64,000 nt of DNA from an uncultured virus (IMG/VR IMGVR_UViG_3300042905_004424). Lineage: Duplodnaviria; Heunggongvirae; Uroviricota; Caudoviricetes. The translations under genes and the position numbers were made by a program. Positions 1-64,000 of this stretch are shown here, one piece after another. Under the pieces are notes generated by a model, which did no database searches, had not been told where the DNA came from, and saw nothing but the letters and a program-made list of their open reading frames with translations. The DNA lies in the IMG/VR virus record IMGVR_UViG_3300042905_004424. The stretch is one strand, 5' to 3'. Each line of letters starts with the position of its first letter. Positions within the stretch are counted from its first letter, which is position 1.

Positions 1-423
1 AACGAATTTAAAGACATATTTCAATTTCTAATTTCAGTTAGAAAACTTAAAACATATATTAGTATTGATGTTGAATTTCCATTGACTTGGAAAATCCCAA
101 AAAGATTTGTTCAAGAAGACAAGATTATAGAAAATCAAAAAGTTAACGATAACGCACGATTTTTTTCTTTTGTCAGTGAATTTAATGAAGTAATTCTTAA
201 TCAAACGGTAGAAAATATTAAAAATATTATTTCATATAATAAAGAAATTGAAATGAAAGAAAGACTTTTAAAACAAAAAATAGACGAACTTAAAAGAATT
301 TTTGAATCAGAAGATTTAGAACATTTACAAACTCTTAAATTTGAATTGCTAGAAGAAAAATTAAACGATGGAGAAGAAGATTTTAACGAAAGAAGAACAA
401 ACCATAAATTGGTTGAAGAGTGA
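1..423 (+). CDS. hypothetical coiled-coil protein, 5'-truncated by window edge
   Basis: Frame is open from base 1 (NEFKDIFQFLISVRKLKTY...) into the listed 82..423 ORF. Confidence 0.7.
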   Translation, partial: NEFKDIFQFLISVRKLKTYISIDVEFPLTWKIPKRFVQEDKIIENQKVNDNARFFSFVSEFNEVILNQTVENIKNIISYNKEIEMKERLLKQKIDELKRIFESEDLEHLQTLKFELLEEKLNDGEEDFNERRTNHKLVEE

Positions 424-565
424 ATTTGAAAAAGATAAGATTGAGTTAGAAAATCAAAAACAAAAATTTGCAGACTCAATTAAAAACTTAGATAAAAAAG
501 ACATAATCAAACCCATCGCAAAACTTACAATATGGCAGAAGATCAAGAAAGTGCTCCTAGCGTAA
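368..565 (+). CDS. hypothetical protein
   Basis: 65-aa ORF overlapping both neighbours in operon fashion. Confidence 0.6.
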   Translation: MEKKILTKEEQTINWLKSEFEKDKIELENQKQKFADSIKNLDKKDIIKPIAKLTIWQKIKKVLLA

Positions 566-882
566 TAGAAAATTTAGCGTTGGTGACAGATGCCATACAA
601 ACTATGTTCCCCGATGGAAAAATAATTTGTGTATACGAATTAAACGACCAAGACTTCAAAAAAGTCCAAGAAAATTTTAGAAAAATAGATAATCAACACA
701 AAAGATTTTCAATAGACATGTCAGGTTTAGAACACGTATTTATTCATGAGGATATAAATTTAACATTATTAACTCCTGATATTAATAATGTTGACAAAAA
801 ATCAAATAATAAAAGTATTTTATTTAAAATAAAAACAAAAATATCATCTTGGTTTAAAAGTGGTGGATCTTCGATAAAGTAA
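532..882 (+). CDS. hypothetical protein
   Basis: 116-aa ORF, composition typical of the window. Confidence 0.65.
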   Translation: MAEDQESAPSVIENLALVTDAIQTMFPDGKIICVYELNDQDFKKVQENFRKIDNQHKRFSIDMSGLEHVFIHEDINLTLLTPDINNVDKKSNNKSILFKIKTKISSWFKSGGSSIK

Positions 883-1482
883 TTTTTTATCAATACCCAA
901 ATTTTCTAAAATACTATACAAATATTTTTTTTGTGGTTTTGATGTTTCAGAAACAACAATACAATTATAAATTGACTTATCTTTTAAAAATTCATTTAAA
1001 ACGTCTAAAAATCTTTTAGATTCATTTTCATTCTTTAATGAAAATAAATAAACATTATTATCTTCCTGTAAAACCACTTTGTTATTTAGTTTAGAAATTA
1101 AAATTACACCTTTCTTAAAGATATAATTTTCATAAAATTTATTTAGTGTGATCTTTTCTTTTTTTGTTACATCGTATATAGTTTCCTCTATTTTGTAATT
1201 AGAAATTTCCATAATTTTATAATCTAAATCATCAAGTTCTATTTTTATTTGCCTACCAAGATCATCTCTAACAAATAAAGGATTAAACGTAGTATTTTTT
1301 TTTTCTAAAATACACAACTCAAAATCACAATCTTTCGCATTCTCAACATCTTTTTTGAAATAAATGGTTTTGTTGTTATTAATTTTGGTGTCAAAAAATT
1401 CTTTAGCCTTAACAAAAGTAACAAACTTGTTTATTATTTTCTTTCTTACTTTATTTTTAAATAAAACCACTAAATAATTCAT
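844..1482 (-). CDS. hypothetical protein
   Basis: Long ORF; likely start MNYLVVLF at 1482, which avoids overlap with dnaJ. Confidence 0.7.
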   Translation of the reverse strand: MNYLVVLFKNKVRKKIINKFVTFVKAKEFFDTKINNNKTIYFKKDVENAKDCDFELCILEKKNTTFNPLFVRDDLGRQIKIELDDLDYKIMEISNYKIEETIYDVTKKEKITLNKFYENYIFKKGVILISKLNNKVVLQEDNNVYLFSLKNENESKRFLDVLNEFLKDKSIYNCIVVSETSKPQKKYLYSILENLGIDKKLLYRRSTTFKPR

Positions 1483-1511
1483 AAAAAAATAATAATAATA
1501 AAATTGAATAA

Positions 1512-2435
1512 ATGAATAATAACAATTATTACGACATTTTAAACGTTGAAGAAACTGCAACTCAAGACGATATTAAAAAAAAATATAGAAAGTTAGCAAA
1601 AGAAAATCACCCTGACATTGGAGGTGACGAAGAAACTTTTAAAAAAATATCCACAGCTTATGATGTTTTAAGTGATGAACAAAAAAGACACAGATATGAT
1701 CAAGAAAGAAAAGGCGTTTTCGGATCATCTAACAATTTTAACGATATTTTTAATAGTATGTTTGGTAATGGACAAAGTAATGGTAATAGAGCCGCCCATA
1801 CGTCAAATATCACAGTAAGTATCGGGACAATAAATTCATATAAAGGAGGAAAACATAGTCTTTCATATAGAAGACAATCTAGTTGTGATCCATGTAATGG
1901 GACTGGAGGAGAAAAAAAAGTTTGTAATTTTTGTGGTGGAACAGGTAATATTGTGAGACAATTTGGAAATGGATCATTTCTTCAGCTCATGCAAGTTGTT
2001 TGTGAGACATGTCATGGAAAAGGATTCTTTATGATTAACGCATGTTTTTTATGTAATGGCGTTGGAACTAAAACAGAAATGAAAACTTTAGACATTTCAT
2101 TACCACACGGTATTGATAATGGTCAGTTTTTAAGGGTCACCGGTATGGGTGATTTTAAAAATGGATCTTATGGTGATTTGGTTGTTAGAGTTGATTTAAA
2201 ACCCCAAGATGGTTTTACTAAAGTTGGGAATCATTTAGTTTATGACTCATTCATTACTTTGGAAGATTTAAAATTAGGAACTGTAAATGTTCCCCATCCT
2301 GATGGAGAACTAAACATCAAATTACCAAAAAATATTGATACATCAATACCTTTAAGAATTAAGTCAAAAGGATTTAAATTAGAAAGTGTTGGGGATCTTA
2401 TAGTAAATCAATATATAAAATATAGTAGGGATTAA
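1512..2435 (+). CDS. dnaJ: DnaJ/Hsp40 co-chaperone
   Basis: J domain (YYDILNV...HPD), four CxxCxGxG repeats, C-terminal domain (GDLVV, GDLIV). Confidence 0.95.
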   Translation: MNNNNYYDILNVEETATQDDIKKKYRKLAKENHPDIGGDEETFKKISTAYDVLSDEQKRHRYDQERKGVFGSSNNFNDIFNSMFGNGQSNGNRAAHTSNITVSIGTINSYKGGKHSLSYRRQSSCDPCNGTGGEKKVCNFCGGTGNIVRQFGNGSFLQLMQVVCETCHGKGFFMINACFLCNGVGTKTEMKTLDISLPHGIDNGQFLRVTGMGDFKNGSYGDLVVRVDLKPQDGFTKVGNHLVYDSFITLEDLKLGTVNVPHPDGELNIKLPKNIDTSIPLRIKSKGFKLESVGDLIVNQYIKYSRD

Positions 2436-2611
2436 AATAAGGATATTAAATCTTTAATTGCTACTATAAATCCGTATATGGCAAAAAAAGTAAAAATTCC
2501 ACCAAATATTAAAACAAATGTTTGTGTATTCTTAACTTGTTTGCTCTCTCTACATGTTGGACATTTAACTTGTGTTGGCTCTGTTTTGTTGTTGTATATT
2601 TCTTCTTCCAT
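2432..2611 (-). CDS. small membrane protein with CxxC motif (not in ORF track)
   Basis: Hand translation MEEEIYNNKTEPTQVKCPTCRESKQVKNTQTFVLIFGGIFTFFAIYGFIVAIKDLISLF*. Confidence 0.65.
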   Translation of the reverse strand: MEEEIYNNKTEPTQVKCPTCRESKQVKNTQTFVLIFGGIFTFFAIYGFIVAIKDLISLF

Positions 2612-2712
2612 AATTTGTTATAATAATAATTATACATTAAAACAATTTATAAGTGAATAATTTTTGAATTGACATATCAACATAGAATTCGTATATTTCT
2701 AATAAAAAAACT

Positions 2713-3552
2713 ATGTTATCATATATTGGGGGAAAAAGTAAGATAGGAAAGTGGATAGTTCCTTTCTACGATAAGAATATGGAAACGTATGTTGAGACGT
2801 TTGGGGGCATGTTTTGGTGTTTCTTTAATATGGACCTAAAACAGTTTCCCAACCTGAAGAAAGTTGTTTACAACGACTTTAATCCACTAAATTATAACTT
2901 ATTTAAGTGTATTCAAAACCCAACGGAGTTATTGGGGGCAATCAACTCAATTGATTGTCAAAAATTTGGTGTGGAAATTACACCACCATTATATAAAGAA
3001 CAATTTATCAGGTTTCAGGCTGAAATATTTGCTGAAAATTTCAGCGTAGAACCTGGCGATTATGATGTTGCCGCAAAATACGTTTATATTTTAACTCAAG
3101 TATTCAGTGGGTCAAAACCTGAGACAAGTTCTTTTATTGACCTTAAAGGTAAGTACAAGTCAAAATATTTGACGTTTAGAGATAAACTATTAAAACCGGA
3201 TTGGATAGAACATTTCTTAAAGATAACTCACGTTGAGAATATGGATTTTGCTGAGGTTATTGAAAAGTATGATTCGCCTAACACTTATTTTTATGTAGAT
3301 CCTCCATACTGGAAAACAGAGAACTATTACTCCAACCATGACTTTGATCGTCAAGATCACGAAAGACTTTCAAAATCTTTAATAAGTATGGAAGGTAAAT
3401 TCAGTTTATCATATTATGATTTTCCTTTATTATCCGAATGGTTTCCAAAAGATACATATACATGGGAGAAAAAAGAATTCGCTAAAGCTGCTGCCGCTAA
3501 AAAGGGTAAGGCTCAAACTATGGGCGAGGAGCTATTAATAATGAATTATTAA
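2713..3552 (+). CDS. Dam-like (D12 class) N6-adenine DNA methyltransferase
   Basis: YIGGKS N-terminus, YVETFGG motif I, YND, YVDPPY catalytic motif. Confidence 0.92.
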   Translation: MLSYIGGKSKIGKWIVPFYDKNMETYVETFGGMFWCFFNMDLKQFPNLKKVVYNDFNPLNYNLFKCIQNPTELLGAINSIDCQKFGVEITPPLYKEQFIRFQAEIFAENFSVEPGDYDVAAKYVYILTQVFSGSKPETSSFIDLKGKYKSKYLTFRDKLLKPDWIEHFLKITHVENMDFAEVIEKYDSPNTYFYVDPPYWKTENYYSNHDFDRQDHERLSKSLISMEGKFSLSYYDFPLLSEWFPKDTYTWEKKEFAKAAAAKKGKAQTMGEELLIMNY

Positions 3553-3591
3553 TTTTTTCAATTAATCTAATATTTATTATAAAATTACATT

Positions 3592-4971
3592 ATGTCTTTA
3601 AGATTTACCAACCTATTAAGGGACCTTATTGTTGAAAGTTCAAGATTTCAAGTATTGTTCGATAAATTTGTTAAACCAAAAGAAAAAGGACAAAGAGGTT
3701 TCATGCCTTTTGAAACTTTATTCGCACTTATTGTTGCCGACCCAACTACAAAAGTTCCTGAAGGAATGGATATTGATAATGTTAAACCTGATCAAATGGA
3801 AAAGGTAAAAATTGGAAAATATGCTCAGTGGTTAATCAAAAACTTTATGACACCTAAGTTACCGGCAGATCATCCTTTAATGGTTAGTGATCCACAATCA
3901 AGTCAATACAAACAAGCATTGACGCAATTTCAATCTCTTTTCATGGAAGATTTATATAAGGTCACAATAAATCTTCAAAAATATGAAAGATTTAAAAATA
4001 GGTTAGCACAAGAATATAGGGATATAAATAAATTAAGTATTGAGACTTTACAAGATCAAGTCAAAGATTTTAGTTTAGAAAAAACTAAAGCAACCGCTGA
4101 CGAGAAAAAAGAAGCGTCTGTAACATATGCTCACCCTGGGGCTAACATTGTTTATAGAGGTCAAGATTGGACTGTTGCTAAAATTTCAGACAAAGGTCCA
4201 TTAGGTAAAGAAGCGGCATGTTTCTATGGTGGATCTCATAATGAAGGAAGACGAGGGGAAACTACTTGGTGCACATCATCACCTGGTCTTAGTTGGTTTG
4301 ATAGATACATCGGTAGAGGACCATTATATGTTGTAATTCCAAACAAAGCAAGATCATTCAAATCTTACGGAAAAGAAACAGGTGAAGTTTCAGGTTTACC
4401 AGCGGACAGATACCAATTTCACTTCCCTGATAATCAGTATATGGATGCGGATGACAGACCAATTAATTTAATTGACTTTTTAAATACAAACGAAGAAGGT
4501 TTAAAACAATTCTTTAAGCCTGAGTTTATGTCATCATTGTCAGGTGAAAAAGGAGAAAAAGTGGCTATTGACTATCCTAGTGATTCAGCTTCTAAATTTA
4601 TTGCCTTATACGGATTTGACGAATTCTTCGCTACTTTACCACAAACATTAAAAAGATTTACATTTAAAAACACATCAAAAGATAAACTTTCTTTAAATAT
4701 TCCAAACGACATTGGTAGATTTAAAGAATTAACCGCAATTAATTTTGTTGGTTGTATTGCTTCTTTGCCTGACTCAATTTGTCAACTACAAAATTTACAA
4801 TATTTATCTTTGGTTAATAATCCAGACCTTCAGATGCTACCAGATTGTATCGGAAACATGCCAAACCTTATGGTTTTAAATCTTTCAGGGTCTGATCGTA
4901 ACAAAGTTCTACCACAATCAATCTTAAGTAGAGAAGAAGAAGATGAAGATTTTAACTTATTTACACATTAA
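3592..4971 (+). CDS. leucine-rich-repeat protein with WCT-motif domain
   Basis: C-terminal LRRs (IPNDIGRFKEL, LPDSICQLQNLQYLSL, LPDCIGNMPNLMVLNLS); central TTWCTS; TATTTAT at 3571. Confidence 0.8.
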   Translation: MSLRFTNLLRDLIVESSRFQVLFDKFVKPKEKGQRGFMPFETLFALIVADPTTKVPEGMDIDNVKPDQMEKVKIGKYAQWLIKNFMTPKLPADHPLMVSDPQSSQYKQALTQFQSLFMEDLYKVTINLQKYERFKNRLAQEYRDINKLSIETLQDQVKDFSLEKTKATADEKKEASVTYAHPGANIVYRGQDWTVAKISDKGPLGKEAACFYGGSHNEGRRGETTWCTSSPGLSWFDRYIGRGPLYVVIPNKARSFKSYGKETGEVSGLPADRYQFHFPDNQYMDADDRPINLIDFLNTNEEGLKQFFKPEFMSSLSGEKGEKVAIDYPSDSASKFIALYGFDEFFATLPQTLKRFTFKNTSKDKLSLNIPNDIGRFKELTAINFVGCIASLPDSICQLQNLQYLSLVNNPDLQMLPDCIGNMPNLMVLNLSGSDRNKVLPQSILSREEEDEDFNLFTH

Positions 4972-5017
4972 AGTAGATTATTTAAAACATTATAATATTT
5001 ATTAATAAAATAAAAAT

Positions 5018-6064
5018 ATGAACAGAAGAATTTTAATATCGGAAAATGAAAGATCTAGAATTTTAGGTCTACACGAAAATCGTAGAATGAAAGAATGGGG
5101 ATTGATTAACGAACAAGTTATACCAACCGGTTATGACTCGATTGAAGCTTGTAAAGCGGAAGCTCCAAAACTTGCTGCTAGTAAGGTATTTGCAGGACAG
5201 TCTTGGGATGTTGTTAAGGCAAAATGGGTTGAGTCTAACTGTAATGGAACAACTCCTTGTAATGTAGGAACGGAAGCATCAAATATTAATTTAAGAAAGG
5301 CAATGTGTGAAGGAACCTTTACTATGGGTGCACCTGCGGCTGCCACACCATCAGAATATACTGTTTACAAAGGTGGAGTCCCATCTAAAATGACTGTTGA
5401 TCAGATTAGTCAAGGACTTGCAGATGGTACTATAAAACCAACTGATAAAGTGTGGGACATTAGTAAAGGTCAAGGTTCTGATGCCATAGTTCCATTATCA
5501 ACTTTAACTTTAGACACTAAAATACAAGCATCAATTAAAACTATTGCTCCAGAATTAGCGGGAGAAGAAAAAACATATGAAATATCTGCGGATGGTAGAG
5601 CTGCCGCAATAAAATATACAAAAGAAACATTAACAAAGGCGATCGCAGATGGCACTTTGAATAAAGATTCGGCATATGTTATTATTGTAGACCCAGCAAC
5701 ACAAGCAAAATCATATCAAAAAGTAATGCTTAACGCTGACTTAGTTCCAATTATTAATTCGGCTTCTGGTGCTCAACCTATAGCGGCAGAAAGAAAGTCA
5801 ACCAATATTCCTGAACTTGATGCTTGGTTGAAAGGACCAATTGGATCTGCATGGGATAAACTTACAGACCCAAAACAAAAAGAAAGTATGTTTGACTCAT
5901 TTGAAAAAACCGACCCAACAATTACTAAATTAAAAGATACGGTAGGTAAGGGACCATTAAGATCTGCGTTAGGAATGGCTGCTGACACAGGATTTGGTAG
6001 AGGATTACAAAGGTTAAGAGGAAAAGTTGGAGCGGCAATAACTGGTAATCAACCAGTTGCTTAA
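5018..6064 (+). CDS. leader-bearing protein with two GYF_2/DUF4339-like repeats
   Basis: Leader ILISENERSRILGLHE; repeats MTVDQISQGLADGTIKPTDKVW and YTKETLTKAIADGTLNKDSAYV. Confidence 0.65.
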   Translation: MNRRILISENERSRILGLHENRRMKEWGLINEQVIPTGYDSIEACKAEAPKLAASKVFAGQSWDVVKAKWVESNCNGTTPCNVGTEASNINLRKAMCEGTFTMGAPAAATPSEYTVYKGGVPSKMTVDQISQGLADGTIKPTDKVWDISKGQGSDAIVPLSTLTLDTKIQASIKTIAPELAGEEKTYEISADGRAAAIKYTKETLTKAIADGTLNKDSAYVIIVDPATQAKSYQKVMLNADLVPIINSASGAQPIAAERKSTNIPELDAWLKGPIGSAWDKLTDPKQKESMFDSFEKTDPTITKLKDTVGKGPLRSALGMAADTGFGRGLQRLRGKVGAAITGNQPVA

Positions 6065-6091
6065 TAATCTATCTTATTTTTATATAAAAAA

Positions 6092-6313
6092 ATGATTATT
6101 TCAGAGCAACAAATTAGAAAAATAATTAAAAGAGTGATTTTTGAAGATAGAAAAGAATCTATGTTAGAAAAAATGAAAAGAAAATTAAAAGGAATATCCG
6201 ACGATAAATTAATTTATAATATGGAAAATGAATTACCTTGGGATTGGAAAGGATCAAAAGAGGCATACTTTGAAAAACACGAAGATAGAAAATATTCAAA
6301 AGGATCAAACTAA
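6092..6313 (+). CDS. hypothetical protein with IISEQQ leader
   Basis: 73-aa ORF sharing the N-terminal motif. Confidence 0.7.
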   Translation: MIISEQQIRKIIKRVIFEDRKESMLEKMKRKLKGISDDKLIYNMENELPWDWKGSKEAYFEKHEDRKYSKGSN

Positions 6314-6331
6314 TATGTGTAATAAATAATT

Positions 6332-6922
6332 ATGAAAAACAAACTATTTTTAACCGAATCTGAAAAATCAAGAATTAGTGATTTACACAGAATGGCAATT
6401 GTTACTGAAGGTAAAAACACTTTAAATGAGGCTAATTTAGTAGACATTCAAAATTTACTAATAAAAAAAGGAATGTTGGGACAAAAAGTTGCTGACAATA
6501 AATTAGGTCCATTAACTTTAAATGCGATCTATTCTGCATTAACACAAACTCAGCCAACACAAACTCAACCAACAGGGGCTCAAGGAACAGGGACTCAAGA
6601 AACAGGGACTCCAGGAACTGGAGCTCAAGTACCACCAACTCAAGGAGCGCCAGTATATTATCCTTGGGTAAAAGAAGGTGGAAAACCTGTTCAAAACATA
6701 ATAGATGCTAAAAAAGCCGACCCAAATTTTCAAAATTGGTTAACTGAATTAAAAAAACTCACCACAGAACAATTGACCAAAATTCAACAAGACCTTAAAG
6801 CGGCTTTTTTAGAATCAGCTATAGGTGTTAAATTGGATAGCACCGAGGCATATCAACCATACATGGTTGCACTACAAACAATTAGTACTGCAATGGAAAT
6901 GGTTAAAAAACCTCTGGTTTAA
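6332..6922 (+). CDS. leader-bearing protein with degenerate peptidoglycan-binding motif
   Basis: LFLTESEKSRISDLH leader; IQNLL...ADNKLGPLTLNAI; TQPTQ/GTQ low-complexity linker. Confidence 0.65.
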   Translation: MKNKLFLTESEKSRISDLHRMAIVTEGKNTLNEANLVDIQNLLIKKGMLGQKVADNKLGPLTLNAIYSALTQTQPTQTQPTGAQGTGTQETGTPGTGAQVPPTQGAPVYYPWVKEGGKPVQNIIDAKKADPNFQNWLTELKKLTTEQLTKIQQDLKAAFLESAIGVKLDSTEAYQPYMVALQTISTAMEMVKKPLV

Positions 6923-6980
6923 ACAACACCAATAACACATGTGTAACCTAAATAGTGGTAATAAATCAAACTTAAATAAG

Positions 6981-7006
6981 AACCCTCACTTCGGTGGGGG
7001 TTTTTT
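6981..7006 (+). terminator. intrinsic terminator
   Basis: AACCCTCAC-TTCG-GTGGGGGTT hairpin plus T tract. Confidence 0.85.
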
Positions 7007-7029
7007 ATTTAACAAAGTATTTATCTTAT

Positions 7030-7587
7030 ATGAAAATAGTTATATCTGATAACCAATATAGTCTTTTAAAAGAATCAGTTGCCATTAAAAATATTGAGGG
7101 AATTAAAAATCATTGGAAAAACCAATTAAAAAAAGGTAAAAAAATTAGATTTGATAAAGAAGACTTAGAATTTTGGGGTATTACTACCAGACAAGAAAAA
7201 TTTTATGCTCAAACGGCTTTTCAGGAATTAGTCGGAGATGAGGCGTTTACTGAAAAATTCATTAAAAACTTATTAAATAAAACATTTTCAACAAAAGATT
7301 TTAACGATATAATTAATATTGGTGGTTATGATTTTGAGTGGATAATAACTGAAATGGAATATCGTGATTTTGATTTCTATTTATATGGAAAAACATTACC
7401 GGGAGGAACTGTTACTCTTATGGATGGTAGAAACTTATCTTTAGATGAAGCAACAAATGACGAAGATCTATATTGGGAAATACAAGAAGAAGTTAATGGT
7501 GTTGTTCAAGACTGTATGGACAAAATAATTTTACCTGTTACAGGGTATGAGGTAGAAGTATCATCAATAGTAATATCGGAAGAATGA
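7030..7587 (+). CDS. hypothetical protein, MKIVISDNQ leader family
   Basis: ATG at 7030 is 5 nt after TATTTAT; paralogous to 8862..9449. Confidence 0.75.
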   Translation: MKIVISDNQYSLLKESVAIKNIEGIKNHWKNQLKKGKKIRFDKEDLEFWGITTRQEKFYAQTAFQELVGDEAFTEKFIKNLLNKTFSTKDFNDIINIGGYDFEWIITEMEYRDFDFYLYGKTLPGGTVTLMDGRNLSLDEATNDEDLYWEIQEEVNGVVQDCMDKIILPVTGYEVEVSSIVISEE

Positions 7588-7988
7588 AAATAATAATATC
7601 TGAACAACAATATGTAATGTTATCTGAGTCAAAATTAGATCCAATGCAAAATCTTATTAACATGGCTTTTGATGAGGTAAAAGAAAAATGTGAGGGAGGT
7701 TCTTATGTAAGGTCACACCACAATTACATATGTGACCCAATAGAAATGATTGAAGAAATAAAGGTGGTAGATGTATCAAAAACAACGTCTATGGGTTACC
7801 TTGAAAAAAAAGAATTATCTCAAATGCACATTACCGTTGATATTCATCTTGAATCTATATATTTATTTTACGATTTAGATAATTTTATTTATCAGTTACA
7901 AGGGGAAGCAAGAAACATATTAGGTGGAAGTATTGTATCTATATCAATAGGAGAAGTAATCAATATAAGAAAAGAATTTAACTGGTGA
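7584..7988 (+). CDS. hypothetical protein, MKIIISEQQ leader family
   Basis: ATGA overlap with upstream gene; shared leader. Confidence 0.75.
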   Translation: MKIIISEQQYVMLSESKLDPMQNLINMAFDEVKEKCEGGSYVRSHHNYICDPIEMIEEIKVVDVSKTTSMGYLEKKELSQMHITVDIHLESIYLFYDLDNFIYQLQGEARNILGGSIVSISIGEVINIRKEFNW

Positions 7989-8563
7989 TGAAAATTATAT
8001 TAACTGAAGATCAATATAAGAATCTTTTTGAATCCAATTTTGAAAAAAACAAAAGGTTGGTGGGAAAAATGTGGGATGAAGGTATGAACTTGGGTGAGAT
8101 GTCATCGTTGATTGGTTTAGATGAATCTCAAATAATATTACTTCTTAAAGATAAAAATATAAAAATTGATTGTAAATTTGCTGAGGATTTAGTCCTAACT
8201 CTTATGTATAGAACTGATTTTATTAATAAAAATTATAATTTCAACAATGGTCAAATGTTTCTAAACTTAAATTGGGGAGGTTCTAGTGGGTCTGTAGCAT
8301 TTGAGTTTAATGATAAGGAATATAAGTTAACAGGATGGGCAACACCTTATTGGGGTGGTGATTGTGAAACTCCTGTTGAGGGTAATTATTTTGAAAATAA
8401 AAAAACAGATGAATATGTTAATGAATACGGGAATTCAGATAAAAAAATAGAATACACACCATCAAGTTTTAACTCAATACAGGAACTTATTGATTTTTTA
8501 AATAACGATTACCCTAAACAATTAATCAAACCAATAAAAGAATTGATTGAAGGTTATATTTAA
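7985..8563 (+). CDS. hypothetical protein, MKIILTEDQ leader family, possible N-terminal HTH
   Basis: Shared leader; MWDEGMNLGEMSSLIGLDESQI is HTH-like. Confidence 0.7.
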   Translation: MMKIILTEDQYKNLFESNFEKNKRLVGKMWDEGMNLGEMSSLIGLDESQIILLLKDKNIKIDCKFAEDLVLTLMYRTDFINKNYNFNNGQMFLNLNWGGSSGSVAFEFNDKEYKLTGWATPYWGGDCETPVEGNYFENKKTDEYVNEYGNSDKKIEYTPSSFNSIQELIDFLNNDYPKQLIKPIKELIEGYI

Positions 8564-8568
8564 AATAT

Positions 8569-8865
8569 ATGAAAATTATAATAACTGAAGACCAAGTGGC
8601 GTTAATAAGAAGGTTAAGTGAGTTAGAAGAAATTCTTGATAAAATTATTAAGGTATTAAATGATGATATAAACGATAGTGGTCCGGGTTATAAACCTGAT
8701 AATTTTGGTGTTTATGAAAGGTGGGTGATGGATAGAGTCAAAAGAGAGTTTAAAAATGATAATCCAAAGATTGAATTTCCAAATCACGATTTTATGATGT
8801 TAATGTCGGGACAATTTAACAATAAAATTAGAAAAGGTTTTAATAAAGTTAAAAAGAGAAGATGA
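8569..8865 (+). CDS. hypothetical protein, MKIIITEDQ leader family
   Basis: Shared leader. Confidence 0.75.
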   Translation: MKIIITEDQVALIRRLSELEEILDKIIKVLNDDINDSGPGYKPDNFGVYERWVMDRVKREFKNDNPKIEFPNHDFMMLMSGQFNNKIRKGFNKVKKRR

Positions 8866-9449
8866 AAATAATATTAACAGAAAGACAACAGAACTTAATA
8901 ACGGAAAACTTAACAGATGAGAATCTTCGTAAGTTTTGTTATCAAATTTGGAATAAACAAAAAAAGATGGGAGAAGAGCCTAATCTTGATGATATGATTT
9001 ATGATATTACGGACATAAAAAAAAATACAAGGGAAGATTACGATACTATTAGACCAATTTGGTATGAATACAATGGAGGTTATGATAGATTATTTAAAAA
9101 ACTTAAAGATGAAATTGACACTAAAGAATATAAGTTAGTTGAGGCTGAATTTGATTTGGAAACTAAAATAAAGGTTGTCCATCTTGACATTGTAGGACAT
9201 TTTGTTGAAATTATGGTTGATGTTGATCCTCGTGGAACTATAGAATTTCATGGTTGGGATGAAGAAACTGAGGAAGAATACGTGGTAAACGACACAATAG
9301 ACGCTGCTTATCATGAGGCGTTACTTAATTATGAAGGTGCCGATTTTCAAGGAATGATTAGAAGTTCAGTATATGATTTATTTTATAATTTATTAGAAAA
9401 ATACGGAATTCCAATTGATGTGGATATTGACTTAAAAGAAATTTATTAA
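8862..9449 (+). CDS. hypothetical protein, MKIILTERQ leader family
   Basis: Shared leader; W(K/N)xQxKxG segment shared with 7030..7587. Confidence 0.75.
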   Translation: MKIILTERQQNLITENLTDENLRKFCYQIWNKQKKMGEEPNLDDMIYDITDIKKNTREDYDTIRPIWYEYNGGYDRLFKKLKDEIDTKEYKLVEAEFDLETKIKVVHLDIVGHFVEIMVDVDPRGTIEFHGWDEETEEEYVVNDTIDAAYHEALLNYEGADFQGMIRSSVYDLFYNLLEKYGIPIDVDIDLKEIY

Positions 9450-9461
9450 TACTTTTTAAAT

Positions 9462-9701
9462 ATGGGACCAATCGAAAAAAAAATTTTAGAATTATCAAAA
9501 ACAGAAGGACTTTCTGAAGAAACTTTAATGACTTTAACTATTTTGAAAAATCAAATTAGAGATGATGAACGAAGACTTGCAAACAATGCATATGAAAAAG
9601 GTTTTCACGATAAAGAAATGAATCGAAAACCTACTTGGAATTACTTTGAAAATAATTATAGTAGTTATTTGTCAAATATTAAATTTGGCCAGATAAGTTA
9701 A
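9462..9701 (+). CDS. hypothetical protein
   Basis: 79-aa ORF. Confidence 0.6.
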   Translation: MGPIEKKILELSKTEGLSEETLMTLTILKNQIRDDERRLANNAYEKGFHDKEMNRKPTWNYFENNYSSYLSNIKFGQIS

Positions 9702-9707
9702 TTTTTG

Positions 9708-9715
9708 TATCTTTG
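9708..9715 (+). promoter_or_regulatory. Bacteroidota-type -7 promoter element TATCTTTG (representative copy)
   Basis: Matches TAnnTTTG; also at 12213, 22064, 25074, 29519, 30820, 35908, 36668, 38437, 41445, 42996, each at the start of a gene or unit. Confidence 0.8.
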
Positions 9716-9719
9716 TGAT

Positions 9720-10004
9720 ATGGAAGACTTAACTAAACTTGAATTACCCGAAATTAAAATTCTTTGTAAACAATACGGAATAGGTATTGTTGGAGATCAA
9801 AAATCTTTAATCAAAAAACTCAAATATTTCTTAGAACCTATTGGAGATGTATTAAACACGCATCCTGGAAGAAAATTAGCCAATGGTAAAAAAATTGTTG
9901 GAGTTAAAGTTAACAACCAAGAAGAAATTAATTCTATTAATAAGAAAAAGGGTCAATTTTTATATTATTCTTTGGGTTATCACTATTATATTGTGACAGA
10001 ATAA
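9720..10004 (+). CDS. hypothetical protein with SAP/HeH-like N-terminus
   Basis: LTKLELPEIKILCKQYGIGIVGDQKSLIKKL resembles SAP-type DNA-binding motif; ATG 4 nt after TATCTTTG. Confidence 0.6.
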   Translation: MEDLTKLELPEIKILCKQYGIGIVGDQKSLIKKLKYFLEPIGDVLNTHPGRKLANGKKIVGVKVNNQEEINSINKKKGQFLYYSLGYHYYIVTE

Positions 10005-10036
10005 TAAAACCATGATATTTATTAAATAAAATTGAT

Positions 10037-10573
10037 ATGAGAAAACAAATACTTGAAGAACTAAAAGAGATGAGGTATCTTTTTAATTACGATAGAGGAA
10101 AAATTATTTCTGAACAAAATCAAAACCTTAATGAAATGATTGATTTAGAAAAAGGGTCTTTTGGTTATGAAGATATGGATGATGGTAGTGAAAAGTTTCC
10201 TTCATTTAGTCCTAATGGTGATATGGATACAGGTGAAGATTTAGCACCTTCTTTTGATTCAGATGGTAATTTTTTAGGTATGGTAAAACCTAATCGAGAT
10301 GGTATGGAAGGTGATGAGGATGAATTAGAAGAAGACGCTTTTGGTGGTGATTATAAAGATGATTTAGAAGAAGAAATTGATTTTGATGTTCCTACTATGA
10401 TGCCAGGGACAAAAGAAAAAGAAAGGACAATTACAAAACCTGGAACCAAACCCGATAAGGACTCACCATACAAACCTAAACCTGGACCAAAGAAAAACCC
10501 AAAAGCTAAAAAAGGTGATATGCCTGATTGGTTAAGTTTTGATGAACTTGGAATTAATCTTAAGCAAAAATGA
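10037..10573 (+). CDS. acidic/basic low-complexity protein with leader
   Basis: TATTTAT at 10016; ILEELKEMRYLFNY...IISEQ leader; KPG-rich C-terminus. Confidence 0.7.
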   Translation: MRKQILEELKEMRYLFNYDRGKIISEQNQNLNEMIDLEKGSFGYEDMDDGSEKFPSFSPNGDMDTGEDLAPSFDSDGNFLGMVKPNRDGMEGDEDELEEDAFGGDYKDDLEEEIDFDVPTMMPGTKEKERTITKPGTKPDKDSPYKPKPGPKKNPKAKKGDMPDWLSFDELGINLKQK

Positions 10574-11820
10574 GAAATATTAAAAAAAGACTATATACAG
10601 AAGTAATCTCAAAAAAAAATTTATTAAGGATTATGGAAGCTCCTATTGACTACGAAGGACCTGAAAGAATGGCTGGAGATGTTGAGAGAAAAATTACGGG
10701 AAGAGAAACCCCGTATCATGGGTTTTCTGCAATTCCAAATATGGATAGAGACTTTATTGAGTTAATATCTTCAAAAAGATTCAAGGACTCAGTTGATAAA
10801 GTTAGAACGGCAATGGGAGATACAAGAACTATTCAAGGGGGAAACGCTCTTATGCAATTGCTGGGAACTGTGGGTCAAGCAATGCAAAAACTTGTTATGA
10901 TTCAAATGAAAAACAAAAAACAACTTGAAGACCTTGCAATTGATCTTGTTAAAAACGAATTAGGAATTCCTGAAGGAGCAATGCAATTCAAAGCCGAACT
11001 TGTGTCAAGTACTATGGGAGCAGCAGAAGGGATGCAAAGTGAGCCTGAAATGCCAAGTGAAGAAGAGGTTGAAGAATTAATGGGAGATATGGAAAACTTT
11101 AATTTGGAAAGAGAAAAAAGAAGATTCATTAATTCACTTATTCAAGGTGCAGCTTTTAAAGGAGGACATATGTATAATCTTGTTAAAAATGAGATCAATG
11201 ACATTAATCCACAACTTATGAACCTATACGCTGTGACACAATCTTTAATGGAACATGCATATTGGATATTCCCTGACATGGAAGGAATGGCTGGCGGTGG
11301 CGGTGGTCAAATGGGCCAATCTGAAGTTGATGAAAAAACAGACCCACCAACAGTTAAAGCTAAGGCGGTTACATTCCCATTATTAGTTCATGAATTGGTA
11401 AAGGGAGTATATGAGATTTTTGGATCACACGGATTACCTGACGACCCAAGACAACAAGAAATGATATTAAACGCTGAAGATACTTTACCTTCAGAAATTT
11501 GGGACTCAAGGTTAGGTCCTATTTTTTGGGAAAAGTTTATGGCATCATATCCTATGGAGTTGTTTGATGAAGACAAAAAACATATACAGCATTATTTGTT
11601 TATGCGATTCTCGGCATTAAATGCGGAAGAGTTCATGAAGGTATCAAAAATGATTTTAAAAGGAGATCCATTAGGTCAACAATTTATTCAAGGAATGGTC
11701 AATGAGATTGTTAAAGATCTAAAAGATAAAGACTATAAAGATGCTATGGGTTATGATGATGAAGATGATGAAGATAATGATGATTTGAGTGGGGTTGACT
11801 TTAGTGATTTGGGACTTTAA
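10570..11820 (+). CDS. conserved-looking hypothetical protein
   Basis: 416-aa ORF; KRRFINSLIQG and LLVHELVKGVYE segments; acidic tail. Confidence 0.75.
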   Translation: MRNIKKRLYTEVISKKNLLRIMEAPIDYEGPERMAGDVERKITGRETPYHGFSAIPNMDRDFIELISSKRFKDSVDKVRTAMGDTRTIQGGNALMQLLGTVGQAMQKLVMIQMKNKKQLEDLAIDLVKNELGIPEGAMQFKAELVSSTMGAAEGMQSEPEMPSEEEVEELMGDMENFNLEREKRRFINSLIQGAAFKGGHMYNLVKNEINDINPQLMNLYAVTQSLMEHAYWIFPDMEGMAGGGGGQMGQSEVDEKTDPPTVKAKAVTFPLLVHELVKGVYEIFGSHGLPDDPRQQEMILNAEDTLPSEIWDSRLGPIFWEKFMASYPMELFDEDKKHIQHYLFMRFSALNAEEFMKVSKMILKGDPLGQQFIQGMVNEIVKDLKDKDYKDAMGYDDEDDEDNDDLSGVDFSDLGL

Positions 11821-11838
11821 TAAGTCCCATTTTTTTTT
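11810..11838 (+). terminator. intrinsic terminator
   Basis: TGGGACTT-TAAT-AAGTCCCA plus T9. Confidence 0.85.
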
Positions 11839-11879
11839 ATAAGGAATTTTTTTCCTATAATTATTAAAAATGTTAAGTT

Positions 11880-12176
11880 ATGAAAAATATTGATTGTGAA
11901 ATTTACATAAAACAACTTATTACTTTTTTTGAAAAAAATCCAGGTGATTTAATGACACTAATAGGGGATGTTCAAAAAGAAGAGTTTTATAAAAAGTTAA
12001 GGGAAAAATGTGAAAAAAATGTTGATGATGGAATTGACCATAGTTTAAATAAACAACAAATTATTGATATTGTTATGGAATTAAAAATTCCTGAACTATT
12101 TGAAAAACCAAATCCTAAGTTAGTTGTGGAAGGATATGTTCAAAAAACAAAATGGGGTAAAATAATTTTAAATTAA
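11880..12176 (+). CDS. hypothetical protein
   Basis: 98-aa ORF. Confidence 0.7.
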   Translation: MKNIDCEIYIKQLITFFEKNPGDLMTLIGDVQKEEFYKKLREKCEKNVDDGIDHSLNKQQIIDIVMELKIPELFEKPNPKLVVEGYVQKTKWGKIILN

Positions 12177-12243
12177 TTCTTTAAAAAAGTTTTGTATTTA
12201 ATAAAAAACGCATATCTTTGTAATGTGATAAACGAGAAACAAA

Positions 12244-12366
12244 ATGAAAACAATAGAACTTACTATGAATGAGATATGGATGGCGACTAGACCAACCATT
12301 CAAAAAAGTAAGAAATCCTATACTCGTAAAACCAAACACAAAAACAAAGAAAATTATAAACTATGA
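12244..12366 (+). CDS. 40-aa basic peptide with ArfA-like motif (not in ORF track)
   Basis: MKTIELTMNEIWMATRPTIQKSKKSYTRKTKHKNKENYKL*; follows TATCTTTG at 12213; ATGA overlap with next gene. Confidence 0.65.
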   Translation: MKTIELTMNEIWMATRPTIQKSKKSYTRKTKHKNKENYKL

Positions 12367-13121
12367 TATACACACCAGAATTAATCAAATCAATTGCCCC
12401 GGCAGTATTTGCAACATCACCATCTCCCAAAATGACGAACAAGTATGAGTTCGTTCCAACCAACGAGGTAATGGATATGTTCGACCGCGAAGGATGGCAA
12501 TTATCGTCAGTAAAACAATCAGGTCGTGGGATTCACGGAGTCCACGAACTTAAGTATCGCAACGGACAACTACCAAAAGTTGGGGACACAGTTGTTGAAG
12601 CAATCATCCGTAACTCTCACGATGGAACAGCAACATTCTCTATGGGAGCAGGACTATTCCGATTGGTATGTTCAAATGGACTTACAGTTCCTACATCAGT
12701 GGCAGAACGATTCTCAATTAGACACAACCACTTTTCATTTGACGATGTTAGAGCTTTGGCCGAGGACTTCTCTAAGAAACTCCCAAGAATTGAAGAGTCT
12801 GTTACTCGAATGATGGAAAAGGAGTTAACTGAAAAAGAAAAACTTCGTTTAATAAAAGAAGCTCTTAAGATTCGTTGGACTGTTGGAAATAGTCCTGAAT
12901 CAATTGACATTACAGACCTTCTAACACCGTTTAGACCTGAGGATGAGGGAAGTGATCTTTGGACAGTGTTTAACGTGATTCAAGAGAAGATGACTAAAGG
13001 TGGATTCACTTACAAAACACCAAGAGGACGACAAACAACTCTTCGTGGTATTAAGAGTATCCAAGCGACAAATCGTTTAAACACTAAACTTTGGGAAGCG
13101 GCAGAATTAATGTTGGTTTAA
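12363..13121 (+). CDS. DUF932/DUF945 family protein
   Basis: APAVFA...YEFVPT, NSHDGT, AGLFRLVCSNG, DLWTVFNVIQE, LNTKLW. Confidence 0.88.
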   Translation: MIYTPELIKSIAPAVFATSPSPKMTNKYEFVPTNEVMDMFDREGWQLSSVKQSGRGIHGVHELKYRNGQLPKVGDTVVEAIIRNSHDGTATFSMGAGLFRLVCSNGLTVPTSVAERFSIRHNHFSFDDVRALAEDFSKKLPRIEESVTRMMEKELTEKEKLRLIKEALKIRWTVGNSPESIDITDLLTPFRPEDEGSDLWTVFNVIQEKMTKGGFTYKTPRGRQTTLRGIKSIQATNRLNTKLWEAAELMLV

Positions 13122-13128
13122 AAACTAT

Positions 13129-13151
13129 GGGGACATTAAAGTCCCCTTTTT
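13129..13151 (+). terminator. intrinsic terminator
   Basis: GGGGAC-ATTAAA-GTCCCC plus T tract. Confidence 0.8.
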
Positions 13152-13156
13152 GTATT

Positions 13157-13495
13157 ATGGAAAAATTTAAACACGAAGAAAGATTTTTAGAAAATATATT
13201 TAAAACAAATGAAAATTTATTTTCAATTATGGAATTATCTGAAGGTCATGGATTGTCCCCAAATGAGTTGAAATCAAAAACAAAGTTCACAGAGTTTTTT
13301 TCTGATTCCATACAATATTTAGATGGAACAACTAATTTAGATTCCATTTATATGTTTGATAGTGACATTTACATATATTTATCTAAAAGTGATCCAACAA
13401 TCTCTTCTTTTTCTTGTAAAATTTATTATCCTATAAGAAAGAAAAAAGATGTTGAGTTTTTTATATTAAACTTAAAAAAATTAAAGAAAAATTAA
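13157..13495 (+). CDS. hypothetical protein
   Basis: Likely start MEKFKHEE just after the terminator. Confidence 0.65.
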   Translation: MEKFKHEERFLENIFKTNENLFSIMELSEGHGLSPNELKSKTKFTEFFSDSIQYLDGTTNLDSIYMFDSDIYIYLSKSDPTISSFSCKIYYPIRKKKDVEFFILNLKKLKKN

Positions 13496-13504
13496 AAAAA
13501 AATT

Positions 13505-13822
13505 ATGGAAATTAGTGGTATAGATTTAAAAGAAAAAATTAAAAATGGCGAAAAATTAATTGTTGAGTTTTGGGCTGAGTGGTGTGGACCATGTAAAGTA
13601 ATGAAACCTATATTTGAAAGAGTTTCAAATAGTAATGAAAATGATGACGTTAAAATGTATACGATGGATATTGACCTTAATAAAGAGGCCGCCATTGGAT
13701 TTGGCATTAGAAGTATTCCTACAATTAAAGTTTTTAATGGTGGATCAGTTATTGGAACCAAAGTTGGGGTGTTAAATGAAACATCCATAAAAGATTTAGT
13801 AACAGAATTAATAAATGGATAA
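13505..13822 (+). CDS. trxA: thioredoxin
   Basis: VEFWAEWCGPC active site and GIRSIPT cis-Pro motif. Confidence 0.93.
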   Translation: MEISGIDLKEKIKNGEKLIVEFWAEWCGPCKVMKPIFERVSNSNENDDVKMYTMDIDLNKEAAIGFGIRSIPTIKVFNGGSVIGTKVGVLNETSIKDLVTELING

Positions 13823-14102
13823 GATTGCAGTTATTTTTACAATGAAAGGGTGTCCCCATTGCGTTATTCTTAAAGAAATGTTAGAAGATGCAAATATTGA
13901 TTATGTTGATAGAGACATTTATGAATTTGAGGAAGAATATAATATGTTTGTAGAGGCAACAGGAAGTGACTATGTTCCCGCATTTATGTTAGTTGAAGAT
14001 TTTGAAAGTGAAAACCCAACAACAGGTTTATTTGCTCCAGATAGAGACTTTCAAGATATTCACGAAGGATTAACAATAATCAAAGAGTTTTACGAAAGAT
14101 AA
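13815..14102 (+). CDS. glutaredoxin-like protein
   Basis: FTMKGCPHC and YVP motifs. Confidence 0.85.
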   Translation: MDKIAVIFTMKGCPHCVILKEMLEDANIDYVDRDIYEFEEEYNMFVEATGSDYVPAFMLVEDFESENPTTGLFAPDRDFQDIHEGLTIIKEFYER

Positions 14103-14103
14103 T

Positions 14104-14133
14104 AAAAGCCCCTCTTAACGGAGGGGTTTTTTT
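14104..14133. terminator. bidirectional intrinsic terminator
   Basis: AAAAGCCCCTC-TTAACG-GAGGGGTTTTTTT between convergent genes. Confidence 0.85.
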
Positions 14134-14827
14134 ATAATAATACCACATCTTTTAGTCGATCTTGAATCAAGTATGGTTTATTTTTTGTTTGATCAAAAAC
14201 ATCGTGGAAAAACTCGTAATCGGCAAATCTTTCATTAAAGGACTCCAAGTCCATATCAAACACATCTAAAACCAAACTCTCAATTTTATCGTTATCGACA
14301 TATGAATTACAAGATACTTTAATTTTGCGATCCCCATCTTCATTTTCTTCATTAGTATAGTATAAATAAACTTGATCTACATTAAGTAATGAATACATAT
14401 GGTTAAACATATATTGTGAGTAATAAACAATTGATCTACCGCACCCTAAACTATGTCCATATGGAAACTCTGAACTACAAGTTAGTTCAGAAATCGGTTC
14501 GTCTTCAATGGTGTATACATCCTTATGTGTTGAAATCCATTTATTATCAAAATTATTAATATCTTGATCGTATTTGATAATATCAATTACGTTTAAATTT
14601 TTTCTGTTAACTTCTGTTAACACATCATCAAACCAATTTGAAAAATCAGTTTTTAGTTCATTTAAATCCAACACTTCTTTACTCGTTGTTTGGCCATTTA
14701 CGACCACAAAGGTTTCACAATCTGTTACTTGGATTACTGTGTTGTCCTTCTTATCAAATTTAGAAAGGATGTAGTCGGCAAATAGATTCACAAAGTATCT
14801 TCGTGTGTTTTTTTCTAATTTTCTCAT
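14132..14827 (-). CDS. divergent protein with S-adenosylmethionine synthetase (MetK) N-terminal-like segment
   Basis: FADYILSKFD...VTDCETFVVVNGQTTS resembles MetK SDAILD...ACET...GEITT; only 231 aa. Confidence 0.5.
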   Translation of the reverse strand: MRKLEKNTRRYFVNLFADYILSKFDKKDNTVIQVTDCETFVVVNGQTTSKEVLDLNELKTDFSNWFDDVLTEVNRKNLNVIDIIKYDQDINNFDNKWISTHKDVYTIEDEPISELTCSSEFPYGHSLGCGRSIVYYSQYMFNHMYSLLNVDQVYLYYTNEENEDGDRKIKVSCNSYVDNDKIESLVLDVFDMDLESFNERFADYEFFHDVFDQTKNKPYLIQDRLKDVVLL

Positions 14828-14876
14828 ATTTTTTATTTTTATAATTAATATGAGTTTTATTTGGATTTATAAATAG

Positions 14877-16007
14877 TTAGATATAATCATCAAACATTTC
14901 GTTTATATATTTTTGAGTTGTGGACCAATCTGGATAATCAGGGGTTGTAAAATTTATACATTCATAATCCTGATCGTAGATTAATTGTTTCATCAAAGTA
15001 GTATACCTACCAAAATGGTCTAAATATGAATCTGAATACGATTGACCTTTATTTAATTCTAAAAATAAAGTGATGTTTCCAACAAAATCTCTAATTTTAA
15101 TATAATTTAAGTATGTGGTTACTTTCTTACCATCCGATTTGGTGGTTTCTTTTGGGGCCTCATCAATTTTTCCTTCAAAGTATTCATCTAAACCATTATA
15201 TACTAATTCATATATTTCATTTTCATATGCAGAATTATAAGCGTTCCAATAAATATTTTTTAATTCTTGACCTAACTCACTTAAATCATTTTCACATAGT
15301 TCGTTTATTGCGTCGGAATCTTTAATTAATTCATTTAAGTCTTCAGCTTGAATTTTAAAATAACCTTCAGTTTCTTGTTCTTCTGATAAACTTTCAAAAA
15401 AATCGGAGCTATAATCTTCTAAAGATAACTCAACATTACCAATTTCTTTAAAAATGGTATCTTTTAAATGAATGGTATTTTTTTCATTTAAATCGTCAAT
15501 AACATCAGATGGTTTTGTATCATTATCAAAATACCAATCGTTACCTAAACCATCTTCGCTAAATACTCGTTTTGCAACATCTTCAGGAGAACTATCACGA
15601 CGAGAGGAACCACAGAAAAAAGAAGCCAATTCATCTCTATCATTACCTAAATATAGATAGAACCCATCAGGTCTAATTTCAACATCACCTAAAATGTTGC
15701 TTGTAATATATTTAACGGTATTTTCATAGTTATATTCTAAACCATGTAGTAAATAATTGTTTTGAAACTCTTCTGGAACAGAATTATAGTCTAAATTAGC
15801 CATAATACCATTCTCAACCAAATAATCAAACAAATCATTGCTAAAATCATCGGGAGGAATCTCTCTTAAATCAAGATCCTCTAAAAGATTGTATCTTTTT
15901 ATAAGTTTAAAAAAATTTATTAATGTATTGAAATATGGTTTTATCTCATCTTCATACTCACCATCATTAAATGATTCTATTAAATTTTTTACCCTCGCTA
16001 AACTCAT
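14877..16007 (-). CDS. acidic hypothetical protein
   Basis: Start MSLARVKNLIES 5 nt after minus-strand TATTTAT; D/E/Y rich. Confidence 0.75.
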   Translation of the reverse strand: MSLARVKNLIESFNDGEYEDEIKPYFNTLINFFKLIKRYNLLEDLDLREIPPDDFSNDLFDYLVENGIMANLDYNSVPEEFQNNYLLHGLEYNYENTVKYITSNILGDVEIRPDGFYLYLGNDRDELASFFCGSSRRDSSPEDVAKRVFSEDGLGNDWYFDNDTKPSDVIDDLNEKNTIHLKDTIFKEIGNVELSLEDYSSDFFESLSEEQETEGYFKIQAEDLNELIKDSDAINELCENDLSELGQELKNIYWNAYNSAYENEIYELVYNGLDEYFEGKIDEAPKETTKSDGKKVTTYLNYIKIRDFVGNITLFLELNKGQSYSDSYLDHFGRYTTLMKQLIYDQDYECINFTTPDYPDWSTTQKYINEMFDDYI

Positions 16008-16078
16008 ATTGTATAAATATCTATTAAGCAAAAAAGGTGCCCCAACGGAACACCCTTATCTCGATGATACAAAAAATA

Positions 16079-16234
16079 TTATCTTCTATAATATTTGTTG
16101 ATGATTTTTTTCACATTCTCTTGAACATTTGAACCATTTGATGGTTGTTGAGGTTGTGCTTGAGGTTGTGCTTGAGGCTGTGCTTGAGGTTGTTGAGCCT
16201 GTTGATTAGCTTTGTTTTTACATCCGCAACTCAT
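16079..16234 (-). CDS. 51-aa MSCGCK peptide with QAQP repeats (not in ORF track)
   Basis: MSCGCKNKANQQAQQPQAQPQAQPQAQPQQPSNGSNVQENVKKIINKYYRR*; minus-strand TATTTAT near 16265-16271. Confidence 0.7.
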   Translation of the reverse strand: MSCGCKNKANQQAQQPQAQPQAQPQAQPQQPSNGSNVQENVKKIINKYYRR

Positions 16235-16341
16235 GATAAGTATTTTTAAGTGGTTTATTTATCTATAAATAGTATACAAACAAACTTTAATCCAAAAAAA
16301 ATAAAAATCAATTATTTTTCTTTTGTTATATTTATAAAAGT

Positions 16342-17556
16342 ATGTCAATAAAGAAGTTTTTTAAAAATTATATTGTAGAACAAGATGAAAACCTTGTTTC
16401 AATTTCTCCTGAGGATTATTTGGAATTATTGGAAAATGTTGGAGGAATTGCCGAAAGGATCTCAAAGTTAAAACCGTATAGAGGTAAAGGTATTGTTATT
16501 ACTGGACCAATAAATGTTAGCAATTATAAAAATATTGGACCACTTACAGGTGTTGCAAGAATAATGGGCAGATTAGATATTTCTAATACCAATATTTCAA
16601 ATCTTAATGGAATTACAGTCGATGGTTATGTTAGTGATTATGGATCTTCTATGTGGAAGATTAAAATGCAACAAAAATTAAATGAAAAACTTTCAGACTT
16701 GGATGAAAAAAGAAGAGAAGATGAATGGAATGTTGAAAATCAAGACGATGAATCTGAAAGAACTGAAGCCTTATACAAATATTTAAATCAAAATGGTGAT
16801 GTGGATATGGTTGAAGACGACGAAGGAAATGAAGTTCCTGAAGATAAGTATTATATCAATCCTAATGGAGGGGCAACCTATGGTTACGGAAAACAATATC
16901 AATGGTTAGGAGGAGGTAATGGGTTTAACCCCAATGAATATGATGTTTATACTGAAGATGAGGCAGATAGTGCCGCAAGACGATATGTTGAAAATTTAGT
17001 TGATGATTCAGGAATAGATGCTTTTAGTTCTTGGGCATTCAATGAAGCTTTAGATGATAAACAATGGTATAATTGGTTATATGATTACTACGATGATTAT
17101 GTTAGATCATCTCCTGAGGATTTTGATATACCTTTAGAACTATCAAATCAACAAATGAAACAAGTTCAACAACTCCAATCAAACATAGATTCACTTAATA
17201 AAAGATTAGAAAGTGAAGATTTACCTGATGAAAAATATGAAGAAATTGAAGTAAAAATTGAAGGATTGGAAGAAATAATTCAAGAAATCAATGATGATCC
17301 ACAAGGTGAATATGATGAAAGTTCAATTGAAAATGAAATTACAGGTAGAGTTGATGAATACCAAAACGACATTTTTGGGTTTATTGATCATTATGGTTAT
17401 GATAAAGACTTTATCATGGAGTTTATTGATTTAGATAAACTAACGGAAATAGTCTTAAGTTCTGACGGATATGGTAGTATGTTAAATTCTTACGATGGTG
17501 ATTATGACACTTTTAATATAAATGGAACTGAGTATTATGTAATGAGGGTCAATTAG
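16342..17556 (+). CDS. acidic hypothetical protein with coiled coil
   Basis: 404-aa ORF; TATTTAT at 16329; C-terminal SDGYGSMLNSYDG. Confidence 0.75.
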   Translation: MSIKKFFKNYIVEQDENLVSISPEDYLELLENVGGIAERISKLKPYRGKGIVITGPINVSNYKNIGPLTGVARIMGRLDISNTNISNLNGITVDGYVSDYGSSMWKIKMQQKLNEKLSDLDEKRREDEWNVENQDDESERTEALYKYLNQNGDVDMVEDDEGNEVPEDKYYINPNGGATYGYGKQYQWLGGGNGFNPNEYDVYTEDEADSAARRYVENLVDDSGIDAFSSWAFNEALDDKQWYNWLYDYYDDYVRSSPEDFDIPLELSNQQMKQVQQLQSNIDSLNKRLESEDLPDEKYEEIEVKIEGLEEIIQEINDDPQGEYDESSIENEITGRVDEYQNDIFGFIDHYGYDKDFIMEFIDLDKLTEIVLSSDGYGSMLNSYDGDYDTFNINGTEYYVMRVN

Positions 17557-17596
17557 CCCTTTATTTGTTTTATATTTTGCATTATTTTTATTTTTA

Positions 17597-18373
17597 ATGA
17601 CACGAAGAAAAAAAATACAATTTTTAATGAACACCGATTGGATGTTTGAAAAACCAATTGATCAAGAATACAAAGAATACAAACTACTTTCTTACTTTCA
17701 AAAGATGGGAGAAAAACTGGACAAGTTAGAGTTATACCCAAGCTTTATTGAATTATCTTTACATTTAATGAATGTCCAAGCGCTTGTTAGAGATCATAAG
17801 ATTGTTTATACCGACAAAAAACTTACAAACGTAGATGATGAAATACTGGTAAAAGATCTTAAAGTTAGGGAACTTCCAGAAATGTCAAATGAGGAATTAC
17901 AAGAGTTTCAAAAAATATTATCATATTCTGCTCCAAGAATGATGGAATATTTTAATGTTGCAAAATCTGTTTGGACAATAGTGTTTGATTCTTTAGACAT
18001 GGTAATAAAAAGAAATAAAAAAAATGTATTACATCAAAAAGGTTTTTTTTATTATATTGACAACGAAAAAAAATATTATGTTTGGGAATATATCATGAAA
18101 AAAGAAACCAAACAAAATCCACAACAAATGATAAAAATTGAATTAATTTATGATAATTTAATAAATGATTTGACAATTTCTAAAATAATTAATAAATTTT
18201 CTTCGTTTGATAGTATTGATAAGAAAATGGGACCTATTTTTTATATGATATCAAGTGGGATATTCCCAATTCAAGAAACGTTACTTCCAATGTTTAAACG
18301 AAGAATTGCGGGGCACATTTCACAAACAAAAAAATACGAACAAGTAATGCAAAATAAAAATGGGATTCAATAA
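17597..18373 (+). CDS. hypothetical protein
   Basis: 258-aa ORF (W..EKPIDQEYKEYKLLSYFQK). Confidence 0.75.
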   Translation: MTRRKKIQFLMNTDWMFEKPIDQEYKEYKLLSYFQKMGEKLDKLELYPSFIELSLHLMNVQALVRDHKIVYTDKKLTNVDDEILVKDLKVRELPEMSNEELQEFQKILSYSAPRMMEYFNVAKSVWTIVFDSLDMVIKRNKKNVLHQKGFFYYIDNEKKYYVWEYIMKKETKQNPQQMIKIELIYDNLINDLTISKIINKFSSFDSIDKKMGPIFYMISSGIFPIQETLLPMFKRRIAGHISQTKKYEQVMQNKNGIQ

Positions 18374-18412
18374 AATTTTGACAAATAAGATTTAATTGTT
18401 TAAATTAATGGT

Positions 18413-18541
18413 ATGATAGAAATAGATGTATATAAAATAATTAAAGAATTAATTGCACAATACCCAAATGATACAGAATTGGGTAAAAAGGTTAGAGATC
18501 TGGTTTATGGAATTAAAAAAATAAAACAAAGTGGGATTTAA
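18413..18541 (+). CDS. small hypothetical protein (YPNDxELGKKVR)
   Basis: 42-aa ORF translated by hand, fills intergenic gap. Confidence 0.55.
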   Translation: MIEIDVYKIIKELIAQYPNDTELGKKVRDLVYGIKKIKQSGI

Positions 18542-18713
18542 TAAAAGAACAATTTCTAAAAAACATATCCTTAATAATTTGGATAACATAATGAATTATC
18601 TAGACGCTGATGCGGTATTTACCACCGACGAATTTTCACTCAACGTTTATCGACTATTCAATCAAGGAAAATCAGAAGAAGAAATATTAGAATACATAAA
18701 TAATAATATATGA
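18531..18713 (+). CDS. hypothetical protein
   Basis: 60-aa ORF coupled to glutamine synthetase. Confidence 0.6.
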   Translation: MGFNKRTISKKHILNNLDNIMNYLDADAVFTTDEFSLNVYRLFNQGKSEEEILEYINNNI

Positions 18714-19831
18714 AAATCAAATTGGAATACATTTGGCTAGATGGATATAAACCAGAGCCAAACCTTAGAAGTAAAGTTAAGATTGTTGAATACAATTCAG
18801 TTAGAAACGCATTTTTAGATGGTAATTTTCCTATGTGGAATTTTGATGGGTCATCAACTAACCAAGCAGAAACTGGAAACTCAGATCTTATTTTAAAACC
18901 TGTTAGACATTATATGAAAGACATGACATCAACGGTTTATGTTTTATGTGAGGTATTAAATCCTGATGGGACAACACACGAGTCAAATAAGAGATCAAGT
19001 ATTGGTGAAGGTTTTGAAGACCTTTGGTTTGGTTTTGAACAAGAGTATTTTATCTACGATAGAAAAAATAAATGTGTTTTAGGTCACGATGAAAACAACT
19101 TAAAACCACAGGGTAAATATTATTGTGGTGTTGGTGAATATGTTGTGGGTAGAGATTTTGTTGAAGAACATACAAATATTTGTTTGAACTATGGTATTGA
19201 CATTACCGGAACAAACGCTGAGGTTGCTTTAGGTCAGTGGGAATATCAAGTATTCTCTCAAGGTAAATTAAAAGGTGGTGATGACCTTTGGATGACAAGA
19301 TACTTTTTATATAAAATCTCTGAAAAATATGAGTATCGGATTGAACTTCACCCTAAGCCAATAAAATATGGTGAATGGAATGGATCAGGTCTTCACACAA
19401 ACTTATCAACAGACATTATGAGACTTGATGGGAACGAAGAATACTTCATGGCATTATTCAACGCATTTGAATCAAGACATGAAGATCATATTAAGGTTTA
19501 TGGATCAAACAACAATCTAAGATTAACAGGTGAATATGAAACTCAGGCAATTGATAAATTCAGTTGGGGTGTATCTGATCGTGGAGCTTCAATTAGAGTT
19601 CCTCAGGACACAGCAAAAGAATGGAAGGGTTATATTGAAGATCGAAGACCAGGATCAAATGCCGATCCTTATAAGATCATACGTGAGATTGTTAAATCAC
19701 TTGAGTTTACAGAACAAATATATAATACAAAACATATGATGACATCATTTGTTGATATAGATGGTCTTAATGGTAAATACGGAACAATGTCCAACGATGA
19801 GTTATTAAAAGAATATAGAGAAGAAGAATAA
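18710..19831 (+). CDS. glutamine synthetase, type II-like
   Basis: EYIWLDG, LRSK, WNFDGSST, WFGFEQEY, NAEVALGQWEYQ, WNGSGLHTN, DRGASIRVP, EDRRPGSNADPY. Confidence 0.95.
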   Translation: MKIKLEYIWLDGYKPEPNLRSKVKIVEYNSVRNAFLDGNFPMWNFDGSSTNQAETGNSDLILKPVRHYMKDMTSTVYVLCEVLNPDGTTHESNKRSSIGEGFEDLWFGFEQEYFIYDRKNKCVLGHDENNLKPQGKYYCGVGEYVVGRDFVEEHTNICLNYGIDITGTNAEVALGQWEYQVFSQGKLKGGDDLWMTRYFLYKISEKYEYRIELHPKPIKYGEWNGSGLHTNLSTDIMRLDGNEEYFMALFNAFESRHEDHIKVYGSNNNLRLTGEYETQAIDKFSWGVSDRGASIRVPQDTAKEWKGYIEDRRPGSNADPYKIIREIVKSLEFTEQIYNTKHMMTSFVDIDGLNGKYGTMSNDELLKEYREEE

Positions 19832-20112
19832 TGGATAATGAATGTGTATGTGGAGGAACCGGACTTTGTCAGTGTCCACCGATAAAAATAGAACAAGTTA
19901 ATCACCCTAACCATTATGGGGGAGAAAATAATGAATACGAGGCAATCAAAGTTATTGATGCTTGGGATTTAGGATTTAGTTTAGGAAATACAGTAAAATA
20001 TATTAGTCGTGCAGGAAAAAAAGGAAAATACAACGAACTCGAGGATCTCAGAAAAGCCCTATGGTATCTCGAACACCACATCAAAAAAATTGAAGAAAAA
20101 AACAGGTTTTAG
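19831..20112 (+). CDS. DUF3310 (SaV-like) protein
   Basis: VNHPNHY, EAIKVI, GNTVKYISRAGKK, EDLRKALWYL. Confidence 0.88.
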   Translation: MDNECVCGGTGLCQCPPIKIEQVNHPNHYGGENNEYEAIKVIDAWDLGFSLGNTVKYISRAGKKGKYNELEDLRKALWYLEHHIKKIEEKNRF

Positions 20113-20404
20113 TAAAGAAATCTCAGTTTTAGATGCTATCACAACACCAAATGAATTACTACGAGAAACTCTCATAAATTTTATGTGGGGGTTTCTTGGA
20201 AACTCTATTGTTGTGTTTGTAGCAAAGGAACTGGACTTTTTAGTTTTAATAAACTATATTGTTTATTACGTTCTAATTTCGTATATTGTAAATAGGAAAA
20301 AGTATGACACAATTTTAGGTAAGTTTATAGTTCTTCCTGGATCAGCGGCAGCAGGAGCATTCGCAGGGTATAAATTAGCACAGATAATTACAGAAATAGT
20401 TTAA
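20090..20404 (+). CDS. membrane protein
   Basis: About three hydrophobic segments; start uncertain (TTG 20090 or GTG 20009). Confidence 0.6.
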   Translation: MKKKTGFSKEISVLDAITTPNELLRETLINFMWGFLGNSIVVFVAKELDFLVLINYIVYYVLISYIVNRKKYDTILGKFIVLPGSAAAGAFAGYKLAQIITEIV

Positions 20405-20409
20405 ATAAG

Positions 20410-21258
20410 ATGATAGAAACAGGAAAAATAATAAATGGGGATTGTATTGAGGTAATGAAAACTTTACCTGAAGGTAGTGTTGATTTGGTTGTGACATCAC
20501 CACCATATAATTGCGGGATTAATTATGATACCCATATCGATACTTTACCTATGGATGATTATTGGGGGTGGACAAAAGAATGGTTAGAAGAGGCTTACCG
20601 ATTACTTAAAGATGATGGTAGAGTATCAATTAATATACCTTACGAAACAAATGTTCAAGGCAGAGGTGGAAGAGTATTTTTTGTTTCAGAATTTTATCAG
20701 GTAATGAAACAGGTTGGTTTTAAATTCTTTGGTATTGTTGATCTTGAGGAAGAATCACCACACAGAAGTAAGACAACAGCTTGGGGTTCTTGGATGAGTC
20801 CGTCTAGTCCTTATATTTATAACCCTAAAGAGTGTGTAATATTGGCTTATAAAAAACAACACATTAAAAAAATTAAAGGAGAACCACAATGGAAGGGAAC
20901 ACCTACTGAAATTGAACAGGAGGATGGGACTATAAAAAAGAAAGTGGTGTATGAGGAGAAGGATAAGAAAGAGTTTATGGAACTTGTGTTTGGTCAGTGG
21001 AATTATTTTGCAGATACTAAATCATTAACCAAGGCGACATTTAGTTTAGATATACCTTCAAAAGCAATTAAGATATTGTCATACAAAAATGATGTGGTTT
21101 TGGATCCATTTGCTGGATCAGGAACTAGTATGGTAGCGGCAGAGATTTTAGATCGTCGTTGGTTAGGTGTTGAATTGTCTGAAAATTATTGTGACGTTGC
21201 GAGAAAACGAGTTCAATCATTTGTTGATGATAAAAAACAATTAAATTTTGATTTATAG
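20410..21258 (+). CDS. beta-class N4-cytosine/N6-adenine DNA methyltransferase
   Basis: VTSPPY precedes VLDPFAGSGT. Confidence 0.93.
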   Translation: MIETGKIINGDCIEVMKTLPEGSVDLVVTSPPYNCGINYDTHIDTLPMDDYWGWTKEWLEEAYRLLKDDGRVSINIPYETNVQGRGGRVFFVSEFYQVMKQVGFKFFGIVDLEEESPHRSKTTAWGSWMSPSSPYIYNPKECVILAYKKQHIKKIKGEPQWKGTPTEIEQEDGTIKKKVVYEEKDKKEFMELVFGQWNYFADTKSLTKATFSLDIPSKAIKILSYKNDVVLDPFAGSGTSMVAAEILDRRWLGVELSENYCDVARKRVQSFVDDKKQLNFDL

Positions 21259-21264
21259 TATTTT

Positions 21265-21609
21265 TTATTTAAACTCTATAAAATCACCATCATTTATATT
21301 ATATTTCTCACAAGTTCCACCTGGTAATTCTAAAACCAAATCACCATAACCTTCATAACTTGGACATTCTTCTGTTTTACAGGGCTTACATTGGTGTTGT
21401 ATCACGTTAATTTTGTTTTCATCAATAAATATAATATCTAAAGAGACCAAACAATTTTTCATCCAAAAAGAATGAGGACCTTTATCCATAAAAAATAACA
21501 TACCGTCAAAACTACCGTCAAATTTTTTTCTCATCATGCCTTGTTGAATATCTTTTGATGTAAACAATGGTATTACTTTAAAAATGTTGTTATTTATAAC
21601 TACGTTCAT
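21265..21609 (-). CDS. DUF192 family protein
   Basis: GMM.K, GMLFF, FWMKN..SLDIIFID, VLELPGG. Confidence 0.88.
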   Translation of the reverse strand: MNVVINNNIFKVIPLFTSKDIQQGMMRKKFDGSFDGMLFFMDKGPHSFWMKNCLVSLDIIFIDENKINVIQHQCKPCKTEECPSYEGYGDLVLELPGGTCEKYNINDGDFIEFK

Positions 21610-21621
21610 ATTTATAAATAT
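21608..21621. promoter_or_regulatory. palindromic bidirectional TATTTAT element
   Basis: Perfect palindrome ATATTTATAAATAT covers the 14-bp gap between divergent genes. Confidence 0.7.
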
Positions 21622-21623
21622 CT

Positions 21624-22040
21624 ATGATTAAATTTAAAAAATGGGCCGGAGTTATTCTTAGAAATAAAGATGAAGTTTTACTTTGTAAAAGATCGCCAAA
21701 AAAACCATTACCAAATACTTGGTCCATACCATCTGGTAAAATAGAAGATGGTGAATCACCAGGACAAGCGGCCATTAGAGAATTTTATGAAGAGACAAAT
21801 ATTGAATTGAGCACAAAAATAGATTTTGTTGGGTTTATAAATAAATTAAAAGAAGATGGAACAAAAAAAGGGCATATGTTTGTTTTTTATATAGAAAGTA
21901 AAACAAAGATGGAACCTGATTTAGAAAATGCTAAAGACGGATTTGAACATACTGAGTGTAAATATTTTAATAAAGAAAACCTACCTCAACAAAAAAATAA
22001 TGAAGAACTAATGGATTTATTAAAAAAAATTTTAAAATAG
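21624..22040 (+). CDS. NUDIX hydrolase
   Basis: Nudix box GKIEDGESPGQAAIREFYEETNI. Confidence 0.93.
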   Translation: MIKFKKWAGVILRNKDEVLLCKRSPKKPLPNTWSIPSGKIEDGESPGQAAIREFYEETNIELSTKIDFVGFINKLKEDGTKKGHMFVFYIESKTKMEPDLENAKDGFEHTECKYFNKENLPQQKNNEELMDLLKKILK

Positions 22041-22087
22041 TTTTTAGTTAAGCATATTATTTGTATATTTGTATTAAATAAAAACAT

Positions 22088-22363
22088 ATGATAAAAAACA
22101 CCTTTAAACATACTATCAATATTCTAAATGAAAATTTTGGAACCTTACTTAGCGAATCTTTTGTTGACCAAGTGCAGTTTAAAATTTTTTTAAAAATGGT
22201 TGATGGAGCATTAAATTTAAATCAAGATTTATCTTTTTATGATGGGAATACTTTTTTGGTTCACATTCCTCATAGAATATTAAAAGACTCTGTAATATTA
22301 ACAAACGTTAAAGAGGTGACGATTGGAGAACAAGTTAGAAACAAAATTGAAACATTAGTATAA
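22088..22363 (+). CDS. hypothetical protein
   Basis: 91-aa ORF after TATATTTG at 22064. Confidence 0.7.
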   Translation: MIKNTFKHTINILNENFGTLLSESFVDQVQFKIFLKMVDGALNLNQDLSFYDGNTFLVHIPHRILKDSVILTNVKEVTIGEQVRNKIETLV

Positions 22364-22364
22364 T

Positions 22365-22799
22365 ATGAAAAATATTTTTTATTTATTGGTTAGCATTATG
22401 TTATTATCTTCTTGTTATAAGGAAGATATTACACCTCAGATGCCTTTAGACCCACAACCAATTATAACTGATACCACGACGGTTGACAATGTGGTTTCAT
22501 TTAAAAACACTACTTGGGTTATTAAAAAGGTTTTAAATACAAACTTTGATCAAGAATTAAGATCAGATACAATTGTTTTTTTATCTAACAATGTTTATAG
22601 TTTTAATGGGGTTCAGTCAACTTATAATTTTTATCCAAATAATTTAAACTATACCTTGACATTAAATAACACTCCTTGGGGACATATAAGTGCGGGTATT
22701 TATGAATACAATATAACACAAGGTGAAATTATAAATTGCCAATTTAATAATTATTTTACAGGACAAAATGTTTTAAAAATTTGGATGTATAAAGAATAG
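22365..22799 (+). CDS. putative lipoprotein
   Basis: MKNIFYLLVSIMLLSSC lipobox-type signal. Confidence 0.7.
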   Translation: MKNIFYLLVSIMLLSSCYKEDITPQMPLDPQPIITDTTTVDNVVSFKNTTWVIKKVLNTNFDQELRSDTIVFLSNNVYSFNGVQSTYNFYPNNLNYTLTLNNTPWGHISAGIYEYNITQGEIINCQFNNYFTGQNVLKIWMYKE

Positions 22800-22857
22800 T
22801 TTCTTTGTTTATCTTTAAAACAAAGTGGTGGAGTTATTGATTAAATTCAATGTCAAC

Positions 22858-22888
22858 AAAAAAAAGGTGGAGAAATTCACCTTTTTTT
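22858..22888 (+). terminator. intrinsic terminator
   Basis: AAAAAAGGTGGA-GAAA-TTCACCTTTTTTT. Confidence 0.85.
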
Positions 22889-22918
22889 GTTTTTTATTAT
22901 ATTTATTATAAAACATTT

Positions 22919-23647
22919 ATGAAAAAAAATCTATTTGTAATTAATGAAAATGAGAAGGACCGTATTATAAATATGCATAAAAACGCAACTAAAAATTTAT
23001 ATATACCTGAAAATAAACTATTGACAGAAGAAAGATTAATTTTGGTTAAAATACAATTACCAGATGGGAAATATCTTGGTAGTGGACAACAAGGATATGA
23101 ATATAAAATTCTTACGCTAGATAAAAAAGATACGGGATATATCGTAAAGTCTTTCACACCTTCTAGAGAAGCCGTTACAGACGATCCAGTAACAATTTCA
23201 AGTGGAATAACAACATCAAAAACTTGGGGTGTTGGGGGTGACTATTATTATGAAGCACCTATTTCTAATGTAGGATCAACTCAACAAGTAGTTGGTCAAC
23301 AAGAAAAACCAACTAGATATAAAAGAGGGGCTTGTGAAACAGGAACCACTCAAGAATGCGCACATGCGATTCAAATAAGGATGAACGAGGAATGTAAGGC
23401 CGATATTTTAAATGCCACTTTAGTTAATTTTCCTAAAGCAAGAACTGGAACAGAAGGAAACTATAAATTAAAAGAAGATAAAGTTCTTGGATCAGGAACA
23501 AAGGCAGTTATTGCCGCTTGTAATTTACCAAAATTACCAAAAGTTGGTGCCACAACCATAACATCACAAGTATCTGGATTAAACGCAACAATACCTGTTG
23601 GAGGAACTTTAACCGATAATGATATAATGACTTTAATGAATCAATAA
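22919..23647 (+). CDS. leader-bearing protein with degenerate peptidoglycan-binding motif
   Basis: TATTTAT at 22900; LFVINENEKDRIINMH leader; LKEDKVLGSGTKAVI. Confidence 0.7.
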   Translation: MKKNLFVINENEKDRIINMHKNATKNLYIPENKLLTEERLILVKIQLPDGKYLGSGQQGYEYKILTLDKKDTGYIVKSFTPSREAVTDDPVTISSGITTSKTWGVGGDYYYEAPISNVGSTQQVVGQQEKPTRYKRGACETGTTQECAHAIQIRMNEECKADILNATLVNFPKARTGTEGNYKLKEDKVLGSGTKAVIAACNLPKLPKVGATTITSQVSGLNATIPVGGTLTDNDIMTLMNQ

Positions 23648-23655
23648 AAAAAGAT

Positions 23656-24585
23656 ATGGGAAAAATAATTTTAACCGAAAGACAATATAGGAATTTGAAT
23701 CAAATTTTAATTGGCAAAGAAGATGATAGCAAAAAGGGTCGAATAAATGAGGTGGCAAAAACATTTACAGATTTTGATGGTAACAGTGCAATACTTGATA
23801 GTACTAAATTTACTCTTTCATTAAAAGCGATGGTTAATATTGAAGCATTGACAGGTGAAGACTCCAACAGGGAATTACAATTACTTTGGGGTACTGTTTT
23901 TACGAAAAAAAAAGGAAATAATACACTTTTAAGTAACTATGTTAAGGTAAATTGGGTTAGTGATTGGGTTAAGTCAATAATGAAAAGTGAAGATGGAACA
24001 GTAGAATATAAATGTGATAGTAAAAAATTTAAGTTTACTAAATATGGCAATGAATATAAGCTTGATAGTAATTTCTCATGGATACAGAAGGCATTCGATG
24101 AATTATGTGCAATGACTGGTGTAGCCCCTGTAGTAGCCCCTGTGGTAGCAGGTGGGGAAACAGTTCCTTGGACTGCGGTCGAAAAAAAACATATAATTGC
24201 GTTCCAACGGTGGTGGTGGCATTTTGTCGAAACTGTAGACCCAGAACCTGGTACAGATGTGGAGGATGTATGTAAAACAAAATTTAAGTCCGCGTTATGT
24301 GGAGGAAAACCTTGTATTTTGGATCAGGCCGTTGATGGAAAACTTGGAGCAAGTACACAAATATTAATGGACAATACGGTTAATCGATCAAATTTTGAAA
24401 AATGGTGGAATACTGGCAAAAATGCGGTAGAATATAGTACGTTACCCTATAAATGTACTAGCGCTGAAAAAGGATATGTAAATCCAGATAAAAATCCAGA
24501 TAAAAATCCTGTTGAAAAACCAATTGTAGGCGGTGGTGGTGGAGGTGGAGCACCATTTGGTGGTCAATATGCTGATATGGTTTAA
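23656..24585 (+). CDS. MGKIILTERQ leader protein with degenerate peptidoglycan-binding motif
   Basis: Shared leader; IIAFQRW...AVDGKLGASTQ; Gly-rich tail. Confidence 0.7.
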   Translation: MGKIILTERQYRNLNQILIGKEDDSKKGRINEVAKTFTDFDGNSAILDSTKFTLSLKAMVNIEALTGEDSNRELQLLWGTVFTKKKGNNTLLSNYVKVNWVSDWVKSIMKSEDGTVEYKCDSKKFKFTKYGNEYKLDSNFSWIQKAFDELCAMTGVAPVVAPVVAGGETVPWTAVEKKHIIAFQRWWWHFVETVDPEPGTDVEDVCKTKFKSALCGGKPCILDQAVDGKLGASTQILMDNTVNRSNFEKWWNTGKNAVEYSTLPYKCTSAEKGYVNPDKNPDKNPVEKPIVGGGGGGGAPFGGQYADMV

Positions 24586-24588
24586 TAA

Positions 24589-25029
24589 TTATATTTTTTT
24601 ATAAAAAAAATCATAATCATTGTCAGATTTAAGAATTTTATATTCTAATTTTTTATTAATTTTTTGTGAAAAAATATTGTTTTTTTTTGTTATTGATGAT
24701 AAATAATCATACCCATATTTTTTTCCTAAATTTTCGGTATATCCTCTGATTGTTTTTCCTAACCCCAAATTTCTATATTCTTTTTGAATATACAAATTAT
24801 GTAAAAACAATGTTACAGTTTCTTTTAAAAAATCATAAGTTGTATAATTTTCTATGGTTTCTAAGATTTTTTTTATTTTAACGTCATGATCATACATTAC
24901 ATCAATATCTAAAATAAATATTTTTCCAATTTCATTATTATTTGTTTTATCATTAATTGTTAATTTAATTCCTGGCCAAATAGTTATATTTCCCTCTATC
25001 TTATAATAATAATTTTCATTTAATGTCAT
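24589..25029 (-). CDS. GNAT-family acetyltransferase
   Basis: LHNLYIQKEYRNLGLGKTI (motif A) and N..SQKINKKLEY (motif B). Confidence 0.78.
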   Translation of the reverse strand: MTLNENYYYKIEGNITIWPGIKLTINDKTNNNEIGKIFILDIDVMYDHDVKIKKILETIENYTTYDFLKETVTLFLHNLYIQKEYRNLGLGKTIRGYTENLGKKYGYDYLSSITKKNNIFSQKINKKLEYKILKSDNDYDFFYKKI

Positions 25030-25085
25030 ATTTTTAATATAGTAAAATTATGGTAAATAAAAATATTTTTTATTATATTTGTAAT

Positions 25086-25475
25086 ATGGAAAAAATGATA
25101 TATCTAGTTAGAGGAATACCAGGAAGTGGCAAGACAACTTTTGCAAAACAATTAACACGAAATGTGTTTGAGGCAGACCATTATTTTTATGATAATGACG
25201 ATAACTACAATTTTATTGCATCTGAAATAAAAGAGGCACATAAAGAGTGTCAACAATATGTTGGATATGCGATGGAGTCAAACACACCAAAAATTGCAGT
25301 ATCAAACACATTTACACAAGAGTGGGAACTCCAACCTTATTATGAGTTAGCAATTAAGTATGGTTATTATGTGACCTCTATTATTGTGGAAAATAGACAC
25401 GGAGGAACAAACAAACATGGAGTTCTAGAAGATAAGATTCAATTAATGAAAGATAGGTTTGAGTTTAAAATATAA
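25086..25475 (+). CDS. P-loop kinase (AAA_33/polynucleotide-kinase-like)
   Basis: LVRGIPGSGKTT, EADHYF, VSNTF, HGV; ATG 4 nt after TATATTTG. Confidence 0.85.
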   Translation: MEKMIYLVRGIPGSGKTTFAKQLTRNVFEADHYFYDNDDNYNFIASEIKEAHKECQQYVGYAMESNTPKIAVSNTFTQEWELQPYYELAIKYGYYVTSIIVENRHGGTNKHGVLEDKIQLMKDRFEFKI

Positions 25476-25478
25476 GAA

Positions 25479-26132
25479 ATGAAATTTGATAAAATATTAA
25501 CTAGTGGGGTTGTTTGGATTACTTCGGACACCCACTATTCGCACAAAAACATATGTCGTGGAGTTACGGTTTGGAGAACCATAGATGGTGATATTCCAAT
25601 TGATGCGACCAGAGATTTTCCTAATTTGGATGTAATGAATAGTGTTATTGTTGATAACATTAATGAGAAGGTTGGTCCTGATGATACTTTAATTCACTTG
25701 GGTGACGTGGCTTTTGGTGGTGTTGAAAAGATAGGACAATTTTTGGATCGTTTGGTTTGTAAAAACGTTCACCTTGTTTTGGGTAATCACGATCAGAACA
25801 TAAAAAAAAATAGAGAGAACACCAAAGATAAATTTTTATCTATTCAAAACTACTTGGAGGTTAATATTGGTGGTGTTGATTTTGTGTTATCGCATTATCC
25901 ATTATCAAGTTGGAACCAACTAAATAAAGGTTCTATTCACCTTCATGGGCACGTACACCTACCAAGAAATAAAAGATTTGGTAAAGGTAAAAAAATGGAT
26001 GTTGGTATGGATGGTAATAATCTTTATCCATATAGTATAAGTGAGATCGTTCATATGATGGATAAACGATGTGTTGAGTCAGAGATGAATGGAGATCACC
26101 ACTTAGATGTTATTATTGATCTTGTGGGTTAA
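25479..26132 (+). CDS. calcineurin-like metallophosphoesterase
   Basis: TSDTHYSH, HLGD, GNHD, SHYP, LHGHVH, DVGMD. Confidence 0.9.
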   Translation: MKFDKILTSGVVWITSDTHYSHKNICRGVTVWRTIDGDIPIDATRDFPNLDVMNSVIVDNINEKVGPDDTLIHLGDVAFGGVEKIGQFLDRLVCKNVHLVLGNHDQNIKKNRENTKDKFLSIQNYLEVNIGGVDFVLSHYPLSSWNQLNKGSIHLHGHVHLPRNKRFGKGKKMDVGMDGNNLYPYSISEIVHMMDKRCVESEMNGDHHLDVIIDLVG

Positions 26133-26158
26133 ACCATAACTCCAATATATTTATAAAT

Positions 26159-27406
26159 ATGAAAATCATTATAAGAGAATCACAACTTAATTTAATTAAC
26201 GAAGCTTTAGGGGTTCCTGATAATATTTTGGATGCTGCCGATACGTTATATGATATTGTTGAAAGAGACATCAAATCAATAAGAGACATTCAAGATGAGT
26301 ATAACTTTGATGGTGAATTAGAATTTGAATTAGGTGATAAGAAAAAAATCAAAATTGATTCATATACTCTTACAGTAAAAATTGAGGAGATTGAAGATGA
26401 AGAAGGGGTCTTAGATATTGTCTCAATGGGAATGGGAGGTGCTTTTGGATTTAATAGGGATGTTTATATGAAAGAAAACGAACCTTCAACAATTTTGGGA
26501 TTAACAATAACATTTGCTGTTGGTGAAAATTGGAAACCTGAAGGTCTTATTGAAAAAATGGAAGAAGACAAAGACGAACATGTTGCATCTTTAGCTCATG
26601 AAATAAAACACAAATATGATAAACAATCAAAACAATTTGGTTTAATTGGTCAAGACGCTGAATATCAAGCAACACAAAGAAGAGGTATTTTTGGAATACC
26701 GGTAATTGATAGAGTTTTTTTTAGATACTTGTATTATATTTCTGGTATTGAAAATCTTGTAAGGCCAACTGAAGTGGCTTACAAATTAAAAAGAAAAAAT
26801 ATTACAAAGTCACAATTCAAAGAATTTTTAGAAAATAATGTGGTTTATAAAGAACTCGTTGAAATTAAAAACTTCACATTTGAAGACTTCATCAATCAAT
26901 TAAAAGAAAGTGAAGATAGATTAGATGCTCTTATTGAACACATTGGTGATGACCCATCCGACATGACAATAGATGAAAAAATTAATGTAGTATTAGAAGT
27001 AAGTTATATTGATTTAGTTAATAATAGAATGCAAATGTTTATGACAATGACGGAACATGGGATGGATGATGTTATAAAATTTGGAACTCAACTTGGCATT
27101 TTACCTCCAGGGTTGGAAGGAAATTTGGAGGGAATTCAAAAGACAGATGCAATTAGACAAAAGTTTTTGAAATATGTTATGAAATACGAAAAAAATCCAA
27201 CCAAATTTTTTGAAGATGAAATTGAAAACTTCCAATATGTTGCAAATAAAATGTTAAAGAAAATATCAAAATTATATGCTATGGCAAAAGACGATGAACA
27301 AGTTAGTGAATCAATCATCAATTGGGAACTTCATCAACAAATTATGGAAAAAAAATATGGAAAAAGAAAAATTGAAACAAAATACAAAAATTGGAATCTT
27401 AAATAA
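26159..27406 (+). CDS. MKIIIRESQ leader protein with HExxH zincin-like motif
   Basis: TATTTAT at 26148; SLAHEIKHKYD followed by YY...IENLVRPTE. Confidence 0.7.
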   Translation: MKIIIRESQLNLINEALGVPDNILDAADTLYDIVERDIKSIRDIQDEYNFDGELEFELGDKKKIKIDSYTLTVKIEEIEDEEGVLDIVSMGMGGAFGFNRDVYMKENEPSTILGLTITFAVGENWKPEGLIEKMEEDKDEHVASLAHEIKHKYDKQSKQFGLIGQDAEYQATQRRGIFGIPVIDRVFFRYLYYISGIENLVRPTEVAYKLKRKNITKSQFKEFLENNVVYKELVEIKNFTFEDFINQLKESEDRLDALIEHIGDDPSDMTIDEKINVVLEVSYIDLVNNRMQMFMTMTEHGMDDVIKFGTQLGILPPGLEGNLEGIQKTDAIRQKFLKYVMKYEKNPTKFFEDEIENFQYVANKMLKKISKLYAMAKDDEQVSESIINWELHQQIMEKKYGKRKIETKYKNWNLK

Positions 27407-27564
27407 TAAACTAAAATCATAGTTTGCTCAATACGAGGATTTATTAACCACTAATCCCAATTGTATTCGTATTTATTAGTGAACTCAACCTGCCCGTGGA
27501 ATATGGGGGTTTCTTAAAAAGATTCTTCAAGAGAGTAAATAATTTTATTTTATTTATTTTTACT

Positions 27565-29433
27565 ATGAAGAATATATTGGTTGGACTTTTTGTCCTATTT
27601 TCATCTTTCTTATTTTCTCAATCATGTTCACATACCATACAACGAACCGACACTTGGGGCGATGGTTGGAACGGAGGAACTGTGGCCGTTTCCGTTAATG
27701 GAGTAACCGTTTTATCTAATTTAAGTTGCGCCGGATATGGACCTACTTCTTCTACATTTTCTGCAGCAGTGGGGGCAACAATACGAGTGTACCGCACGGC
27801 ATCAGGATCATATCCTTCTGAAATGCGTATACGAGTTATCAATGGAGCAGGATCTACCATAATCAATACCGTTCAACCACTTGCTGGAACCTCAACTTCA
27901 GGAGGTCATATAGTGGCGGGAAGTTGTGCATCAGTATCACCGGGACCTTGTACTAATACCTATTCGTATTTAACGGCTACAATGCCATCAACTCCCGGTT
28001 TTTTTTCAGTTGGAACATGCACTTTTCAAGGGGATTACAATACATTTAATAGTGTTGTTGCAGGTAGACAATACAGATCAACTTATAGTTTAGGTGGTTG
28101 GATAACAGTAAGACACACAACACCAGGAGGAACTGTGGTTACTTCAGGACCTTCTCCACTAACATGGACCGCTACTATATCAGGGACTTATTACGTTCAT
28201 TACAATACAAATTCAAGTTGTGGAACTGCTTCTTCTTGTGGGACAGATTATATTGAATGTTTAACTTGTACTGCACCACCACCCCCATCAAATGATTTAG
28301 TGTGTAATTCAACATCTATTACTTGTGGTCAGTCAATATCAGGGACTACTGTAAACGCAACTAACTCTGGAACGGGTGAAGGTGGATTTTGTTCTGTTAG
28401 TCAAACACAACCCGGTGTTTGGTATGTTATTCCAGGAAACGGACAAATTATGACGGCAAATCTTTGTGCTACCGCATGGGATAGTAAAATGTCTGTATTT
28501 TCAGGGGTAGGGTGCGGAAGTCTAACTTGTGTAGGGGGTAATGATGATTTTGGTCCTGCTTGTGGTAGTTCATCAGCCTCATATTCATGGTCTTCTGTGG
28601 TTGGAACAAATTACTATATATTAGTTCATGGGTATAGTACAAGTAGTAGTTTTTCTATTAATGTAAATTGTGTTGCCCCTCCAACACCAGGCCCATGCAT
28701 TAATACTATTTCGTATGGAACACAAAGTTTACCTGTATTTGGTGGAATATCATACACTACCGTACCTTGTCAGTTTGCTGGTGAATACTCAACTTGGAGT
28801 GGAGCCGTGGTAGGAACACCATATATTGCTATGACTACGGTTGCAACTGATTGGATAACAGTAAGAAGTGGAGCATATAATGGAACTGTTGTTGCTGTTG
28901 GATTAGGACCATTATCCTTTACTCCGACAAACAATAATACCTTATACATACACGTTAATACAAACTCACTATGTGGAACAGTAAGTGTATGTAGAGATGT
29001 TTCTGTAACTAGAATGTCTGCATTACCTATTGAATTGTTATCGTTTGAAGGTAAGAAACAAGTTAACTCAAATATGTTATATTGGTCAACAGCGTCTGAA
29101 CATAATAGTAGTCACTTTATTATTGAAAAGAGTGTGGATGGTTTTAAATGGAGTGATATTGGACAAGTACAATCTGCTGGTAACTCAACTCAAAAAATAG
29201 ATTATAGTTTAGAAGATAAAGATGTATCTCAAGTTATCAACTACTACAGATTACATCAATACGATATAGATGGTGTGGATGAGGTATTTGGACCAATAGC
29301 GATCAACAATAGAGATAGAATAAACATCATTGCTAAGAGAATTAATTTAGCGGGTCAAGAGGTTAATGAGAATGCAACCGGAATAATTATAGAAATTTAT
29401 GAGGACGGAAGTATAAAAAGAATTATAAGGTAA
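27565..29433 (+). CDS. secreted Cys/Ser/Thr-rich Bacteroidota-type surface protein with T9SS-like C-terminus
   Basis: Signal peptide MKNILVGLFVLFSSFLFSQ; DTWGDGWNG; internal duplication; LPIELLSFEG...WSTASE.N...F.IEKS.DG...YYRL.Q.D.DG Ig-like module; NLAGQEV tail. Confidence 0.8.
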   Translation: MKNILVGLFVLFSSFLFSQSCSHTIQRTDTWGDGWNGGTVAVSVNGVTVLSNLSCAGYGPTSSTFSAAVGATIRVYRTASGSYPSEMRIRVINGAGSTIINTVQPLAGTSTSGGHIVAGSCASVSPGPCTNTYSYLTATMPSTPGFFSVGTCTFQGDYNTFNSVVAGRQYRSTYSLGGWITVRHTTPGGTVVTSGPSPLTWTATISGTYYVHYNTNSSCGTASSCGTDYIECLTCTAPPPPSNDLVCNSTSITCGQSISGTTVNATNSGTGEGGFCSVSQTQPGVWYVIPGNGQIMTANLCATAWDSKMSVFSGVGCGSLTCVGGNDDFGPACGSSSASYSWSSVVGTNYYILVHGYSTSSSFSINVNCVAPPTPGPCINTISYGTQSLPVFGGISYTTVPCQFAGEYSTWSGAVVGTPYIAMTTVATDWITVRSGAYNGTVVAVGLGPLSFTPTNNNTLYIHVNTNSLCGTVSVCRDVSVTRMSALPIELLSFEGKKQVNSNMLYWSTASEHNSSHFIIEKSVDGFKWSDIGQVQSAGNSTQKIDYSLEDKDVSQVINYYRLHQYDIDGVDEVFGPIAINNRDRINIIAKRINLAGQEVNENATGIIIEIYEDGSIKRIIR

Positions 29434-29466
29434 TTAGGATTTCTAAAATATTTAATAAAAGAATAT

Positions 29467-29496
29467 AAAGCCCCCAAATAAAAAATGGGGGTTTTT
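29467..29496 (+). terminator. intrinsic terminator
   Basis: AAAGCCCCCA...TGGGGGTTTTT. Confidence 0.8.
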
Positions 29497-29532
29497 GTTT
29501 TTATTAGAAAAATTTTATTATCTTTGTCTTAT

Positions 29533-29733
29533 ATGATAAATCCATGCAAAGAATGTCCCCACGTTATTCGTAATCGTCATAATGATACGATTGTTGAATT
29601 TGGTCAAAGGACTGGTAAAAAACATAATTGTCATATGACCGAAGGGGTTAAAGATTTATGGAATGTTAAAAATATAAAATTAGAATGTTATGGATCAAAA
29701 AAACAAAAAGTTCAGATTACCGAGAAAGCTTAA
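29533..29733 (+). CDS. small Cys-rich, probably metal-binding protein
   Basis: PCKECPH...HNCH...ECYG; follows TATCTTTG at 29519. Confidence 0.65.
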   Translation: MINPCKECPHVIRNRHNDTIVEFGQRTGKKHNCHMTEGVKDLWNVKNIKLECYGSKKQKVQITEKA

Positions 29734-29878
29734 AAAAAAATTAAAAAACAATCTTTTTACTTATCCAAAGAGTGAAAGAAACACTTATTTAATCGCTTGG
29801 CCATATAAGTATGAGAAAGATTACATGGATTATAAAAAAGGGTTGTTAAGAAGTATATGATAATAATTTAAAAAAAAG

Positions 29879-30100
29879 ATGAAAGAAAGAGAAGTAATTT
29901 ACGGAGTGTGTGATAAGACTGGATCTTGTGATTCCTACTTTGGGTTTTTCAAAAATGAAAAAGATGCTGAACACGAGGTTGAAGTTCAAGCTAATAGACT
30001 CAAGGAAGACTTGGGTATGATGGATATTGACATTCAAACGGACCGAGCATTATTCGATGGTAAATTAGTAATAGTAATTCATTCATATGTGTTAAGATGA
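29879..30100 (+). CDS. hypothetical protein
   Basis: 73-aa ORF coupled (ATGA) to next gene. Confidence 0.65.
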   Translation: MKEREVIYGVCDKTGSCDSYFGFFKNEKDAEHEVEVQANRLKEDLGMMDIDIQTDRALFDGKLVIVIHSYVLR

Positions 30101-30783
30101 TAAACCCAACAGGAAAAAAATTAGAAAAAATTATCTTTAAATTGTTTGACGATGCAAGTCAAGGGGTTGATAGATATAATCATAACGATAGTTTGTGGTT
30201 AATCTTTACCAATGAGATGAAATGGGTTGTTGAATACACTAAAGACCAAACTCTATGGTATAACTATAACTTCTTTAAAGATGAGATGGAGTTAATTGGT
30301 TTGGATTGTGTTGAAGATAAAGACCTTATTCAAAAATGGTTTGAGTCAAGATTTTTGGGAATGCCAAAGGTTGAAGAGGCTTTTGACCCATTTTTCGATC
30401 AAGACCAATATGTTGAAGACGTTATTCAAAATGGAGTGAAAGATATCTCTAGTGTATTATATAAAGAGTTACTCAGCGTTGAAGACACCATTCAAAATGG
30501 GGTGAAACACACCGAGGAGGGATTGAGGCCTGATGACTCTGACGTTGAAGACACCATTCAAAATGGGGTGAAACTTACCAAAAGTACAATAATGAGTCAA
30601 GATTCTAAAATTGAAAACACCATTCAAAATGGGGTGAAAGAGACTATTGGCACACTACGGCGTACTGCTAAGTGGGGTGTTGATGACATCATCCAAAATG
30701 GTGTAAAAGAAACTCATGACGATTGTTCAAATAACATTGCAAGAGTTGAAGGTATAGTTAGAATAGGTGAAAAATTAAATTAA
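30097..30783 (+). CDS. protein with C-terminal VEDTIQNGVKxT repeat/variable-spacer array
   Basis: N-terminal ~100-aa domain, then 5-6 units of 12 conserved plus 10-11 unique residues. Confidence 0.8.
   Translation: MINPTGKKLEKIIFKLFDDASQGVDRYNHNDSLWLIFTNEMKWVVEYTKDQTLWYNYNFFKDEMELIGLDCVEDKDLIQKWFESRFLGMPKVEEAFDPFFDQDQYVEDVIQNGVKDISSVLYKELLSVEDTIQNGVKHTEEGLRPDDSDVEDTIQNGVKLTKSTIMSQDSKIENTIQNGVKETIGTLRRTAKWGVDDIIQNGVKETHDDCSNNIARVEGIVRIGEKLN
30412..30780 (+). repeat. in-frame CRISPR-like array: 36-nt repeats, 30/33-nt unique spacers
   Basis: Repeats start at 30412, 30478, 30544, 30610, 30679, 30745 (last degenerate); best copy GTTGAAGACACCATTCAAAATGGGGTGAAACACACC. Confidence 0.85.
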
Positions 30784-30831
30784 TAATAGAAGTAGTAAAC
30801 ATTATTAGAAAATAATATGTATATTTGTGGA

Positions 30832-31008
30832 ATGGAAAAAGAAGATAAAATAGAAATTAATGTAAAAAATGGTGACAATTTTCATATGGATAAAGATGTG
30901 TATATTCAATGGTTAAAAGCATTTATGGTACTAAATCTTGAAAAAGAGAATTATGATGAGTGTGCCAAGTTAAGGGATGAAATAAAATCTTTAGGTGAAG
31001 ATTTTTAA
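30832..31008 (+). CDS. small UVR-domain protein
   Basis: ENYDECAKLRDEIKSL matches UvrB/UvrC motif; ATG 4 nt after TATATTTG. Confidence 0.7.
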   Translation: MEKEDKIEINVKNGDNFHMDKDVYIQWLKAFMVLNLEKENYDECAKLRDEIKSLGEDF

Positions 31009-31022
31009 AATAATAAATTGTT

Positions 31023-31328
31023 ATGAAAACAATAGAAACTAAATTTGGAACATATGTAGATATGGAAACAGAAACAAGCACAAAATTAACTGGTGATAAA
31101 ATCACGGTATTTGTAGAAAGATTAAAAAAAATCGGTATTGATGTAAAACTATCAGGAAACTTTCCTTGGGTTTATATTGATGAGATCTGTGGTAAAAGAG
31201 TTACTGAAAAGTTTGAAGGGAATCACGGGTTTACATTAATATTTTTACCAGGTAGAAACGATAGTCCACCATCTGAATTTACTGATATTACAGAGATATT
31301 CAAACTAATAAGAAAATACGCAAAATGA
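31023..31328 (+). CDS. hypothetical phage protein
   Basis: RLKKIGIDVKLSGNFPWVY...HGFT. Confidence 0.7.
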   Translation: MKTIETKFGTYVDMETETSTKLTGDKITVFVERLKKIGIDVKLSGNFPWVYIDEICGKRVTEKFEGNHGFTLIFLPGRNDSPPSEFTDITEIFKLIRKYAK

Positions 31329-31849
31329 ATTTAGACAAACTAACAATGGACGAACTTATTTCATTAAGAAATGAAATTCAAGGAAAAATACATTCCTATG
31401 AAGATGGGTATTTGTATATCTGTTCTGTTCGTCAGTTTGGTAGTGTATGGGAAGAAAAACCAAGTAGTTTATATGGTTTAAAAGAACTTTGTGATTCATA
31501 TTATGGTGACAATGGTATTGTTGATGTTTATACCAACAATCCAAATTTAGAATTTCCTGAAATGGAGTTTCAAAATTATGGTGACGTTATGTTTATTAAA
31601 TCAGAAGATGATTACCGTGACTGGGTTAAATACAACAAAGAAAAAAACTTTATTGATGATGTAACACAACGACTTGATGAGTGGGATGAAAGTAAAAATT
31701 TACCATTTAAATATCGCCCTTCTTTTGCGCCAATTTGGACAAGAGAAGATCTTAATGAATGGGTTACAGGGTTTGAAAGTAAGACATGGGATTTTACTGA
31801 ACCAAGATCTATGAAGGTAAAATATTCTGAAGAAGATGGTGAAGATTAA
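31325..31849 (+). CDS. hypothetical protein
   Basis: 174-aa ORF in operon. Confidence 0.7.
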   Translation: MNLDKLTMDELISLRNEIQGKIHSYEDGYLYICSVRQFGSVWEEKPSSLYGLKELCDSYYGDNGIVDVYTNNPNLEFPEMEFQNYGDVMFIKSEDDYRDWVKYNKEKNFIDDVTQRLDEWDESKNLPFKYRPSFAPIWTREDLNEWVTGFESKTWDFTEPRSMKVKYSEEDGED

Positions 31850-31862
31850 AAAATAAAAAATT

Positions 31863-32273
31863 ATGACAAAAGTAAAAATCTATCTAGATGATGTTCGTAC
31901 ACCGGTAGATCCAAGTTGGGTGGTTGTTCGTTCTTATGATGAATTTGTTAGTAAGATAAATGAAATTGGTTTAGAGAACATTGAACTAATTTCATTGGAT
32001 CACGATTTGGGTGATAGTGCAATGAGAGAATGGCACTACGGCGTTGTAAAAAACTACACCATCAATTACGATAATATAACAGAAAAAACTGGTATGGATT
32101 GCACCAAGTGGTTAGTGAATCAATGGTTAGATGGTAAACATATTGTTGAAGTTGTGGTTCATTCAGCAAATGCGGTGGGTAGTGGAAACATGATGGGTTA
32201 CATCAACAATTACCGACACTTGAATAGAATGGAACAAAATTGTGTAAGAGTTAAAATTGAACATACAGTATAA
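31863..32273 (+). CDS. cyclic-phosphate-processing receiver-like domain protein
   Basis: IYLDDVRTP, ISLDHDLG, TGMDCTKWL, VHSANAVG. Confidence 0.82.
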   Translation: MTKVKIYLDDVRTPVDPSWVVVRSYDEFVSKINEIGLENIELISLDHDLGDSAMREWHYGVVKNYTINYDNITEKTGMDCTKWLVNQWLDGKHIVEVVVHSANAVGSGNMMGYINNYRHLNRMEQNCVRVKIEHTV

Positions 32274-32283
32274 AAATAAAATT

Positions 32284-32544
32284 ATGGAATTAGAAAAATT
32301 TGAACAAGCAAAAAAAGTTAAAGAAAACCTTGAAAGGTTAAAAACACGGAAACATAAATTGGAATCCGCACTTAAATCTTGTAGTTTGGCGGTTAAGATT
32401 AATTATACGTATGGAGGTAAATTCCGAACGCCAGGTGAAGTGGGATTATATGATAAAGAGATTATAAAAGAAATGATGATCAAAGAACTTGAAAAGTTGG
32501 ATGAAGAAATAAATTTAGTTAAAGAAGAATTTGAAAAAGTATAA
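32284..32544 (+). CDS. hypothetical coiled-coil protein
   Basis: Likely start MELEKFEQ. Confidence 0.65.
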   Translation: MELEKFEQAKKVKENLERLKTRKHKLESALKSCSLAVKINYTYGGKFRTPGEVGLYDKEIIKEMMIKELEKLDEEINLVKEEFEKV

Positions 32545-32547
32545 GAA

Positions 32548-33681
32548 ATGGAAAATTTAAATAGTGTATGTTATGTTGGTGCAATCGGAGAGGTTAAGCC
32601 AATAGAAGGGGCAGATAACATAGAACTTGTTATGGTTAATGGTTGGAATGCCATAACTAAAAAAGGAGAATATAAAGTTGATGATTTGGTTGTTGTTGCG
32701 ACCACCGATGCGGTTATACCTGTTGAGTTATCCGACTTAATTGGTGTAACTGGTTACTTAAGAAAGGGTCAGAGAGTTAGAACTGTTAAACTTCGTGGAG
32801 TTTACTCAGAGTGTTTAATCATATCTTTAAAATATACATTTAAATCAGAAATATCTATCAATGGTTTTGTTGATGGACAAGATATGATGGGTTTACTTAA
32901 TGTCACTAAATACGAACCACCAGTTAAAATGGTCCAGTTAAGTGGGGGTAGAAAATTCAAATACCACCAAAACCCTAACTTCCATGTTTACTACAAGTTT
33001 CCCAACTTAAAGAATGTACCTGAAATGTTTAACGAGGAAGACATAGTTACTTTTACTCGTAAACTTCACGGAACAAATGCTCGTTATGGTATCGTTAAAA
33101 AGAAAAGATTATCCTTGTGGGATTATGTAAGAAAGTTATTTGGAAACAAATGGGCTAACTACGAATATGTTTATGGATCTCACAACGTAGAGAAAGGTTC
33201 TGACTCTCAAGGGTTTTACAAATCAGATGTATGGAAAACAATCGCAGATAATTACAAAATAAAAGATAAACTATGGGATTATGTTAAGACATATGGTAGT
33301 CCTGACTATTTGGGTGATGGGTTAATCATCTATGGTGAGATATATGGTCATGGTATACAAAAAAATTATGATTATGGTTTAACTGATGTTAAATTTGCTG
33401 GTTTTGATGTTGAGTTAAATGGTAATTACCGACCTTATTACGATGAAAAGAACGTTTTCAAATCTTTGGGATTACAAAGAGTTGAGGTTCTTTATTTGGG
33501 GACTTGGTCTAAAGAAAAACAAGATAAATACGTATTCAATAACAATATAGAGGGAACCAAAGTTCCACACGAAGGTGTTGTTGTTAAATCTGTTACTGGT
33601 GATAGACACAAAGTAGGTAAAGTGATCAACCCTGATTATAGTATATTCTGTGAAAAAAATAATGTAGGTGACTCCCATTGA
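32548..33681 (+). CDS. RNA ligase, DRB0094-like (N-terminal OB-like domain plus nucleotidyltransferase)
   Basis: PIEGADNIE, VRTVKLRGVYSE, KLHGTN (motif I), YGEIYG, FDV, EGVVV, KVINPDY. Confidence 0.9.
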   Translation: MENLNSVCYVGAIGEVKPIEGADNIELVMVNGWNAITKKGEYKVDDLVVVATTDAVIPVELSDLIGVTGYLRKGQRVRTVKLRGVYSECLIISLKYTFKSEISINGFVDGQDMMGLLNVTKYEPPVKMVQLSGGRKFKYHQNPNFHVYYKFPNLKNVPEMFNEEDIVTFTRKLHGTNARYGIVKKKRLSLWDYVRKLFGNKWANYEYVYGSHNVEKGSDSQGFYKSDVWKTIADNYKIKDKLWDYVKTYGSPDYLGDGLIIYGEIYGHGIQKNYDYGLTDVKFAGFDVELNGNYRPYYDEKNVFKSLGLQRVEVLYLGTWSKEKQDKYVFNNNIEGTKVPHEGVVVKSVTGDRHKVGKVINPDYSIFCEKNNVGDSH

Positions 33682-33694
33682 TGGAGTCACTTTT
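33668..33694 (+). terminator. intrinsic terminator
   Basis: GTGACTCC-CATTGAT-GGAGTCAC plus TTTT. Confidence 0.75.
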
Positions 33695-33738
33695 ATTACT
33701 TACTATTAAATTAAAAAAAATTAATACGTATTAAGATA

Positions 33739-33939
33739 ATGGAAAATAAAAAAAACACCCCTAAATTAATTTTAAACTCTGAAGAACATGAACTTATTGG
33801 GTTTTATATATCCGAACTTGGATTTTTAATGATGTCAATATGTTCACAATCAGGTAAACGAACTAACTATAACTTGGGTGAACACAACACAGAACAAAAT
33901 GTTTTTATAGATCTAATTAAAAAACTTAACTATAAATAA
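33739..33939 (+). CDS. hypothetical protein
   Basis: 66-aa ORF. Confidence 0.55.
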   Translation: MENKKNTPKLILNSEEHELIGFYISELGFLMMSICSQSGKRTNYNLGEHNTEQNVFIDLIKKLNYK

Positions 33940-33981
33940 ATTGAATTGATTAGTTCACTTTTTTAATTACATTTAAATAAA

Positions 33982-34176
33982 ATGAAACAAGATTTAAACA
34001 AATTTGCATTCTTTTCAAAAAACTTTTTGTGGTATTCCATAATGTTAGTGATTGAGAATGATTATAATCCACTTAATTGGTGGTTATTTAGTGGGTTTTT
34101 CCCTATAGTAATTACCATATTTTTTGAATTATATATACTTGGAACATCATTAAACGAAACAGAAACAGAAACATAA
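33982..34176 (+). CDS. small membrane protein
   Basis: Two hydrophobic stretches around NPLNW. Confidence 0.6.
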   Translation: MKQDLNKFAFFSKNFLWYSIMLVIENDYNPLNWWLFSGFFPIVITIFFELYILGTSLNETETET

Positions 34177-34196
34177 AATTAAAAAAATATTATACA

Positions 34197-35180
34197 ATGA
34201 GAGAAAACGAAATTGATGATTATATTGAAGAGTTAAAAATGATTGAAGAAATGGATAATATAGAAATGACAAGAAATAGATTTATTAAAAACGATGACAC
34301 AAAGACACCAACTAATTCACCAACATGTTGGGGAACTTTACAAGACGAAGAATTTGCCCCCGCATTTACATCCGTCCCAAAAGTTCCGGCTGGAATTTAT
34401 GAAATCATTTACAATAGACAATTAAATTGTAACACAATAAAAAAACAACCATTTAAAACAGATGAGTTATACCAATTACCTTCATATGAGATCCAAGATA
34501 TCCTCAAGGATATCCAAAATTTTTGGGATCGTCGTGACAAATATAGAGAATATAATTTTGTTCATAAGCGTGGGATTCTAATGTATGGTGAACCAGGATG
34601 TGGTAAGTCAGGAATCATACAGTTAATTTCAAAACAACTAATTGAAAATGATGGGATTATTCTAAACATTAAAGATCATGACGATGTTGAATACTTTATT
34701 GATTTCATTGCAACATTTAGAAAAATTGAAACCAACAGACCTTTAATTGTTTTGTTGGAAGATATTGATTCAATTGCCGGCGAAAATAATCATGCGACAA
34801 GTAAGTTATTAAACATTCTTGACGGTGTGAAACAAATTGAAGACGTTGTTTATATTGCAACAACAAACTATCCTGAGAAACTACAAGACCGTATCACAAA
34901 CAGACCATCTCGTTTTGATAGACGATACAAAGTGGAACTTCCAAACGAAGAGATTAGAAACGCTTATATCCGTCACAAATTAACAGAAGATGATTTGAAA
35001 AATGTTAATATTGATGAATGGGTAAAAAGAACTGAAGGAATGTCTCTTTCACACTTGAAAGAAGTTGTAATTTCAACTATAGTTATGGGAAGAGAATTTG
35101 AGGAAGTGATGGATAACCTCGAAGGATTAAAAAAAGCACCAACAATTAAAGAATTTAAAAAAGTAGGATTTGGAAAATGA
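34197..35180 (+). CDS. AAA+ ATPase (BCS1-like)
   Basis: KRGILMYGEPGCGKS, LLEDID, LLNILDG, ATTNYPE, RPSRFD. Confidence 0.92.
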   Translation: MRENEIDDYIEELKMIEEMDNIEMTRNRFIKNDDTKTPTNSPTCWGTLQDEEFAPAFTSVPKVPAGIYEIIYNRQLNCNTIKKQPFKTDELYQLPSYEIQDILKDIQNFWDRRDKYREYNFVHKRGILMYGEPGCGKSGIIQLISKQLIENDGIILNIKDHDDVEYFIDFIATFRKIETNRPLIVLLEDIDSIAGENNHATSKLLNILDGVKQIEDVVYIATTNYPEKLQDRITNRPSRFDRRYKVELPNEEIRNAYIRHKLTEDDLKNVNIDEWVKRTEGMSLSHLKEVVISTIVMGREFEEVMDNLEGLKKAPTIKEFKKVGFGK

Positions 35181-35329
35181 AAAAAGGAATTTATTATATA
35201 CCGTTATTTTTAATATTATTATTTATAATGGTCTGGACATTTTATGTTAGTAATTATTTAGGGTTTGTAATGTCGACAATATCAATGTTATTATTAGGTG
35301 AAGTTTATTATTTAAGATTTATAAAATAA
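35177..35329 (+). CDS. small two-helix membrane protein (not in ORF track)
   Basis: 50-aa hydrophobic ORF with ATGA overlap to the ATPase. Confidence 0.5.
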   Translation: MKKGIYYIPLFLILLFIMVWTFYVSNYLGFVMSTISMLLLGEVYYLRFIK

Positions 35330-35342
35330 TTTATAAAAATTT

Positions 35343-35367
35343 CCCCATCTCAAAAAGGTGGGGTTTT
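35343..35367 (+). terminator. intrinsic terminator
   Basis: CCCCATCT-CAAAA-AGGTGGGG plus TTTT. Confidence 0.8.
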
Positions 35368-35380
35368 ATATTTATAGAAT

Positions 35381-35899
35381 ATGAAAACATTAATAGAAAG
35401 AATTGTCAGAGAATATCTTTTGGAGGAAAGAAAATTTCCTAAACAAAAAGGTAGTGAAGTCTATGATAAAATGTTATATAATATAATATCCACATACCAT
35501 CAGTGGTTTGATCGACATGGGGATAATTCGTATAAGGAAAATATTGATTTGTTTTATGAAAAAAATAATTCAGATAACGATTATAGGATTGGTGTTAGTG
35601 ATAAGTTATTGATACCGATAATTAAAAAAGATATTGGTAAGATTATTGATAGCTTTAAAACGCACAATCCTTGTAATAAAAGAATCATATTTACAAAAAG
35701 AATGGTTAATAATGAAGATGAGGCATACTTTGATGTTATTGAATTTCTCATACAAAAAGATAGTAATGAATTAAAAATTGTTAGTTCTGCTTTTTCTGAT
35801 GACGGTAACTTTTTATATTTTGGTGTTAGACCAAGAAGTAAAAAAGAAAATTTAAAAGAAAATTCATGTAAAAGTGGGGATATAGTTGTGGAATTGTAA
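35381..35899 (+). CDS. leader-bearing hypothetical protein
   Basis: TATTTAT 5 nt upstream; MKTLIERIVREYLLEE. Confidence 0.7.
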   Translation: MKTLIERIVREYLLEERKFPKQKGSEVYDKMLYNIISTYHQWFDRHGDNSYKENIDLFYEKNNSDNDYRIGVSDKLLIPIIKKDIGKIIDSFKTHNPCNKRIIFTKRMVNNEDEAYFDVIEFLIQKDSNELKIVSSAFSDDGNFLYFGVRPRSKKENLKENSCKSGDIVVEL

Positions 35900-35919
35900 A
35901 AAAGTATTATCTTTGTAAG

Positions 35920-36141
35920 ACAATTGATTGTTATTGGTTCAATCATTAAAAAATACCAATCGTAGGGTGTCTGGCGTAATCCGACACAGGTTGAAAATCC
36001 CACCCCTAGGTGAAATTGATCCCCACTGAAATATGTGGGGATTTTTTTTTAAGAGACCCCATCTTAATTGATGGGCTTTAGGGCCGTTATCCGTTAGGGT
36101 AACGATTTAAAGGGGGGAATTCGCTACTCCCCCTTTTTTTT
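35920..36141 (+). ncRNA. candidate structured non-coding RNA(s)
   Basis: TATCTTTG at 35908, no ORF, elevated GC, at least six hairpins, two terminator-like ends. Confidence 0.55.
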
Positions 36142-36164
36142 ATTTAACTAAGTATTTATCATAT

Positions 36165-36611
36165 ATGAAAATAATAATTTCAGAACGTCAACAAAAGTTA
36201 ATTAAAGAAAATTCTGTTAAGGGATCTTTAATTGATATGATTAAAGAAGATGGTTGGAAAAGTGTTTACGGATTGGTTGGGGGGATTGATAATCTTAAAA
36301 AACTTGTTGGAATTGAATCACCAATAGATTTTCTTAATTTATTTAATGATTTGGATGTTATTAATAGTGAAGAAAAACCTAATTTGACTTTATTTAGATA
36401 TGAAATAGGAAATAATCTAATGGTTTACGATGATGAATTTGATTTTGTTTACATCAATTATAGTATAATTTGGTCATTTTTAGAAAAAGTTTTTGGATTT
36501 AACTACTCTGAAATACAGGAAGTCACACAGGAATGGTTGTCTGAGGCCTACGATTTAAGGGGAGTCACAACAGATGAGGTAGATGAGGAGGATGATGAGT
36601 TGGTTGGATGA
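36165..36611 (+). CDS. MKIIISERQ leader protein ending in a repeat-spacer-repeat unit
   Basis: TATTTAT at 36153; domain resembles N-terminus of 30097..30783; stop codon lies in the second repeat. Confidence 0.8.
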   Translation: MKIIISERQQKLIKENSVKGSLIDMIKEDGWKSVYGLVGGIDNLKKLVGIESPIDFLNLFNDLDVINSEEKPNLTLFRYEIGNNLMVYDDEFDFVYINYSIIWSFLEKVFGFNYSEIQEVTQEWLSEAYDLRGVTTDEVDEEDDELVG

Positions 36612-36638
36612 GGTCTACAATTTAAGGGGAATTATATA
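36536..36638 (+). repeat. CRISPR-like mini-array (36-nt repeat, 31-nt spacer, degenerate repeat)
   Basis: GTTGTCTGAGGCCTACGATTTAAGGGGAGTCACAAC (36536-36571), spacer 36572-36602, GTTGGATGAGGTCTACAATTTAAGGGGAATTATATA (36603-36638). Confidence 0.75.
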
Positions 36639-36679
36639 ATTCCCTTTTTTTATTTAATTCTTTTACTTATCTTTGTGTT

Positions 36680-36760
36680 ATGTTAATTATGACCATATTG
36701 TTTATTCTTTTAATCCTATGTATTGGGGTTTGGGGTAAACACGGAAAACACTTTAAGTGA
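36680..36760 (+). CDS. 26-aa single-TM peptide (not in ORF track)
   Basis: MLIMTILFILLILCIGVWGKHGKHFK*; ATG 4 nt after TATCTTTG; stop overlaps next ATG. Confidence 0.5.
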   Translation: MLIMTILFILLILCIGVWGKHGKHFK

Positions 36761-37359
36761 TGAAAATAATACTACTTGATAATGATGGTGTGATTTGTTT
36801 ATCCAATAATTGGGGTGGACGAGCAAAGAAATGGGCAAATTTTCATAAGGATAATCCTGATGTTGAATTTACAAATCGTCCTATTGATTGTAGGTTTGAT
36901 AACTTTGATGAGAAGGCAATTAAGGTCCTTAATGAAATACTTGAAGAAACCGGTGCTGAAATAGTTGTAAGTTCAGATTGGAGATACAATGCAACACTTG
37001 AGGAACTTGGCGATTACTACATAAGTCAAGGAATCATCAAACGACCAATTGCAGTAACGGATATGTTCAAAGACATATTCCCAAGAGAATGGAATGCGTT
37101 TAGGTTTCGTGCTGATTTAGAAATAGAACGAAGTATGGAGATCGGACACTGGTTAGAGAACCATCCCGAAGTTACGCATTGGGTTGCAATTGATGACCTC
37201 AACATGAGTATTGAGTTTTTATCTAAAAACTTTTCACATAGTAAAGATGATGATAAAAACCCCGGTCTATCTAATTTTGTTCTAACACCAAAAGCAAGTG
37301 AGGGAATCAAACAAAGTGGTATTAAAGAAAAAATATTAAAGTTTTTGAAAGATGAGTAG
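36760..37359 (+). CDS. HAD-superfamily phosphatase, Swiss-Army-Knife RNA-repair type
   Basis: LLDNDGV, IVVSSDWR, RSMEIGHWL, WVAIDD. Confidence 0.85.
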   Translation: MKIILLDNDGVICLSNNWGGRAKKWANFHKDNPDVEFTNRPIDCRFDNFDEKAIKVLNEILEETGAEIVVSSDWRYNATLEELGDYYISQGIIKRPIAVTDMFKDIFPREWNAFRFRADLEIERSMEIGHWLENHPEVTHWVAIDDLNMSIEFLSKNFSHSKDDDKNPGLSNFVLTPKASEGIKQSGIKEKILKFLKDE

Positions 37360-37442
37360 AATGATTAAAAAGTTTATGTTGTGGTTATCACTCAAGTTCC
37401 CAAAGAAAGGTAAAAAAAGTATTTGGGATTTATAAAATTAAT

Positions 37443-37757
37443 ATGAAGAACATAAACCAAATATTCAAAAATAATATACATCTAATGGATGAACCCGAAG
37501 TAATTGAATTGATAGAATATTGTCAAGAATTGGAGGGTGAAGTCCTTGAAAAGAAAATCAATAATACTTATAATAAAGATCACATGTTAAAAACCATGTT
37601 ATCTGACATACTTTCAAGTTGTAGAGAATATGAAGAAAATAAAATTCTTAAAGATAGATATCCTGAGTTATATAACGAATTAGATGCTAATTCTTTAGTT
37701 AAAAACTTAATGGATTATATTATAACTATGAATAATAAAAATAATTTAAGACTTTAA
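37443..37757 (+). CDS. hypothetical protein
   Basis: 104-aa ORF. Confidence 0.65.
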   Translation: MKNINQIFKNNIHLMDEPEVIELIEYCQELEGEVLEKKINNTYNKDHMLKTMLSDILSSCREYEENKILKDRYPELYNELDANSLVKNLMDYIITMNNKNNLRL

Positions 37758-37759
37758 AT

Positions 37760-38077
37760 ATGGACGAAAATAAAAAACAAAAAGTTAAACTTATTATGGT
37801 AGAAGAAAAACCATATATCATTTCTTTAGATAAAATAGAACTGGGGGATAAAGTTATTGTTACAGTTGGAGGACAATATCCATCAATTGTTAATTGTGAA
37901 AATGAAACAATTTTTAATTTATTAACTGAGTCAAAACTATCTTTAACTCAGGCAAATAAAATTTTTATGGAACCTGAATATATAAAATTCACATCTGAAC
38001 AAATAGAAAAAATAATTGAAAATGGTGGAACATTAGATGTCGAACTAGAAGATGGGATTTATAAATATACTTTATAA
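37760..38077 (+). CDS. hypothetical protein
   Basis: 105-aa ORF. Confidence 0.65.
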   Translation: MDENKKQKVKLIMVEEKPYIISLDKIELGDKVIVTVGGQYPSIVNCENETIFNLLTESKLSLTQANKIFMEPEYIKFTSEQIEKIIENGGTLDVELEDGIYKYTL

Positions 38078-38096
38078 TTTTAAATGATTTTTTAAT

Positions 38097-38417
38097 ATGA
38101 GAAAATTCAAAAAAAAAATAATTGAAGAGGATTTAATTATTGAAAGTAACATAGAAAATACGGAAGAAAAAGAAGATATTGAAACAGAACACAGTTTTTA
38201 TATCAGTGATGAAAAATTTTCAATAAGTTGGGATCAACCAACAAACAGATGTAATAGAACTCACCTATCTCAAACATTAGAAATAAAAACAGAAAATTGT
38301 GAAAATAAAAATTTTTTAGTTTTAAAAACCGAAAAATGGGATTTTGAAAATTTTGACGATTTAATTTTTATTTTATTACAGTTTAAAAAAAGACATGAAA
38401 TTATGAAAAAATCTTAG
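38097..38417 (+). CDS. hypothetical protein
   Basis: 106-aa ORF. Confidence 0.6.
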   Translation: MRKFKKKIIEEDLIIESNIENTEEKEDIETEHSFYISDEKFSISWDQPTNRCNRTHLSQTLEIKTENCENKNFLVLKTEKWDFENFDDLIFILLQFKKRHEIMKKS

Positions 38418-38448
38418 TTATTTTATAATTTTTTTGTATCTTTGTTTT

Positions 38449-40203
38449 ATGTTAGAAGTAGAAGGTAAAACATTTCATAAGTTAGTTGAGAAAAAAAGTT
38501 ATAGGACTGAACTATATCATAATTTTTGCGACATATATCAAAAAGATACAAATAGTCTTGGATATAAAAATTTACTAAATTTATATGTCACCAAAAATGG
38601 AGACAGATTTTTTTCTGATACCCAATGTTTTACAGAAGAAGATTTTGTTAAAAATTTTGGAAATCCATGTGCTACTGTTAATTTTAATAGACAACGATTA
38701 TTCATAGAAGAGGGTGAGGATAAAATATCAATCAAATTTCAGACTCACCGAAAAATTAGAGGTGTAGGTTCCAAATATTTCTCAGAAAGAAAATCCACAA
38801 ACTACTTTACCTTCAATTTCAAAAAGAAAATGTTTTATTCAGGAACATTCTCCACTAAAAAAAAGAAAGTTATTGGAAGTAGTATGAAGGTAAACCCAAC
38901 ATATTACGCAATTGAAAGTCTTTTAAGAAATATTATAATTGATGAAAGTGTTAAATTAGACCAGTATATTTATTTTTTCTTAGAAAAGATTTGGGATAGA
39001 ATGGGCATTGAAAACCCACAAAACTTTCAGTGGGATTGTATGAAGTCTTTTTATAGTTTAACTTTCTATTTGGTTAATGGAATTAAAATACCGAACAATT
39101 GGAGAAAATTTACAGGTATATTCTTTTCTAAAAAAGAATTGAAAAAGTTTGATATGAACTTGGTGGAGACTGCAATGGATAAACTAAAACTAAAAGGATC
39201 CAAAGTCAAACAGATTTTTAATGAAATGGACTGGGTTGACTTTGATAAATTGCATATGACTTACAACCTTTTGGGTATTGATAGATTTAATAAAATTGAA
39301 AATAAATACTTTTACGAGTATTACAGCAACGACGAATTTGGTCTTCCAATAGAGGATAATAAAATGGGAAGATTTTTTGAATGTTTTTATGATCAATACA
39401 ATCAATACCAACGTAATAGAATGTCAACACCTTTAACTTCAAAAGAAAAGGATAGAATTCTAGACATGATAAAATACTTTTACGGACATAATAAATGGGC
39501 AATATTACTTGACCATTTAGATATGAAAAGAGATTTAATAAATCTTGGTGAGGATGTGAAATTTAAGTTCACAAACATTAGTAGTTTTAATTTAGAACAC
39601 GAGGAACTTAGTCGTCTTTTACAATCATACAGAAAAGGTGAGGTTGAAAGATTCTATGGTGATATAGATGGTTTAGAAACACCTATGGAACACAAATACG
39701 AAACTTATTATCCTGTTCTACTTCGTAAAACTATGGATTATGAAAAAGAATCACAACATCAACGAAATTGTGTTCGTAGTTATTCAGAAAGACCAGATTG
39801 TTTAATATTCTCAATCCGTAAAGGTTCAATAGATAGTGATGAAAGAATTACTGTGGAATACCAATACAGAAAAAATGAGATATTGAATGTTCAAGAAAGA
39901 GCAAAGTTTAATGAAACACCATCAGTTGAGTTTTCACATGTTGCTAAAATACAATTGGCAAATATCAATTTGATGTATAAGTTGGGAACATTAAAATTAC
40001 CAAAGATGATTAAAAAATATCGTAGTGGTAAAGAGATTGAACAACAAGCAACATTTGATAACGATACAGCGGTTAATGGACCAAAAATAGTCTCTATGGT
40101 GCCACATTGGGACACATATACTCCTGAGTTATCTTATTGGCAAAATGAAATATTAGGATTTGATATACCAGCTTATGATAATTTGTTTGATGAATTACCG
40201 TAA
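38449..40203 (+). CDS. PcfJ-like domain protein
   Basis: DHLDM...HEEL...YEKESQHQRNCVRSY...IFSIR...RITVE...Q.RAKFN; ATG 4 nt after TATCTTTG. Confidence 0.8.
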   Translation: MLEVEGKTFHKLVEKKSYRTELYHNFCDIYQKDTNSLGYKNLLNLYVTKNGDRFFSDTQCFTEEDFVKNFGNPCATVNFNRQRLFIEEGEDKISIKFQTHRKIRGVGSKYFSERKSTNYFTFNFKKKMFYSGTFSTKKKKVIGSSMKVNPTYYAIESLLRNIIIDESVKLDQYIYFFLEKIWDRMGIENPQNFQWDCMKSFYSLTFYLVNGIKIPNNWRKFTGIFFSKKELKKFDMNLVETAMDKLKLKGSKVKQIFNEMDWVDFDKLHMTYNLLGIDRFNKIENKYFYEYYSNDEFGLPIEDNKMGRFFECFYDQYNQYQRNRMSTPLTSKEKDRILDMIKYFYGHNKWAILLDHLDMKRDLINLGEDVKFKFTNISSFNLEHEELSRLLQSYRKGEVERFYGDIDGLETPMEHKYETYYPVLLRKTMDYEKESQHQRNCVRSYSERPDCLIFSIRKGSIDSDERITVEYQYRKNEILNVQERAKFNETPSVEFSHVAKIQLANINLMYKLGTLKLPKMIKKYRSGKEIEQQATFDNDTAVNGPKIVSMVPHWDTYTPELSYWQNEILGFDIPAYDNLFDELP

Positions 40204-40267
40204 AATTGTTATATTTATAAAACAAATAATATTAATAATTAAAAAAAATATAAAACAAGATTTAAAG

Positions 40268-40513
40268 ATGAAAATAATTAAGATATTACTAATATCGTTT
40301 TTGGTTTTTTCCTGTGTGGAAAAAAAATACAAATATGAAATTAAAGGAAAGGTTTATGTCCCAACCTCAGGGACTAACCCAATGCATGATGCCATTTGGT
40401 ATACAGACACAATAAGTTTTGACGGAGATGTCGCATATTATTTTAACAGTGATGGATCAGAAGTTAGAATATATCCACCATTTATTTTAATTGATCACAG
40501 CTTAAAAAAATAA
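40268..40513 (+). CDS. putative lipoprotein
   Basis: MKIIKILLISFLVFSC signal. Confidence 0.6.
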   Translation: MKIIKILLISFLVFSCVEKKYKYEIKGKVYVPTSGTNPMHDAIWYTDTISFDGDVAYYFNSDGSEVRIYPPFILIDHSLKK

Positions 40514-40652
40514 ACAATTACTGATATTGGGGTTAAAGATAAAAAAACTTTATGTTTAAGAGTATCTTACTATAGTTATAATAAACCAAATAAACTTTTT
40601 TTCCGACTTTTAGAGGAAAGATTATCTCAGTATTGGGATTAAAAAAAACATT

Positions 40653-40829
40653 ATGGATAAGAAAATATTACACGGAAAATTAATGAATGATCATAGGGCG
40701 ATAATAAATGAAATTTCAGATATAAAAGCCGAAAATTTTGAACTAAATGAAGATCAAAAAAAACAAGTTGCAAAACTTGAAAATCAGTTAAAGTTTATTG
40801 CCGAAAAATTATATCGTCTTTATATGTAA
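40653..40829 (+). CDS. small coiled-coil protein (not in ORF track)
   Basis: 58-aa ORF MDKKILHGKLMNDHRAIINEISDIKAENFEL... Confidence 0.55.
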   Translation: MDKKILHGKLMNDHRAIINEISDIKAENFELNEDQKKQVAKLENQLKFIAEKLYRLYM

Positions 40830-40833
40830 AATT

Positions 40834-41085
40834 ATGGTCGGACATTTAATAAAACATAATGATGATTGGATGGTAAAATACGACGATAATGGTATTTTAA
40901 AGTTATATCCTTTTTGTCCTGAAACCCAAAAATGGTCACAAAAACCTGAAGTTAAAAAATTCATAAAAGAAGATATTGAAGTTTTATTTGATTTTATTAT
41001 AACGGGTGAGTATTGTAAAACCAAAGAACAAATGGTTAAGAATTATTTTGTAAAAATAAAAAAAATAGAACACGAAACTTTATAA
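40834..41085 (+). CDS. hypothetical protein
   Basis: Likely start MVGHLIK. Confidence 0.6.
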   Translation: MVGHLIKHNDDWMVKYDDNGILKLYPFCPETQKWSQKPEVKKFIKEDIEVLFDFIITGEYCKTKEQMVKNYFVKIKKIEHETL

Positions 41086-41128
41086 AATAAAGTTCTGAAT
41101 ATTAACATATCTTAAATAAAAAAATTAA

Positions 41129-41434
41129 ATGGGGTTTGATAAAAAAATATTAGATTTAAGTAGAACAATCTACCAAAAATCTGTTATGGTACACGGATCA
41201 AAAGAAAATCCAAAAGAACACATTGAAAATATTAGAGGAATGATTAGAGAGTTTATCAGGACAGAAGTTGTTCCTTACGAATTAACCAATCAAGAAAAAA
41301 TGTCTTTTATTTTAAAAAATGAATTAATAATAACAAGAGCAATTATTAATGGTCACAAATCTATTGACCAAGACGAATATCAAAAAACTAGAGATAAAAT
41401 CAAAAAATATAGAATAGAATTGAATTTAATTTAA
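41129..41434 (+). CDS. hypothetical protein
   Basis: 101-aa ORF. Confidence 0.65.
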   Translation: MGFDKKILDLSRTIYQKSVMVHGSKENPKEHIENIRGMIREFIRTEVVPYELTNQEKMSFILKNELIITRAIINGHKSIDQDEYQKTRDKIKKYRIELNLI

Positions 41435-41456
41435 ATTATTTTATTATATTTGTATT

Positions 41457-42149
41457 ATGAAATTAACTATCCTATCAGATACTCACGGAAAACACAAACA
41501 CGTGCACCACGATTTACATGGTGGCGATTTGTTAATTCACGCCGGAGACATAAGTTCTATGGGTTACGAACACGAGATTACTCAGTTTGCGGGTTGGTAT
41601 GATAAAATTGCAACTTACGATCATAAAGTATTCATTGCGGGTAACCACGATTGGGGATTCCAAAACAACGTTGAGAAAGTAAAAGGTATCTTAACGGGAT
41701 ATAAAACTATTGAGTATATCCAAGATGAGTTAATGACCATCCAAGATGGTGATGGACCTGAAATTAAAATTTGGGGTTCTCCTTGGCAACCTGAGTTCTA
41801 CAATTGGGCATTTAACTTACCAAAAAATGGTGAAGAGTTAAAAGCAAAATGGGATATGATTCCTGAAGGAATTGATATCTTGATTACTCACGGACCGGCT
41901 TGGGGAATATTGGATGATGTTGAAGGTAACCGCAATGTTCACTTGGGTTGTGAATTACTTGCAGAGAAAATCAAACAAATCAAACCTAAAATCCATATCT
42001 GTGGTCACATCCATAGCGGACACGGACATTACTATGATGGACACACACATTACTTCAATGCGTCTGCGTTAAACGAGCAATATCTTTATTCCCACAAACC
42101 TTGGAATATTGATTGGAATCCAATAACCAATGAAATAGACTTTTTATAG
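41457..42149 (+). CDS. metallophosphoesterase (MPPED/239FB-like)
   Basis: SDTH, HAGD, IAGNHD, WGSPWQP, LITHGP, GCELL, CGHIH. Confidence 0.92.
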   Translation: MKLTILSDTHGKHKHVHHDLHGGDLLIHAGDISSMGYEHEITQFAGWYDKIATYDHKVFIAGNHDWGFQNNVEKVKGILTGYKTIEYIQDELMTIQDGDGPEIKIWGSPWQPEFYNWAFNLPKNGEELKAKWDMIPEGIDILITHGPAWGILDDVEGNRNVHLGCELLAEKIKQIKPKIHICGHIHSGHGHYYDGHTHYFNASALNEQYLYSHKPWNIDWNPITNEIDFL

Positions 42150-42234
42150 ATGTTTTAGTAGGTTAATGCCTATGACTGAGTTGACATTGCAATAAAAATT
42201 GATTATAATAAAAATATAAAAACAAATTAAAAAT

Positions 42235-42477
42235 ATGAAAAAATTATTATTACCTGTGATCGTTATGTTATTTATCATGACTTCATGTAAGACAAAATCT
42301 AATTGCGATGCTTATACCAAAAATTTAAATAACGGAATAGACTCTCTTGAAACCCAAATTAAAAGTAAAAAAGATTCTATTAATCTATTAAACAATTATA
42401 TAGTTTTCTTAGAAAATGAAACACAGTTTTTGGGTAGTATTCTTGCAGAGAAAGAATTCGAGGACGGTATTGAATAA
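42235..42477 (+). CDS. putative lipoprotein
   Basis: MKKLLLPVIVMLFIMTSC; CDAY; coiled coil. Confidence 0.65.
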   Translation: MKKLLLPVIVMLFIMTSCKTKSNCDAYTKNLNNGIDSLETQIKSKKDSINLLNNYIVFLENETQFLGSILAEKEFEDGIE

Positions 42478-42503
42478 CAAATAAATTACTAAAAACATAA
42501 AAC

Positions 42504-42755
42504 GTGAAAAAAAGAACACTCAACGAAATAAGACAAGAGAAAGAATTTGGTTACAAACCACCGGTAGATAAGAAAACAAAACCGGAACAAAATTTTGAGA
42601 TTAAAATTACCATAACAGATGGAGAAAAAAAAATAAAATCAAAAATTAATGTTTCCGATTATAAAACATCAAAAGAATTACATAACGTTAGTTTGGTTGA
42701 TGAAACTGTGGTTTCTTTGTTATCTCAATTTGAAAATAAAGAAATACAGAATTAA
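42504..42755 (+). CDS. hypothetical protein
   Basis: 83-aa ORF. Confidence 0.6.
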   Translation: MKKRTLNEIRQEKEFGYKPPVDKKTKPEQNFEIKITITDGEKKIKSKINVSDYKTSKELHNVSLVDETVVSLLSQFENKEIQN

Positions 42756-42767
42756 ATTAAAAATATC

Positions 42768-42986
42768 ATGAGTGAAAAAATAACACCTTACATAGGGTCG
42801 GATGGTGATTTTTATATGGATGACGACGAAATTAAATTATGGGACAACACATTAATGGATGGCCTTAAAGAAATTAAAGTTGAGGAAGTAATTGACAAAA
42901 TCAGAAATTATTACAATACCTGTTGTGATATTGATGGAAGACCACCATCTAAAGTAAAATTCAACGAGTTTCTTGATTTATTATAA
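42768..42986 (+). CDS. hypothetical protein
   Basis: 72-aa ORF with WDNTLMDGL. Confidence 0.6.
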   Translation: MSEKITPYIGSDGDFYMDDDEIKLWDNTLMDGLKEIKVEEVIDKIRNYYNTCCDIDGRPPSKVKFNEFLDLL

Positions 42987-43007
42987 AAAAATTTATAACT
43001 TTGTTTT

Positions 43008-43253
43008 ATGGGAAAAATAACAATAGAATTTGATTCGATAGAAGAATCACAAGATGCTAGAGTAGCTCTTGATGGTTATAAATGGAAATTGGCAATGTGG
43101 GATCTTGATCAAAAGTTAAGAGCGACAACCAAACACGGAATTAAGTTTTATTCCAATGAAGAAGCATCAAGTGAGGAAATGGAAATCTGTGAAAAAATCA
43201 GAGAAGAAATAAGAGAGACTCTTGAAGGTTATAGTTTAAATTTAAACGATTAA
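43008..43253 (+). CDS. hypothetical phage protein
   Basis: 81-aa ORF; ATG 4 nt after TAACTTTG. Confidence 0.7.
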   Translation: MGKITIEFDSIEESQDARVALDGYKWKLAMWDLDQKLRATTKHGIKFYSNEEASSEEMEICEKIREEIRETLEGYSLNLND

Positions 43254-43439
43254 AATGATATAATTTTTTATTGCAAAAAGTATGAATTTTTCATATAAAT
43301 CGCAAATTAAAACTAAGTAAAAACAAAAGACAAATGAAAAAGTTATTCAGATACCTAATATGGTTACAACAAGAAAAAATAAATGCAATGGTATATTGCC
43401 AACGAGGATTTTAAAAATAAAACAAAATTTATAAAAAAT

Positions 43440-43889
43440 ATGAAAAAAGTAATAATTAGTATCGCGTTAATGTTAAACTTAAATGTTAACGCACAATGGA
43501 TGAACAAAAATATTAATAATGGGTTTGATGAACCTTATCGGATATGTTATACTGCTGAAAATAATGGATCAGTTTTAAAGTTAGAAAATGTGGATGGGAC
43601 AATATTTTTTTATCTGTTGGGGGGATATACTTGTGATGAATACCCAACGGTAGACTTATCTTTTTTAGTTAATGGTTCTTATGTGAAATACTCTGAACCT
43701 ATGGAAGTTTCTGAAGATAGAACAATTATATGGATAGTCGATAACTTAATGGAAAGCACTATACTTAACGACTTTAAACTATGTAGTTTATTAAAAATTA
43801 GGGTAAATGATATAACTTGCTCATCTGAAGTTTTTACCTTCAACATGGCCGGAAGCACATCGGCACTTAAGTTTATAGGTGAGAAATAA
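43440..43889 (+). CDS. secreted protein
   Basis: MKKVIISIALMLNLNVNA-Q signal peptide. Confidence 0.7.
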   Translation: MKKVIISIALMLNLNVNAQWMNKNINNGFDEPYRICYTAENNGSVLKLENVDGTIFFYLLGGYTCDEYPTVDLSFLVNGSYVKYSEPMEVSEDRTIIWIVDNLMESTILNDFKLCSLLKIRVNDITCSSEVFTFNMAGSTSALKFIGEK

Positions 43890-44935
43890 TGAATAATTTA
43901 GATAAACAATACACTGATTTATTACAGGACATTCTTGAAAATGGAGTTACAAAATCAGATCGTACTGGTACTGGAACTCTTTCAGTGTTTGGAAGACAGA
44001 TTAGACATAAAATGAGTGAGGGGTTTCCATTACTTACAACTAAGAAAATGCCGTTCAAAACAATAACAACAGAATTACTATGGTTCCTTCGTGGTGATTC
44101 AGATATTAGGTTTTTATGGGAAAATAATTGTAAAATATGGGACGGTGATTGGGAAAAAAATTACAAAACTACTTGTTCAGAACCATATACAATAGAAGAG
44201 GTTAAACAGAAAGTAAAAGATGGTAATCATTCTTTTCACGATTCAATGTTTGATATGGGTCCTGTGTATGGTAAGCAATGGAGAAGTTGGGGTGAAAGAA
44301 AACACGACTCAATTAGTAATGAATACTTCATTGGTATAGACCAAATCCAAAATCTAATCAACGACCTTAAAACAAATCCTGACTCAAGACGATTGATGGT
44401 GAATGCTTGGAATGTGGGTGAATTAGACCAAATGGTTCTTCCACCTTGCCATTATGGATTTCAAGTTTATACAAAAGAGTTAAGTTTAGAAGAAAGAAGA
44501 TCATTAGTCAGTCAAGAAATGTTTAATCGACTCTATAATGGTGGAGGACCTGATACTTTATCTCATTCTGAAATCAATCAATTTAATGTCCCAACCAGAT
44601 CAATCTCTTTAATGTGGAACCAAAGATCGTGTGATATTTTTTTGGGAATCCCATTCAATATCGCTTCATATGGACTGTTATTAGAAATATTGGCAAAAGA
44701 AGTAAATATGGTTCCTGACGAATTGATTGGAAACTTGGGTGATACTCACCTTTACCTTAACCACATTGAACAAGCAAAAGAACAGATTGGTAGAGAACCG
44801 TTTCCATTACCAACCTTAAATCAGTTCCCAACTTATGAAGGGTCAAGACCATCAATAGAATCTTATGTGATAGGTGATTTCACATTAAAAGGTTATCAGT
44901 CACACGAAAAAATTAAAGCACCATTATCAAATTAA
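43889..44935 (+). CDS. thyA: thymidylate synthase
   Basis: DRTGTGT, FPLLTTKK, ELLWFL, GPVYGKQWR, SRR, LPPCH, QRSCD..LG.PFNIASY, GDTHLY. Confidence 0.97.
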   Translation: MNNLDKQYTDLLQDILENGVTKSDRTGTGTLSVFGRQIRHKMSEGFPLLTTKKMPFKTITTELLWFLRGDSDIRFLWENNCKIWDGDWEKNYKTTCSEPYTIEEVKQKVKDGNHSFHDSMFDMGPVYGKQWRSWGERKHDSISNEYFIGIDQIQNLINDLKTNPDSRRLMVNAWNVGELDQMVLPPCHYGFQVYTKELSLEERRSLVSQEMFNRLYNGGGPDTLSHSEINQFNVPTRSISLMWNQRSCDIFLGIPFNIASYGLLLEILAKEVNMVPDELIGNLGDTHLYLNHIEQAKEQIGREPFPLPTLNQFPTYEGSRPSIESYVIGDFTLKGYQSHEKIKAPLSN

Positions 44936-44946
44936 AAATAAAAAAA

Positions 44947-45264
44947 ATGAAAGAACAAGAAATTAAAAAAGAAACAACCCCAAAGAAAAAATATTATAAA
45001 CCAAAAATAAAAAGAGAAATTTTAGAAATTGACGTTCCTAAAATTGGAAATAAAATTGATAAGGTAGTTAATTCAGAAAAACCATATTTGGAATACAAAA
45101 AACTAATAACAAATAAAAATGTTGGTAGTTATTTTATGGGCACTGGAAAAGGATTCCATATCTATTTGGAGAAAAAACCAAATTGGTTACACAGAAAATG
45201 TATGGAACTATTTTTAGGTTGGAAATGGATAGAAAATAATGAAATAAAATCACATAAATTATAA
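44947..45264 (+). CDS. hypothetical protein
   Basis: KPNWLHR...FLGWKW C-terminus. Confidence 0.65.
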   Translation: MKEQEIKKETTPKKKYYKPKIKREILEIDVPKIGNKIDKVVNSEKPYLEYKKLITNKNVGSYFMGTGKGFHIYLEKKPNWLHRKCMELFLGWKWIENNEIKSHKL

Positions 45265-45265
45265 A

Positions 45266-45490
45266 ATGAAAAAAACAATATTAATAGGTCTTATAGTGTT
45301 AATGACATCCTGCACTTCAAAATACAAATACTTAATTACAGATCATAAGGGTCAATATTACTTGTGTAATTTTTATAATAAAACGGGTGATGATTGTATC
45401 TTATTTAATGATAAACCAGGGTATAATAATAATAATGTTGGAACACCAACAAGAGTTTGTGGTGATTACGAAATTAAAAATTTAAAGTAG
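45266..45490 (+). CDS. putative lipoprotein
   Basis: MKKTILIGLIVLMTSC. Confidence 0.65.
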   Translation: MKKTILIGLIVLMTSCTSKYKYLITDHKGQYYLCNFYNKTGDDCILFNDKPGYNNNNVGTPTRVCGDYEIKNLK

Positions 45491-45491
45491 T

Positions 45492-45725
45492 GTGAAAACC
45501 AAAATCCATGTGAACCAACATCGCATAAGGTCAAATAAAACTAAAAAAACAGATCTACCTGTGATTACAATAAAACAAGGTAGAAAGAACACATATTGTA
45601 ATGAGGTTGAAATACTTGGACCAAGTAGAATTATATATTGTGGGAGTGGAGATCAAAAACCATTACTCAGTTGTGGAGCAAGAGTTGTAATAGAAACAGA
45701 AAGTGAAATAAATATTATATCATAA
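45492..45725 (+). CDS. hypothetical phage protein
   Basis: IHVNQH.I..N...P.IT.K...EV.I.G.S...LSCGARV.IET. Confidence 0.7.
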   Translation: MKTKIHVNQHRIRSNKTKKTDLPVITIKQGRKNTYCNEVEILGPSRIIYCGSGDQKPLLSCGARVVIETESEINIIS

Positions 45726-45750
45726 AAAAACCCCGAGTGATCGGGGTTTT
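45724..45750. terminator. bidirectional intrinsic terminator
   Basis: AAAAAAACCCCGA-GTGA-TCGGGGTTTT between convergent genes. Confidence 0.85.
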
Positions 45751-45755
45751 CTGTT

Positions 45756-46580
45756 TTACTTAAGTAAGTTGTAATACTCTTTAAAGTGTTTGATTCTATC
45801 AGGTAAACCAATAGTTCCGCCATTTACTCGTTTAGTTACTGCAGTTACCGTAGCATCATCCGCCCCTTTATCACATATAGACCAAAGTTTATTTGAGTCA
45901 AAAAAGAACGCTGCCGAAGCCAAAGGATATTTGGTTGAAACTAAATCAGGATTTGAAATACAATCTTCACCAATAAATTTTGTAAAGTTTGTATAGTTTG
46001 CCTTACCTGTTAATTGAATAAAACCTCTACCTCTAAATTTATAACCTTCTTTTGAAGCTTCGTCACCATTACCCATTCTACCACCATAAACACGGGATGC
46101 AATCTTTTCAGGTTGTTTTGCGTATGACTCATTTAAGTTACCAGGGAAGTATTTTCCAAATATTTTCTTCAAACCATCCGCAGAATAATTTAAATTCTCA
46201 GAAACCGCCTTAAAACCTCCTGATTCGTGACCACATTGGGCTAAAAAATGAGCCAAACGTAGGTTATTTGTAATATTGAATTTTTTTGCAGTGTCAGGTA
46301 TCTGTGCAATTACTGCATCAGGTATATGACCCTTTAATTTTTCAATATTTAATGATCCACCTGAAGGAATAACAACATCTTCTTTGATGACTTGGGTAGC
46401 TCCGAACATTTTTGACCATGTTCCATCACCAACAATACCATCTGCGGTTAATCCATTAGCTGATTGCCATTCTTTTACTACTTTTTCCGTACCAGGTCCA
46501 AATGCGCCGTCAGCGGTAAGTCCTAATTTTGTTTGGAGTTTTTTTACATCCTCTCCTTTAGATCCATTTTTTAATAACAT
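45756..46580 (-). CDS. endolysin: PG_binding_1 domain plus GH19 catalytic domain
   Basis: LKNGSKGEDVKKLQ..ADGAFGPGT..DGIVG; RLAHFLAQCGHESGGF, ENLNYS, RGRGFIQLTG, TKRVNGG. Confidence 0.93.
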   Translation of the reverse strand: MLLKNGSKGEDVKKLQTKLGLTADGAFGPGTEKVVKEWQSANGLTADGIVGDGTWSKMFGATQVIKEDVVIPSGGSLNIEKLKGHIPDAVIAQIPDTAKKFNITNNLRLAHFLAQCGHESGGFKAVSENLNYSADGLKKIFGKYFPGNLNESYAKQPEKIASRVYGGRMGNGDEASKEGYKFRGRGFIQLTGKANYTNFTKFIGEDCISNPDLVSTKYPLASAAFFFDSNKLWSICDKGADDATVTAVTKRVNGGTIGLPDRIKHFKEYYNLLK

Positions 46581-46684
46581 AATATATAAGTTTATTATAA
46601 ATATAATAGTAAATTAAAAGTAAATACTTTTATGAAAAAAATGTCATTTTAAATATTATCATATATTTATTAATAAATAAAATT

Positions 46685-47284
46685 ATGAAATACACTAAAG
46701 AAAAGATTGAGTCTACCGTAAAGACTAAAGGTTATGTTTGGTTTGAAGACACAAACAATAAAGGATATGATGTAAATATTGTTGGAATCAGAAACTCATC
46801 TGTTGGAGACAAAGTTACAAATGTTTTTGACGATTTATTAACCTTAAGTTATAAAGACGAAAAAGGTGTTTGGCAATATCACGAATGGTTGGCAACTACA
46901 GATCCAGGAACAAAGGGTGTTAAACAATTTGGTAATAAAGCTGGAGTTGCTAGACTTGTTGAAGGACAATATAGAGGTTCTCACATTATTAGATTACATG
47001 GAGGAAAATACGAAGCGTTAGGACAAAACAAACCGGTTAAAGTTTATAGAGATGCAAACCGTGATATGGTATATGACGAAAAACTAATTCAAGAAGGGGT
47101 ATTTGGAATAAACATTCATAAAGCAGGTGCCGACTCAACATATGTGGAAAATTGGTCTGAAGGATGTCAAGTATTTAAAAAATCCGCAGACTTTGAATCT
47201 TTTATGAAAATATGTAGAAAGTCTCGTGACATTCACGGTAATTCATTTACATATACGTTAATTGAAAGTTTAGATATTAAATAA
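46685..47284 (+). CDS. putative peptidoglycan-active enzyme (L,D-transpeptidase-like His/Cys motif)
   Basis: NIVGIR, ATTDPG, GINIH...WSEGCQV; divergent from endolysin and upstream of holin-like genes. Confidence 0.6.
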   Translation: MKYTKEKIESTVKTKGYVWFEDTNNKGYDVNIVGIRNSSVGDKVTNVFDDLLTLSYKDEKGVWQYHEWLATTDPGTKGVKQFGNKAGVARLVEGQYRGSHIIRLHGGKYEALGQNKPVKVYRDANRDMVYDEKLIQEGVFGINIHKAGADSTYVENWSEGCQVFKKSADFESFMKICRKSRDIHGNSFTYTLIESLDIK

Positions 47285-47309
47285 ATAAATAAATAAAAAA
47301 AATAAAGTT

Positions 47310-47567
47310 ATGTTTAAAAAAATGTTTCATTGGATAAATGGGTTATTTAAGGACGAAAAAGGATCCCCATCGTCTAAAAGATTTATTGGTATATTGTGTG
47401 GTATTACCTTATGTGTTACTTTATATGCGAACAGCTATACTCACGGAGATATAAAACCTGCAGACACTTTAGTAAATGCCGTGGCAATGTTAGCGTTTGG
47501 GTGTTTAGGATTGGCATCGGTAGATAAAATTTGGGGTAAAAAAGATAACGATAAAACAGAAGAGTAA
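47310..47567 (+). CDS. holin-like two-TM protein
   Basis: GSPSSKRF followed by two hydrophobic helices and a charged tail. Confidence 0.6.
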   Translation: MFKKMFHWINGLFKDEKGSPSSKRFIGILCGITLCVTLYANSYTHGDIKPADTLVNAVAMLAFGCLGLASVDKIWGKKDNDKTEE

Positions 47568-47568
47568 A

Positions 47569-47868
47569 ATGAAAAAAATAATAGCGTGTATTATATTAAC
47601 CCTATTTAGTTATACAGTTTATGGTCAATGCGCCCCTAAACCAATAAAACATTGGGCTCTAAGCACAAGTGCCGGTTATATTAATGTGTCAAATATTAAA
47701 CCAAAGGGAGCTATATACCAATCCAATGGTTGGTCATCTTTAAATCTTAACTACAATATCAAAAAGTGGTCTTTTGGAACTTGGGCAGGTGCTAACTATT
47801 ACATAAATGGAAACCAACCTGATTTAAGATTTGGAATCTCAGTTACATACACCATAAAAACTTGGTAA
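47569..47868 (+). CDS. small secreted beta-strand protein
   Basis: Signal peptide; amphipathic strands; C-terminal Trp. Confidence 0.6.
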   Translation: MKKIIACIILTLFSYTVYGQCAPKPIKHWALSTSAGYINVSNIKPKGAIYQSNGWSSLNLNYNIKKWSFGTWAGANYYINGNQPDLRFGISVTYTIKTW

Positions 47869-47877
47869 TATAAAAAT

Positions 47878-48237
47878 ATGAAAGAAATCGGTATAACCAT
47901 AAGTTTTTTAATTAGTGGGTTATTTGGAGCTATATTAATGGCATCTAAAAACACTCAAACGAGTATTAAATCTACTATATTGTCTATTTTTGGTGGTATG
48001 GCGGCAGCTAATTATCTTACTCCAATAATGACAGACTTACTTAACTTAAAAGAAGCTAAATTACAAAATGGTTTAGCCTTTATTGTTGGGTTTTTAGGAT
48101 TAAAATTAGTAGAGATATTAAGTAATAAATTTTTAAACCAAGTTGCACCTCAACCTGAAGAGAAAACACCTGTTAAAAAAAAACCAATTAAAAAAACACC
48201 AATTAAAAAGAAAGTTATTAAAAAACCAGTTGAATGA
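47878..48237 (+). CDS. holin-like three-TM protein with Lys-rich tail
   Basis: ISGLFGAIL, GGMAAANYLTP, LAFIVGFLGLK; PVKKKPIKK tail. Confidence 0.6.
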   Translation: MKEIGITISFLISGLFGAILMASKNTQTSIKSTILSIFGGMAAANYLTPIMTDLLNLKEAKLQNGLAFIVGFLGLKLVEILSNKFLNQVAPQPEEKTPVKKKPIKKTPIKKKVIKKPVE

Positions 48238-48845
48238 TTTTAGAAAAAATAAAAAGTAAAATTTGGCTCATATCAATACCAGTTGCTATAGCGGCCTTAT
48301 TATCAATGTCCGCAATAAAAGATATTGAAGACGCTCATGTAGAGCTAGATTTAGGTAAACGAACCGCATATTATTTAAGAACATCTACGGATAGTTTAAC
48401 CTATTTGGCAATAGCATATACGGCCACTGGTAAAGAAAAATTCATTAATGAGTTTAATTCCCATTTAGAAAGAAGAAAACAACTAAAATTTGATATTATA
48501 CCTGAAGGTATGGTATATTACAATGAAGGTTTAAGTTTGAGTAATGAATTAGCGTCAGTAATAGAGGCTCCGGCATTTAAAGCAATGAATGACACGGCAT
48601 TTTTTACTGATCAATATTTGTCGTATAAAACTAGAATTATTTCTAGTATAGAACATCTAAGAGATGTGACATATGAAAAATCAAATAACAAACTTCAACG
48701 AGCTATACTTGAATTAAACATTTATATATACTTTTTGGTTCTATTACTATTGGGATTTGTTATTTTAATCAGATTTGATAAGCCAATTGTTATTACTCCA
48801 GTAAAAAAGAAAAAAACAATTAAAAAACCCATAAAAAAGAAATGA
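48234..48845 (+). CDS. two-TM protein with helical extracytoplasmic domain
   Basis: TM, LRTSTDSLTYLA..YTATG...F...F, TM, Lys-rich tail; resembles sensor domains of chemoreceptors/kinases. Confidence 0.6.
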   Translation: MILEKIKSKIWLISIPVAIAALLSMSAIKDIEDAHVELDLGKRTAYYLRTSTDSLTYLAIAYTATGKEKFINEFNSHLERRKQLKFDIIPEGMVYYNEGLSLSNELASVIEAPAFKAMNDTAFFTDQYLSYKTRIISSIEHLRDVTYEKSNNKLQRAILELNIYIYFLVLLLLGFVILIRFDKPIVITPVKKKKTIKKPIKKK

Positions 48846-49858
48846 AAACAAAAAAACACGCACGTATGAAACAAAATCAAACAGCCGAAACACATTCAGA
48901 TGAAACCTCAGGTGGTGCATCATTTGATAATACAACTACTGCATCCGCAGGAATAGAAACAGGAGATGAAAATGCCTCAATTGGTATTGAAGCGTCCGCT
49001 AAAACTGGAACAGAGGCATCAGTAGATGGTGGATTAGATGGTAATAACGTTTATGTTGAAGCCAGTTATTCAGATACAACTGAAGTTCATGTAACAGTAG
49101 AAGGTCAGGCTAACGCAGAAGGATTCGGAGTTAATGGTACTGTAGACGCTTACGCTAAAACAGGAAATGAGGCAAGTTTAGAAGTAAGGGCAGGTGATGA
49201 AGGAGTGGTTGCAAATGGAAGTGTATCGGCAGGAAGTTCAGTTGGTGTCGATGGTGAAGGAACTTTAGATTTAAGAGAAGGTTCAGTAACTGCAGGTGCC
49301 GGTGTATCAGTTGGAGAACAAGTTGGTGTTGGTGGTGGTGGTGAAGCTACTTATGTAGATGGTGTCGCAACTGTCGGAGTTAGTGGTGAAGTGGCAGTTT
49401 TACTTGGTGTTGATGTTGATCTAAGCGTTAGTGTTGATACGAATCAAATCGCTGAAGACGCAAGACTGGCGGCTGAACAATCAGAACGTGCTGCGGCAGA
49501 AGCGAAAGAATTGGCTGAATCAACACAAAGAGAATCTGAACGACTTGCAAAAATAGCCCAAGAAGAAACTGAAAGAAAGGCGAGAGAAGCTCAAGAAGAA
49601 CTTGACAGACAATCCAAAGCTGCTAAAGAAGAAAGTGATAGATTGGCAAGAATCGCACAGGAAGAACTTGACAGACAAGCAAGAGCAGCACAAGAAGAAC
49701 TTGACAGACAATCGAGAGCGGCACAAGATGAACTTAATAGACAAGCGAGAGCGGCACAAGATGAACTTGATAGACAGGCAAGAGACGCTCAAGATGCGTT
49801 AAATAGAGCCGCAGAAGACGCTAAAAAATCAAAATGGAATCCAAAGAATTGGTTTTAA
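48842..49858 (+). CDS. Gly/Ala/Val beta-rich protein with 11-residue coiled-coil repeats
   Basis: (G/A)xV/A strands followed by AQ(E/D)ELDRQARA repeats; ends WNPKNWF. Confidence 0.75.
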   Translation: MKTKKHARMKQNQTAETHSDETSGGASFDNTTTASAGIETGDENASIGIEASAKTGTEASVDGGLDGNNVYVEASYSDTTEVHVTVEGQANAEGFGVNGTVDAYAKTGNEASLEVRAGDEGVVANGSVSAGSSVGVDGEGTLDLREGSVTAGAGVSVGEQVGVGGGGEATYVDGVATVGVSGEVAVLLGVDVDLSVSVDTNQIAEDARLAAEQSERAAAEAKELAESTQRESERLAKIAQEETERKAREAQEELDRQSKAAKEESDRLARIAQEELDRQARAAQEELDRQSRAAQDELNRQARAAQDELDRQARDAQDALNRAAEDAKKSKWNPKNWF

Positions 49859-49929
49859 TAATCAAAACCATAGTTGATTTAATAATTTAAATTATTTATA
49901 CTTTTTAGGTATTAATAAATTATAAATTA

Positions 49930-50310
49930 ATGTCAAATAAAAAACCTGATAGTTATGTTGAAAACGCATCTCTTCTAACTTATGGGAGTAACATTGGGGC
50001 ACCTGCAATACATGTTCCTAATATGGAAAGTTGGAAACAACCAAGAGTGATTCACGTTAACCAACAATTCCAAGATAAAGTTGAGGAATTAAAGAATGAA
50101 TATCAAAAACTAATTGACGAATACAAGTGGAATGACTTGGTTTATAAGGCAAAGTTTAGTTTTGAACCTGTGATTGGAAAAATATATCATCTTTACTATG
50201 GATTAAACAAAAAAATTTTTCTATCTTTAATAGGACCAAATGAATGGAATCGTGAACACATTGGGTCTTTTAAATATAATCACGACAATAAATGGATTAA
50301 AATAGATTAA
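49930..50310 (+). CDS. DUF2452-like protein
   Basis: LTYGSNIGAPAI, VYKAKFSFEPVIGKIYHLY, FLSLIGPNEW. Confidence 0.75.
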   Translation: MSNKKPDSYVENASLLTYGSNIGAPAIHVPNMESWKQPRVIHVNQQFQDKVEELKNEYQKLIDEYKWNDLVYKAKFSFEPVIGKIYHLYYGLNKKIFLSLIGPNEWNREHIGSFKYNHDNKWIKID

Positions 50311-50510
50311 AATGTTTTACAAATTAAAATACAAATTATTAAAATATATTTTATTAAAATTAAAAAAATGAAAGAAAACAGAATAAATTTTATTGGTAAC
50401 TTTTTTCCTGGTTTAGGATTAGGATTGGTTATTTCATACGAAAATGGTTATTTGTATATTATGGGGGTAATACCATTTTACCAATTTTATTTAGATATAA
50501 AAATAATAAA

Positions 50511-50834
50511 ATGACAGACCAAGAAATTACAAAATACGGAGAAATTCAATACCTCAAAGGTAGGATAGATGAATTACATAAAGCATTACCAACGATCACA
50601 AATTTAGAACGAAAAAGAAAATTAGACCAAAGGGTTGAAAAATACTTTTTAAAACTAAAAAAAGTTGATGAGGTTTCATATCATTTATATAATGTCGAGT
50701 TATTGAATAGATACAAATCAAAAGAAAAATCTAAATTAGAAATTAAAGACTTGTTAGAACAAATACTAATTAACGAAACAATTCTAAATGAGGATATAAA
50801 ACAAAGAATACAACAACAAATTAACAATTATTGA
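50511..50834 (+). CDS. hypothetical protein
   Basis: 107-aa ORF. Confidence 0.65.
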   Translation: MTDQEITKYGEIQYLKGRIDELHKALPTITNLERKRKLDQRVEKYFLKLKKVDEVSYHLYNVELLNRYKSKEKSKLEIKDLLEQILINETILNEDIKQRIQQQINNY

Positions 50835-50879
50835 GTTAATGTTAGTTATGGTATATTTATAATAATAAAACTATAAATT

Positions 50880-51404
50880 ATGGGCAATTTTAATCTTACC
50901 GAAAAATTAAAAGAAGAATTAAAAAAAAGAAATCTTTGGGAACAAGATGATGATGAGGACGATAATGATGATGAGGACGATAATGAAGAGGATGACGACA
51001 ACGAAGAAGAAGAAGAAGATACTGAATCTTCCAATCATAACGAAGATTTCTGTGATATGGCTTGTCAAATATTACACTCTCAAAAACAAGCTCACATTTT
51101 TCATTTAGGAACAAAGTCATTTGCAGAACACATGGCCCTTAATGGTTATTATAGTGAAATAGACGAACTTATTGACGGTATTATTGAATCTTATCAAGGT
51201 AAATACGGTCTTTTAACTAATTACAAATCATTTAAGAATCAATCTTATAAAAACAAAAACCAAGTATTAAAATACTTTACAAGTTTATTGAATATGATTG
51301 AAGAAAAAAGAGATTGTTGTGATGATAGTTATATTCAAAATCAAATTGATACTGTTCAGGAGTTGATTTATTCAACTATGTATAAGTTGAAATTCTTACA
51401 ATGA
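50880..51404 (+). CDS. ferritin/Dps-like four-helix protein (DUF5856-like) with acidic N-terminal extension
   Basis: QAHIFHL.TKSFAEHMALNGYY...D.IIESYQGKYG...QNQID......YKL; TATTTAT at 50854. Confidence 0.75.
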   Translation: MGNFNLTEKLKEELKKRNLWEQDDDEDDNDDEDDNEEDDDNEEEEEDTESSNHNEDFCDMACQILHSQKQAHIFHLGTKSFAEHMALNGYYSEIDELIDGIIESYQGKYGLLTNYKSFKNQSYKNKNQVLKYFTSLLNMIEEKRDCCDDSYIQNQIDTVQELIYSTMYKLKFLQ

Positions 51405-52226
51405 TAATTCATGATCGTAGATGACAAAACCATTTTTAAACTTGTCCAATTCTACATCTATTCCCCAGTCATAAAATATATCTTCTATAGTATTAGTTGC
51501 AACATAATCTGATTCTATAAAAAAGGGTTGTTTTAAAACAACTGATTCATATTTGGACAATTCAAAAGGAGAATTAGAAATTAGTTTATCAAATTTGTTT
51601 GTGGTATATATGTTATGTTTATTTTCCTCATACTCCATAACATCAGTTTCAATTTCTCCATTACCATTGCAGTAAACACAATCGTAATATCCGTCGCCAT
51701 CACACTGATTACACATTTCATTACCACTACCATTACATTCAGAACAATCTTCAGTACCATCGCCATCACAACTATCACAAGCGTTTCCTTCCTCGTCTTC
51801 AGATGAACCACCACAATCGCCACAATCTTCATTACCATTTCCACCACATGTTCGACAACTTATACTACCATCTCCATCACAACTATCACATTCTTCCCTT
51901 CCACTACCATTACAATCAGGACACTCCTCATTAACATATCCGCCTTGGTCACATACATAAAATTCATAACCTTTTAGATTTTTTAAAACATATTCTAAAG
52001 ATTTAACAGCATCATTTGTTCTGTGATAATAAAATATTGAAAAAAACAAATACAACTTTTCAGAATCATTTAATTTAGAAAAATATGGTCTTAAAAAATC
52101 GTCAGTATTTATTCCCGTTTTAATTTGATTAACAGTTTCAAATGTGTCAGAGTTGTTATAGTCTTTTAACGCCTTGTGAAGTTGCTTAGTAAATTTTAAA
52201 AGTAAAAGAATTTTATTTGGATCCAT
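51396..52226 (-). CDS. protein with tandem DnaJ-type CxxCxGxG zinc-finger repeats
   Basis: Eight CxxC(x)GxG-type units, no J domain; likely start MDPNK after minus-strand TATTTAT at 52246-52252. Confidence 0.75.
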   Translation of the reverse strand: MDPNKILLLLKFTKQLHKALKDYNNSDTFETVNQIKTGINTDDFLRPYFSKLNDSEKLYLFFSIFYYHRTNDAVKSLEYVLKNLKGYEFYVCDQGGYVNEECPDCNGSGREECDSCDGDGSISCRTCGGNGNEDCGDCGGSSEDEEGNACDSCDGDGTEDCSECNGSGNEMCNQCDGDGYYDCVYCNGNGEIETDVMEYEENKHNIYTTNKFDKLISNSPFELSKYESVVLKQPFFIESDYVATNTIEDIFYDWGIDVELDKFKNGFVIYDHELSL

Positions 52227-52301
52227 TATTAATTTCTTTTTTAAAATAAATAGTTTATTTTTAGTAATAATACAATAAAAAATTATCAATTAAACAATAG
52301 T

Positions 52302-52655
52302 ATGGCGCATCCAATTTTACATGCAAAAAGTTCTGCCAAAAAATTTGGTGGAAAGTGGGAAGATTATATCCATATTCATAACTGGTTAGACGAAACCAAA
52401 GGATGGTATGGACATTCATTACATAGAGCGTTCAGACACCATTCGGAAGGGATATTTGAAATGGAACAAAGGTTTGGATCTGAATTCAAAAATAGTGAAG
52501 GTAAAACCGTTTATACAAGATATGCCGGTGAACAACATGTTAAAGAAGATTGTGATGGAATCATACCATCAGCGTCAGATTGGATGAAGATATTAATATC
52601 TGGTGAAAGACCAACATGGGTAACTAGAACAAAAAAGTTAGAGTTTGAAGATTAA
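52302..52655 (+). CDS. DUF6915-like protein
   Basis: HP..HAKSSAKKFGG..EDY..IH.W.D.TK, HRAFRHHSEG, GEQHVKED. Confidence 0.75.
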   Translation: MAHPILHAKSSAKKFGGKWEDYIHIHNWLDETKGWYGHSLHRAFRHHSEGIFEMEQRFGSEFKNSEGKTVYTRYAGEQHVKEDCDGIIPSASDWMKILISGERPTWVTRTKKLEFED

Positions 52656-52680
52656 AAGTATTTATTAAATAAAAGTTTAC

Positions 52681-53448
52681 ATGGAACTAACAGAAAAACA
52701 AAAAAAGGATCTTAATAGTTTTTCACTAATCTTGAATTCATTAAACATGGAAGATGGTGTTGAATGGTATTATAGGTATTATGGTGAGTGGGAAGATGAT
52801 GAACCTAATGGTCCATCTTATAATAATAGAGATGTAAGTTCTGAGTTAAATTTTTTACCTGGATCAATAGGTGAATTATTTGAAGAAATAAAAGAAAATT
52901 TTGACACGGGTAACTTCTACAATGAATACTATGATAATGAAAACGGAACTTTGTTTTTTATACTTAACGCTGAAAAAAAAGAAATTATAATCAACTATGA
53001 TTATTATGACATGATTACTGAAGAGAGTAACATAGAAAAAAACTTTTCGGATTTTTCAAATGTAACGGCTAGTTGGAGAGGTGAGGAAAGAACAGTAAAA
53101 ACTTTAACAAACCAAAATGTTGTTAATGAATTAATTAAACAATATGGTAGTTTTTGTAAATTAAGATATGATGGGGGTGGTGATAGTGGTTGGATTGAAA
53201 ATGAAATTGAAACTGAAAATGGAATTACAGAAATTAAAAAAGAAACAGATGCTGATGTTGATGGGATTGATACAAATTTAGAAACCATATCATACGATTT
53301 ACTTGAACTTTATTATGGTGGTTGGGAAATAAATGAAGGATCTAGCGGCTCAATTAATTATAATTTCCAAGAACAAAAAGTGACGATGACACATTACCAA
53401 AATGTTGAATCAACGGAATTAGAACATTACATGACCTTAAAATTTTAA
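52681..53448 (+). CDS. DUF6878-like protein
   Basis: YDGGGDSGWIE...LL...YGGWEINEGSSG; TATTTAT at 52659. Confidence 0.65.
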   Translation: MELTEKQKKDLNSFSLILNSLNMEDGVEWYYRYYGEWEDDEPNGPSYNNRDVSSELNFLPGSIGELFEEIKENFDTGNFYNEYYDNENGTLFFILNAEKKEIIINYDYYDMITEESNIEKNFSDFSNVTASWRGEERTVKTLTNQNVVNELIKQYGSFCKLRYDGGGDSGWIENEIETENGITEIKKETDADVDGIDTNLETISYDLLELYYGGWEINEGSSGSINYNFQEQKVTMTHYQNVESTELEHYMTLKF

Positions 53449-53450
53449 TA

Positions 53451-54305
53451 ATGGATAAATTAATAAGAGAAAATATAGAAAGAATTAAAAGTTTAATGAT
53501 TGAGTCTGATGATAAATCTGAATATAACTTTTGTGAAAGATTTGCAGGAAACAAACAAAAAATGTTACTTTGTAAAAAAATTGGAACATTAAAAAGTAAT
53601 CTTCATAAAGACGAAGGTATTGGATTAAAAAAGATAATAAATAGAAAAATTTATGAATTAGGAACCGAAATCCCAAAGGACTTACAAACTAAATTTATTG
53701 AAGGATCCGAATTATTACAATCATTAGGTAAAATATCAGAAACAGAAAAAAACAATTTTATTGATAAAAGAGTTAGAGGTGGTAGATTGATTTATTTAAA
53801 TGGTGATTGGCAACCAATTAACAAGTTGAACACGAACTATTATGATTTAGCAGAACTACTTACAGATCTTATTTATAGAGGTGGTGATAGATCAAAAGAC
53901 ATAATTCGAGAAATTATAAATGACCCAAACAATGCTTTGACAAAAATTAAACCATACTTGGAAAAATTATTAGCAAAATACTTTAAAGATGTGGAAGAAC
54001 TGTTAAACTATACCAAGAATATACAAAGAACTTCCGCCATTGGAGAAAGTGCCGAACAAAGAGTTAAAGAACATTTACAAAACAAAGGATTCAAAGTGGA
54101 ATATGAAGGTGGTAATGGAGATTTAATTGATATGGTCTTTGGAACAGATTTAATTATGTCACATCCTGATTATGGAACCAAAACAATTCAAATCAAAGCT
54201 AGTGAAAAAGCATATGACCAAGATTACAAATATGTTGATTGGATAATAATTGCAACACCTTTCACTATTTATGATAATAAAACTAAAGAAAAAATTCAGT
54301 TGTGA
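53451..54305 (+). CDS. leader-bearing protein with C-terminal PD-(D/E)xK nuclease-like domain
   Basis: LIRENIERIKSLMIES leader; GESAE...DMVFGTDLIM...TIQIK. Confidence 0.65.
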   Translation: MDKLIRENIERIKSLMIESDDKSEYNFCERFAGNKQKMLLCKKIGTLKSNLHKDEGIGLKKIINRKIYELGTEIPKDLQTKFIEGSELLQSLGKISETEKNNFIDKRVRGGRLIYLNGDWQPINKLNTNYYDLAELLTDLIYRGGDRSKDIIREIINDPNNALTKIKPYLEKLLAKYFKDVEELLNYTKNIQRTSAIGESAEQRVKEHLQNKGFKVEYEGGNGDLIDMVFGTDLIMSHPDYGTKTIQIKASEKAYDQDYKYVDWIIIATPFTIYDNKTKEKIQL

Positions 54306-54619
54306 ATCAAGAGATACCTAATAGATTATTAAGAAGAGGAGTAGATCTTGAAAAGATTGGAGATATAATTGATTATCAAACCGAGATACAAGACCCTTGT
54401 GATCTTGATGATGAAGAAGATTATGCCGATTTTTGTATGGGACAAGCACTTCGTTTTTATTACTGTGATGAAGGTTATTGTGATGAAGATGATGAAGATT
54501 ATGTAAAACCATCACCAGCAATGGTAGAAGTTAGAGATGAGGTTGAAGAATATATACAAAAAAAATATTACGACTATTTGGTTGAAATATATAATGACAT
54601 AAGTGATGATTGCGAATAA
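54302..54619 (+). CDS. acidic Cys-containing hypothetical protein
   Basis: 105-aa ORF with GTGA overlap. Confidence 0.65.
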   Translation: MNQEIPNRLLRRGVDLEKIGDIIDYQTEIQDPCDLDDEEDYADFCMGQALRFYYCDEGYCDEDDEDYVKPSPAMVEVRDEVEEYIQKKYYDYLVEIYNDISDDCE

Positions 54620-54927
54620 TGAAAATATTATTAACAGAAAAACAGGCAGATAGAATATTCAACGACAAAATTGAATGTAAGAAGTGTGAACACTCTTGGA
54701 AAAAAGAAGATGATGATTCACATCCTTATCTTTGTCATGATTGTGGTTGGGATCAAAAAAAAGATGATTACGATAAAGAAAACCTATTCAAGTTTTGGAA
54801 AAAGAAATTGTCCAAAGAACCAATTGACGAAAAATGGTCAAAAGAATATAAAAAGTCAATAAATTGTAATAACCCAAAAGGATTTAGTCAGAAGGCGCAT
54901 TGTCAGGGTAGAAATAAAAAAGATTAA
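54619..54927 (+). CDS. MKILLTEKQ leader protein with zinc ribbon and basic Cys/His tail
   Basis: CKKCEHSW...CHDCG; EKWSKEYKKSINCNNPKGFSQKAHCQGR. Confidence 0.7.
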   Translation: MKILLTEKQADRIFNDKIECKKCEHSWKKEDDDSHPYLCHDCGWDQKKDDYDKENLFKFWKKKLSKEPIDEKWSKEYKKSINCNNPKGFSQKAHCQGRNKKD

Positions 54928-55478
54928 TGTCTGATAAAGTAAAAAACTTCTTCAGTTATTACATAATTTTTAGTTTGATTTAATAATTTCTCAATAAAAT
55001 AAAAATCTTCACCATTTATATTTTTATCAAACAAAAGATTTTTAAATTTGTTTTTATAACAAAAAGAAATCCCAACATTGTTAATAACAAGTTCATTTTT
55101 TCCCCATCTTGGAATTACTAAACCATAAGGGTTTTTCATTCTCCAAACAACAAAATCATGTTTAGAATATTTTTTAAATAGAGTCTCAACGTAATCAGGA
55201 TGAACCGTATCATCATCATCCAAAAAACCAATCCACTCTGTGTCACATTTTTTTATACCAACATTTCTAACTAATCCAGACTCACCCATTGGTTTGCTAT
55301 TATTTCCTGTTTTAGTTATTTTGTGTGTTGTAATTCTTGGGTCATCAAAATTTGGACCATCAACACCATCATAAATTATTAGACACTTCCAAGATTTATT
55401 TGTTTGATTTAACAAAGAATCTACAGTTTTATTTAAAGTTGGGCGAGATAAAGAAGGTATTACAAATGTTATTGACAT
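54924..55478 (-). CDS. glycosyltransferase family 2
   Basis: ITFVIPS, IIYDG, RNVGI, FLDDDD, GED. Confidence 0.88.
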   Translation of the reverse strand: MSITFVIPSLSRPTLNKTVDSLLNQTNKSWKCLIIYDGVDGPNFDDPRITTHKITKTGNNSKPMGESGLVRNVGIKKCDTEWIGFLDDDDTVHPDYVETLFKKYSKHDFVVWRMKNPYGLVIPRWGKNELVINNVGISFCYKNKFKNLLFDKNINGEDFYFIEKLLNQTKNYVITEEVFYFIRH

Positions 55479-55518
55479 TAATTTAAAAGTAATTATTTTT
55501 TATTGAATAATTATATGT

Positions 55519-56160
55519 ATGGAAAAAAAATTATCAATAGTGATACCTTATAGAAATAGAGAAGAACATTTAAAAATATTTTTAAAAATTATAAAAAGAA
55601 AAATAAATGTGTCTAACTATGACATATTGATTGTTGAACAGGATAACAAAAAACCATTCAATAGGGCAAAACTTTTAAATATTGGATTTGATTTGAAAAA
55701 AGATGAGTCTGATTATTTTTGTTTTCACGATGCGGACATGATGCCAGAAGAAGCCGATTATTCATATGTTGAACAACCAACACACGGATTTCACGCAATA
55801 AAACATTTGGGATATAGACTTTCTGCAAATAGTAATTACGGAGGGGTAAACTACTTTAACAAGGAAGATTTTATTAAAATAAATGGATATAGTAATGAGT
55901 TTTGGGGTTGGGGAGGTGAAGACAACGATCTTCTATTTAGAGTCAAATCAAAAGGATTTCCACTTCATAGAAGATTGGGTAAGTATGATAATTTACTACA
56001 CGAAAGAGCTCCAAAACACACACCAGAATATAAAAAAAATGTGGAGAGAATTACAACACCATATGATTATGATTTGGAAGGATTAAACACATTAGAATAT
56101 ACTCTAAATGAAACCATTGAGTTAGAAGATAAAGTTAAAAAAGTAAAAGTTGATTTATGA
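55519..56160 (+). CDS. GT7-like galactosyltransferase
   Basis: IVIPYRNREEHL, FNRAKLLNIG, FHDAD, INGYSNEFWGWGGEDND. Confidence 0.92.
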   Translation: MEKKLSIVIPYRNREEHLKIFLKIIKRKINVSNYDILIVEQDNKKPFNRAKLLNIGFDLKKDESDYFCFHDADMMPEEADYSYVEQPTHGFHAIKHLGYRLSANSNYGGVNYFNKEDFIKINGYSNEFWGWGGEDNDLLFRVKSKGFPLHRRLGKYDNLLHERAPKHTPEYKKNVERITTPYDYDLEGLNTLEYTLNETIELEDKVKKVKVDL

Positions 56161-56768
56161 GTATTGCCGTAACATTTTACAATAACAAAATAGATGATCA
56201 AATAGTTCAGTATCAAAAAAAAGTATTTGATCATTTTGGATTAAAGATAAATCAAATTAACTCACCTACTTGGCCAGGTCACGGACATTTAGTTGATCAA
56301 CATATTAAAAGTTTGGGGAACAATTGGGACATTTTTGTTTTGTTTGATATCGATTCAATACCATTAGATAACAAAATAATTGATGAAGGAATTGAGTGGG
56401 CAAAAAACAATTTAGGGTTATTCTCTGTTGCACAAAGACATTACAAAAAAAGTGAAGTTGTTTATGCAAGTCCGGCTTTTTTAATTTTTAGTAAAAAAAC
56501 ATATGACACAATAGGTAGGCCTTCTTTTATTGAAACAGATAGATCTGATGTTGCTGGCGAATTAACACACACATGTTTAGAAAAGAAATTACCTGTTAAT
56601 ATAATCTATCCTTCACACGTTGAACAAAAACAATGGTTATTAGTTGGTAATGAAAGATTTGGTAGAGGAACTACTTATGGTAATAGAGTGTATCACGCAT
56701 TTGAATCAAGAATGGGTAACGTAAGTTTATTTGTGAATAAATGTAAAGAAATATTAGGAGAAAAATAA
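56157..56768 (+). CDS. putative GT-A fold glycosyltransferase
   Basis: FDIDSIPL DxD motif, position within GT cluster. Confidence 0.6.
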   Translation: MSIAVTFYNNKIDDQIVQYQKKVFDHFGLKINQINSPTWPGHGHLVDQHIKSLGNNWDIFVLFDIDSIPLDNKIIDEGIEWAKNNLGLFSVAQRHYKKSEVVYASPAFLIFSKKTYDTIGRPSFIETDRSDVAGELTHTCLEKKLPVNIIYPSHVEQKQWLLVGNERFGRGTTYGNRVYHAFESRMGNVSLFVNKCKEILGEK

Positions 56769-57472
56769 TGACTAAAGAAACTTATGACTTTTGTATTATA
56801 ATCACAACTTATAATAGAACTGAGATGTTAAATAAACTTCTGAATCAAATTGAAAGTGAGAAAAAAAATCATAGAATTTTTGTTGCAATTTTTGATGATG
56901 GGGGTAATCAAAATATTGATATCAATAAAAGTTACCATAAAAAAATATCGTTATACCCAAACAACGGTAAACAAAAATATTACAACATAATCAATTCAAC
57001 ACTCAGTGTTTTAAAAAACATTTCAAGTGAGTATTTTATATACCTACCTGATGATATTTCATTGGTTGAAAATTTCTTTGATGAAACAAAACGTATTTAT
57101 GAATCTATTAATTTTTCAGATAAAATATGTTTATCTATTTTAACAGACGGTAGAGTAAATAAAACTAATTGGACAGACTTTAAAACTATTGATTATGGTG
57201 AATACTATAAAACACAGTGGAATGATTTATGTTTTATTGCAAAAAGAAATTTTTTCGAAACATTAGAATTTAAAATCATACCAATTAGCCCAAACAGATG
57301 GAAAGGAAATCCGAATTTAAGTTCTGGGGTTGGACAACAAATAAGTAATAGACTAAACAAATTAGGTTTAGGAATGTATCACACTAAAAAATCTTTGGTT
57401 ATTCACGGAGATCACGAATCTAAAATGAATTACCACGAAAGAAAAGTAACATCTTTAAAAACAAATGAGTGA
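56768..57472 (+). CDS. glycosyltransferase family 2-like
   Basis: IIITTYNR, IFDDG, YLPDD. Confidence 0.8.
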   Translation: MTKETYDFCIIITTYNRTEMLNKLLNQIESEKKNHRIFVAIFDDGGNQNIDINKSYHKKISLYPNNGKQKYYNIINSTLSVLKNISSEYFIYLPDDISLVENFFDETKRIYESINFSDKICLSILTDGRVNKTNWTDFKTIDYGEYYKTQWNDLCFIAKRNFFETLEFKIIPISPNRWKGNPNLSSGVGQQISNRLNKLGLGMYHTKKSLVIHGDHESKMNYHERKVTSLKTNE

Positions 57473-58406
57473 AAGAATAATAGTAAACGTCGCATCTTAT
57501 AAAAGAACAGAATCTTTAATTAGGACTTTAGAATCAATAATCGATCAGTGTGACGAAATTAACGTTGCGCTCAATGATCATTATATGGAGGAAATTCCTG
57601 ATTTTTTTTACCACAAAAAAATAAATCTTTTTTTTACTGACAATTCTATAGGTGATGCATTCAAGTATTTAAACTTAGTAAAAGTCGACGGGTATTACTT
57701 TTCAATAGATGACGATCTTATTTATCCGCCAACTTATGTTTCTGACACAATTAAAAGATGTAAAGAATTTAACAATAAAAAAGTTGTAACTTATCACGGA
57801 AGAAATTTCCCATCATTTCCAATATCTAGTTATTATAGATCCGCAAGTGAAAGGTATTCATGTTTAAGCAAAGTTAAAAACGACGTTAAAGTTCAATTTG
57901 GTGGAACTGGAGTAATGTGTTTCCATACCTCACTTATGAAAATACCTATTGACTATTTTAAAAATCCAAACATGGCGGATGTTTGGATTGGAAAATACTG
58001 TATAGAAAATAATATAGAAATTATTTGTTTAAAACATGATGAAGGATATATGAAATATATTCCACAAAAAACAACAATTTATAATGAAGCTTCAAAATCG
58101 GATAAAATTCAAACGGGATTAGTTAATGGATTATTTACTCCAAAATTTGTAGAAACAAAAATTGTAGAAACAAAAATTGTAGAAACAAAAATTGAGGATC
58201 AAGAATTTGTAAAAAAAAATACACTTAAAACACTTGAGTTAACTCAAAAACAAATAAATTACGATAAAATAAATTCTATTTTTCAAAAAAGTAACCCAAA
58301 AACAATTACACAAGCAAAAAACAATCAAGAGGTGGTTAATATAAAATTAAACTCATCAACAATATCAAAACTTATGGGTAAAGGTAATAAAAAGTTTAAA
58401 AAATAG
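57465..58406 (+). CDS. glycosyltransferase (GT-A fold)
   Basis: VASYKR, GDAFK, SIDDDLIYP, GTGV, NMADVW; VETKI x3 repeat in tail. Confidence 0.8.
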   Translation: MSERIIVNVASYKRTESLIRTLESIIDQCDEINVALNDHYMEEIPDFFYHKKINLFFTDNSIGDAFKYLNLVKVDGYYFSIDDDLIYPPTYVSDTIKRCKEFNNKKVVTYHGRNFPSFPISSYYRSASERYSCLSKVKNDVKVQFGGTGVMCFHTSLMKIPIDYFKNPNMADVWIGKYCIENNIEIICLKHDEGYMKYIPQKTTIYNEASKSDKIQTGLVNGLFTPKFVETKIVETKIVETKIEDQEFVKKNTLKTLELTQKQINYDKINSIFQKSNPKTITQAKNNQEVVNIKLNSSTISKLMGKGNKKFKK

Positions 58407-58450
58407 TTTTTATTTTGTTTTTGTAATATTTATTAATAAAAAACATTATT

Positions 58451-61249
58451 ATGCCAATTAAACTAACAATATCACAACAACCTAACGGAGTTTTATTCTC
58501 AGGATCAGGAACACTTAATACAACCTCACTTCAAAATTTACCATCATGGGGATTAAACATGGGAACTGGAATTTTTTTTAGAGGCCCAAGTAAAATTGTT
58601 GGTGGAGCCGTTGGTAATATAAAGTTACATTCAAACTTACTACAAAATTTAGTGCCAATAAGTACATTATCAAGTAGTATATATGGTACTAGTGGTGTTA
58701 TTAATTTAACGGGGGGGGCTATGAATTATTTTTTCTCAATAGGTAACCCTTGGAATGATAGTAATTCTTTTCCAAACGCCCTATCTTATTCTGATAATTA
58801 CATTTCAAATCAACCTTTTAATTTTTCATATCTTATACCTAATCAAACTTATACAAGTTTAGGTATAGTTCCACAAAATAATACTTATAGTTGGACAAAT
58901 CCGCAGTTAGGTGTTTCTGACAACGTACAGGTTGTGGTATTACAACCACAAAACGCGAATGTTATAATTACTATACAACAAGTTTTAAATACTGTTAACG
59001 TAAGTGTTGTTGGAACAATAAACCCTAACGGATTAGTACCTAATGGTGTTTTTACTTATAATCCTGGTGGTTATTTAAAAGGTTCAAACCCAAATAAAAG
59101 GGTTTTTATGTTTCCTGATAACGCTCAGATGCAAACATGGCAGATAACATCATACCCTACACAACCCTTTTCACTCAATCAAGGCATTGTTGCTGCCAAT
59201 ATTCAGCCATCACAACCACCATACTTTCTTATTGATAATTCTAGTTTTGGAATTAGTTCAAATGCGACAAGCGGTTACATAAATACATCAATGGTTTATA
59301 ATGATCCTGGAGCAACGATTCAAACCTTAGGTTTCATTACAGGAACTTACATATGGATGGCGCCCAACAACGTATTCCAAATGAATGTTTTACCGCCACC
59401 ATCACCTACACCAACTGTAACACCAACTAAGACTACAACACCAACAGTTACACCAACAAAAACAGTTACACCAACTGTTACTAAAACACCAACTGTAACA
59501 CCAACAAATACCGCAACACCAACAAATACCGCAACACCAACTGTAACTCCAACAATTACGCCAACAAATACTGCAACACCAACTGTCACACCGACACTTA
59601 CTCTTACGCCAACAGTTACAAATACAGTTACACCGACAATAACCGCAACTCAAACTGAAACACCAACACCAACTGTTACACCTACCAATACTTTAACACC
59701 AACAGTTACGGCTACAAATACGCCGACATTAACTAAAACACCATCACCTACACCAACAACAACACCAACTAACACTCCAAGTAACACACCAAACATATCA
59801 TCAAACTGTTGTTCAAATCCTGAAAATCTTCCACAAGTTAATCAAACAGTTGTTAGAAACTTCACAAACGTAACTGCTACAGGTTCTGGAAACATTGGAG
59901 TAGGTCCTAATGCTATTAATACGTATTACCAACAATATATAGGATCATTTACAATGTTGAGTGATATTATTTTAGGAACAAATGGTGGGTTTACTTATAC
60001 TTTAACTTTTTCAAATCAGATTCAAGGGATAAGATTTTTAATGTATGGAATGAATGTTAGTCCGGTATGTTCATTTACATTCACAACAGACAGTGGACCT
60101 ATAACTATTACCACATGTCAAAGCGGATGTTTAAGTGTTTCTGGAAATGTTATTTCGACAAGTACGCCATGTAATCTTCTTGCAGGGGCTGGTTATTTTG
60201 AAATAATACCTACCTCTCCTTTCACAATATTAACTATAACAGGACCAGGTGATTCGGGGGGTACGGGTCTTCAACTATGTTATTTAGATGCAATAATTCC
60301 TTCACCAACACCGACACCAACAAATACCTTAACACCAACACCAACTGTTACCGTAAGTGTTACACCAAGTATTGCTGCGTCACCAACAGCGACACCTACA
60401 AACACGGCAACACCAACAGTTACACCAACAGTTACACCAACGATTACTGAAACCCCAACACCTACGGTTACTCCAACAATTACGGAAACACCGACCGAAA
60501 CGCCAACAAATACACCAACATTAACACCAACAAATACGCCAACTGTTACTGTAACGCCAACTGTTACGGCAACTAACACGCAAACACCAACTGTAACACC
60601 GACTGAAACACCAACAAATACACCAACAGTAACGTCAACAGTAACACCAACTGTCACACCTACTGCAACTCCAACATTAACACCACAGTCAACAGTTACT
60701 CCAACTTTAACTTCAACACCAACTCTTACACCTACGGTAACTACAACGCCATCAGTAACGCCTACATTAACGGCAACACCAACAGCGACTGTAACACCGA
60801 CTATTTCAATTACACCGACGTTGACACCAACACCAACAACTTCACCAGCACCATCAAATGTGACAATATTACTCAACACATTAATTGTTGATGGTTCAAT
60901 TAACATGTTAGTTACAATTAATTATAACAATACAATTCCATTTGCAACTATTGTAAGTTTCAACCTGAACTTGGTTTATACTAATGGAACAACGTATACA
61001 GTTCCGTTTACAATCAACATGCCGGCAAATACACCACAAGGATTTGGATCGTTTAATATTCCAGGAAATGCGGCACAAATATCACAAGGACTTACAAATA
61101 TTAGTAATGTTGTGATTACCAATTATTCAGGAACCGTTATTCCAAATATTAATATTACGGTAAATCCTACGCCAACACCAACACCTACAGCGACATTAAC
61201 ACCATTCCCAACAGTAACACCTTCACCGGCTAACTGTTGTATAATTTAA
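58451..61249 (+). CDS. large Pro/Thr-rich mucin-like, probably virion surface protein
   Basis: Beta-rich domains separated by long TPT(V/N/P)TPT linkers; TATTTAT at 58427; ends TPSPANCC. Confidence 0.8.
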
Positions 61250-61268
61250 TTTAAAAGATAAAAAAAAT

Positions 61269-61300
61269 GATGGCCCGATAAAACAATTTGTCGGGTCATT
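61269..61300 (+). terminator. hairpin, probable terminator
   Basis: GATGGCCCGATAAA...TTTGTCGGGTCATT inverted repeat immediately before TATTTAT at 61302. Confidence 0.55.
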
Positions 61301-61323
61301 GTATTTATATATAAAAATAGATT

Positions 61324-63483
61324 ATGCCAATTACAATCAATATTTACCAACAACCTAACGGACTTCAATTCCAAGGATCAGGAACGCTAAACTTAGACTC
61401 ATTTATTGGGAAAACACAAGGAAATGCGGCTAACGTAAATCAAGGTCTTAGATTCAGATCTAATGCTTTAAATAATTTAGCTTTAAATAGATTATCATGG
61501 ATAGGTCTTAATAATCCTAACACTAATTATAGGTTTTACCCTAATTTATTTACGACAATACCAAATTTTGGAACCTCCTCAACAGATTATACTACCGCTA
61601 TAAATACATTTGCAACAGGAGGTCAGTTTTTTATGGTGGGACAAGATGCGACTATAGGGCAATTAACCGTTCCACAGTCTTATGTTTCAGGTTTAAATTT
61701 TAGTTGGGGTTTTTTATTACCAAGTTTAACCTATGCTGGTTTAGGAATGTCTCCACAAACAATTACACGAAGTTGGACTGGATCTACTGGTGTGGTTGAG
61801 ACTCTAACAATTATCGTCAACCCATTACCAACGTCAAATGTTAATATAAACGTTATTGAAACTAATGGAAATGTTTATGTTGAAGTTGTTGGAAATATAG
61901 GGACTGGATATGTAACGGCATGTGGACTTGGATTTGGACCTGGAAATTCAATATTCTCATCACAAAGATGGGTACAATTTGGGTCTAGTAGTGTTGGTTT
62001 TTGTAAAGTGCAAATAAATTCTTTCCCACCAAGTTTTGGGAATACCTCAAGAACCGCTAATATTGGATCTCAGTTCACTCCTTTTAGAGTTGACAATCAA
62101 GGGGCTTACTTTGATCAAAATGCTTTAACTGATGATATTAATACAAGTATAACTTTTACTGGAACAACAATTGCCGGTATGGGTTTAAATACTGGAGTAT
62201 ATAATTGGTATGGACCCGATAATAATATCCAAATGAATATTATTGGACCAACACCAACACCAACGGTTACGGCAACCAACACGCAAACACCAACCGTAAC
62301 ACCAACAAATACCGTTACACCCACAATTACGCCAACAGTAACGCCAACAGTTACGGAGACACCAACACCAACACCTACACCTACAGTTACGCCAACAGTT
62401 ACAACTACGGTTACTATTACACCAACTGAGACACCAACTAATACGCCAACACTTACGCCAACACTTACAGAAACACCTACCCCAACAGTTACGGCAACTG
62501 TAACAGAAACTCCTACACCAACCGCAACAGAAACACCTACAGCAACACCTACAGCAACTGTAACACAATCTGTCACACCTACTATTACACCAACAACTAC
62601 GGTTACTATTACGCCAACTGAGACACCAACTAATACACCAACACTTACACCAACAATAAGTATTACACCTAGTTTTGCGTCTTCACCAACACCTACACCT
62701 ACAATTACGGAAACACCTACTGTTACTCCTACTGTTACTCCTACGGTTACTGAAACACCTACAAATACTCCGACAGTAACTCCAACAAATACAACAACAC
62801 CAACACAAACAGTTACGGAAACACCAACTCAAACACCAACAGGAACTCCATCGGTTACACCAACAGTTACGGAGACACCAACTCAAACACCAACAGGAAC
62901 TCCATCGGTTACACCAACTATTACACCAACACTTACAGAAACACCATCGGTTACACCTACTAATACGATTACGCCTACGGCAACACAAACACTTACACCT
63001 ACTGTTACTCAAACACAAACTCAAACTCCTACACCGACAGCAACTGTTACCCCATCTAAATCTCCAGCACCTGCCACTTTAAATGCAAATTTTAATGTAA
63101 ATGTGGTTGATGGATCAATATCAGTAATAACAACTGTTTCTTACAATTTAGGAATTCCAGTTCCAACTATAGTTTACTTCACAGTAAATATTATTTTAAC
63201 AAATGGTGTAATATTTACAGTCCCTGAAAGTATTACGATCCCTGCATCCACATTACAAGGATCTGTAACTACTACACTTCCAGGAAATGCGGCACAAGTA
63301 TCTAACTTAAGTTATGTGAATAATATAACAATTACAAACTATGCTGGAGTTGTTATACCAAATATTATAATTAGCATCAACCCAACACCAACACCTACGC
63401 CAACAGCAACATTAACACCACTACCAACTATAACACCTTCACCGGCTAATTGTTGTCCAATACTTGCAATACCAGGATCTTAA
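61324..63483 (+). CDS. Pro/Thr-rich mucin-like protein, paralog of 58451..61249
   Basis: Shared N-terminus MPI...QQPNG..F.GSGTLN and shared C-terminal domain (VDGSI...PGNAAQ.S...TPSPANCC). Confidence 0.8.
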
Positions 63484-63554
63484 TTGGTGTCGGTGTTTAC
63501 TATGTTTAATGTTGTAATAACTTTTTGTTAAAATAAAATACAAAAAAAGTTGAA

Positions 63555-64000
63555 TTGAGTCTTAGTATAATCATACCTACTTTCAAAAACGTAGAGTTTC
63601 TTCCTGAGTTATTTGACTCAATAGATAAATGTAATTTCACTGGTGAATACGAAGTTTTAATTGGAATTGATTCTTGTGAAGATACCTTAAAATATGTTTA
63701 TGAAAATCAATTTCCAACAAACTTTAAGTTCTTCTTTTTTTTAGAAAACAAAGGTCCTTATTTAATTAAAAATACTTTATCTGATTTATCTTCTTTTGAT
63801 AAACTATTTTTCTTTGACTCAGATGATGTTATGATGCCTGATTTAATAAGTGAAATTGATTCAAAGTTAAACACGTATTTGGTTGTTAAACCAAAATACA
63901 TGGACTTTAAAGATCAAAACGGTATTAGAGAATATGTTGGAAAAAAACCAACTTTTGGTGAAGGTGTGTTTGGTATTATAAAAGAATTGTTTATTGAAAT
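63555..64000 (+). CDS. glycosyltransferase family 2, 3'-truncated by window edge
   Basis: Hand translation (TTG)SLSIIIPTFKN...EVLIGIDSC...NKGPY.IKN...FFDSDD; open to window end. Confidence 0.8.
   Translation, partial: MSLSIIIPTFKNVEFLPELFDSIDKCNFTGEYEVLIGIDSCEDTLKYVYENQFPTNFKFFFFLENKGPYLIKNTLSDLSSFDKLFFFDSDDVMMPDLISEIDSKLNTYLVVKPKYMDFKDQNGIREYVGKKPTFGEGVFGIIKELFIE

Follow-up and report, generated by a model that had tools for sequence, protein, structure and literature searches.

CRISPR-like arrays of 36-nt repeats and short inserts within phage genes

Two array-bearing genes and their constant domains

We analyzed a stretch of 64,000 nucleotides from an uncultured virus (IMG/VR record IMGVR_UViG_3300042905_004424; Caudoviricetes), hereafter the window, in which two genes, A and B, carry 36-nt repeat units at their 3' ends. 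The features of gene A are as follows:

29519..29526, plus strand: TAnnTTTG-type promoter-like motif TATCTTTG, upstream of the gene A operon (read from the sequence)
30097..30783, plus strand: gene A, 228 aa, constant domain followed by a translated array (ORF)
30097..30411, plus strand: constant domain of gene A; helix, four strands, two helices (AlphaFold, alignment A1)
30412..30447, plus strand: A unit 1 (VEDVIQNGVKDI)
30448..30477, plus strand: A cassette 1, 30 nt (SSVLYKELLS)
30478..30513, plus strand: A unit 2, the canonical repeat (VEDTIQNGVKHT)
30514..30543, plus strand: A cassette 2, 30 nt (EEGLRPDDSD)
30544..30579, plus strand: A unit 3
30580..30609, plus strand: A cassette 3, 30 nt (KSTIMSQDSK)
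30610..30645, plus strand: A unit 4 (IENTIQNGVKET)
30646..30678, plus strand: A cassette 4, 33 nt (IGTLRRTAKWG)
30679..30714, plus strand: A unit 5 (VDDIIQNGVKET)
30715..30744, plus strand: A cassette 5, 30 nt (HDDCSNNIAR)
30745..30780, plus strand: terminal degenerate A unit (VEGIVRIGEKLN), followed by the stop codon (read from the sequence)

Array A consists of five 36-nt units and a degenerate sixth, with separators of 30-33 nt, in agreement with the 36-nt units and roughly 30 variable nt described in an earlier, sequence-only reading of this DNA. The units start at positions 30412, 30478, 30544, 30610 and 30679 (spacing 66, 66, 66 and 69) and are 76-100% identical to the reference copy; their core motif is matched seven times in the window, five times inside the array, where 0.57 matches would be expected. 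They translate as V-E-D-T-I-Q-N-G-V-K-x-T and thus have the 12 residues previously proposed, but the threonine said to end each unit is present in four of five. The TAnnTTTG-type motif TATCTTTG that had been placed ahead of the operon is visible in the sequence, follows a terminator-like hairpin and presumably represents a Bacteroidota promoter motif. Gene A matched no Pfam or PHROG family and has 2417 relatives (E ≤ 1e-3). The C-terminus encoded by the terminal unit is retained in most relatives. The AlphaFold model of its domain (118 residues) has a mean pLDDT of 74.6, with block means of 80-92 for residues 11-90.

Gene B lies further downstream, and the TATTTAT reported ahead of it is again visible:

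36165..36611, plus strand: gene B, 148 aa (ORF)
36536..36571, plus strand: B unit 1 (LSEAYDLRGVTT), GTTG...CACAAC, encoding the end of the last helix
36572..36602, plus strand: B insert, 31 nt, which yields an acidic tail and shifts the frame
36603..36638, plus strand: B unit 2, terminal and degenerate, with the ORF stop inside it at 36609-36611
36624..36647, plus strand: terminator-like hairpin overlapping B unit 2

With a spacing of 67 nt and 87% identity over 30 nt, the two B copies enclose a single 31-nt insert. As the second copy lies in another frame, the ORF terminates inside it; in its own frame, unit 2 reads ...LDEVYNLRGII followed by a stop, and in the relative P0135 the terminal second unit is in frame and ends ...LSEVYDLRGII. 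The acidic tail recurs in some close relatives, and others bear different tails. Gene B (AlphaFold pLDDT 88.6) has 648 relatives. At least two units are present in 24 of 41 loci, with a maximum of six, perfect ones, and the arrays hold one to five inserts. The multi-copy array ascribed to gene B is thus a property of its relatives rather than of the window.

We compared the constant domains of A and B, which the sequence-only reading had aligned by eye and assigned to one family of common architecture. Its register equals that found by hhalign, but the direct score is not significant (hhalign E 0.26; BLASTP E 15), and support for the family is indirect. A profile of nine diverse superfamily members matches the A domain with E 1.4e-4 (52% probability, 82 columns) and the B domain with E 1.5e-24. 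The best non-A match of the A profile among 4505 ORFs is a B-superfamily ORF (E 0.042), and B shows homology (E 1e-12) to family C, the third family with arrays. The structure comparison proposed in that reading revealed an identical order of elements in the A and B AlphaFold models (helix, four strands, two helices), and no solved fold matches either model (best Z 4.8 and 3.3, respectively). Judged from the bridging profile and the predicted secondary-structure order, the two domains are probably remote homologues, with family C linking both. The arrays sit at the same position of the domain in all three subfamilies.

Array geometry, growth and coding constraint

The arrays of A and of B relatives are built like CRISPR arrays, with fixed 36-nt repeats and mostly 30-nt, unrelated inserts. 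Inserts measure 30 nt in 229 of 373 cases in A, where most cassettes are without similarity to one another, and among 37 unique B inserts, 34 span 28-33 nt (mode 30-31). The arrays grow at one end, on the gene side, and have a degenerate last repeat. Two pairs of B relatives (L042 and L045; L052 and L055) differ in their first insert alone. Of the 42 singleton cassettes seen across 120 A proteins, 18 sit within the fifth closest to the gene and 3 within the final fifth. Units match the consensus less well toward the 3' end, and the last units of B-relative arrays are degenerate. CRISPR arrays are non-coding, whereas arrays A and C keep the reading frame and evolve under coding constraint, and unit 1 of B is coding as well.

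The motif and the cassettes of array A both evolve as coding sequence. The reading frame is open across 4-29 units in all 37 A loci, and none of 187 cassettes contains an in-frame stop; read in the other frames, 67-140 of them do. Information at codon positions 1, 2 and 3 of the units amounts to 1.13, 1.48 and 0.73 bits, respectively, and cassette variants differ by 82 synonymous vs 54 non-synonymous changes (expected synonymous share 21%). The proposal of a constant domain followed by a repeat-delimited, variable peptide cassette therefore fits A and C and does not fit B, whose 28-33-nt inserts disregard the frame. The order of cassettes in A varies among relatives, and this requires recombination besides end-wise growth. 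Linkers in distant A relatives reach 40 residues, and 3'-side cassettes are conserved between proteins of 40-50% identity; as sequences, these distant members look like an old protein repeat.

Sources of the inserts and the search for cas genes

We searched for the origin of 17 B/C inserts, all taken from relatives, with the window's own B insert outside the set. Five match chromosomal genes of the family Flavobacteriaceae, with matches that end at the insert borders and identities of 84-93%, never 100%, the genomes being a sample of species. The matched genes encode an lpdA-like oxidoreductase, PurC, a DUF6090 protein, a peptidase S9 and SerS; all three mismatches to the lpdA-like gene fall on third codon positions. 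Three of the inserts are in sense and two in antisense orientation, and by eye the five source sites share no flanking motif. In family C, the piece of the peptidase S9 gene is translated in a frame differing from that of the source gene. BLAST E-values are inflated in such AT-rich searches, with A arrays giving 60 border-ignoring matches of similar E-value. In 401 genomes, a match starts within 1 nt of the insert start in 9 of 24 cases for B/C (binomial p 6e-7) and in 2 of 60 for A (Fisher p 1.3e-4). Captured DNA thus seems to be written into phage genes, the inserts of these relatives resembling snippets of bacterial genes. No source was found for any of 26 A cassettes tested, and A could hence be an ordinary repeat protein. 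Outside arrays, the inserts have no counterpart in 970 kb of related phages, and a search with two of the arrays against 50,697 records of cultured phages yielded only noise.

A co-occurring Cas1/Cas2, as had been proposed, did not materialize: we detected no Cas1, Cas2 or Cas13b in five phage records (four complete, one partial). As a control, the Cas13b search recovered the gene in two bacterial genomes. No cas gene was found in the window by Pfam, and no cas model matched the 41 ORFs searched among 45 of at least 450 aa in the phage genome G002. Bacteroidota Cas13b arrays among the matches listed have 36-nt repeats and mostly 30-nt spacers, and cas13b adjoins five of eight bacterial arrays. 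The phage repeats lack the hairpin of Cas13b repeats, which fold into a terminal stem with an internal hairpin: folding z-scores are -0.13 for A, +1.75 for the B consensus, +0.29 for window B and -1.8 for family C, vs -0.9 to -3.3 for five bacterial repeats, three of which have a clear internal hairpin. The phage repeat core is present in none of the at least 15 bacterial arrays among the matches listed, which share with the phage repeat only the 16 positions imposed in the search and 4-8 of the other 20. Both GTTG...CAAC-type ends occur in window B unit 1; CACC closes the A units and most units of B.

Relation to known systems, proposed mechanism and meaning

The phage arrays resemble type VI-B (Cas13b) arrays in their 36-nt repeats, spacers of about 30 nt, GTTG start and CA(A/C)C end, and in their position directly 3' of a co-oriented gene. 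They also share growth on the transcription side, a degenerate last repeat and spacers partly from the host genome. They differ in that cas13b is absent from the phage records, the repeat has no hairpin and another core, the first repeat belongs to coding sequence and translation runs through array A. In Flavobacterium columnare, II-C and VI-B arrays both have 36-bp repeats, and the VI-B array is filled in trans by the II-C Cas1-Cas2, with spacers from phage and host (PMC8092290). Viral mini-arrays, single repeat units and RNA anti-CRISPRs likewise occur in phage without cas genes (PMC11656645, PMC10651486). The known mini-arrays have repeats identical to those of the host and target related viruses, whereas for our arrays we saw no such host repeat among the arrays listed and no viral target; inserts match bacterial genes, and the arrays lie within genes.

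On the undescribed system suggested from the sequence, CRISPR-style arrays within phage genes, we found no paper; its parts resemble known CRISPR biology. In off-site ('neo-CRISPR') integration, described in laboratory bacteria, Cas1-Cas2 acts at sites resembling a leader-repeat junction; such an event would turn the 36 bp at the site, here the gene end, into a repeat and then into an array. To our knowledge, no account exists of it as a persistent trait that phage genes carry in many copies and retain across thousands of variants. Multi-core peptide precursors combine conserved flanks with hypervariable cores, and A resembles both these and diversity-generating retroelements in having a constant part and many short variable cassettes between conserved motifs. 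Unlike in the retroelements, variation in A consists of gain and loss of whole cassettes rather than point mutagenesis, and Pfam identified neither a reverse transcriptase nor a maturation enzyme nearby.

We propose that a Cas1-Cas2 of the host integrates DNA where the end of a gene resembles a repeat and that the resulting arrays are then selected or trail the gene, a scenario for which we see an even chance. A and B would be members of a single large and rapidly diversifying superfamily of small proteins in uncultured lake phages of about 300 kb, with Flavobacteriaceae-like bacteria as the probable hosts. The final helix of the domain would, in its last 36 bp, serve as a CRISPR-type repeat; pieces of about 30 bp, at least partly from the bacterial chromosome, would enter at the edge of this unit that faces the gene, with duplication of the unit. 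The array would thus grow outward from the gene, and the original end would persist as the degenerate last unit. We infer the identity of the inserting enzyme, as we do the purpose of the arrays: because no Cas1, Cas2 or Cas13b was detected in the phage records searched, it would most likely be the Cas1-Cas2 of the host, of the II-C kind that fills 36-bp-repeat Cas13b arrays in trans in F. columnare. In B the array would trail the protein, the frame not being kept and the insert altering the C-terminal tail alone. In A and C only in-frame, stop-free units would survive, to be retained by purifying selection; their product would be a repeat of a 12-residue motif and a 10-residue cassette, predicted to be disordered. 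The fuller version, in which a bacterial adaptation enzyme writes 30-bp pieces of host DNA into the last helix of phage protein genes, where they are translated in any frame that results and those with an open frame are selected as new 10-residue peptides, we put forward tentatively and with considerable doubt. Several observations count against the proposal: no bacterial array with these phage repeats was seen among the matches listed; the insert matches are never exact; the A cassettes tested have no source and their order varies among relatives; distant A relatives look like an old protein repeat; the five source sites share no flanking motif by eye; and one B 'insert', common to two paralogues, is just 23 nt long.

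Protein-level selection on the A motif and cassettes, their shuffled order among relatives, the long conserved linkers of distant A proteins and the sourceless A cassettes would also be expected of ordinary tandem-repeat proteins, which evolve by slippage and recombination with drifting linkers and would resemble CRISPR arrays by coincidence. We regard this as quite unlikely, as it leaves unexplained the perfect 36-nt B units with unrelated, frame-ignoring inserts, the agreement of B/C inserts with bacterial genes exactly up to the insert borders and the lack of similarity among most cassettes. Alternatively, these could be working guide arrays borne by the phage, the transcripts of which would be processed into guides that direct host Cas13b or II-C Cas9 to rival phages or to genes of the host, as is known for viral mini-arrays. 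The 36+30 geometry, the inserts matching host genes and the conservation of the repeat at silent sites (91% vs 74% in the gene upstream) are in line with this, and so are the GTTG...CACAAC ends of window B, which resemble those of Cas13b repeats and the II-C repeat end in genome G316. The idea is nevertheless unlikely, given that the repeats form no hairpin and have a core unlike bacterial Cas13b repeats, that sourced inserts are split between sense and antisense, that neither the 970 kb of related phages nor the cultured phage records searched gave a match and that A units vary at silent sites.

Silent-site conservation of the repeat would equally suit decoys, that is, numerous repeat-like sites on the replicating phage genome that absorb spacer integration by the host, or repeat RNAs that jam an effector in the manner of RNA anti-CRISPRs. 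At least nine B-type sites are present in one 296-kb genome, and by our reading host DNA ends up in the phage, not phage DNA in the host; yet the repeat structure is unlike that of host repeats and selection on A cassettes would find no explanation, making decoys improbable. We assign a similarly low probability to a phage-encoded, still unrecognised enzyme that writes cassettes as a diversity generator for the protein family. Arrays at a constant domain position in three subfamilies, phages without known Cas and the many phage ORFs without a known family would be compatible with such an enzyme, but the analysis yielded no candidate, and a Bacteroidota Cas1-Cas2 makes arrays of just this 36/30 geometry and with such ends.

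Since the inserts carry fragments of host genes, they would offer a practical host marker, and array finders should be used with caution, as they would miss arrays of this kind or flag them as false positives. Jumbophages of Flavobacterium have meanwhile been brought into culture (PMC13573597). If integration by a host Cas1-Cas2 is true, spacer integration extends beyond host arrays, and phage genes would hold lasting, multi-copy records of host DNA, some of which become protein. This would bear on the birth of new CRISPR arrays and on how phages cope with or exploit the adaptation machinery of their hosts, and may represent a natural path from captured DNA to peptide diversity.

Gene A and its translated array

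The window (30.6% GC, with 91 of its 99 called ORFs on one strand) is a portion of a large AT-rich phage genome, whose complete relatives measure 292-318 kb. It contains two genes, termed A and B, in which a constant domain precedes 36-nt units alternating with variable inserts, or cassettes, of about 30 nt. These and the neighboring RNA-repair-type genes, which lie between and beside them, are arranged as follows:

30097-30783, plus strand: gene A, 228 aa, of which 105 residues form the constant part
30412, 30478, 30544, 30610 and 30679: starts of the five 36-nt units of gene A
30745-30780: sixth, degenerate unit of gene A, at the end of the protein
31863-32273: cyclic-phosphate receiver domain
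32548-33681: RNA ligase
36165-36611, plus strand: gene B, 148 aa
36536 and 36603: starts of the two units of gene B, with a 31-nt insert between them
36757-37359: HAD domain of 'Swiss army knife' repair proteins

The inserts of gene A measure 30, 30, 30, 33 and 30 nt, in this order. Searches recovered 2417 relatives for A and 648 for B, and Pfam and PHROGs contain no family for either gene. The lengths of A proteins change in steps of ~22 residues, with 10-residue cassettes shared in differing combinations. The frame is open across all units in each of the 37 viral loci containing A (4 to 29 units, 183-810 aa).

Judged by its coding signature, A is a real protein, the tail of which is a string of motif-plus-cassette units. 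Across 276 unique units, conservation is lowest at the third codon position (1.13, 1.48 and 0.73 bits for the three positions). Cassette variants differ by 82 synonymous versus 54 non-synonymous changes, where 21% synonymous would be expected under neutrality (rough dN/dS ~0.2, from pairs that are not independent). In-frame stops occur in none of 187 cassettes, as opposed to 67-140 of 187 in the other frames. Codon periodicity is visible in the base composition, and the 3'-side cassettes of distant relatives are long and conserved. An initial impression that the cassettes are GC-rich failed (37% versus 32%).

Gene A and the next small ORF (30097-31022) behave as a block that is either present or absent: contigs from three RNA-library runs join position 30096 straight to 31023, and one related locus (L038) has the neighbors found in the window and lacks A. 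RNA-library contigs also cover part of gene A; such contigs are uninformative on transcription, transcript ends and processing. The related loci L020 and L021 have another A-type array (~80-670, minus strand), located upstream of the A gene in opposite orientation, which has cassettes in common with other arrays.

The window region is present in lake-water metagenomes, where 14 DNA runs contain 94% or more of the words sampled from it. Besides the RNA-repair-type genes, Pfam models identify DnaJ, two DNA methylases, a glutamine-synthetase-like gene and thymidylate synthase, and no cas gene; the window also has no tRNA and no Rfam family. An argument tying the arrays to the RNA-repair genes was dropped, since their linkage to A is confined to close relatives. 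At 29498-29532 and again at 36647-36681, terminator hairpins are followed by an intergenic module made up of a T-run, TTATCTTTG and TTAT, in this order, which is probably a reused terminator-promoter cassette. A 645-aa ORF at 27496-29433 has no Pfam family; its tail may resemble the secretion sorting domains of Bacteroidota. At 58451-63483, two long ORFs, of 932 and 719 aa, abound in short, Thr-Pro-rich tandem repeats (periods 12-66 nt). A repeat with 33/66/99-nt periodicity at 49547-49794 codes for a charged stretch of coiled-coil-like character (AQEELDRQAR...), and the related phage record G005 contains a relative of it.

Gene B, family C and their relationship to gene A

The 31-nt insert of gene B shifts the frame, so that its ORF ends within the second unit, which is also part of a terminator hairpin. 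The 260-nt gap upstream of the gene contains a pair of strong terminator-like hairpins along with other stem-loops (35940-36140); neither a tRNA nor an Rfam family was detected there. Among relatives, 24 of 41 loci carry two to six units 3' of the B domain, and the units in these multi-unit loci are perfect or near-perfect copies of the 36-nt repeat. The unique B inserts are 28-33 nt long in 34 of 37 cases and a multiple of three in only 15 of 37, and the ORF end thus falls wherever the frame closes. The complete genome G002 contains at least nine B-type genes, each terminating in the repeat and at least six with one or two inserts. Some have longer N-terminal parts fused to them; at ~30.8-31.9 kb and 240.2-241.7 kb (L082, L093), the B domain forms the C-terminal portion of 365-aa and 507-aa proteins. 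At silent sites, the repeats of the G002 paralogues are 91% identical, versus 74% for the upstream gene, a hint that the repeat is kept as a DNA or RNA sequence in its own right.

A third array-bearing family, C, has a domain related to that of B:

L223:9959-10693, minus strand, record G003: family C, eight near-perfect 36-nt units (VEEHYKVGVTST) and seven 30-nt inserts, all in frame

Many small ORFs with or without arrays begin with 'MKIIITE.Q' (8853-9446 in the window, and many in G002, G003 and G005); they form a large paralogous superfamily.

The sequence-only reading had described A and B as two array-bearing genes of one family. Its by-eye alignment of the two domains has exactly the register returned by hhalign, yet a direct signal is absent (hhalign E 0.26; BLASTP E 15). 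The connection is instead made through intermediates. Family C is clearly related to B by profile comparison (97.8% probability, E 1e-12), and a diverse profile of nine array-bearing and array-less members retrieves B (E 1.5e-24) as well as A (E 1.4e-4, 82 columns). Among 4505 ORFs, the top non-A match of an A profile belongs to the B superfamily (E 0.042). AlphaFold models of the two domains have an identical order of elements, and the last helix continues into the first unit, the encoded part of which has a pLDDT below 50 in A. Neither domain matches a solved fold (Foldseek, nothing at E<=0.001; VIA, best Z 4.8 and 3.3), 4uaq_A being the sole weak fold-search row common to both, and the ESM Atlas holds no named look-alike. 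Taken together, A and B are quite likely homologous. The array observation is sound for A, with its five units and a sixth degenerate one, and thin for B in the window, given its two units, single frame-shifting insert and hairpin overlap.

Array growth and origin of the inserts

The arrays seem to be CRISPR-like in more than geometry, as suggested by polar growth, by A cassettes that are mutually unrelated and by inserts resembling bacterial genes. Growth is polar: loci L042 and L045 differ solely in their first insert, as do L052 and L055. In 120 A proteins, gene-side cassettes recur in 18-22 proteins on average, versus 30-38 for those at the 3' end, and the first fifth of the array contains 18 of the 42 singleton cassettes, versus 3 in the last fifth. 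The units closest to the gene match the consensus best, and the last units are degenerate. Most A cassettes are mutually unrelated, the spread of pairwise identities (up to 17/30) equaling that of a codon-shuffled control.

We searched for sources of the inserts of five arrays in samples of 361-401 genomes from the family of a genome titled Flavobacterium aerium; E-values from this search are inflated, and matches to one orthologue in several genomes are not independent. Matches starting within 1 nt of the insert start make up 9 of 24 for three B/C arrays versus 2 of 60 for two A arrays, where chance predicts 4.5% (binomial p 6e-7; Fisher p 1.3e-4). Five of the 17 B/C inserts tested match bacterial genes:

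Bacterial genes matching B/C inserts
lpdA-like oxidoreductase gene: 27/30 and 26/30; the three mismatches of the closer copy are all at third codon positions
purC: four genomes
DUF6090 gene: three genomes
peptidase S9 gene: 27/30
serS

These B/C matches are 84-93% identical and never exact, and such inserts appear to be copies of bacterial genes. Genus-level searches, spanning only 1 and 2 genomes, returned no exact lpdA-like source, and the genome samples yielded no source for A cassettes. By eye, the five source sites share no flanking motif (PAM). Inserts have no match outside arrays in the window, G002, G003 or G005, an apparent self-match in G002 being really the array of a second paralogue. 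Cultured phage records gave only noise (E>=0.4).

Comparison with CRISPR systems and a possible mechanism

We compared the phage repeats with those of bacterial CRISPR systems. GTTG and CA(A/C)C ends are common to phage and Cas13b repeats. Scanning with 16 positions of the window B unit retrieved at least 15 multi-copy arrays, all of 36+30 geometry, in Bacteroidota-titled records, and Cas13b accounts for five of the eight large ORFs adjoining them. Outside the imposed positions, only 4-8 of 20 bases agree with the phage B unit among the matches listed, and on folding, the bacterial Cas13b repeats form a stem plus hairpin that the phage repeats lack. The sequence-only reading had named Cas1 and Cas2 as possible companions of the arrays; neither they nor Cas13b are present in five phage records, four of them complete, a control being included for Cas13b, and the large ORFs of G002 match no cas model. 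One genome with an insert match encodes Cas1 and a Cas9-like protein, and its array combines 47-nt repeats, which end in CACAAC, with 30-nt spacers. A study of F. columnare describes a II-C Cas1-Cas2 that uses 36-bp repeats and fills a Cas13b array in trans, with spacers derived from phage and host (PMC8092290). In the literature searched, mini-arrays of viruses, single repeat units and adaptation in trans are known; arrays inside phage ORFs were not found.

We infer both the inserting enzyme and any benefit of the arrays to the phage. The final 36 bp of the domain family would serve as a CRISPR repeat for an integrase, by analogy most likely the Cas1-Cas2 of a host II-C system. Since the B protein is already complete, insertions there would be tolerated in any frame. 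For A and C, units would persist only with an open frame, and these would become protein.

Follow-up and report, generated by a model that had tools for sequence, protein, structure and literature searches.

The 36 + 30-nt repeat-spacer array in the window (the whole stretch of 64,000 nucleotides analysed) is coding sequence: it forms the 3' part of the gene at 30097..30783 and the C-terminal part of the encoded 228-residue protein. The original prediction had proposed that the array might be a target at which Cas1-Cas2 integrates spacers, or a CRISPR array turned into coding sequence, and neither is supported; two findings that it had named as speaking against it were made, in that the same spacers recur in distant homologues, often letter for letter, and no protospacer was found in phage genomes, phage records or exact searches. 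The evidence points to a cassette array reshuffled by ordinary recombination, and not written by CRISPR enzymes. Taken as a whole, the gene is best explained, with a probability of about 0.7, as encoding a modular repeat protein, translated from the array, that loses and exchanges cassettes when homologous recombination takes place within the repeats.

The array gene and its protein family

The array gene (30097..30783, plus strand; 228 codons, with the stop codon within these coordinates) comprises an N-terminal domain, the unit array and a C-terminal element. It resides in the genome of a freshwater (lake) jumbo phage of roughly 290 kb, where it is surrounded by RNA-repair genes and small genes of early type and not by structural genes. 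Each array unit, with a period of 66 or 69 nt (22 or 23 residues), is composed of the motif VEDTIQNGVKxT and a cassette of 10–11 residues, and each cassette is present only once in the window protein. As predicted, every period keeps the frame of the open reading frame.

The protein belongs to a large family without a name, drawn from phage and metagenome sequence. A search at E ≤ 0.01 gave 2433 homologues; clustered at 50% identity, the family has 503 clusters, and 73 viral loci carry it. The proposed variation in unit number around a fixed repeat is borne out: homologue lengths rise in steps of ~22 aa, corresponding to between 3 and about 27 units, each consisting of VEDTIQNGVKxT and a unique cassette of 10–13 residues. 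No family was matched in Pfam, PHROGs, NCBIfam or PADLOC, and literature searches found no description of the array protein family. Three complete phage genomes of 292–309 kb carry a single array gene each, one relative lacks the gene, and no second copy of the N-domain or of the repeat sequence was found in the rest of the 64-kb window. A profile search of genome contigs with the protein alignment gave one locus, on a 3.4-kb contig of a MAG labelled Polynucleobacter, which is too little to name the host. Contigs of RNA-library assemblies overlap parts of the array gene and, as assembled contigs, indicate its presence only.

Database similarities to two named domains were rejected. The dodecin profile (PF07311/NF043052; 64–67 positions long) was matched only at positions 12–43, by summing many weak repeats, and the window protein scored 16.8 bits against a cut-off of 75. 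A weak HU-CCDC81 match is likewise the product of summing the short motif.

Layout of the repeats and cassettes

All features of the array lie on the plus strand. Repeat 1, VEDVIQNGVKDI (30412..30447), agrees with the second copy at 29 of 36 positions and is followed by cassette 1, SSVLYKELLS (30448..30477; 30 nt), which is present in 23 of 120 close homologues. Repeat 2, VEDTIQNGVKHT (30478..30513), is the canonical copy and serves as reference (36/36); exact matches to its 32-nt core are present in 31 viral stretches, among them 233–309-kb phage contigs of distant lineages. Cassette 2, EEGLRPDDSD (30514..30543; 30 nt), is found in 25 of the 120 close homologues, and its exact DNA only within array genes, at five loci in IMG/VR and one in JGI metagenomes. 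Repeat 3, VEDTIQNGVKLT (30544..30579; 34/36), precedes cassette 3, KSTIMSQDSK (30580..30609; 30 nt), whose family occurs in 50/120 close homologues with synonymous variants. Repeat 4, IENTIQNGVKET (30610..30645; 31/36), precedes cassette 4, IGTLRRTAKWG (30646..30678; 33 nt), whose family occurs in 42/120 and has relatives in distant lineages. Repeat 5, VDDIIQNGVKET (30679..30714; 28/36), leads into the conserved C-terminal element (30715..30780), made up of cassette 5, HDDCSNNIAR, and the degenerate repeat 6, VEGIVRIGEKLN, with a predicted helix at residues 214–223. The counterpart of this element in distant homologues is ETHDDVYHHKGR with [VI][DE]GVIKNGVK.

Six repeats had been proposed, and those starting at 30412, 30478, 30544, 30610 and 30679 are confirmed: a repeat finder returned five 37-nt copies, at 30411, 30477, 30543, 30609 and 30678, spaced by 66, 66, 66 and 69 nt. 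The sixth, at 30745, agrees with the canonical copy at only 19 of 36 positions and was not reported by the repeat finder; the sole ground for counting it as a degenerate terminal repeat is the regular motif that distant homologues have at this place. With up to 3 mismatches allowed, a 27-nt repeat core was found three times and at no other place in the 64 kb, against an expectation of 0.00 derived from 100 shuffles. Tandem Repeats Finder, run on the window, did not list the array, as expected where half of each unit is unrelated. Upstream, repeat-finder families D2 and D6 mark a repeat-like stretch, VEDKDLIQKW (30310..30339), in the last helix of the N-domain, and a second repeat-like start at 30370-30384; the first regular motif of distant homologues comes directly after the place of the former.

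Further features read from the letters also hold. The spacers of 30, 30, 30, 33 and 30 nt are mutually unrelated, with 6–13 of 30 positions alike in pairwise comparison, which is the chance level; spacers 2 and 4 are GC-rich (17/30 and 18/33, against 30.6% for the window); and at codons 5, 8 and 9 all differences among the five repeats are synonymous (ATT/ATC, GGA/GGG/GGT and GTG/GTA).

Predicted structure and the fate of the chain

In the AlphaFold2 model, residues 1–88 (30097..30360) form an N-terminal domain of one helix, four strands and two helices, with pLDDT values of 70–92 in the window protein and 92–96 in a distant homologue. Residues 89–212 stay below 50, and the C-terminal helix reaches 63–83. 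A 611-residue homologue gives the same picture. The N-domain of ~88 residues is thus confidently folded in the models, and the chain of units, for which they offer no confident fold, is predicted to be flexible. A fold search with the N-domain against the PDB gave a best Z of 5.0 and no known fold, and against BFVD it returned only uncharacterised proteins of uncultured Caudovirales; a search of the ESM Atlas gave no usable feature match, with structural matches below threshold.

Cyanobactin-type precursors contain several cores that are freed as short peptides. The array protein might be such a multi-core peptide precursor, in which the N-domain would be the leader, the motifs recognition or cleavage sites, and the cassettes the released peptides. 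Constant flanks around variable 10–13-residue cores, each core occurring once per protein, would suit this arrangement, as would a unit region with no confident fold and the purifying selection on old cores (see below). Maturation genes were not found nearby, however: no protease, cyclase, ATP-grasp or other maturation enzyme is encoded among 24 neighbours in the window, nor is any maturation enzyme within 3 kb at 12 diverse loci (64 ORFs). In addition, no signal peptide is evident by eye, and the conserved C-terminal element and the cassette order suggest that the chain stays intact. We consider a precursor function unlikely.

With a rather low probability, the protein may be a dispensable, cytoplasmic host-interaction factor, encoded among RNA-repair genes: a flexible chain that carries exchangeable short peptides as binding or decoy motifs. 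The diversity of such a factor would stem from an arms race with the defences of the host. We offer this function tentatively.

An ordered repertoire of cassettes

Each gene holds a subset of a shared cassette repertoire in largely fixed order. Across the family, the repertoire comprises at least 376 sequence families in 270 proteins; the 120 close homologues contain 152 distinct peptides in 82 families, arranged in 96 architectures, and all but one of their 40 commonest cassette families are present at most once per protein. Pairs of cassettes were observed in collinear order 1696 times and in the contrary order 42 times. The common order implies that cassettes are inherited or exchanged, and not captured independently.

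The two ends of the array differ in character. Cassettes known from at most three proteins account for 25% at unit 1 and for 4–7% at the C-proximal units, and the canonical motif accounts for 68% of unit 1 versus 2–10% of units 6–8. The C-proximal cassettes are old and widespread and stand behind diverged motifs, whereas the N-proximal cassettes are rarer and stand behind letter-perfect repeats. Change at one end, as the original prediction had it, is what the family displays, with variability and perfect repeats gathered N-proximally.

Spacers are 30 nt long in 249 of 324 cases. We note that this sharp length and the single variable end are both features that a CRISPR array would show.

Among the 376 cassette families, 11 pairs share 6 of 10 residues, against 0.5 expected; the excess is small, and most families are unrelated. 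This counts against the preferred explanation, in which the slow origin of new cassettes is a proposal.

Coding character and selection

In 55 distinct array genes, 364 distinct repeat-like 30-mers were found; without exception they keep to the motif frame and fall within long open frames, whereas only 54% of random 30-mers from the window are free of stop codons. The GC content of the spacers follows a coding-type gradient over the three codon positions (0.46/0.40/0.33). Rare cassettes already have this composition (0.443/0.385/0.295), unlike stop-free random 30-mers (0.358/0.313/0.302). Related cassette pairs are in the same frame in 149 cases, shifted in one and on the reverse strand in six; derivation of cassettes by frame shift or inversion, which was considered, is not supported by this count.

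Within cassette families, pN/pS (dN/dS) is about 0.15, and differences fall on the three codon positions as 245/205/520, a pattern that shows the old C-proximal cassettes to be under purifying selection. Together with the coding-type composition, it upholds the selection at the protein level that had been proposed from the synonymous repeat differences.

Behind canonical repeats, the differences between cassettes are distributed 22:14:27 over the codon positions (8 clusters), with no clear purifying selection. This weak signal is an observation that counts against the preferred explanation.

Probable exchange of units by recombination

Under the preferred reading, units would probably be deleted, inserted and swapped between co-infecting phages by homologous recombination, for which the 36-nt repeats would be the only stretches long and alike enough between diverged genes. 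The same exchange, together with gene conversion, would keep the repeats uniform in DNA. New cassettes would form slowly by unit duplication, chimera formation and divergence, with no capture by CRISPR enzymes.

Evidence for exchange comes from the DNA shared by otherwise diverged genes. Where the N-domains of two genes are less than 50% identical, the fraction of identical residues encoded by the same codon is 0.44 for the N-domain, but 0.84 for the cassettes that both genes have; synonymous-site conservation in the repeats is 0.71. Since cassettes equal or exceed repeats in this respect, recent exchange of whole units fits better than selection on the repeats alone. In six gene pairs, a cassette of 36–39 nt is letter-identical at an N-domain DNA identity of 64–68%. 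One locus (L015) has chimeric and duplicated cassettes within a single array. Relatives whose flanks are 92–98% identical have different arrays, and assemblies of lake runs break at the repeats, which have many different neighbours there.

The window itself probably bears the mark of one such event. Two loci (L012 and L008) and a third homologue (protein P0003) have an extra unit, HTQDNNLSESES, between the first repeat and the DISSVLYKELLS unit. Repeat 1 of the window is probably a hybrid that arose by deletion; a crossover removing the unit that these three sequences retain would be expected to leave such a repeat. This sole insertion/deletion that can be read in DNA resembles a crossover between two repeats and not a duplication of the first repeat.

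The constancy of the motif in DNA is pronounced. The coding of the canonical motif agrees at 97.3% inside arrays and at 94.4% when lineages whose N-domains are less than 60% identical are compared, against 84.5% predicted from background codon usage. The motif favours ACC (89% versus 34% in the rest of the gene), GGG (59% versus 15%) and GTG (62% versus 21%). This constancy exceeds what the protein needs and counts against the preferred explanation; recombination may be its cause.

CRISPR-linked readings

A different account of letter-perfect repeats across distant phage lineages is that the CRISPR machinery of a Bacteroidota host makes use of the gene, either as a target of II-C Cas1-Cas2 or as a translated mimic of Cas13b repeats, and that this use would keep the repeats perfect. 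The array has the regularity of repeats and spacers of a CRISPR locus; it is coding, and no cas genes were found in the window, no Cas1 in five phage records and no protospacers in the phage sequences searched. The evidence disfavours both forms of this account, which is improbable overall.

In the first form, a host Cas1-Cas2 (for example of type II-C) would add 66-nt units N-proximally and thereby write new 10-residue peptides. The exact 36 + 30 geometry agrees with this, and one integration would add 36 + 30 = 66 nt, so the frame would be kept. Rare cassettes and perfect repeats are gathered at one end, most cassette families have no kinship to each other, and young cassettes show no clear selection. 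In addition, the available text on F. columnare describes II-C and VI-B arrays that both have 36-bp repeats, the VI-B array being filled in trans (Hoikkala 2021, PMC8092290).

Against this stands the search for protospacers. Comparison of 324 spacers with 959,355 bases (three related genomes and the window) gave best matches of 17–21 nt and a top score of 36.2 bits, against 34.2 bits for shuffled spacers. A search of 50,697 records of cultured phages gave 41 with a match, none below E 0.4; the 30 listed have 84–89% identity over 8–10% of the query, and the other 11 include two short ones at ≥99% identity. With BLAST, 279 spacers against 529 kb of window and locus flanks gave, among the matches listed, 12–17 nt each, and an exact search with one spacer (IMG/VR and JGI metagenomes) returned array genes only. 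The absence of cas genes from the window, as the original prediction stated, is confirmed with PADLOC (0 matches among 82 ORFs of ≥90 aa), and Cas1 (PF01867) was found in none of five records, including three phage genomes 98–100% complete. Moreover, the first two repeats of P0003, L012 and L008 differ at codon 4, where they should agree had the first repeat been duplicated, and the coding-phase composition of rare cassettes and the cassette order common to different genes, both described above, are further evidence against capture. The expected turnover between strains is seen in part: units differ between strains, but the array of the window shows no change across four viral contigs or across lake runs from 2020–2024. 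We regard spacer capture as quite unlikely. The original interpretation thus stands for unit variation, the single variable end and selection on the protein, and is not supported for the CRISPR mechanism.

In the second form, a sense or antisense transcript with look-alikes of Cas13b repeats would soak up or misload the type VI-B effector of the host, acting as a coding RNA anti-CRISPR. The uniformity of the repeat in DNA goes beyond codon usage, and RNA-repair genes adjoin the array gene. In the form in which we presume the Flavobacterium Cas13b repeat, about two thirds of its positions are alike on the minus strand of the array repeat. The repeat and spacer lengths match those of the 66-nt Cas13b crRNA, which the Smargon preprint, in its available part, gives as a 36-nt repeat with a 30-nt spacer (10.1101/092577). 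Each strand has one correct terminus: the plus strand (GUUG...CACC, with an A-run) begins correctly with 5'-GUUG, and the minus strand (GGUG...CAAC) ends correctly with CAAC-3' and carries a U-run in its loop.

Neither strand, however, has both of the complementary ends, 5'-GUUG and CAAC-3', that would pair in a type VI-B repeat with its U-run loop. The predicted CCATT-CAA-AATGG hairpin is present in the repeat, and the predicted folds leave the ends unpaired and are no better than those of shuffles (z of −0.13 and −0.19 on the two strands of copy 2). The full 36-nt consensus occurs only in young units, codons 11–12 vary widely, and shared cassettes equal or exceed the repeats in synonymous-site conservation, as noted above. 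No CRISPR repeat was matched in Rfam, where a scan at E ≤ 10 gave only a chance snoRNA match outside the array. No promoter-like site for an antisense transcript was found among sigma-70-type sites; the scan for such promoters and terminators gave fewer sites than shuffles, and Bacteroidota promoters fall outside its scope. Solitary-repeat RNA anti-CRISPRs (Racrs) are described in the available text of PMC10651486 for all CRISPR types except VI. Racrs are small non-coding repeat mimics, and the repeats here are coding and arrayed. Mimicry is therefore very unlikely on these grounds.

Finally, a folded structural repeat (a solenoid or fibre with the motif as core and cassettes as surface loops, such as a virion or tail component) is highly improbable: the models place short helices or hairpins at the motifs and tblastn gives weak matches to phage tape-measure proteins (best E 8e-4, 21–27% identity), but in two AlphaFold2 runs the units do not pack and mostly score below 50 in pLDDT, the cassettes are polar and irregular in composition, the unit number varies from 3 to about 27 among close relatives, and the gene, which one relative lacks, lies among RNA-repair and small early-type genes and not structural ones. 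A tape-measure assignment was rejected on the weak similarity and on the neighbouring genes.

Meaning of the family

CRISPR finders and human readers alike will take such an array for a CRISPR locus, and knowledge of a large phage family with CRISPR layout allows false CRISPR calls to be avoided. As a modular repeat protein, the family represents unstudied combinatorial protein diversity in viruses, with hundreds of ordered cassettes that pass between distant phages and are linked by a motif of almost constant DNA sequence. Should the cassettes serve as binding or decoy motifs, the family would catalogue points of contact between phage and host in lake Bacteroidota phages. If the repeat DNA is constant because CRISPR enzymes use it, adaptive immunity and protein evolution would be connected in a novel way.

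Comparison with known systems

Like the VI-B and II-C arrays of Flavobacterium and other Bacteroidota, as described in the available parts of PMC8092290 and 10.1101/092577, the phage array has 36-nt repeats that start with GTTG, unique 30-nt spacers, a 66-nt period, variation at one end and degenerate repeats at the other. Unlike them, it is fully translated in frame, with no cas genes or protospacers found; its spacers have coding composition and show purifying selection; and its repeat lacks complementary GUUG/CAAC ends on either strand and a stable fold. With Racrs (PMC10651486, available text), it shares a phage location, the length and layout of a CRISPR repeat and the lack of cas genes. 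A Racr differs in being a small non-coding RNA in which one repeat follows a promoter, and none is described there for type VI, whereas the phage array has many repeats inside an ORF and so far no matched host repeat.

Cyanobactin-type precursors have hypervariable short cores with flanks conserved even in DNA, and their number of cassettes varies. The phage array likewise combines variable cores, DNA-conserved flanks and a varying number of cassettes; it differs in having no maturation enzymes nearby, a long folded N-domain and up to about 27 cores, and in belonging to a phage.

In mosaic proteins with element patterns, such as sea-urchin Sp185/333 (PMC3342357), and in bacterial repeat proteins of variable length, the periscope proteins (PMC9704523), so far as the available texts describe them, diversity comes from short sequence blocks that are present or absent in fixed order and recombination is mediated by repeats, as proposed here. 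These are cellular immune or surface proteins, whereas the phage protein would be cytoplasmic and is set apart by the strict period of motif plus cassette and by a pan-repertoire of hundreds of cassettes.

A translated repeat-spacer array

The array gene (ORF 30097–30783, plus strand) encodes an N-terminal domain (N-domain), a series of repeat-spacer units and a C-terminal element. Sequence reading and a repeat search both place five copies of the 36-nt repeat, which encodes the motif VEDTIQNGVKxT, at 30412, 30478, 30544, 30610 and 30679 (spacing of 66, 66, 66 and 69), with 29, 36, 34, 31 and 28 of 36 positions, respectively, identical to copy 2 (30478–30513), the canonical repeat. The stretch at 30745, missed by the repeat search, matches copy 2 at 19 of 36 positions, and we accept it as a putative degenerate terminal repeat because distant homologues have a regular motif at that place. 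The intervening spacers of 30, 30, 30, 33 and 30 nt are alike at 6–13 of 30 positions in pairwise comparison, and spacers 2 and 4 have a GC content of 17/30 and 18/33, with 30.6% for the window. A 27-nt repeat core occurs three times, versus 0.00 by chance, and is absent from the rest of the window. The whole array is in frame within ORF 30097–30783, so that both the repeat-spacer geometry and the in-frame translation of the original prediction are borne out, the sixth repeat being the degenerate one. The small hairpin ascribed to the repeat is present, but on neither strand is the predicted fold of the repeat RNA more stable than those of shuffled sequences.

A modular protein family with a predicted flexible unit region

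The 228-residue product has no family in Pfam, PHROG, NCBIfam or PADLOC, and the parts of the literature available to us hold no description that we could find. A clustered protein collection contains 2433 homologues at E ≤ 0.01, the lengths of which progress in steps of ~22 residues (206, 228, 250, 272, 292, 314, 336 and 353); the family comprises 503 clusters at 50% identity and 73 viral loci. By unit decomposition, homologues have from 3 to about 27 units, in proteins of up to 811 residues; units of 22 residues are the most frequent (948), followed by units of 23 (209). Some phages possess two tandem paralogues, as in the viral loci L015 (2719–5178; 420 and 397 residues) and L055 (1195–4581; 314 and 811 residues), each with a separate N-domain and a separate cassette set (the cassette being the peptide encoded by a spacer); three complete genomes have one array gene apiece.

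AlphaFold2 (44 homologues) predicts the N-domain, residues 1–88, with confidence (pLDDT 70–92), whereas residues 89–212 of the window protein score below 50 and the C-terminal helix scores 63–83. For a homologue of 611 residues from a deeper lineage, the prediction agrees: pLDDT is 92–96 in the N-domain, stays mostly under 50 across the units, where short helices are placed on the motifs, and returns to confident values over the last 15 residues. Neither a solenoid nor any other packed repeat fold is predicted in the two proteins. No convincing structural relative of the N-domain was found (best PDB Z of 5.0, and uncharacterised phage proteins in BFVD), nor was an N-domain paralogue elsewhere in the window. 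The BFVD proteins resembling the N-domain model, about ten from 'uncultured Caudovirales phage', have adjacent accession numbers, and several are just 104–130 residues long (TM by target of 0.5–0.64), which suggests that the N-domain may also occur as a stand-alone protein, with several copies in one phage.

Cassette repertoire, order and coding constraint

The same spacers recur throughout the units of close homologues, in differing combinations. In 120 close homologues, 680 spacers reduce to 152 distinct peptides and 82 families (32 of them seen once only), arranged in 96 architectures. All but one of the 40 commonest families occur at most once per protein, and cassette order is collinear (1696 versus 42 pairwise observations). 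In 270 proteins, the 12-residue spacers alone account for 550 distinct peptides in 376 families, with a small excess of similarity between families (11 pairs at 6/10 identities, versus 0.5 in shuffles). Rare cassettes, those present in at most 3 of the 120 proteins, account for 25% of first positions and 4–7% near the C-terminus, and 68% of first units have VEDTIQNGVK exactly, versus 2–10% of units 6–8. One end of the array is thus variable and its repeats perfect; at the other, conserved end the repeats have decayed.

The spacers have the composition of coding sequence. Each of the 364 distinct repeat-like 30-mers taken from 55 array genes is in frame within a long open frame, the stop-free share of random 30-mers being 54%, and related cassettes form 149 pairs in frame, one shifted and six on the reverse strand. 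Spacer GC by codon position (0.46/0.40/0.33) follows a coding-type gradient, and single-lineage cassettes (n = 165; 0.443/0.385/0.295) resemble those that are widespread, the values for random stop-free 30-mers from the window being 0.358/0.313/0.302. Within spacer families defined at ≥70% DNA identity, codons with a single difference comprise 371 synonymous and 226 non-synonymous cases (pN/pS of 0.15), and differences fall 245/205/520 by codon position. This purifying signal stems from cassettes behind diverged repeats (231:188:434), whereas cassettes behind near-canonical repeats (8 clusters; 22:14:27) are indistinguishable from neutral.

Probable exchange and loss of units through the repeats

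We read the array gene as encoding a modular repeat protein, the cassettes of which are probably lost and exchanged by homologous recombination in the repeats. Among N-domain pairs less than 50% identical, identical residues share the same codon in 44% of cases in the N-domain, 84% in shared cassettes and 71% in the repeats of shared cassettes, the share in repeats of unrelated units being 69%. In six pairs with 64–68% N-domain DNA identity, a 36–39-nt cassette is identical letter for letter. Units with exact VEDTIQNGVK are 97.3% identical in coding sequence within arrays and 94.4% across lineages with N-domain identity below 60%, versus 84.5% predicted from codon usage, and the favoured codons are otherwise uncommon. 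Unit exchange between phages via the repeats can yield such near-identical motif coding, the repeats being the sole sequences with enough similarity for recombination between diverged genes; it may account for the uniformity. The repeat DNA or RNA may also have a role of its own.

Individual arrays carry probable traces of such events. One array of L015 has a chimeric duplicate in which a cassette end and the following motif occur twice. The homologous protein P0003 and the loci L012 and L008 retain an extra unit, HTQDNNLSESES, and their two first repeats differ at codon 4; in an array like that of P0003, a crossover joining repeats 1 and 2 would produce the odd first repeat of the window (VEDV...DI). 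The protein P0012 is the window protein without unit 2. The closest relatives with DNA have flanks 92–98% identical and arrays of 7–12 units of differing composition.

The stretch is present in public runs of lake-water metagenomes dated 2020–2024. Contigs from these runs break off at the repeats, beyond which many different sequences follow, and depth summed at the repeats reaches 896 versus ~40 in the flanks. One joined form runs from 30096 to 31023, omitting 30097–31022 (the array gene plus the small ORF after it), so a relative without the array gene exists, in which the gene is dispensable. Other contigs have a 16-letter stretch in place of 30354–30477 or 30354–30543, giving variants without the linker and first unit(s). 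In 3 of 12 loci (L020 1786–2526, L048 5195–5812 and L013 6142–6654), genes resembling GIY-YIG and/or NUMOD3 homing endonucleases are found no more than 3 kb from the array gene and may promote local recombination.

Genome context

The window is AT-rich, with nearly all genes on one strand. PHROG and Pfam matches include DNA methyltransferases, thymidylate synthase, endolysin, RNA ligase and further RNA-repair domains (cREC_REC, HAD_SAK_2 and a P-loop kinase with phosphoesterase). The RNA-repair set is scattered around the array gene (25050–26132, 31863–32273, 32548–33681 and 36757–37359), its members being a P-loop kinase with calcineurin-like phosphoesterase, a cREC_REC (cyclic-phosphate processing receiver) protein, an RNA ligase and the HAD domain of 'Swiss Army Knife' RNA-repair proteins. 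Of 47 distinct loci, 18 have the cREC_REC gene downstream of the array gene, and 18 have a 95-residue ORF, these being the commonest neighbours. The ORF of 63 residues that immediately follows the array gene (30817–31008) occurs in one of the 47, and its DNA is absent from the closest relatives. Two DNA methyltransferase genes (2713–3552 and 20410–21258) have PHROG and PADLOC type II/orphan matches.

ORF 27496–29433 (645 residues, rich in Cys, Gly, Thr and Ser, with no Pfam or PHROG family) has an internal duplication by eye, and its C-terminal stretch may resemble Bacteroidota type IX secretion sorting domains. ORFs 58451–61249 (932 residues) and 61324–63483 (719 residues) are full of Thr-Pro-rich tandem repeats of 6–66 nt (many TRF rows), and both match phrog_15511, of unknown function. 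TRF also finds a repeat at 49547–49794 (periods of 33/66/99 nt, 2.5–7 copies, 74–76% matches) within ORF 48842–49858, encoding a periodic Gln/Glu/Arg-rich stretch.

The sole match in cultured-phage DNA is to Flavobacterium phages (71% identity over 429 nt). A viral contig of 90 kb, with a completeness rating of 31%, also contains the array gene, and the viral records in which relatives occur (292, 295 and 309 kb) have completeness ratings of 98–100%.

Function and comparison with known systems

Tentatively, with a probability of roughly 0.3, we propose that the array protein is a cytoplasmic host-interaction protein presenting exchangeable short peptides on a flexible chain; no conserved partner enzyme was found near the gene. 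The main alternative, a peptide precursor, draws on the conserved flanks, which resemble those of multi-core precursors, but the 64 flanking ORFs of 12 loci include neither a protease nor an ATP-grasp enzyme, nor a cas gene.

In layout, the array resembles type VI-B or II-C CRISPR arrays, but apart from this geometry it lacks the features of such arrays for which tests were made. As originally predicted, the 82 window ORFs contain no cas protein; Cas1 is lacking in five records, and no Rfam family was found in the array. When 324 spacers (249 of them exactly 30 nt) were searched against 959,355 bases of three complete relatives and the window, with arrays masked, the best matches were 17–21 nt long, the top one scoring 36.2 bits versus 34.2 for shuffled spacers; among cultured phages, no match fell below E 0.4. 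The protospacers that the CRISPR-like view called for did not appear in these sequences. Exact search with spacer 2 found no match outside array genes, the matches being five IMG/VR loci and one JGI metagenome contig. Three results speak against capture of DNA into the array: the protospacer searches, the composition of the cassettes and the comparison of first repeats.

Type VI-B repeats are described as 36 nt long, with 5'-GUUG/CAAC-3' ends that pair and a run of U in the loop; the spacers measure 30 nt and the crRNA 66 nt (10.1101/092577). The window array matches the repeat length and spacer size, but its repeat has one of the two ends per strand, left unpaired in the predicted folds. F. 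columnare has II-C and VI-B arrays both with 36-bp repeats, the VI-B array being filled in trans (PMC8092290), which makes the geometry of the array noteworthy without proving anything about it. In its behaviour, the array gene is like the genes of mosaic, repeat-recombining proteins.
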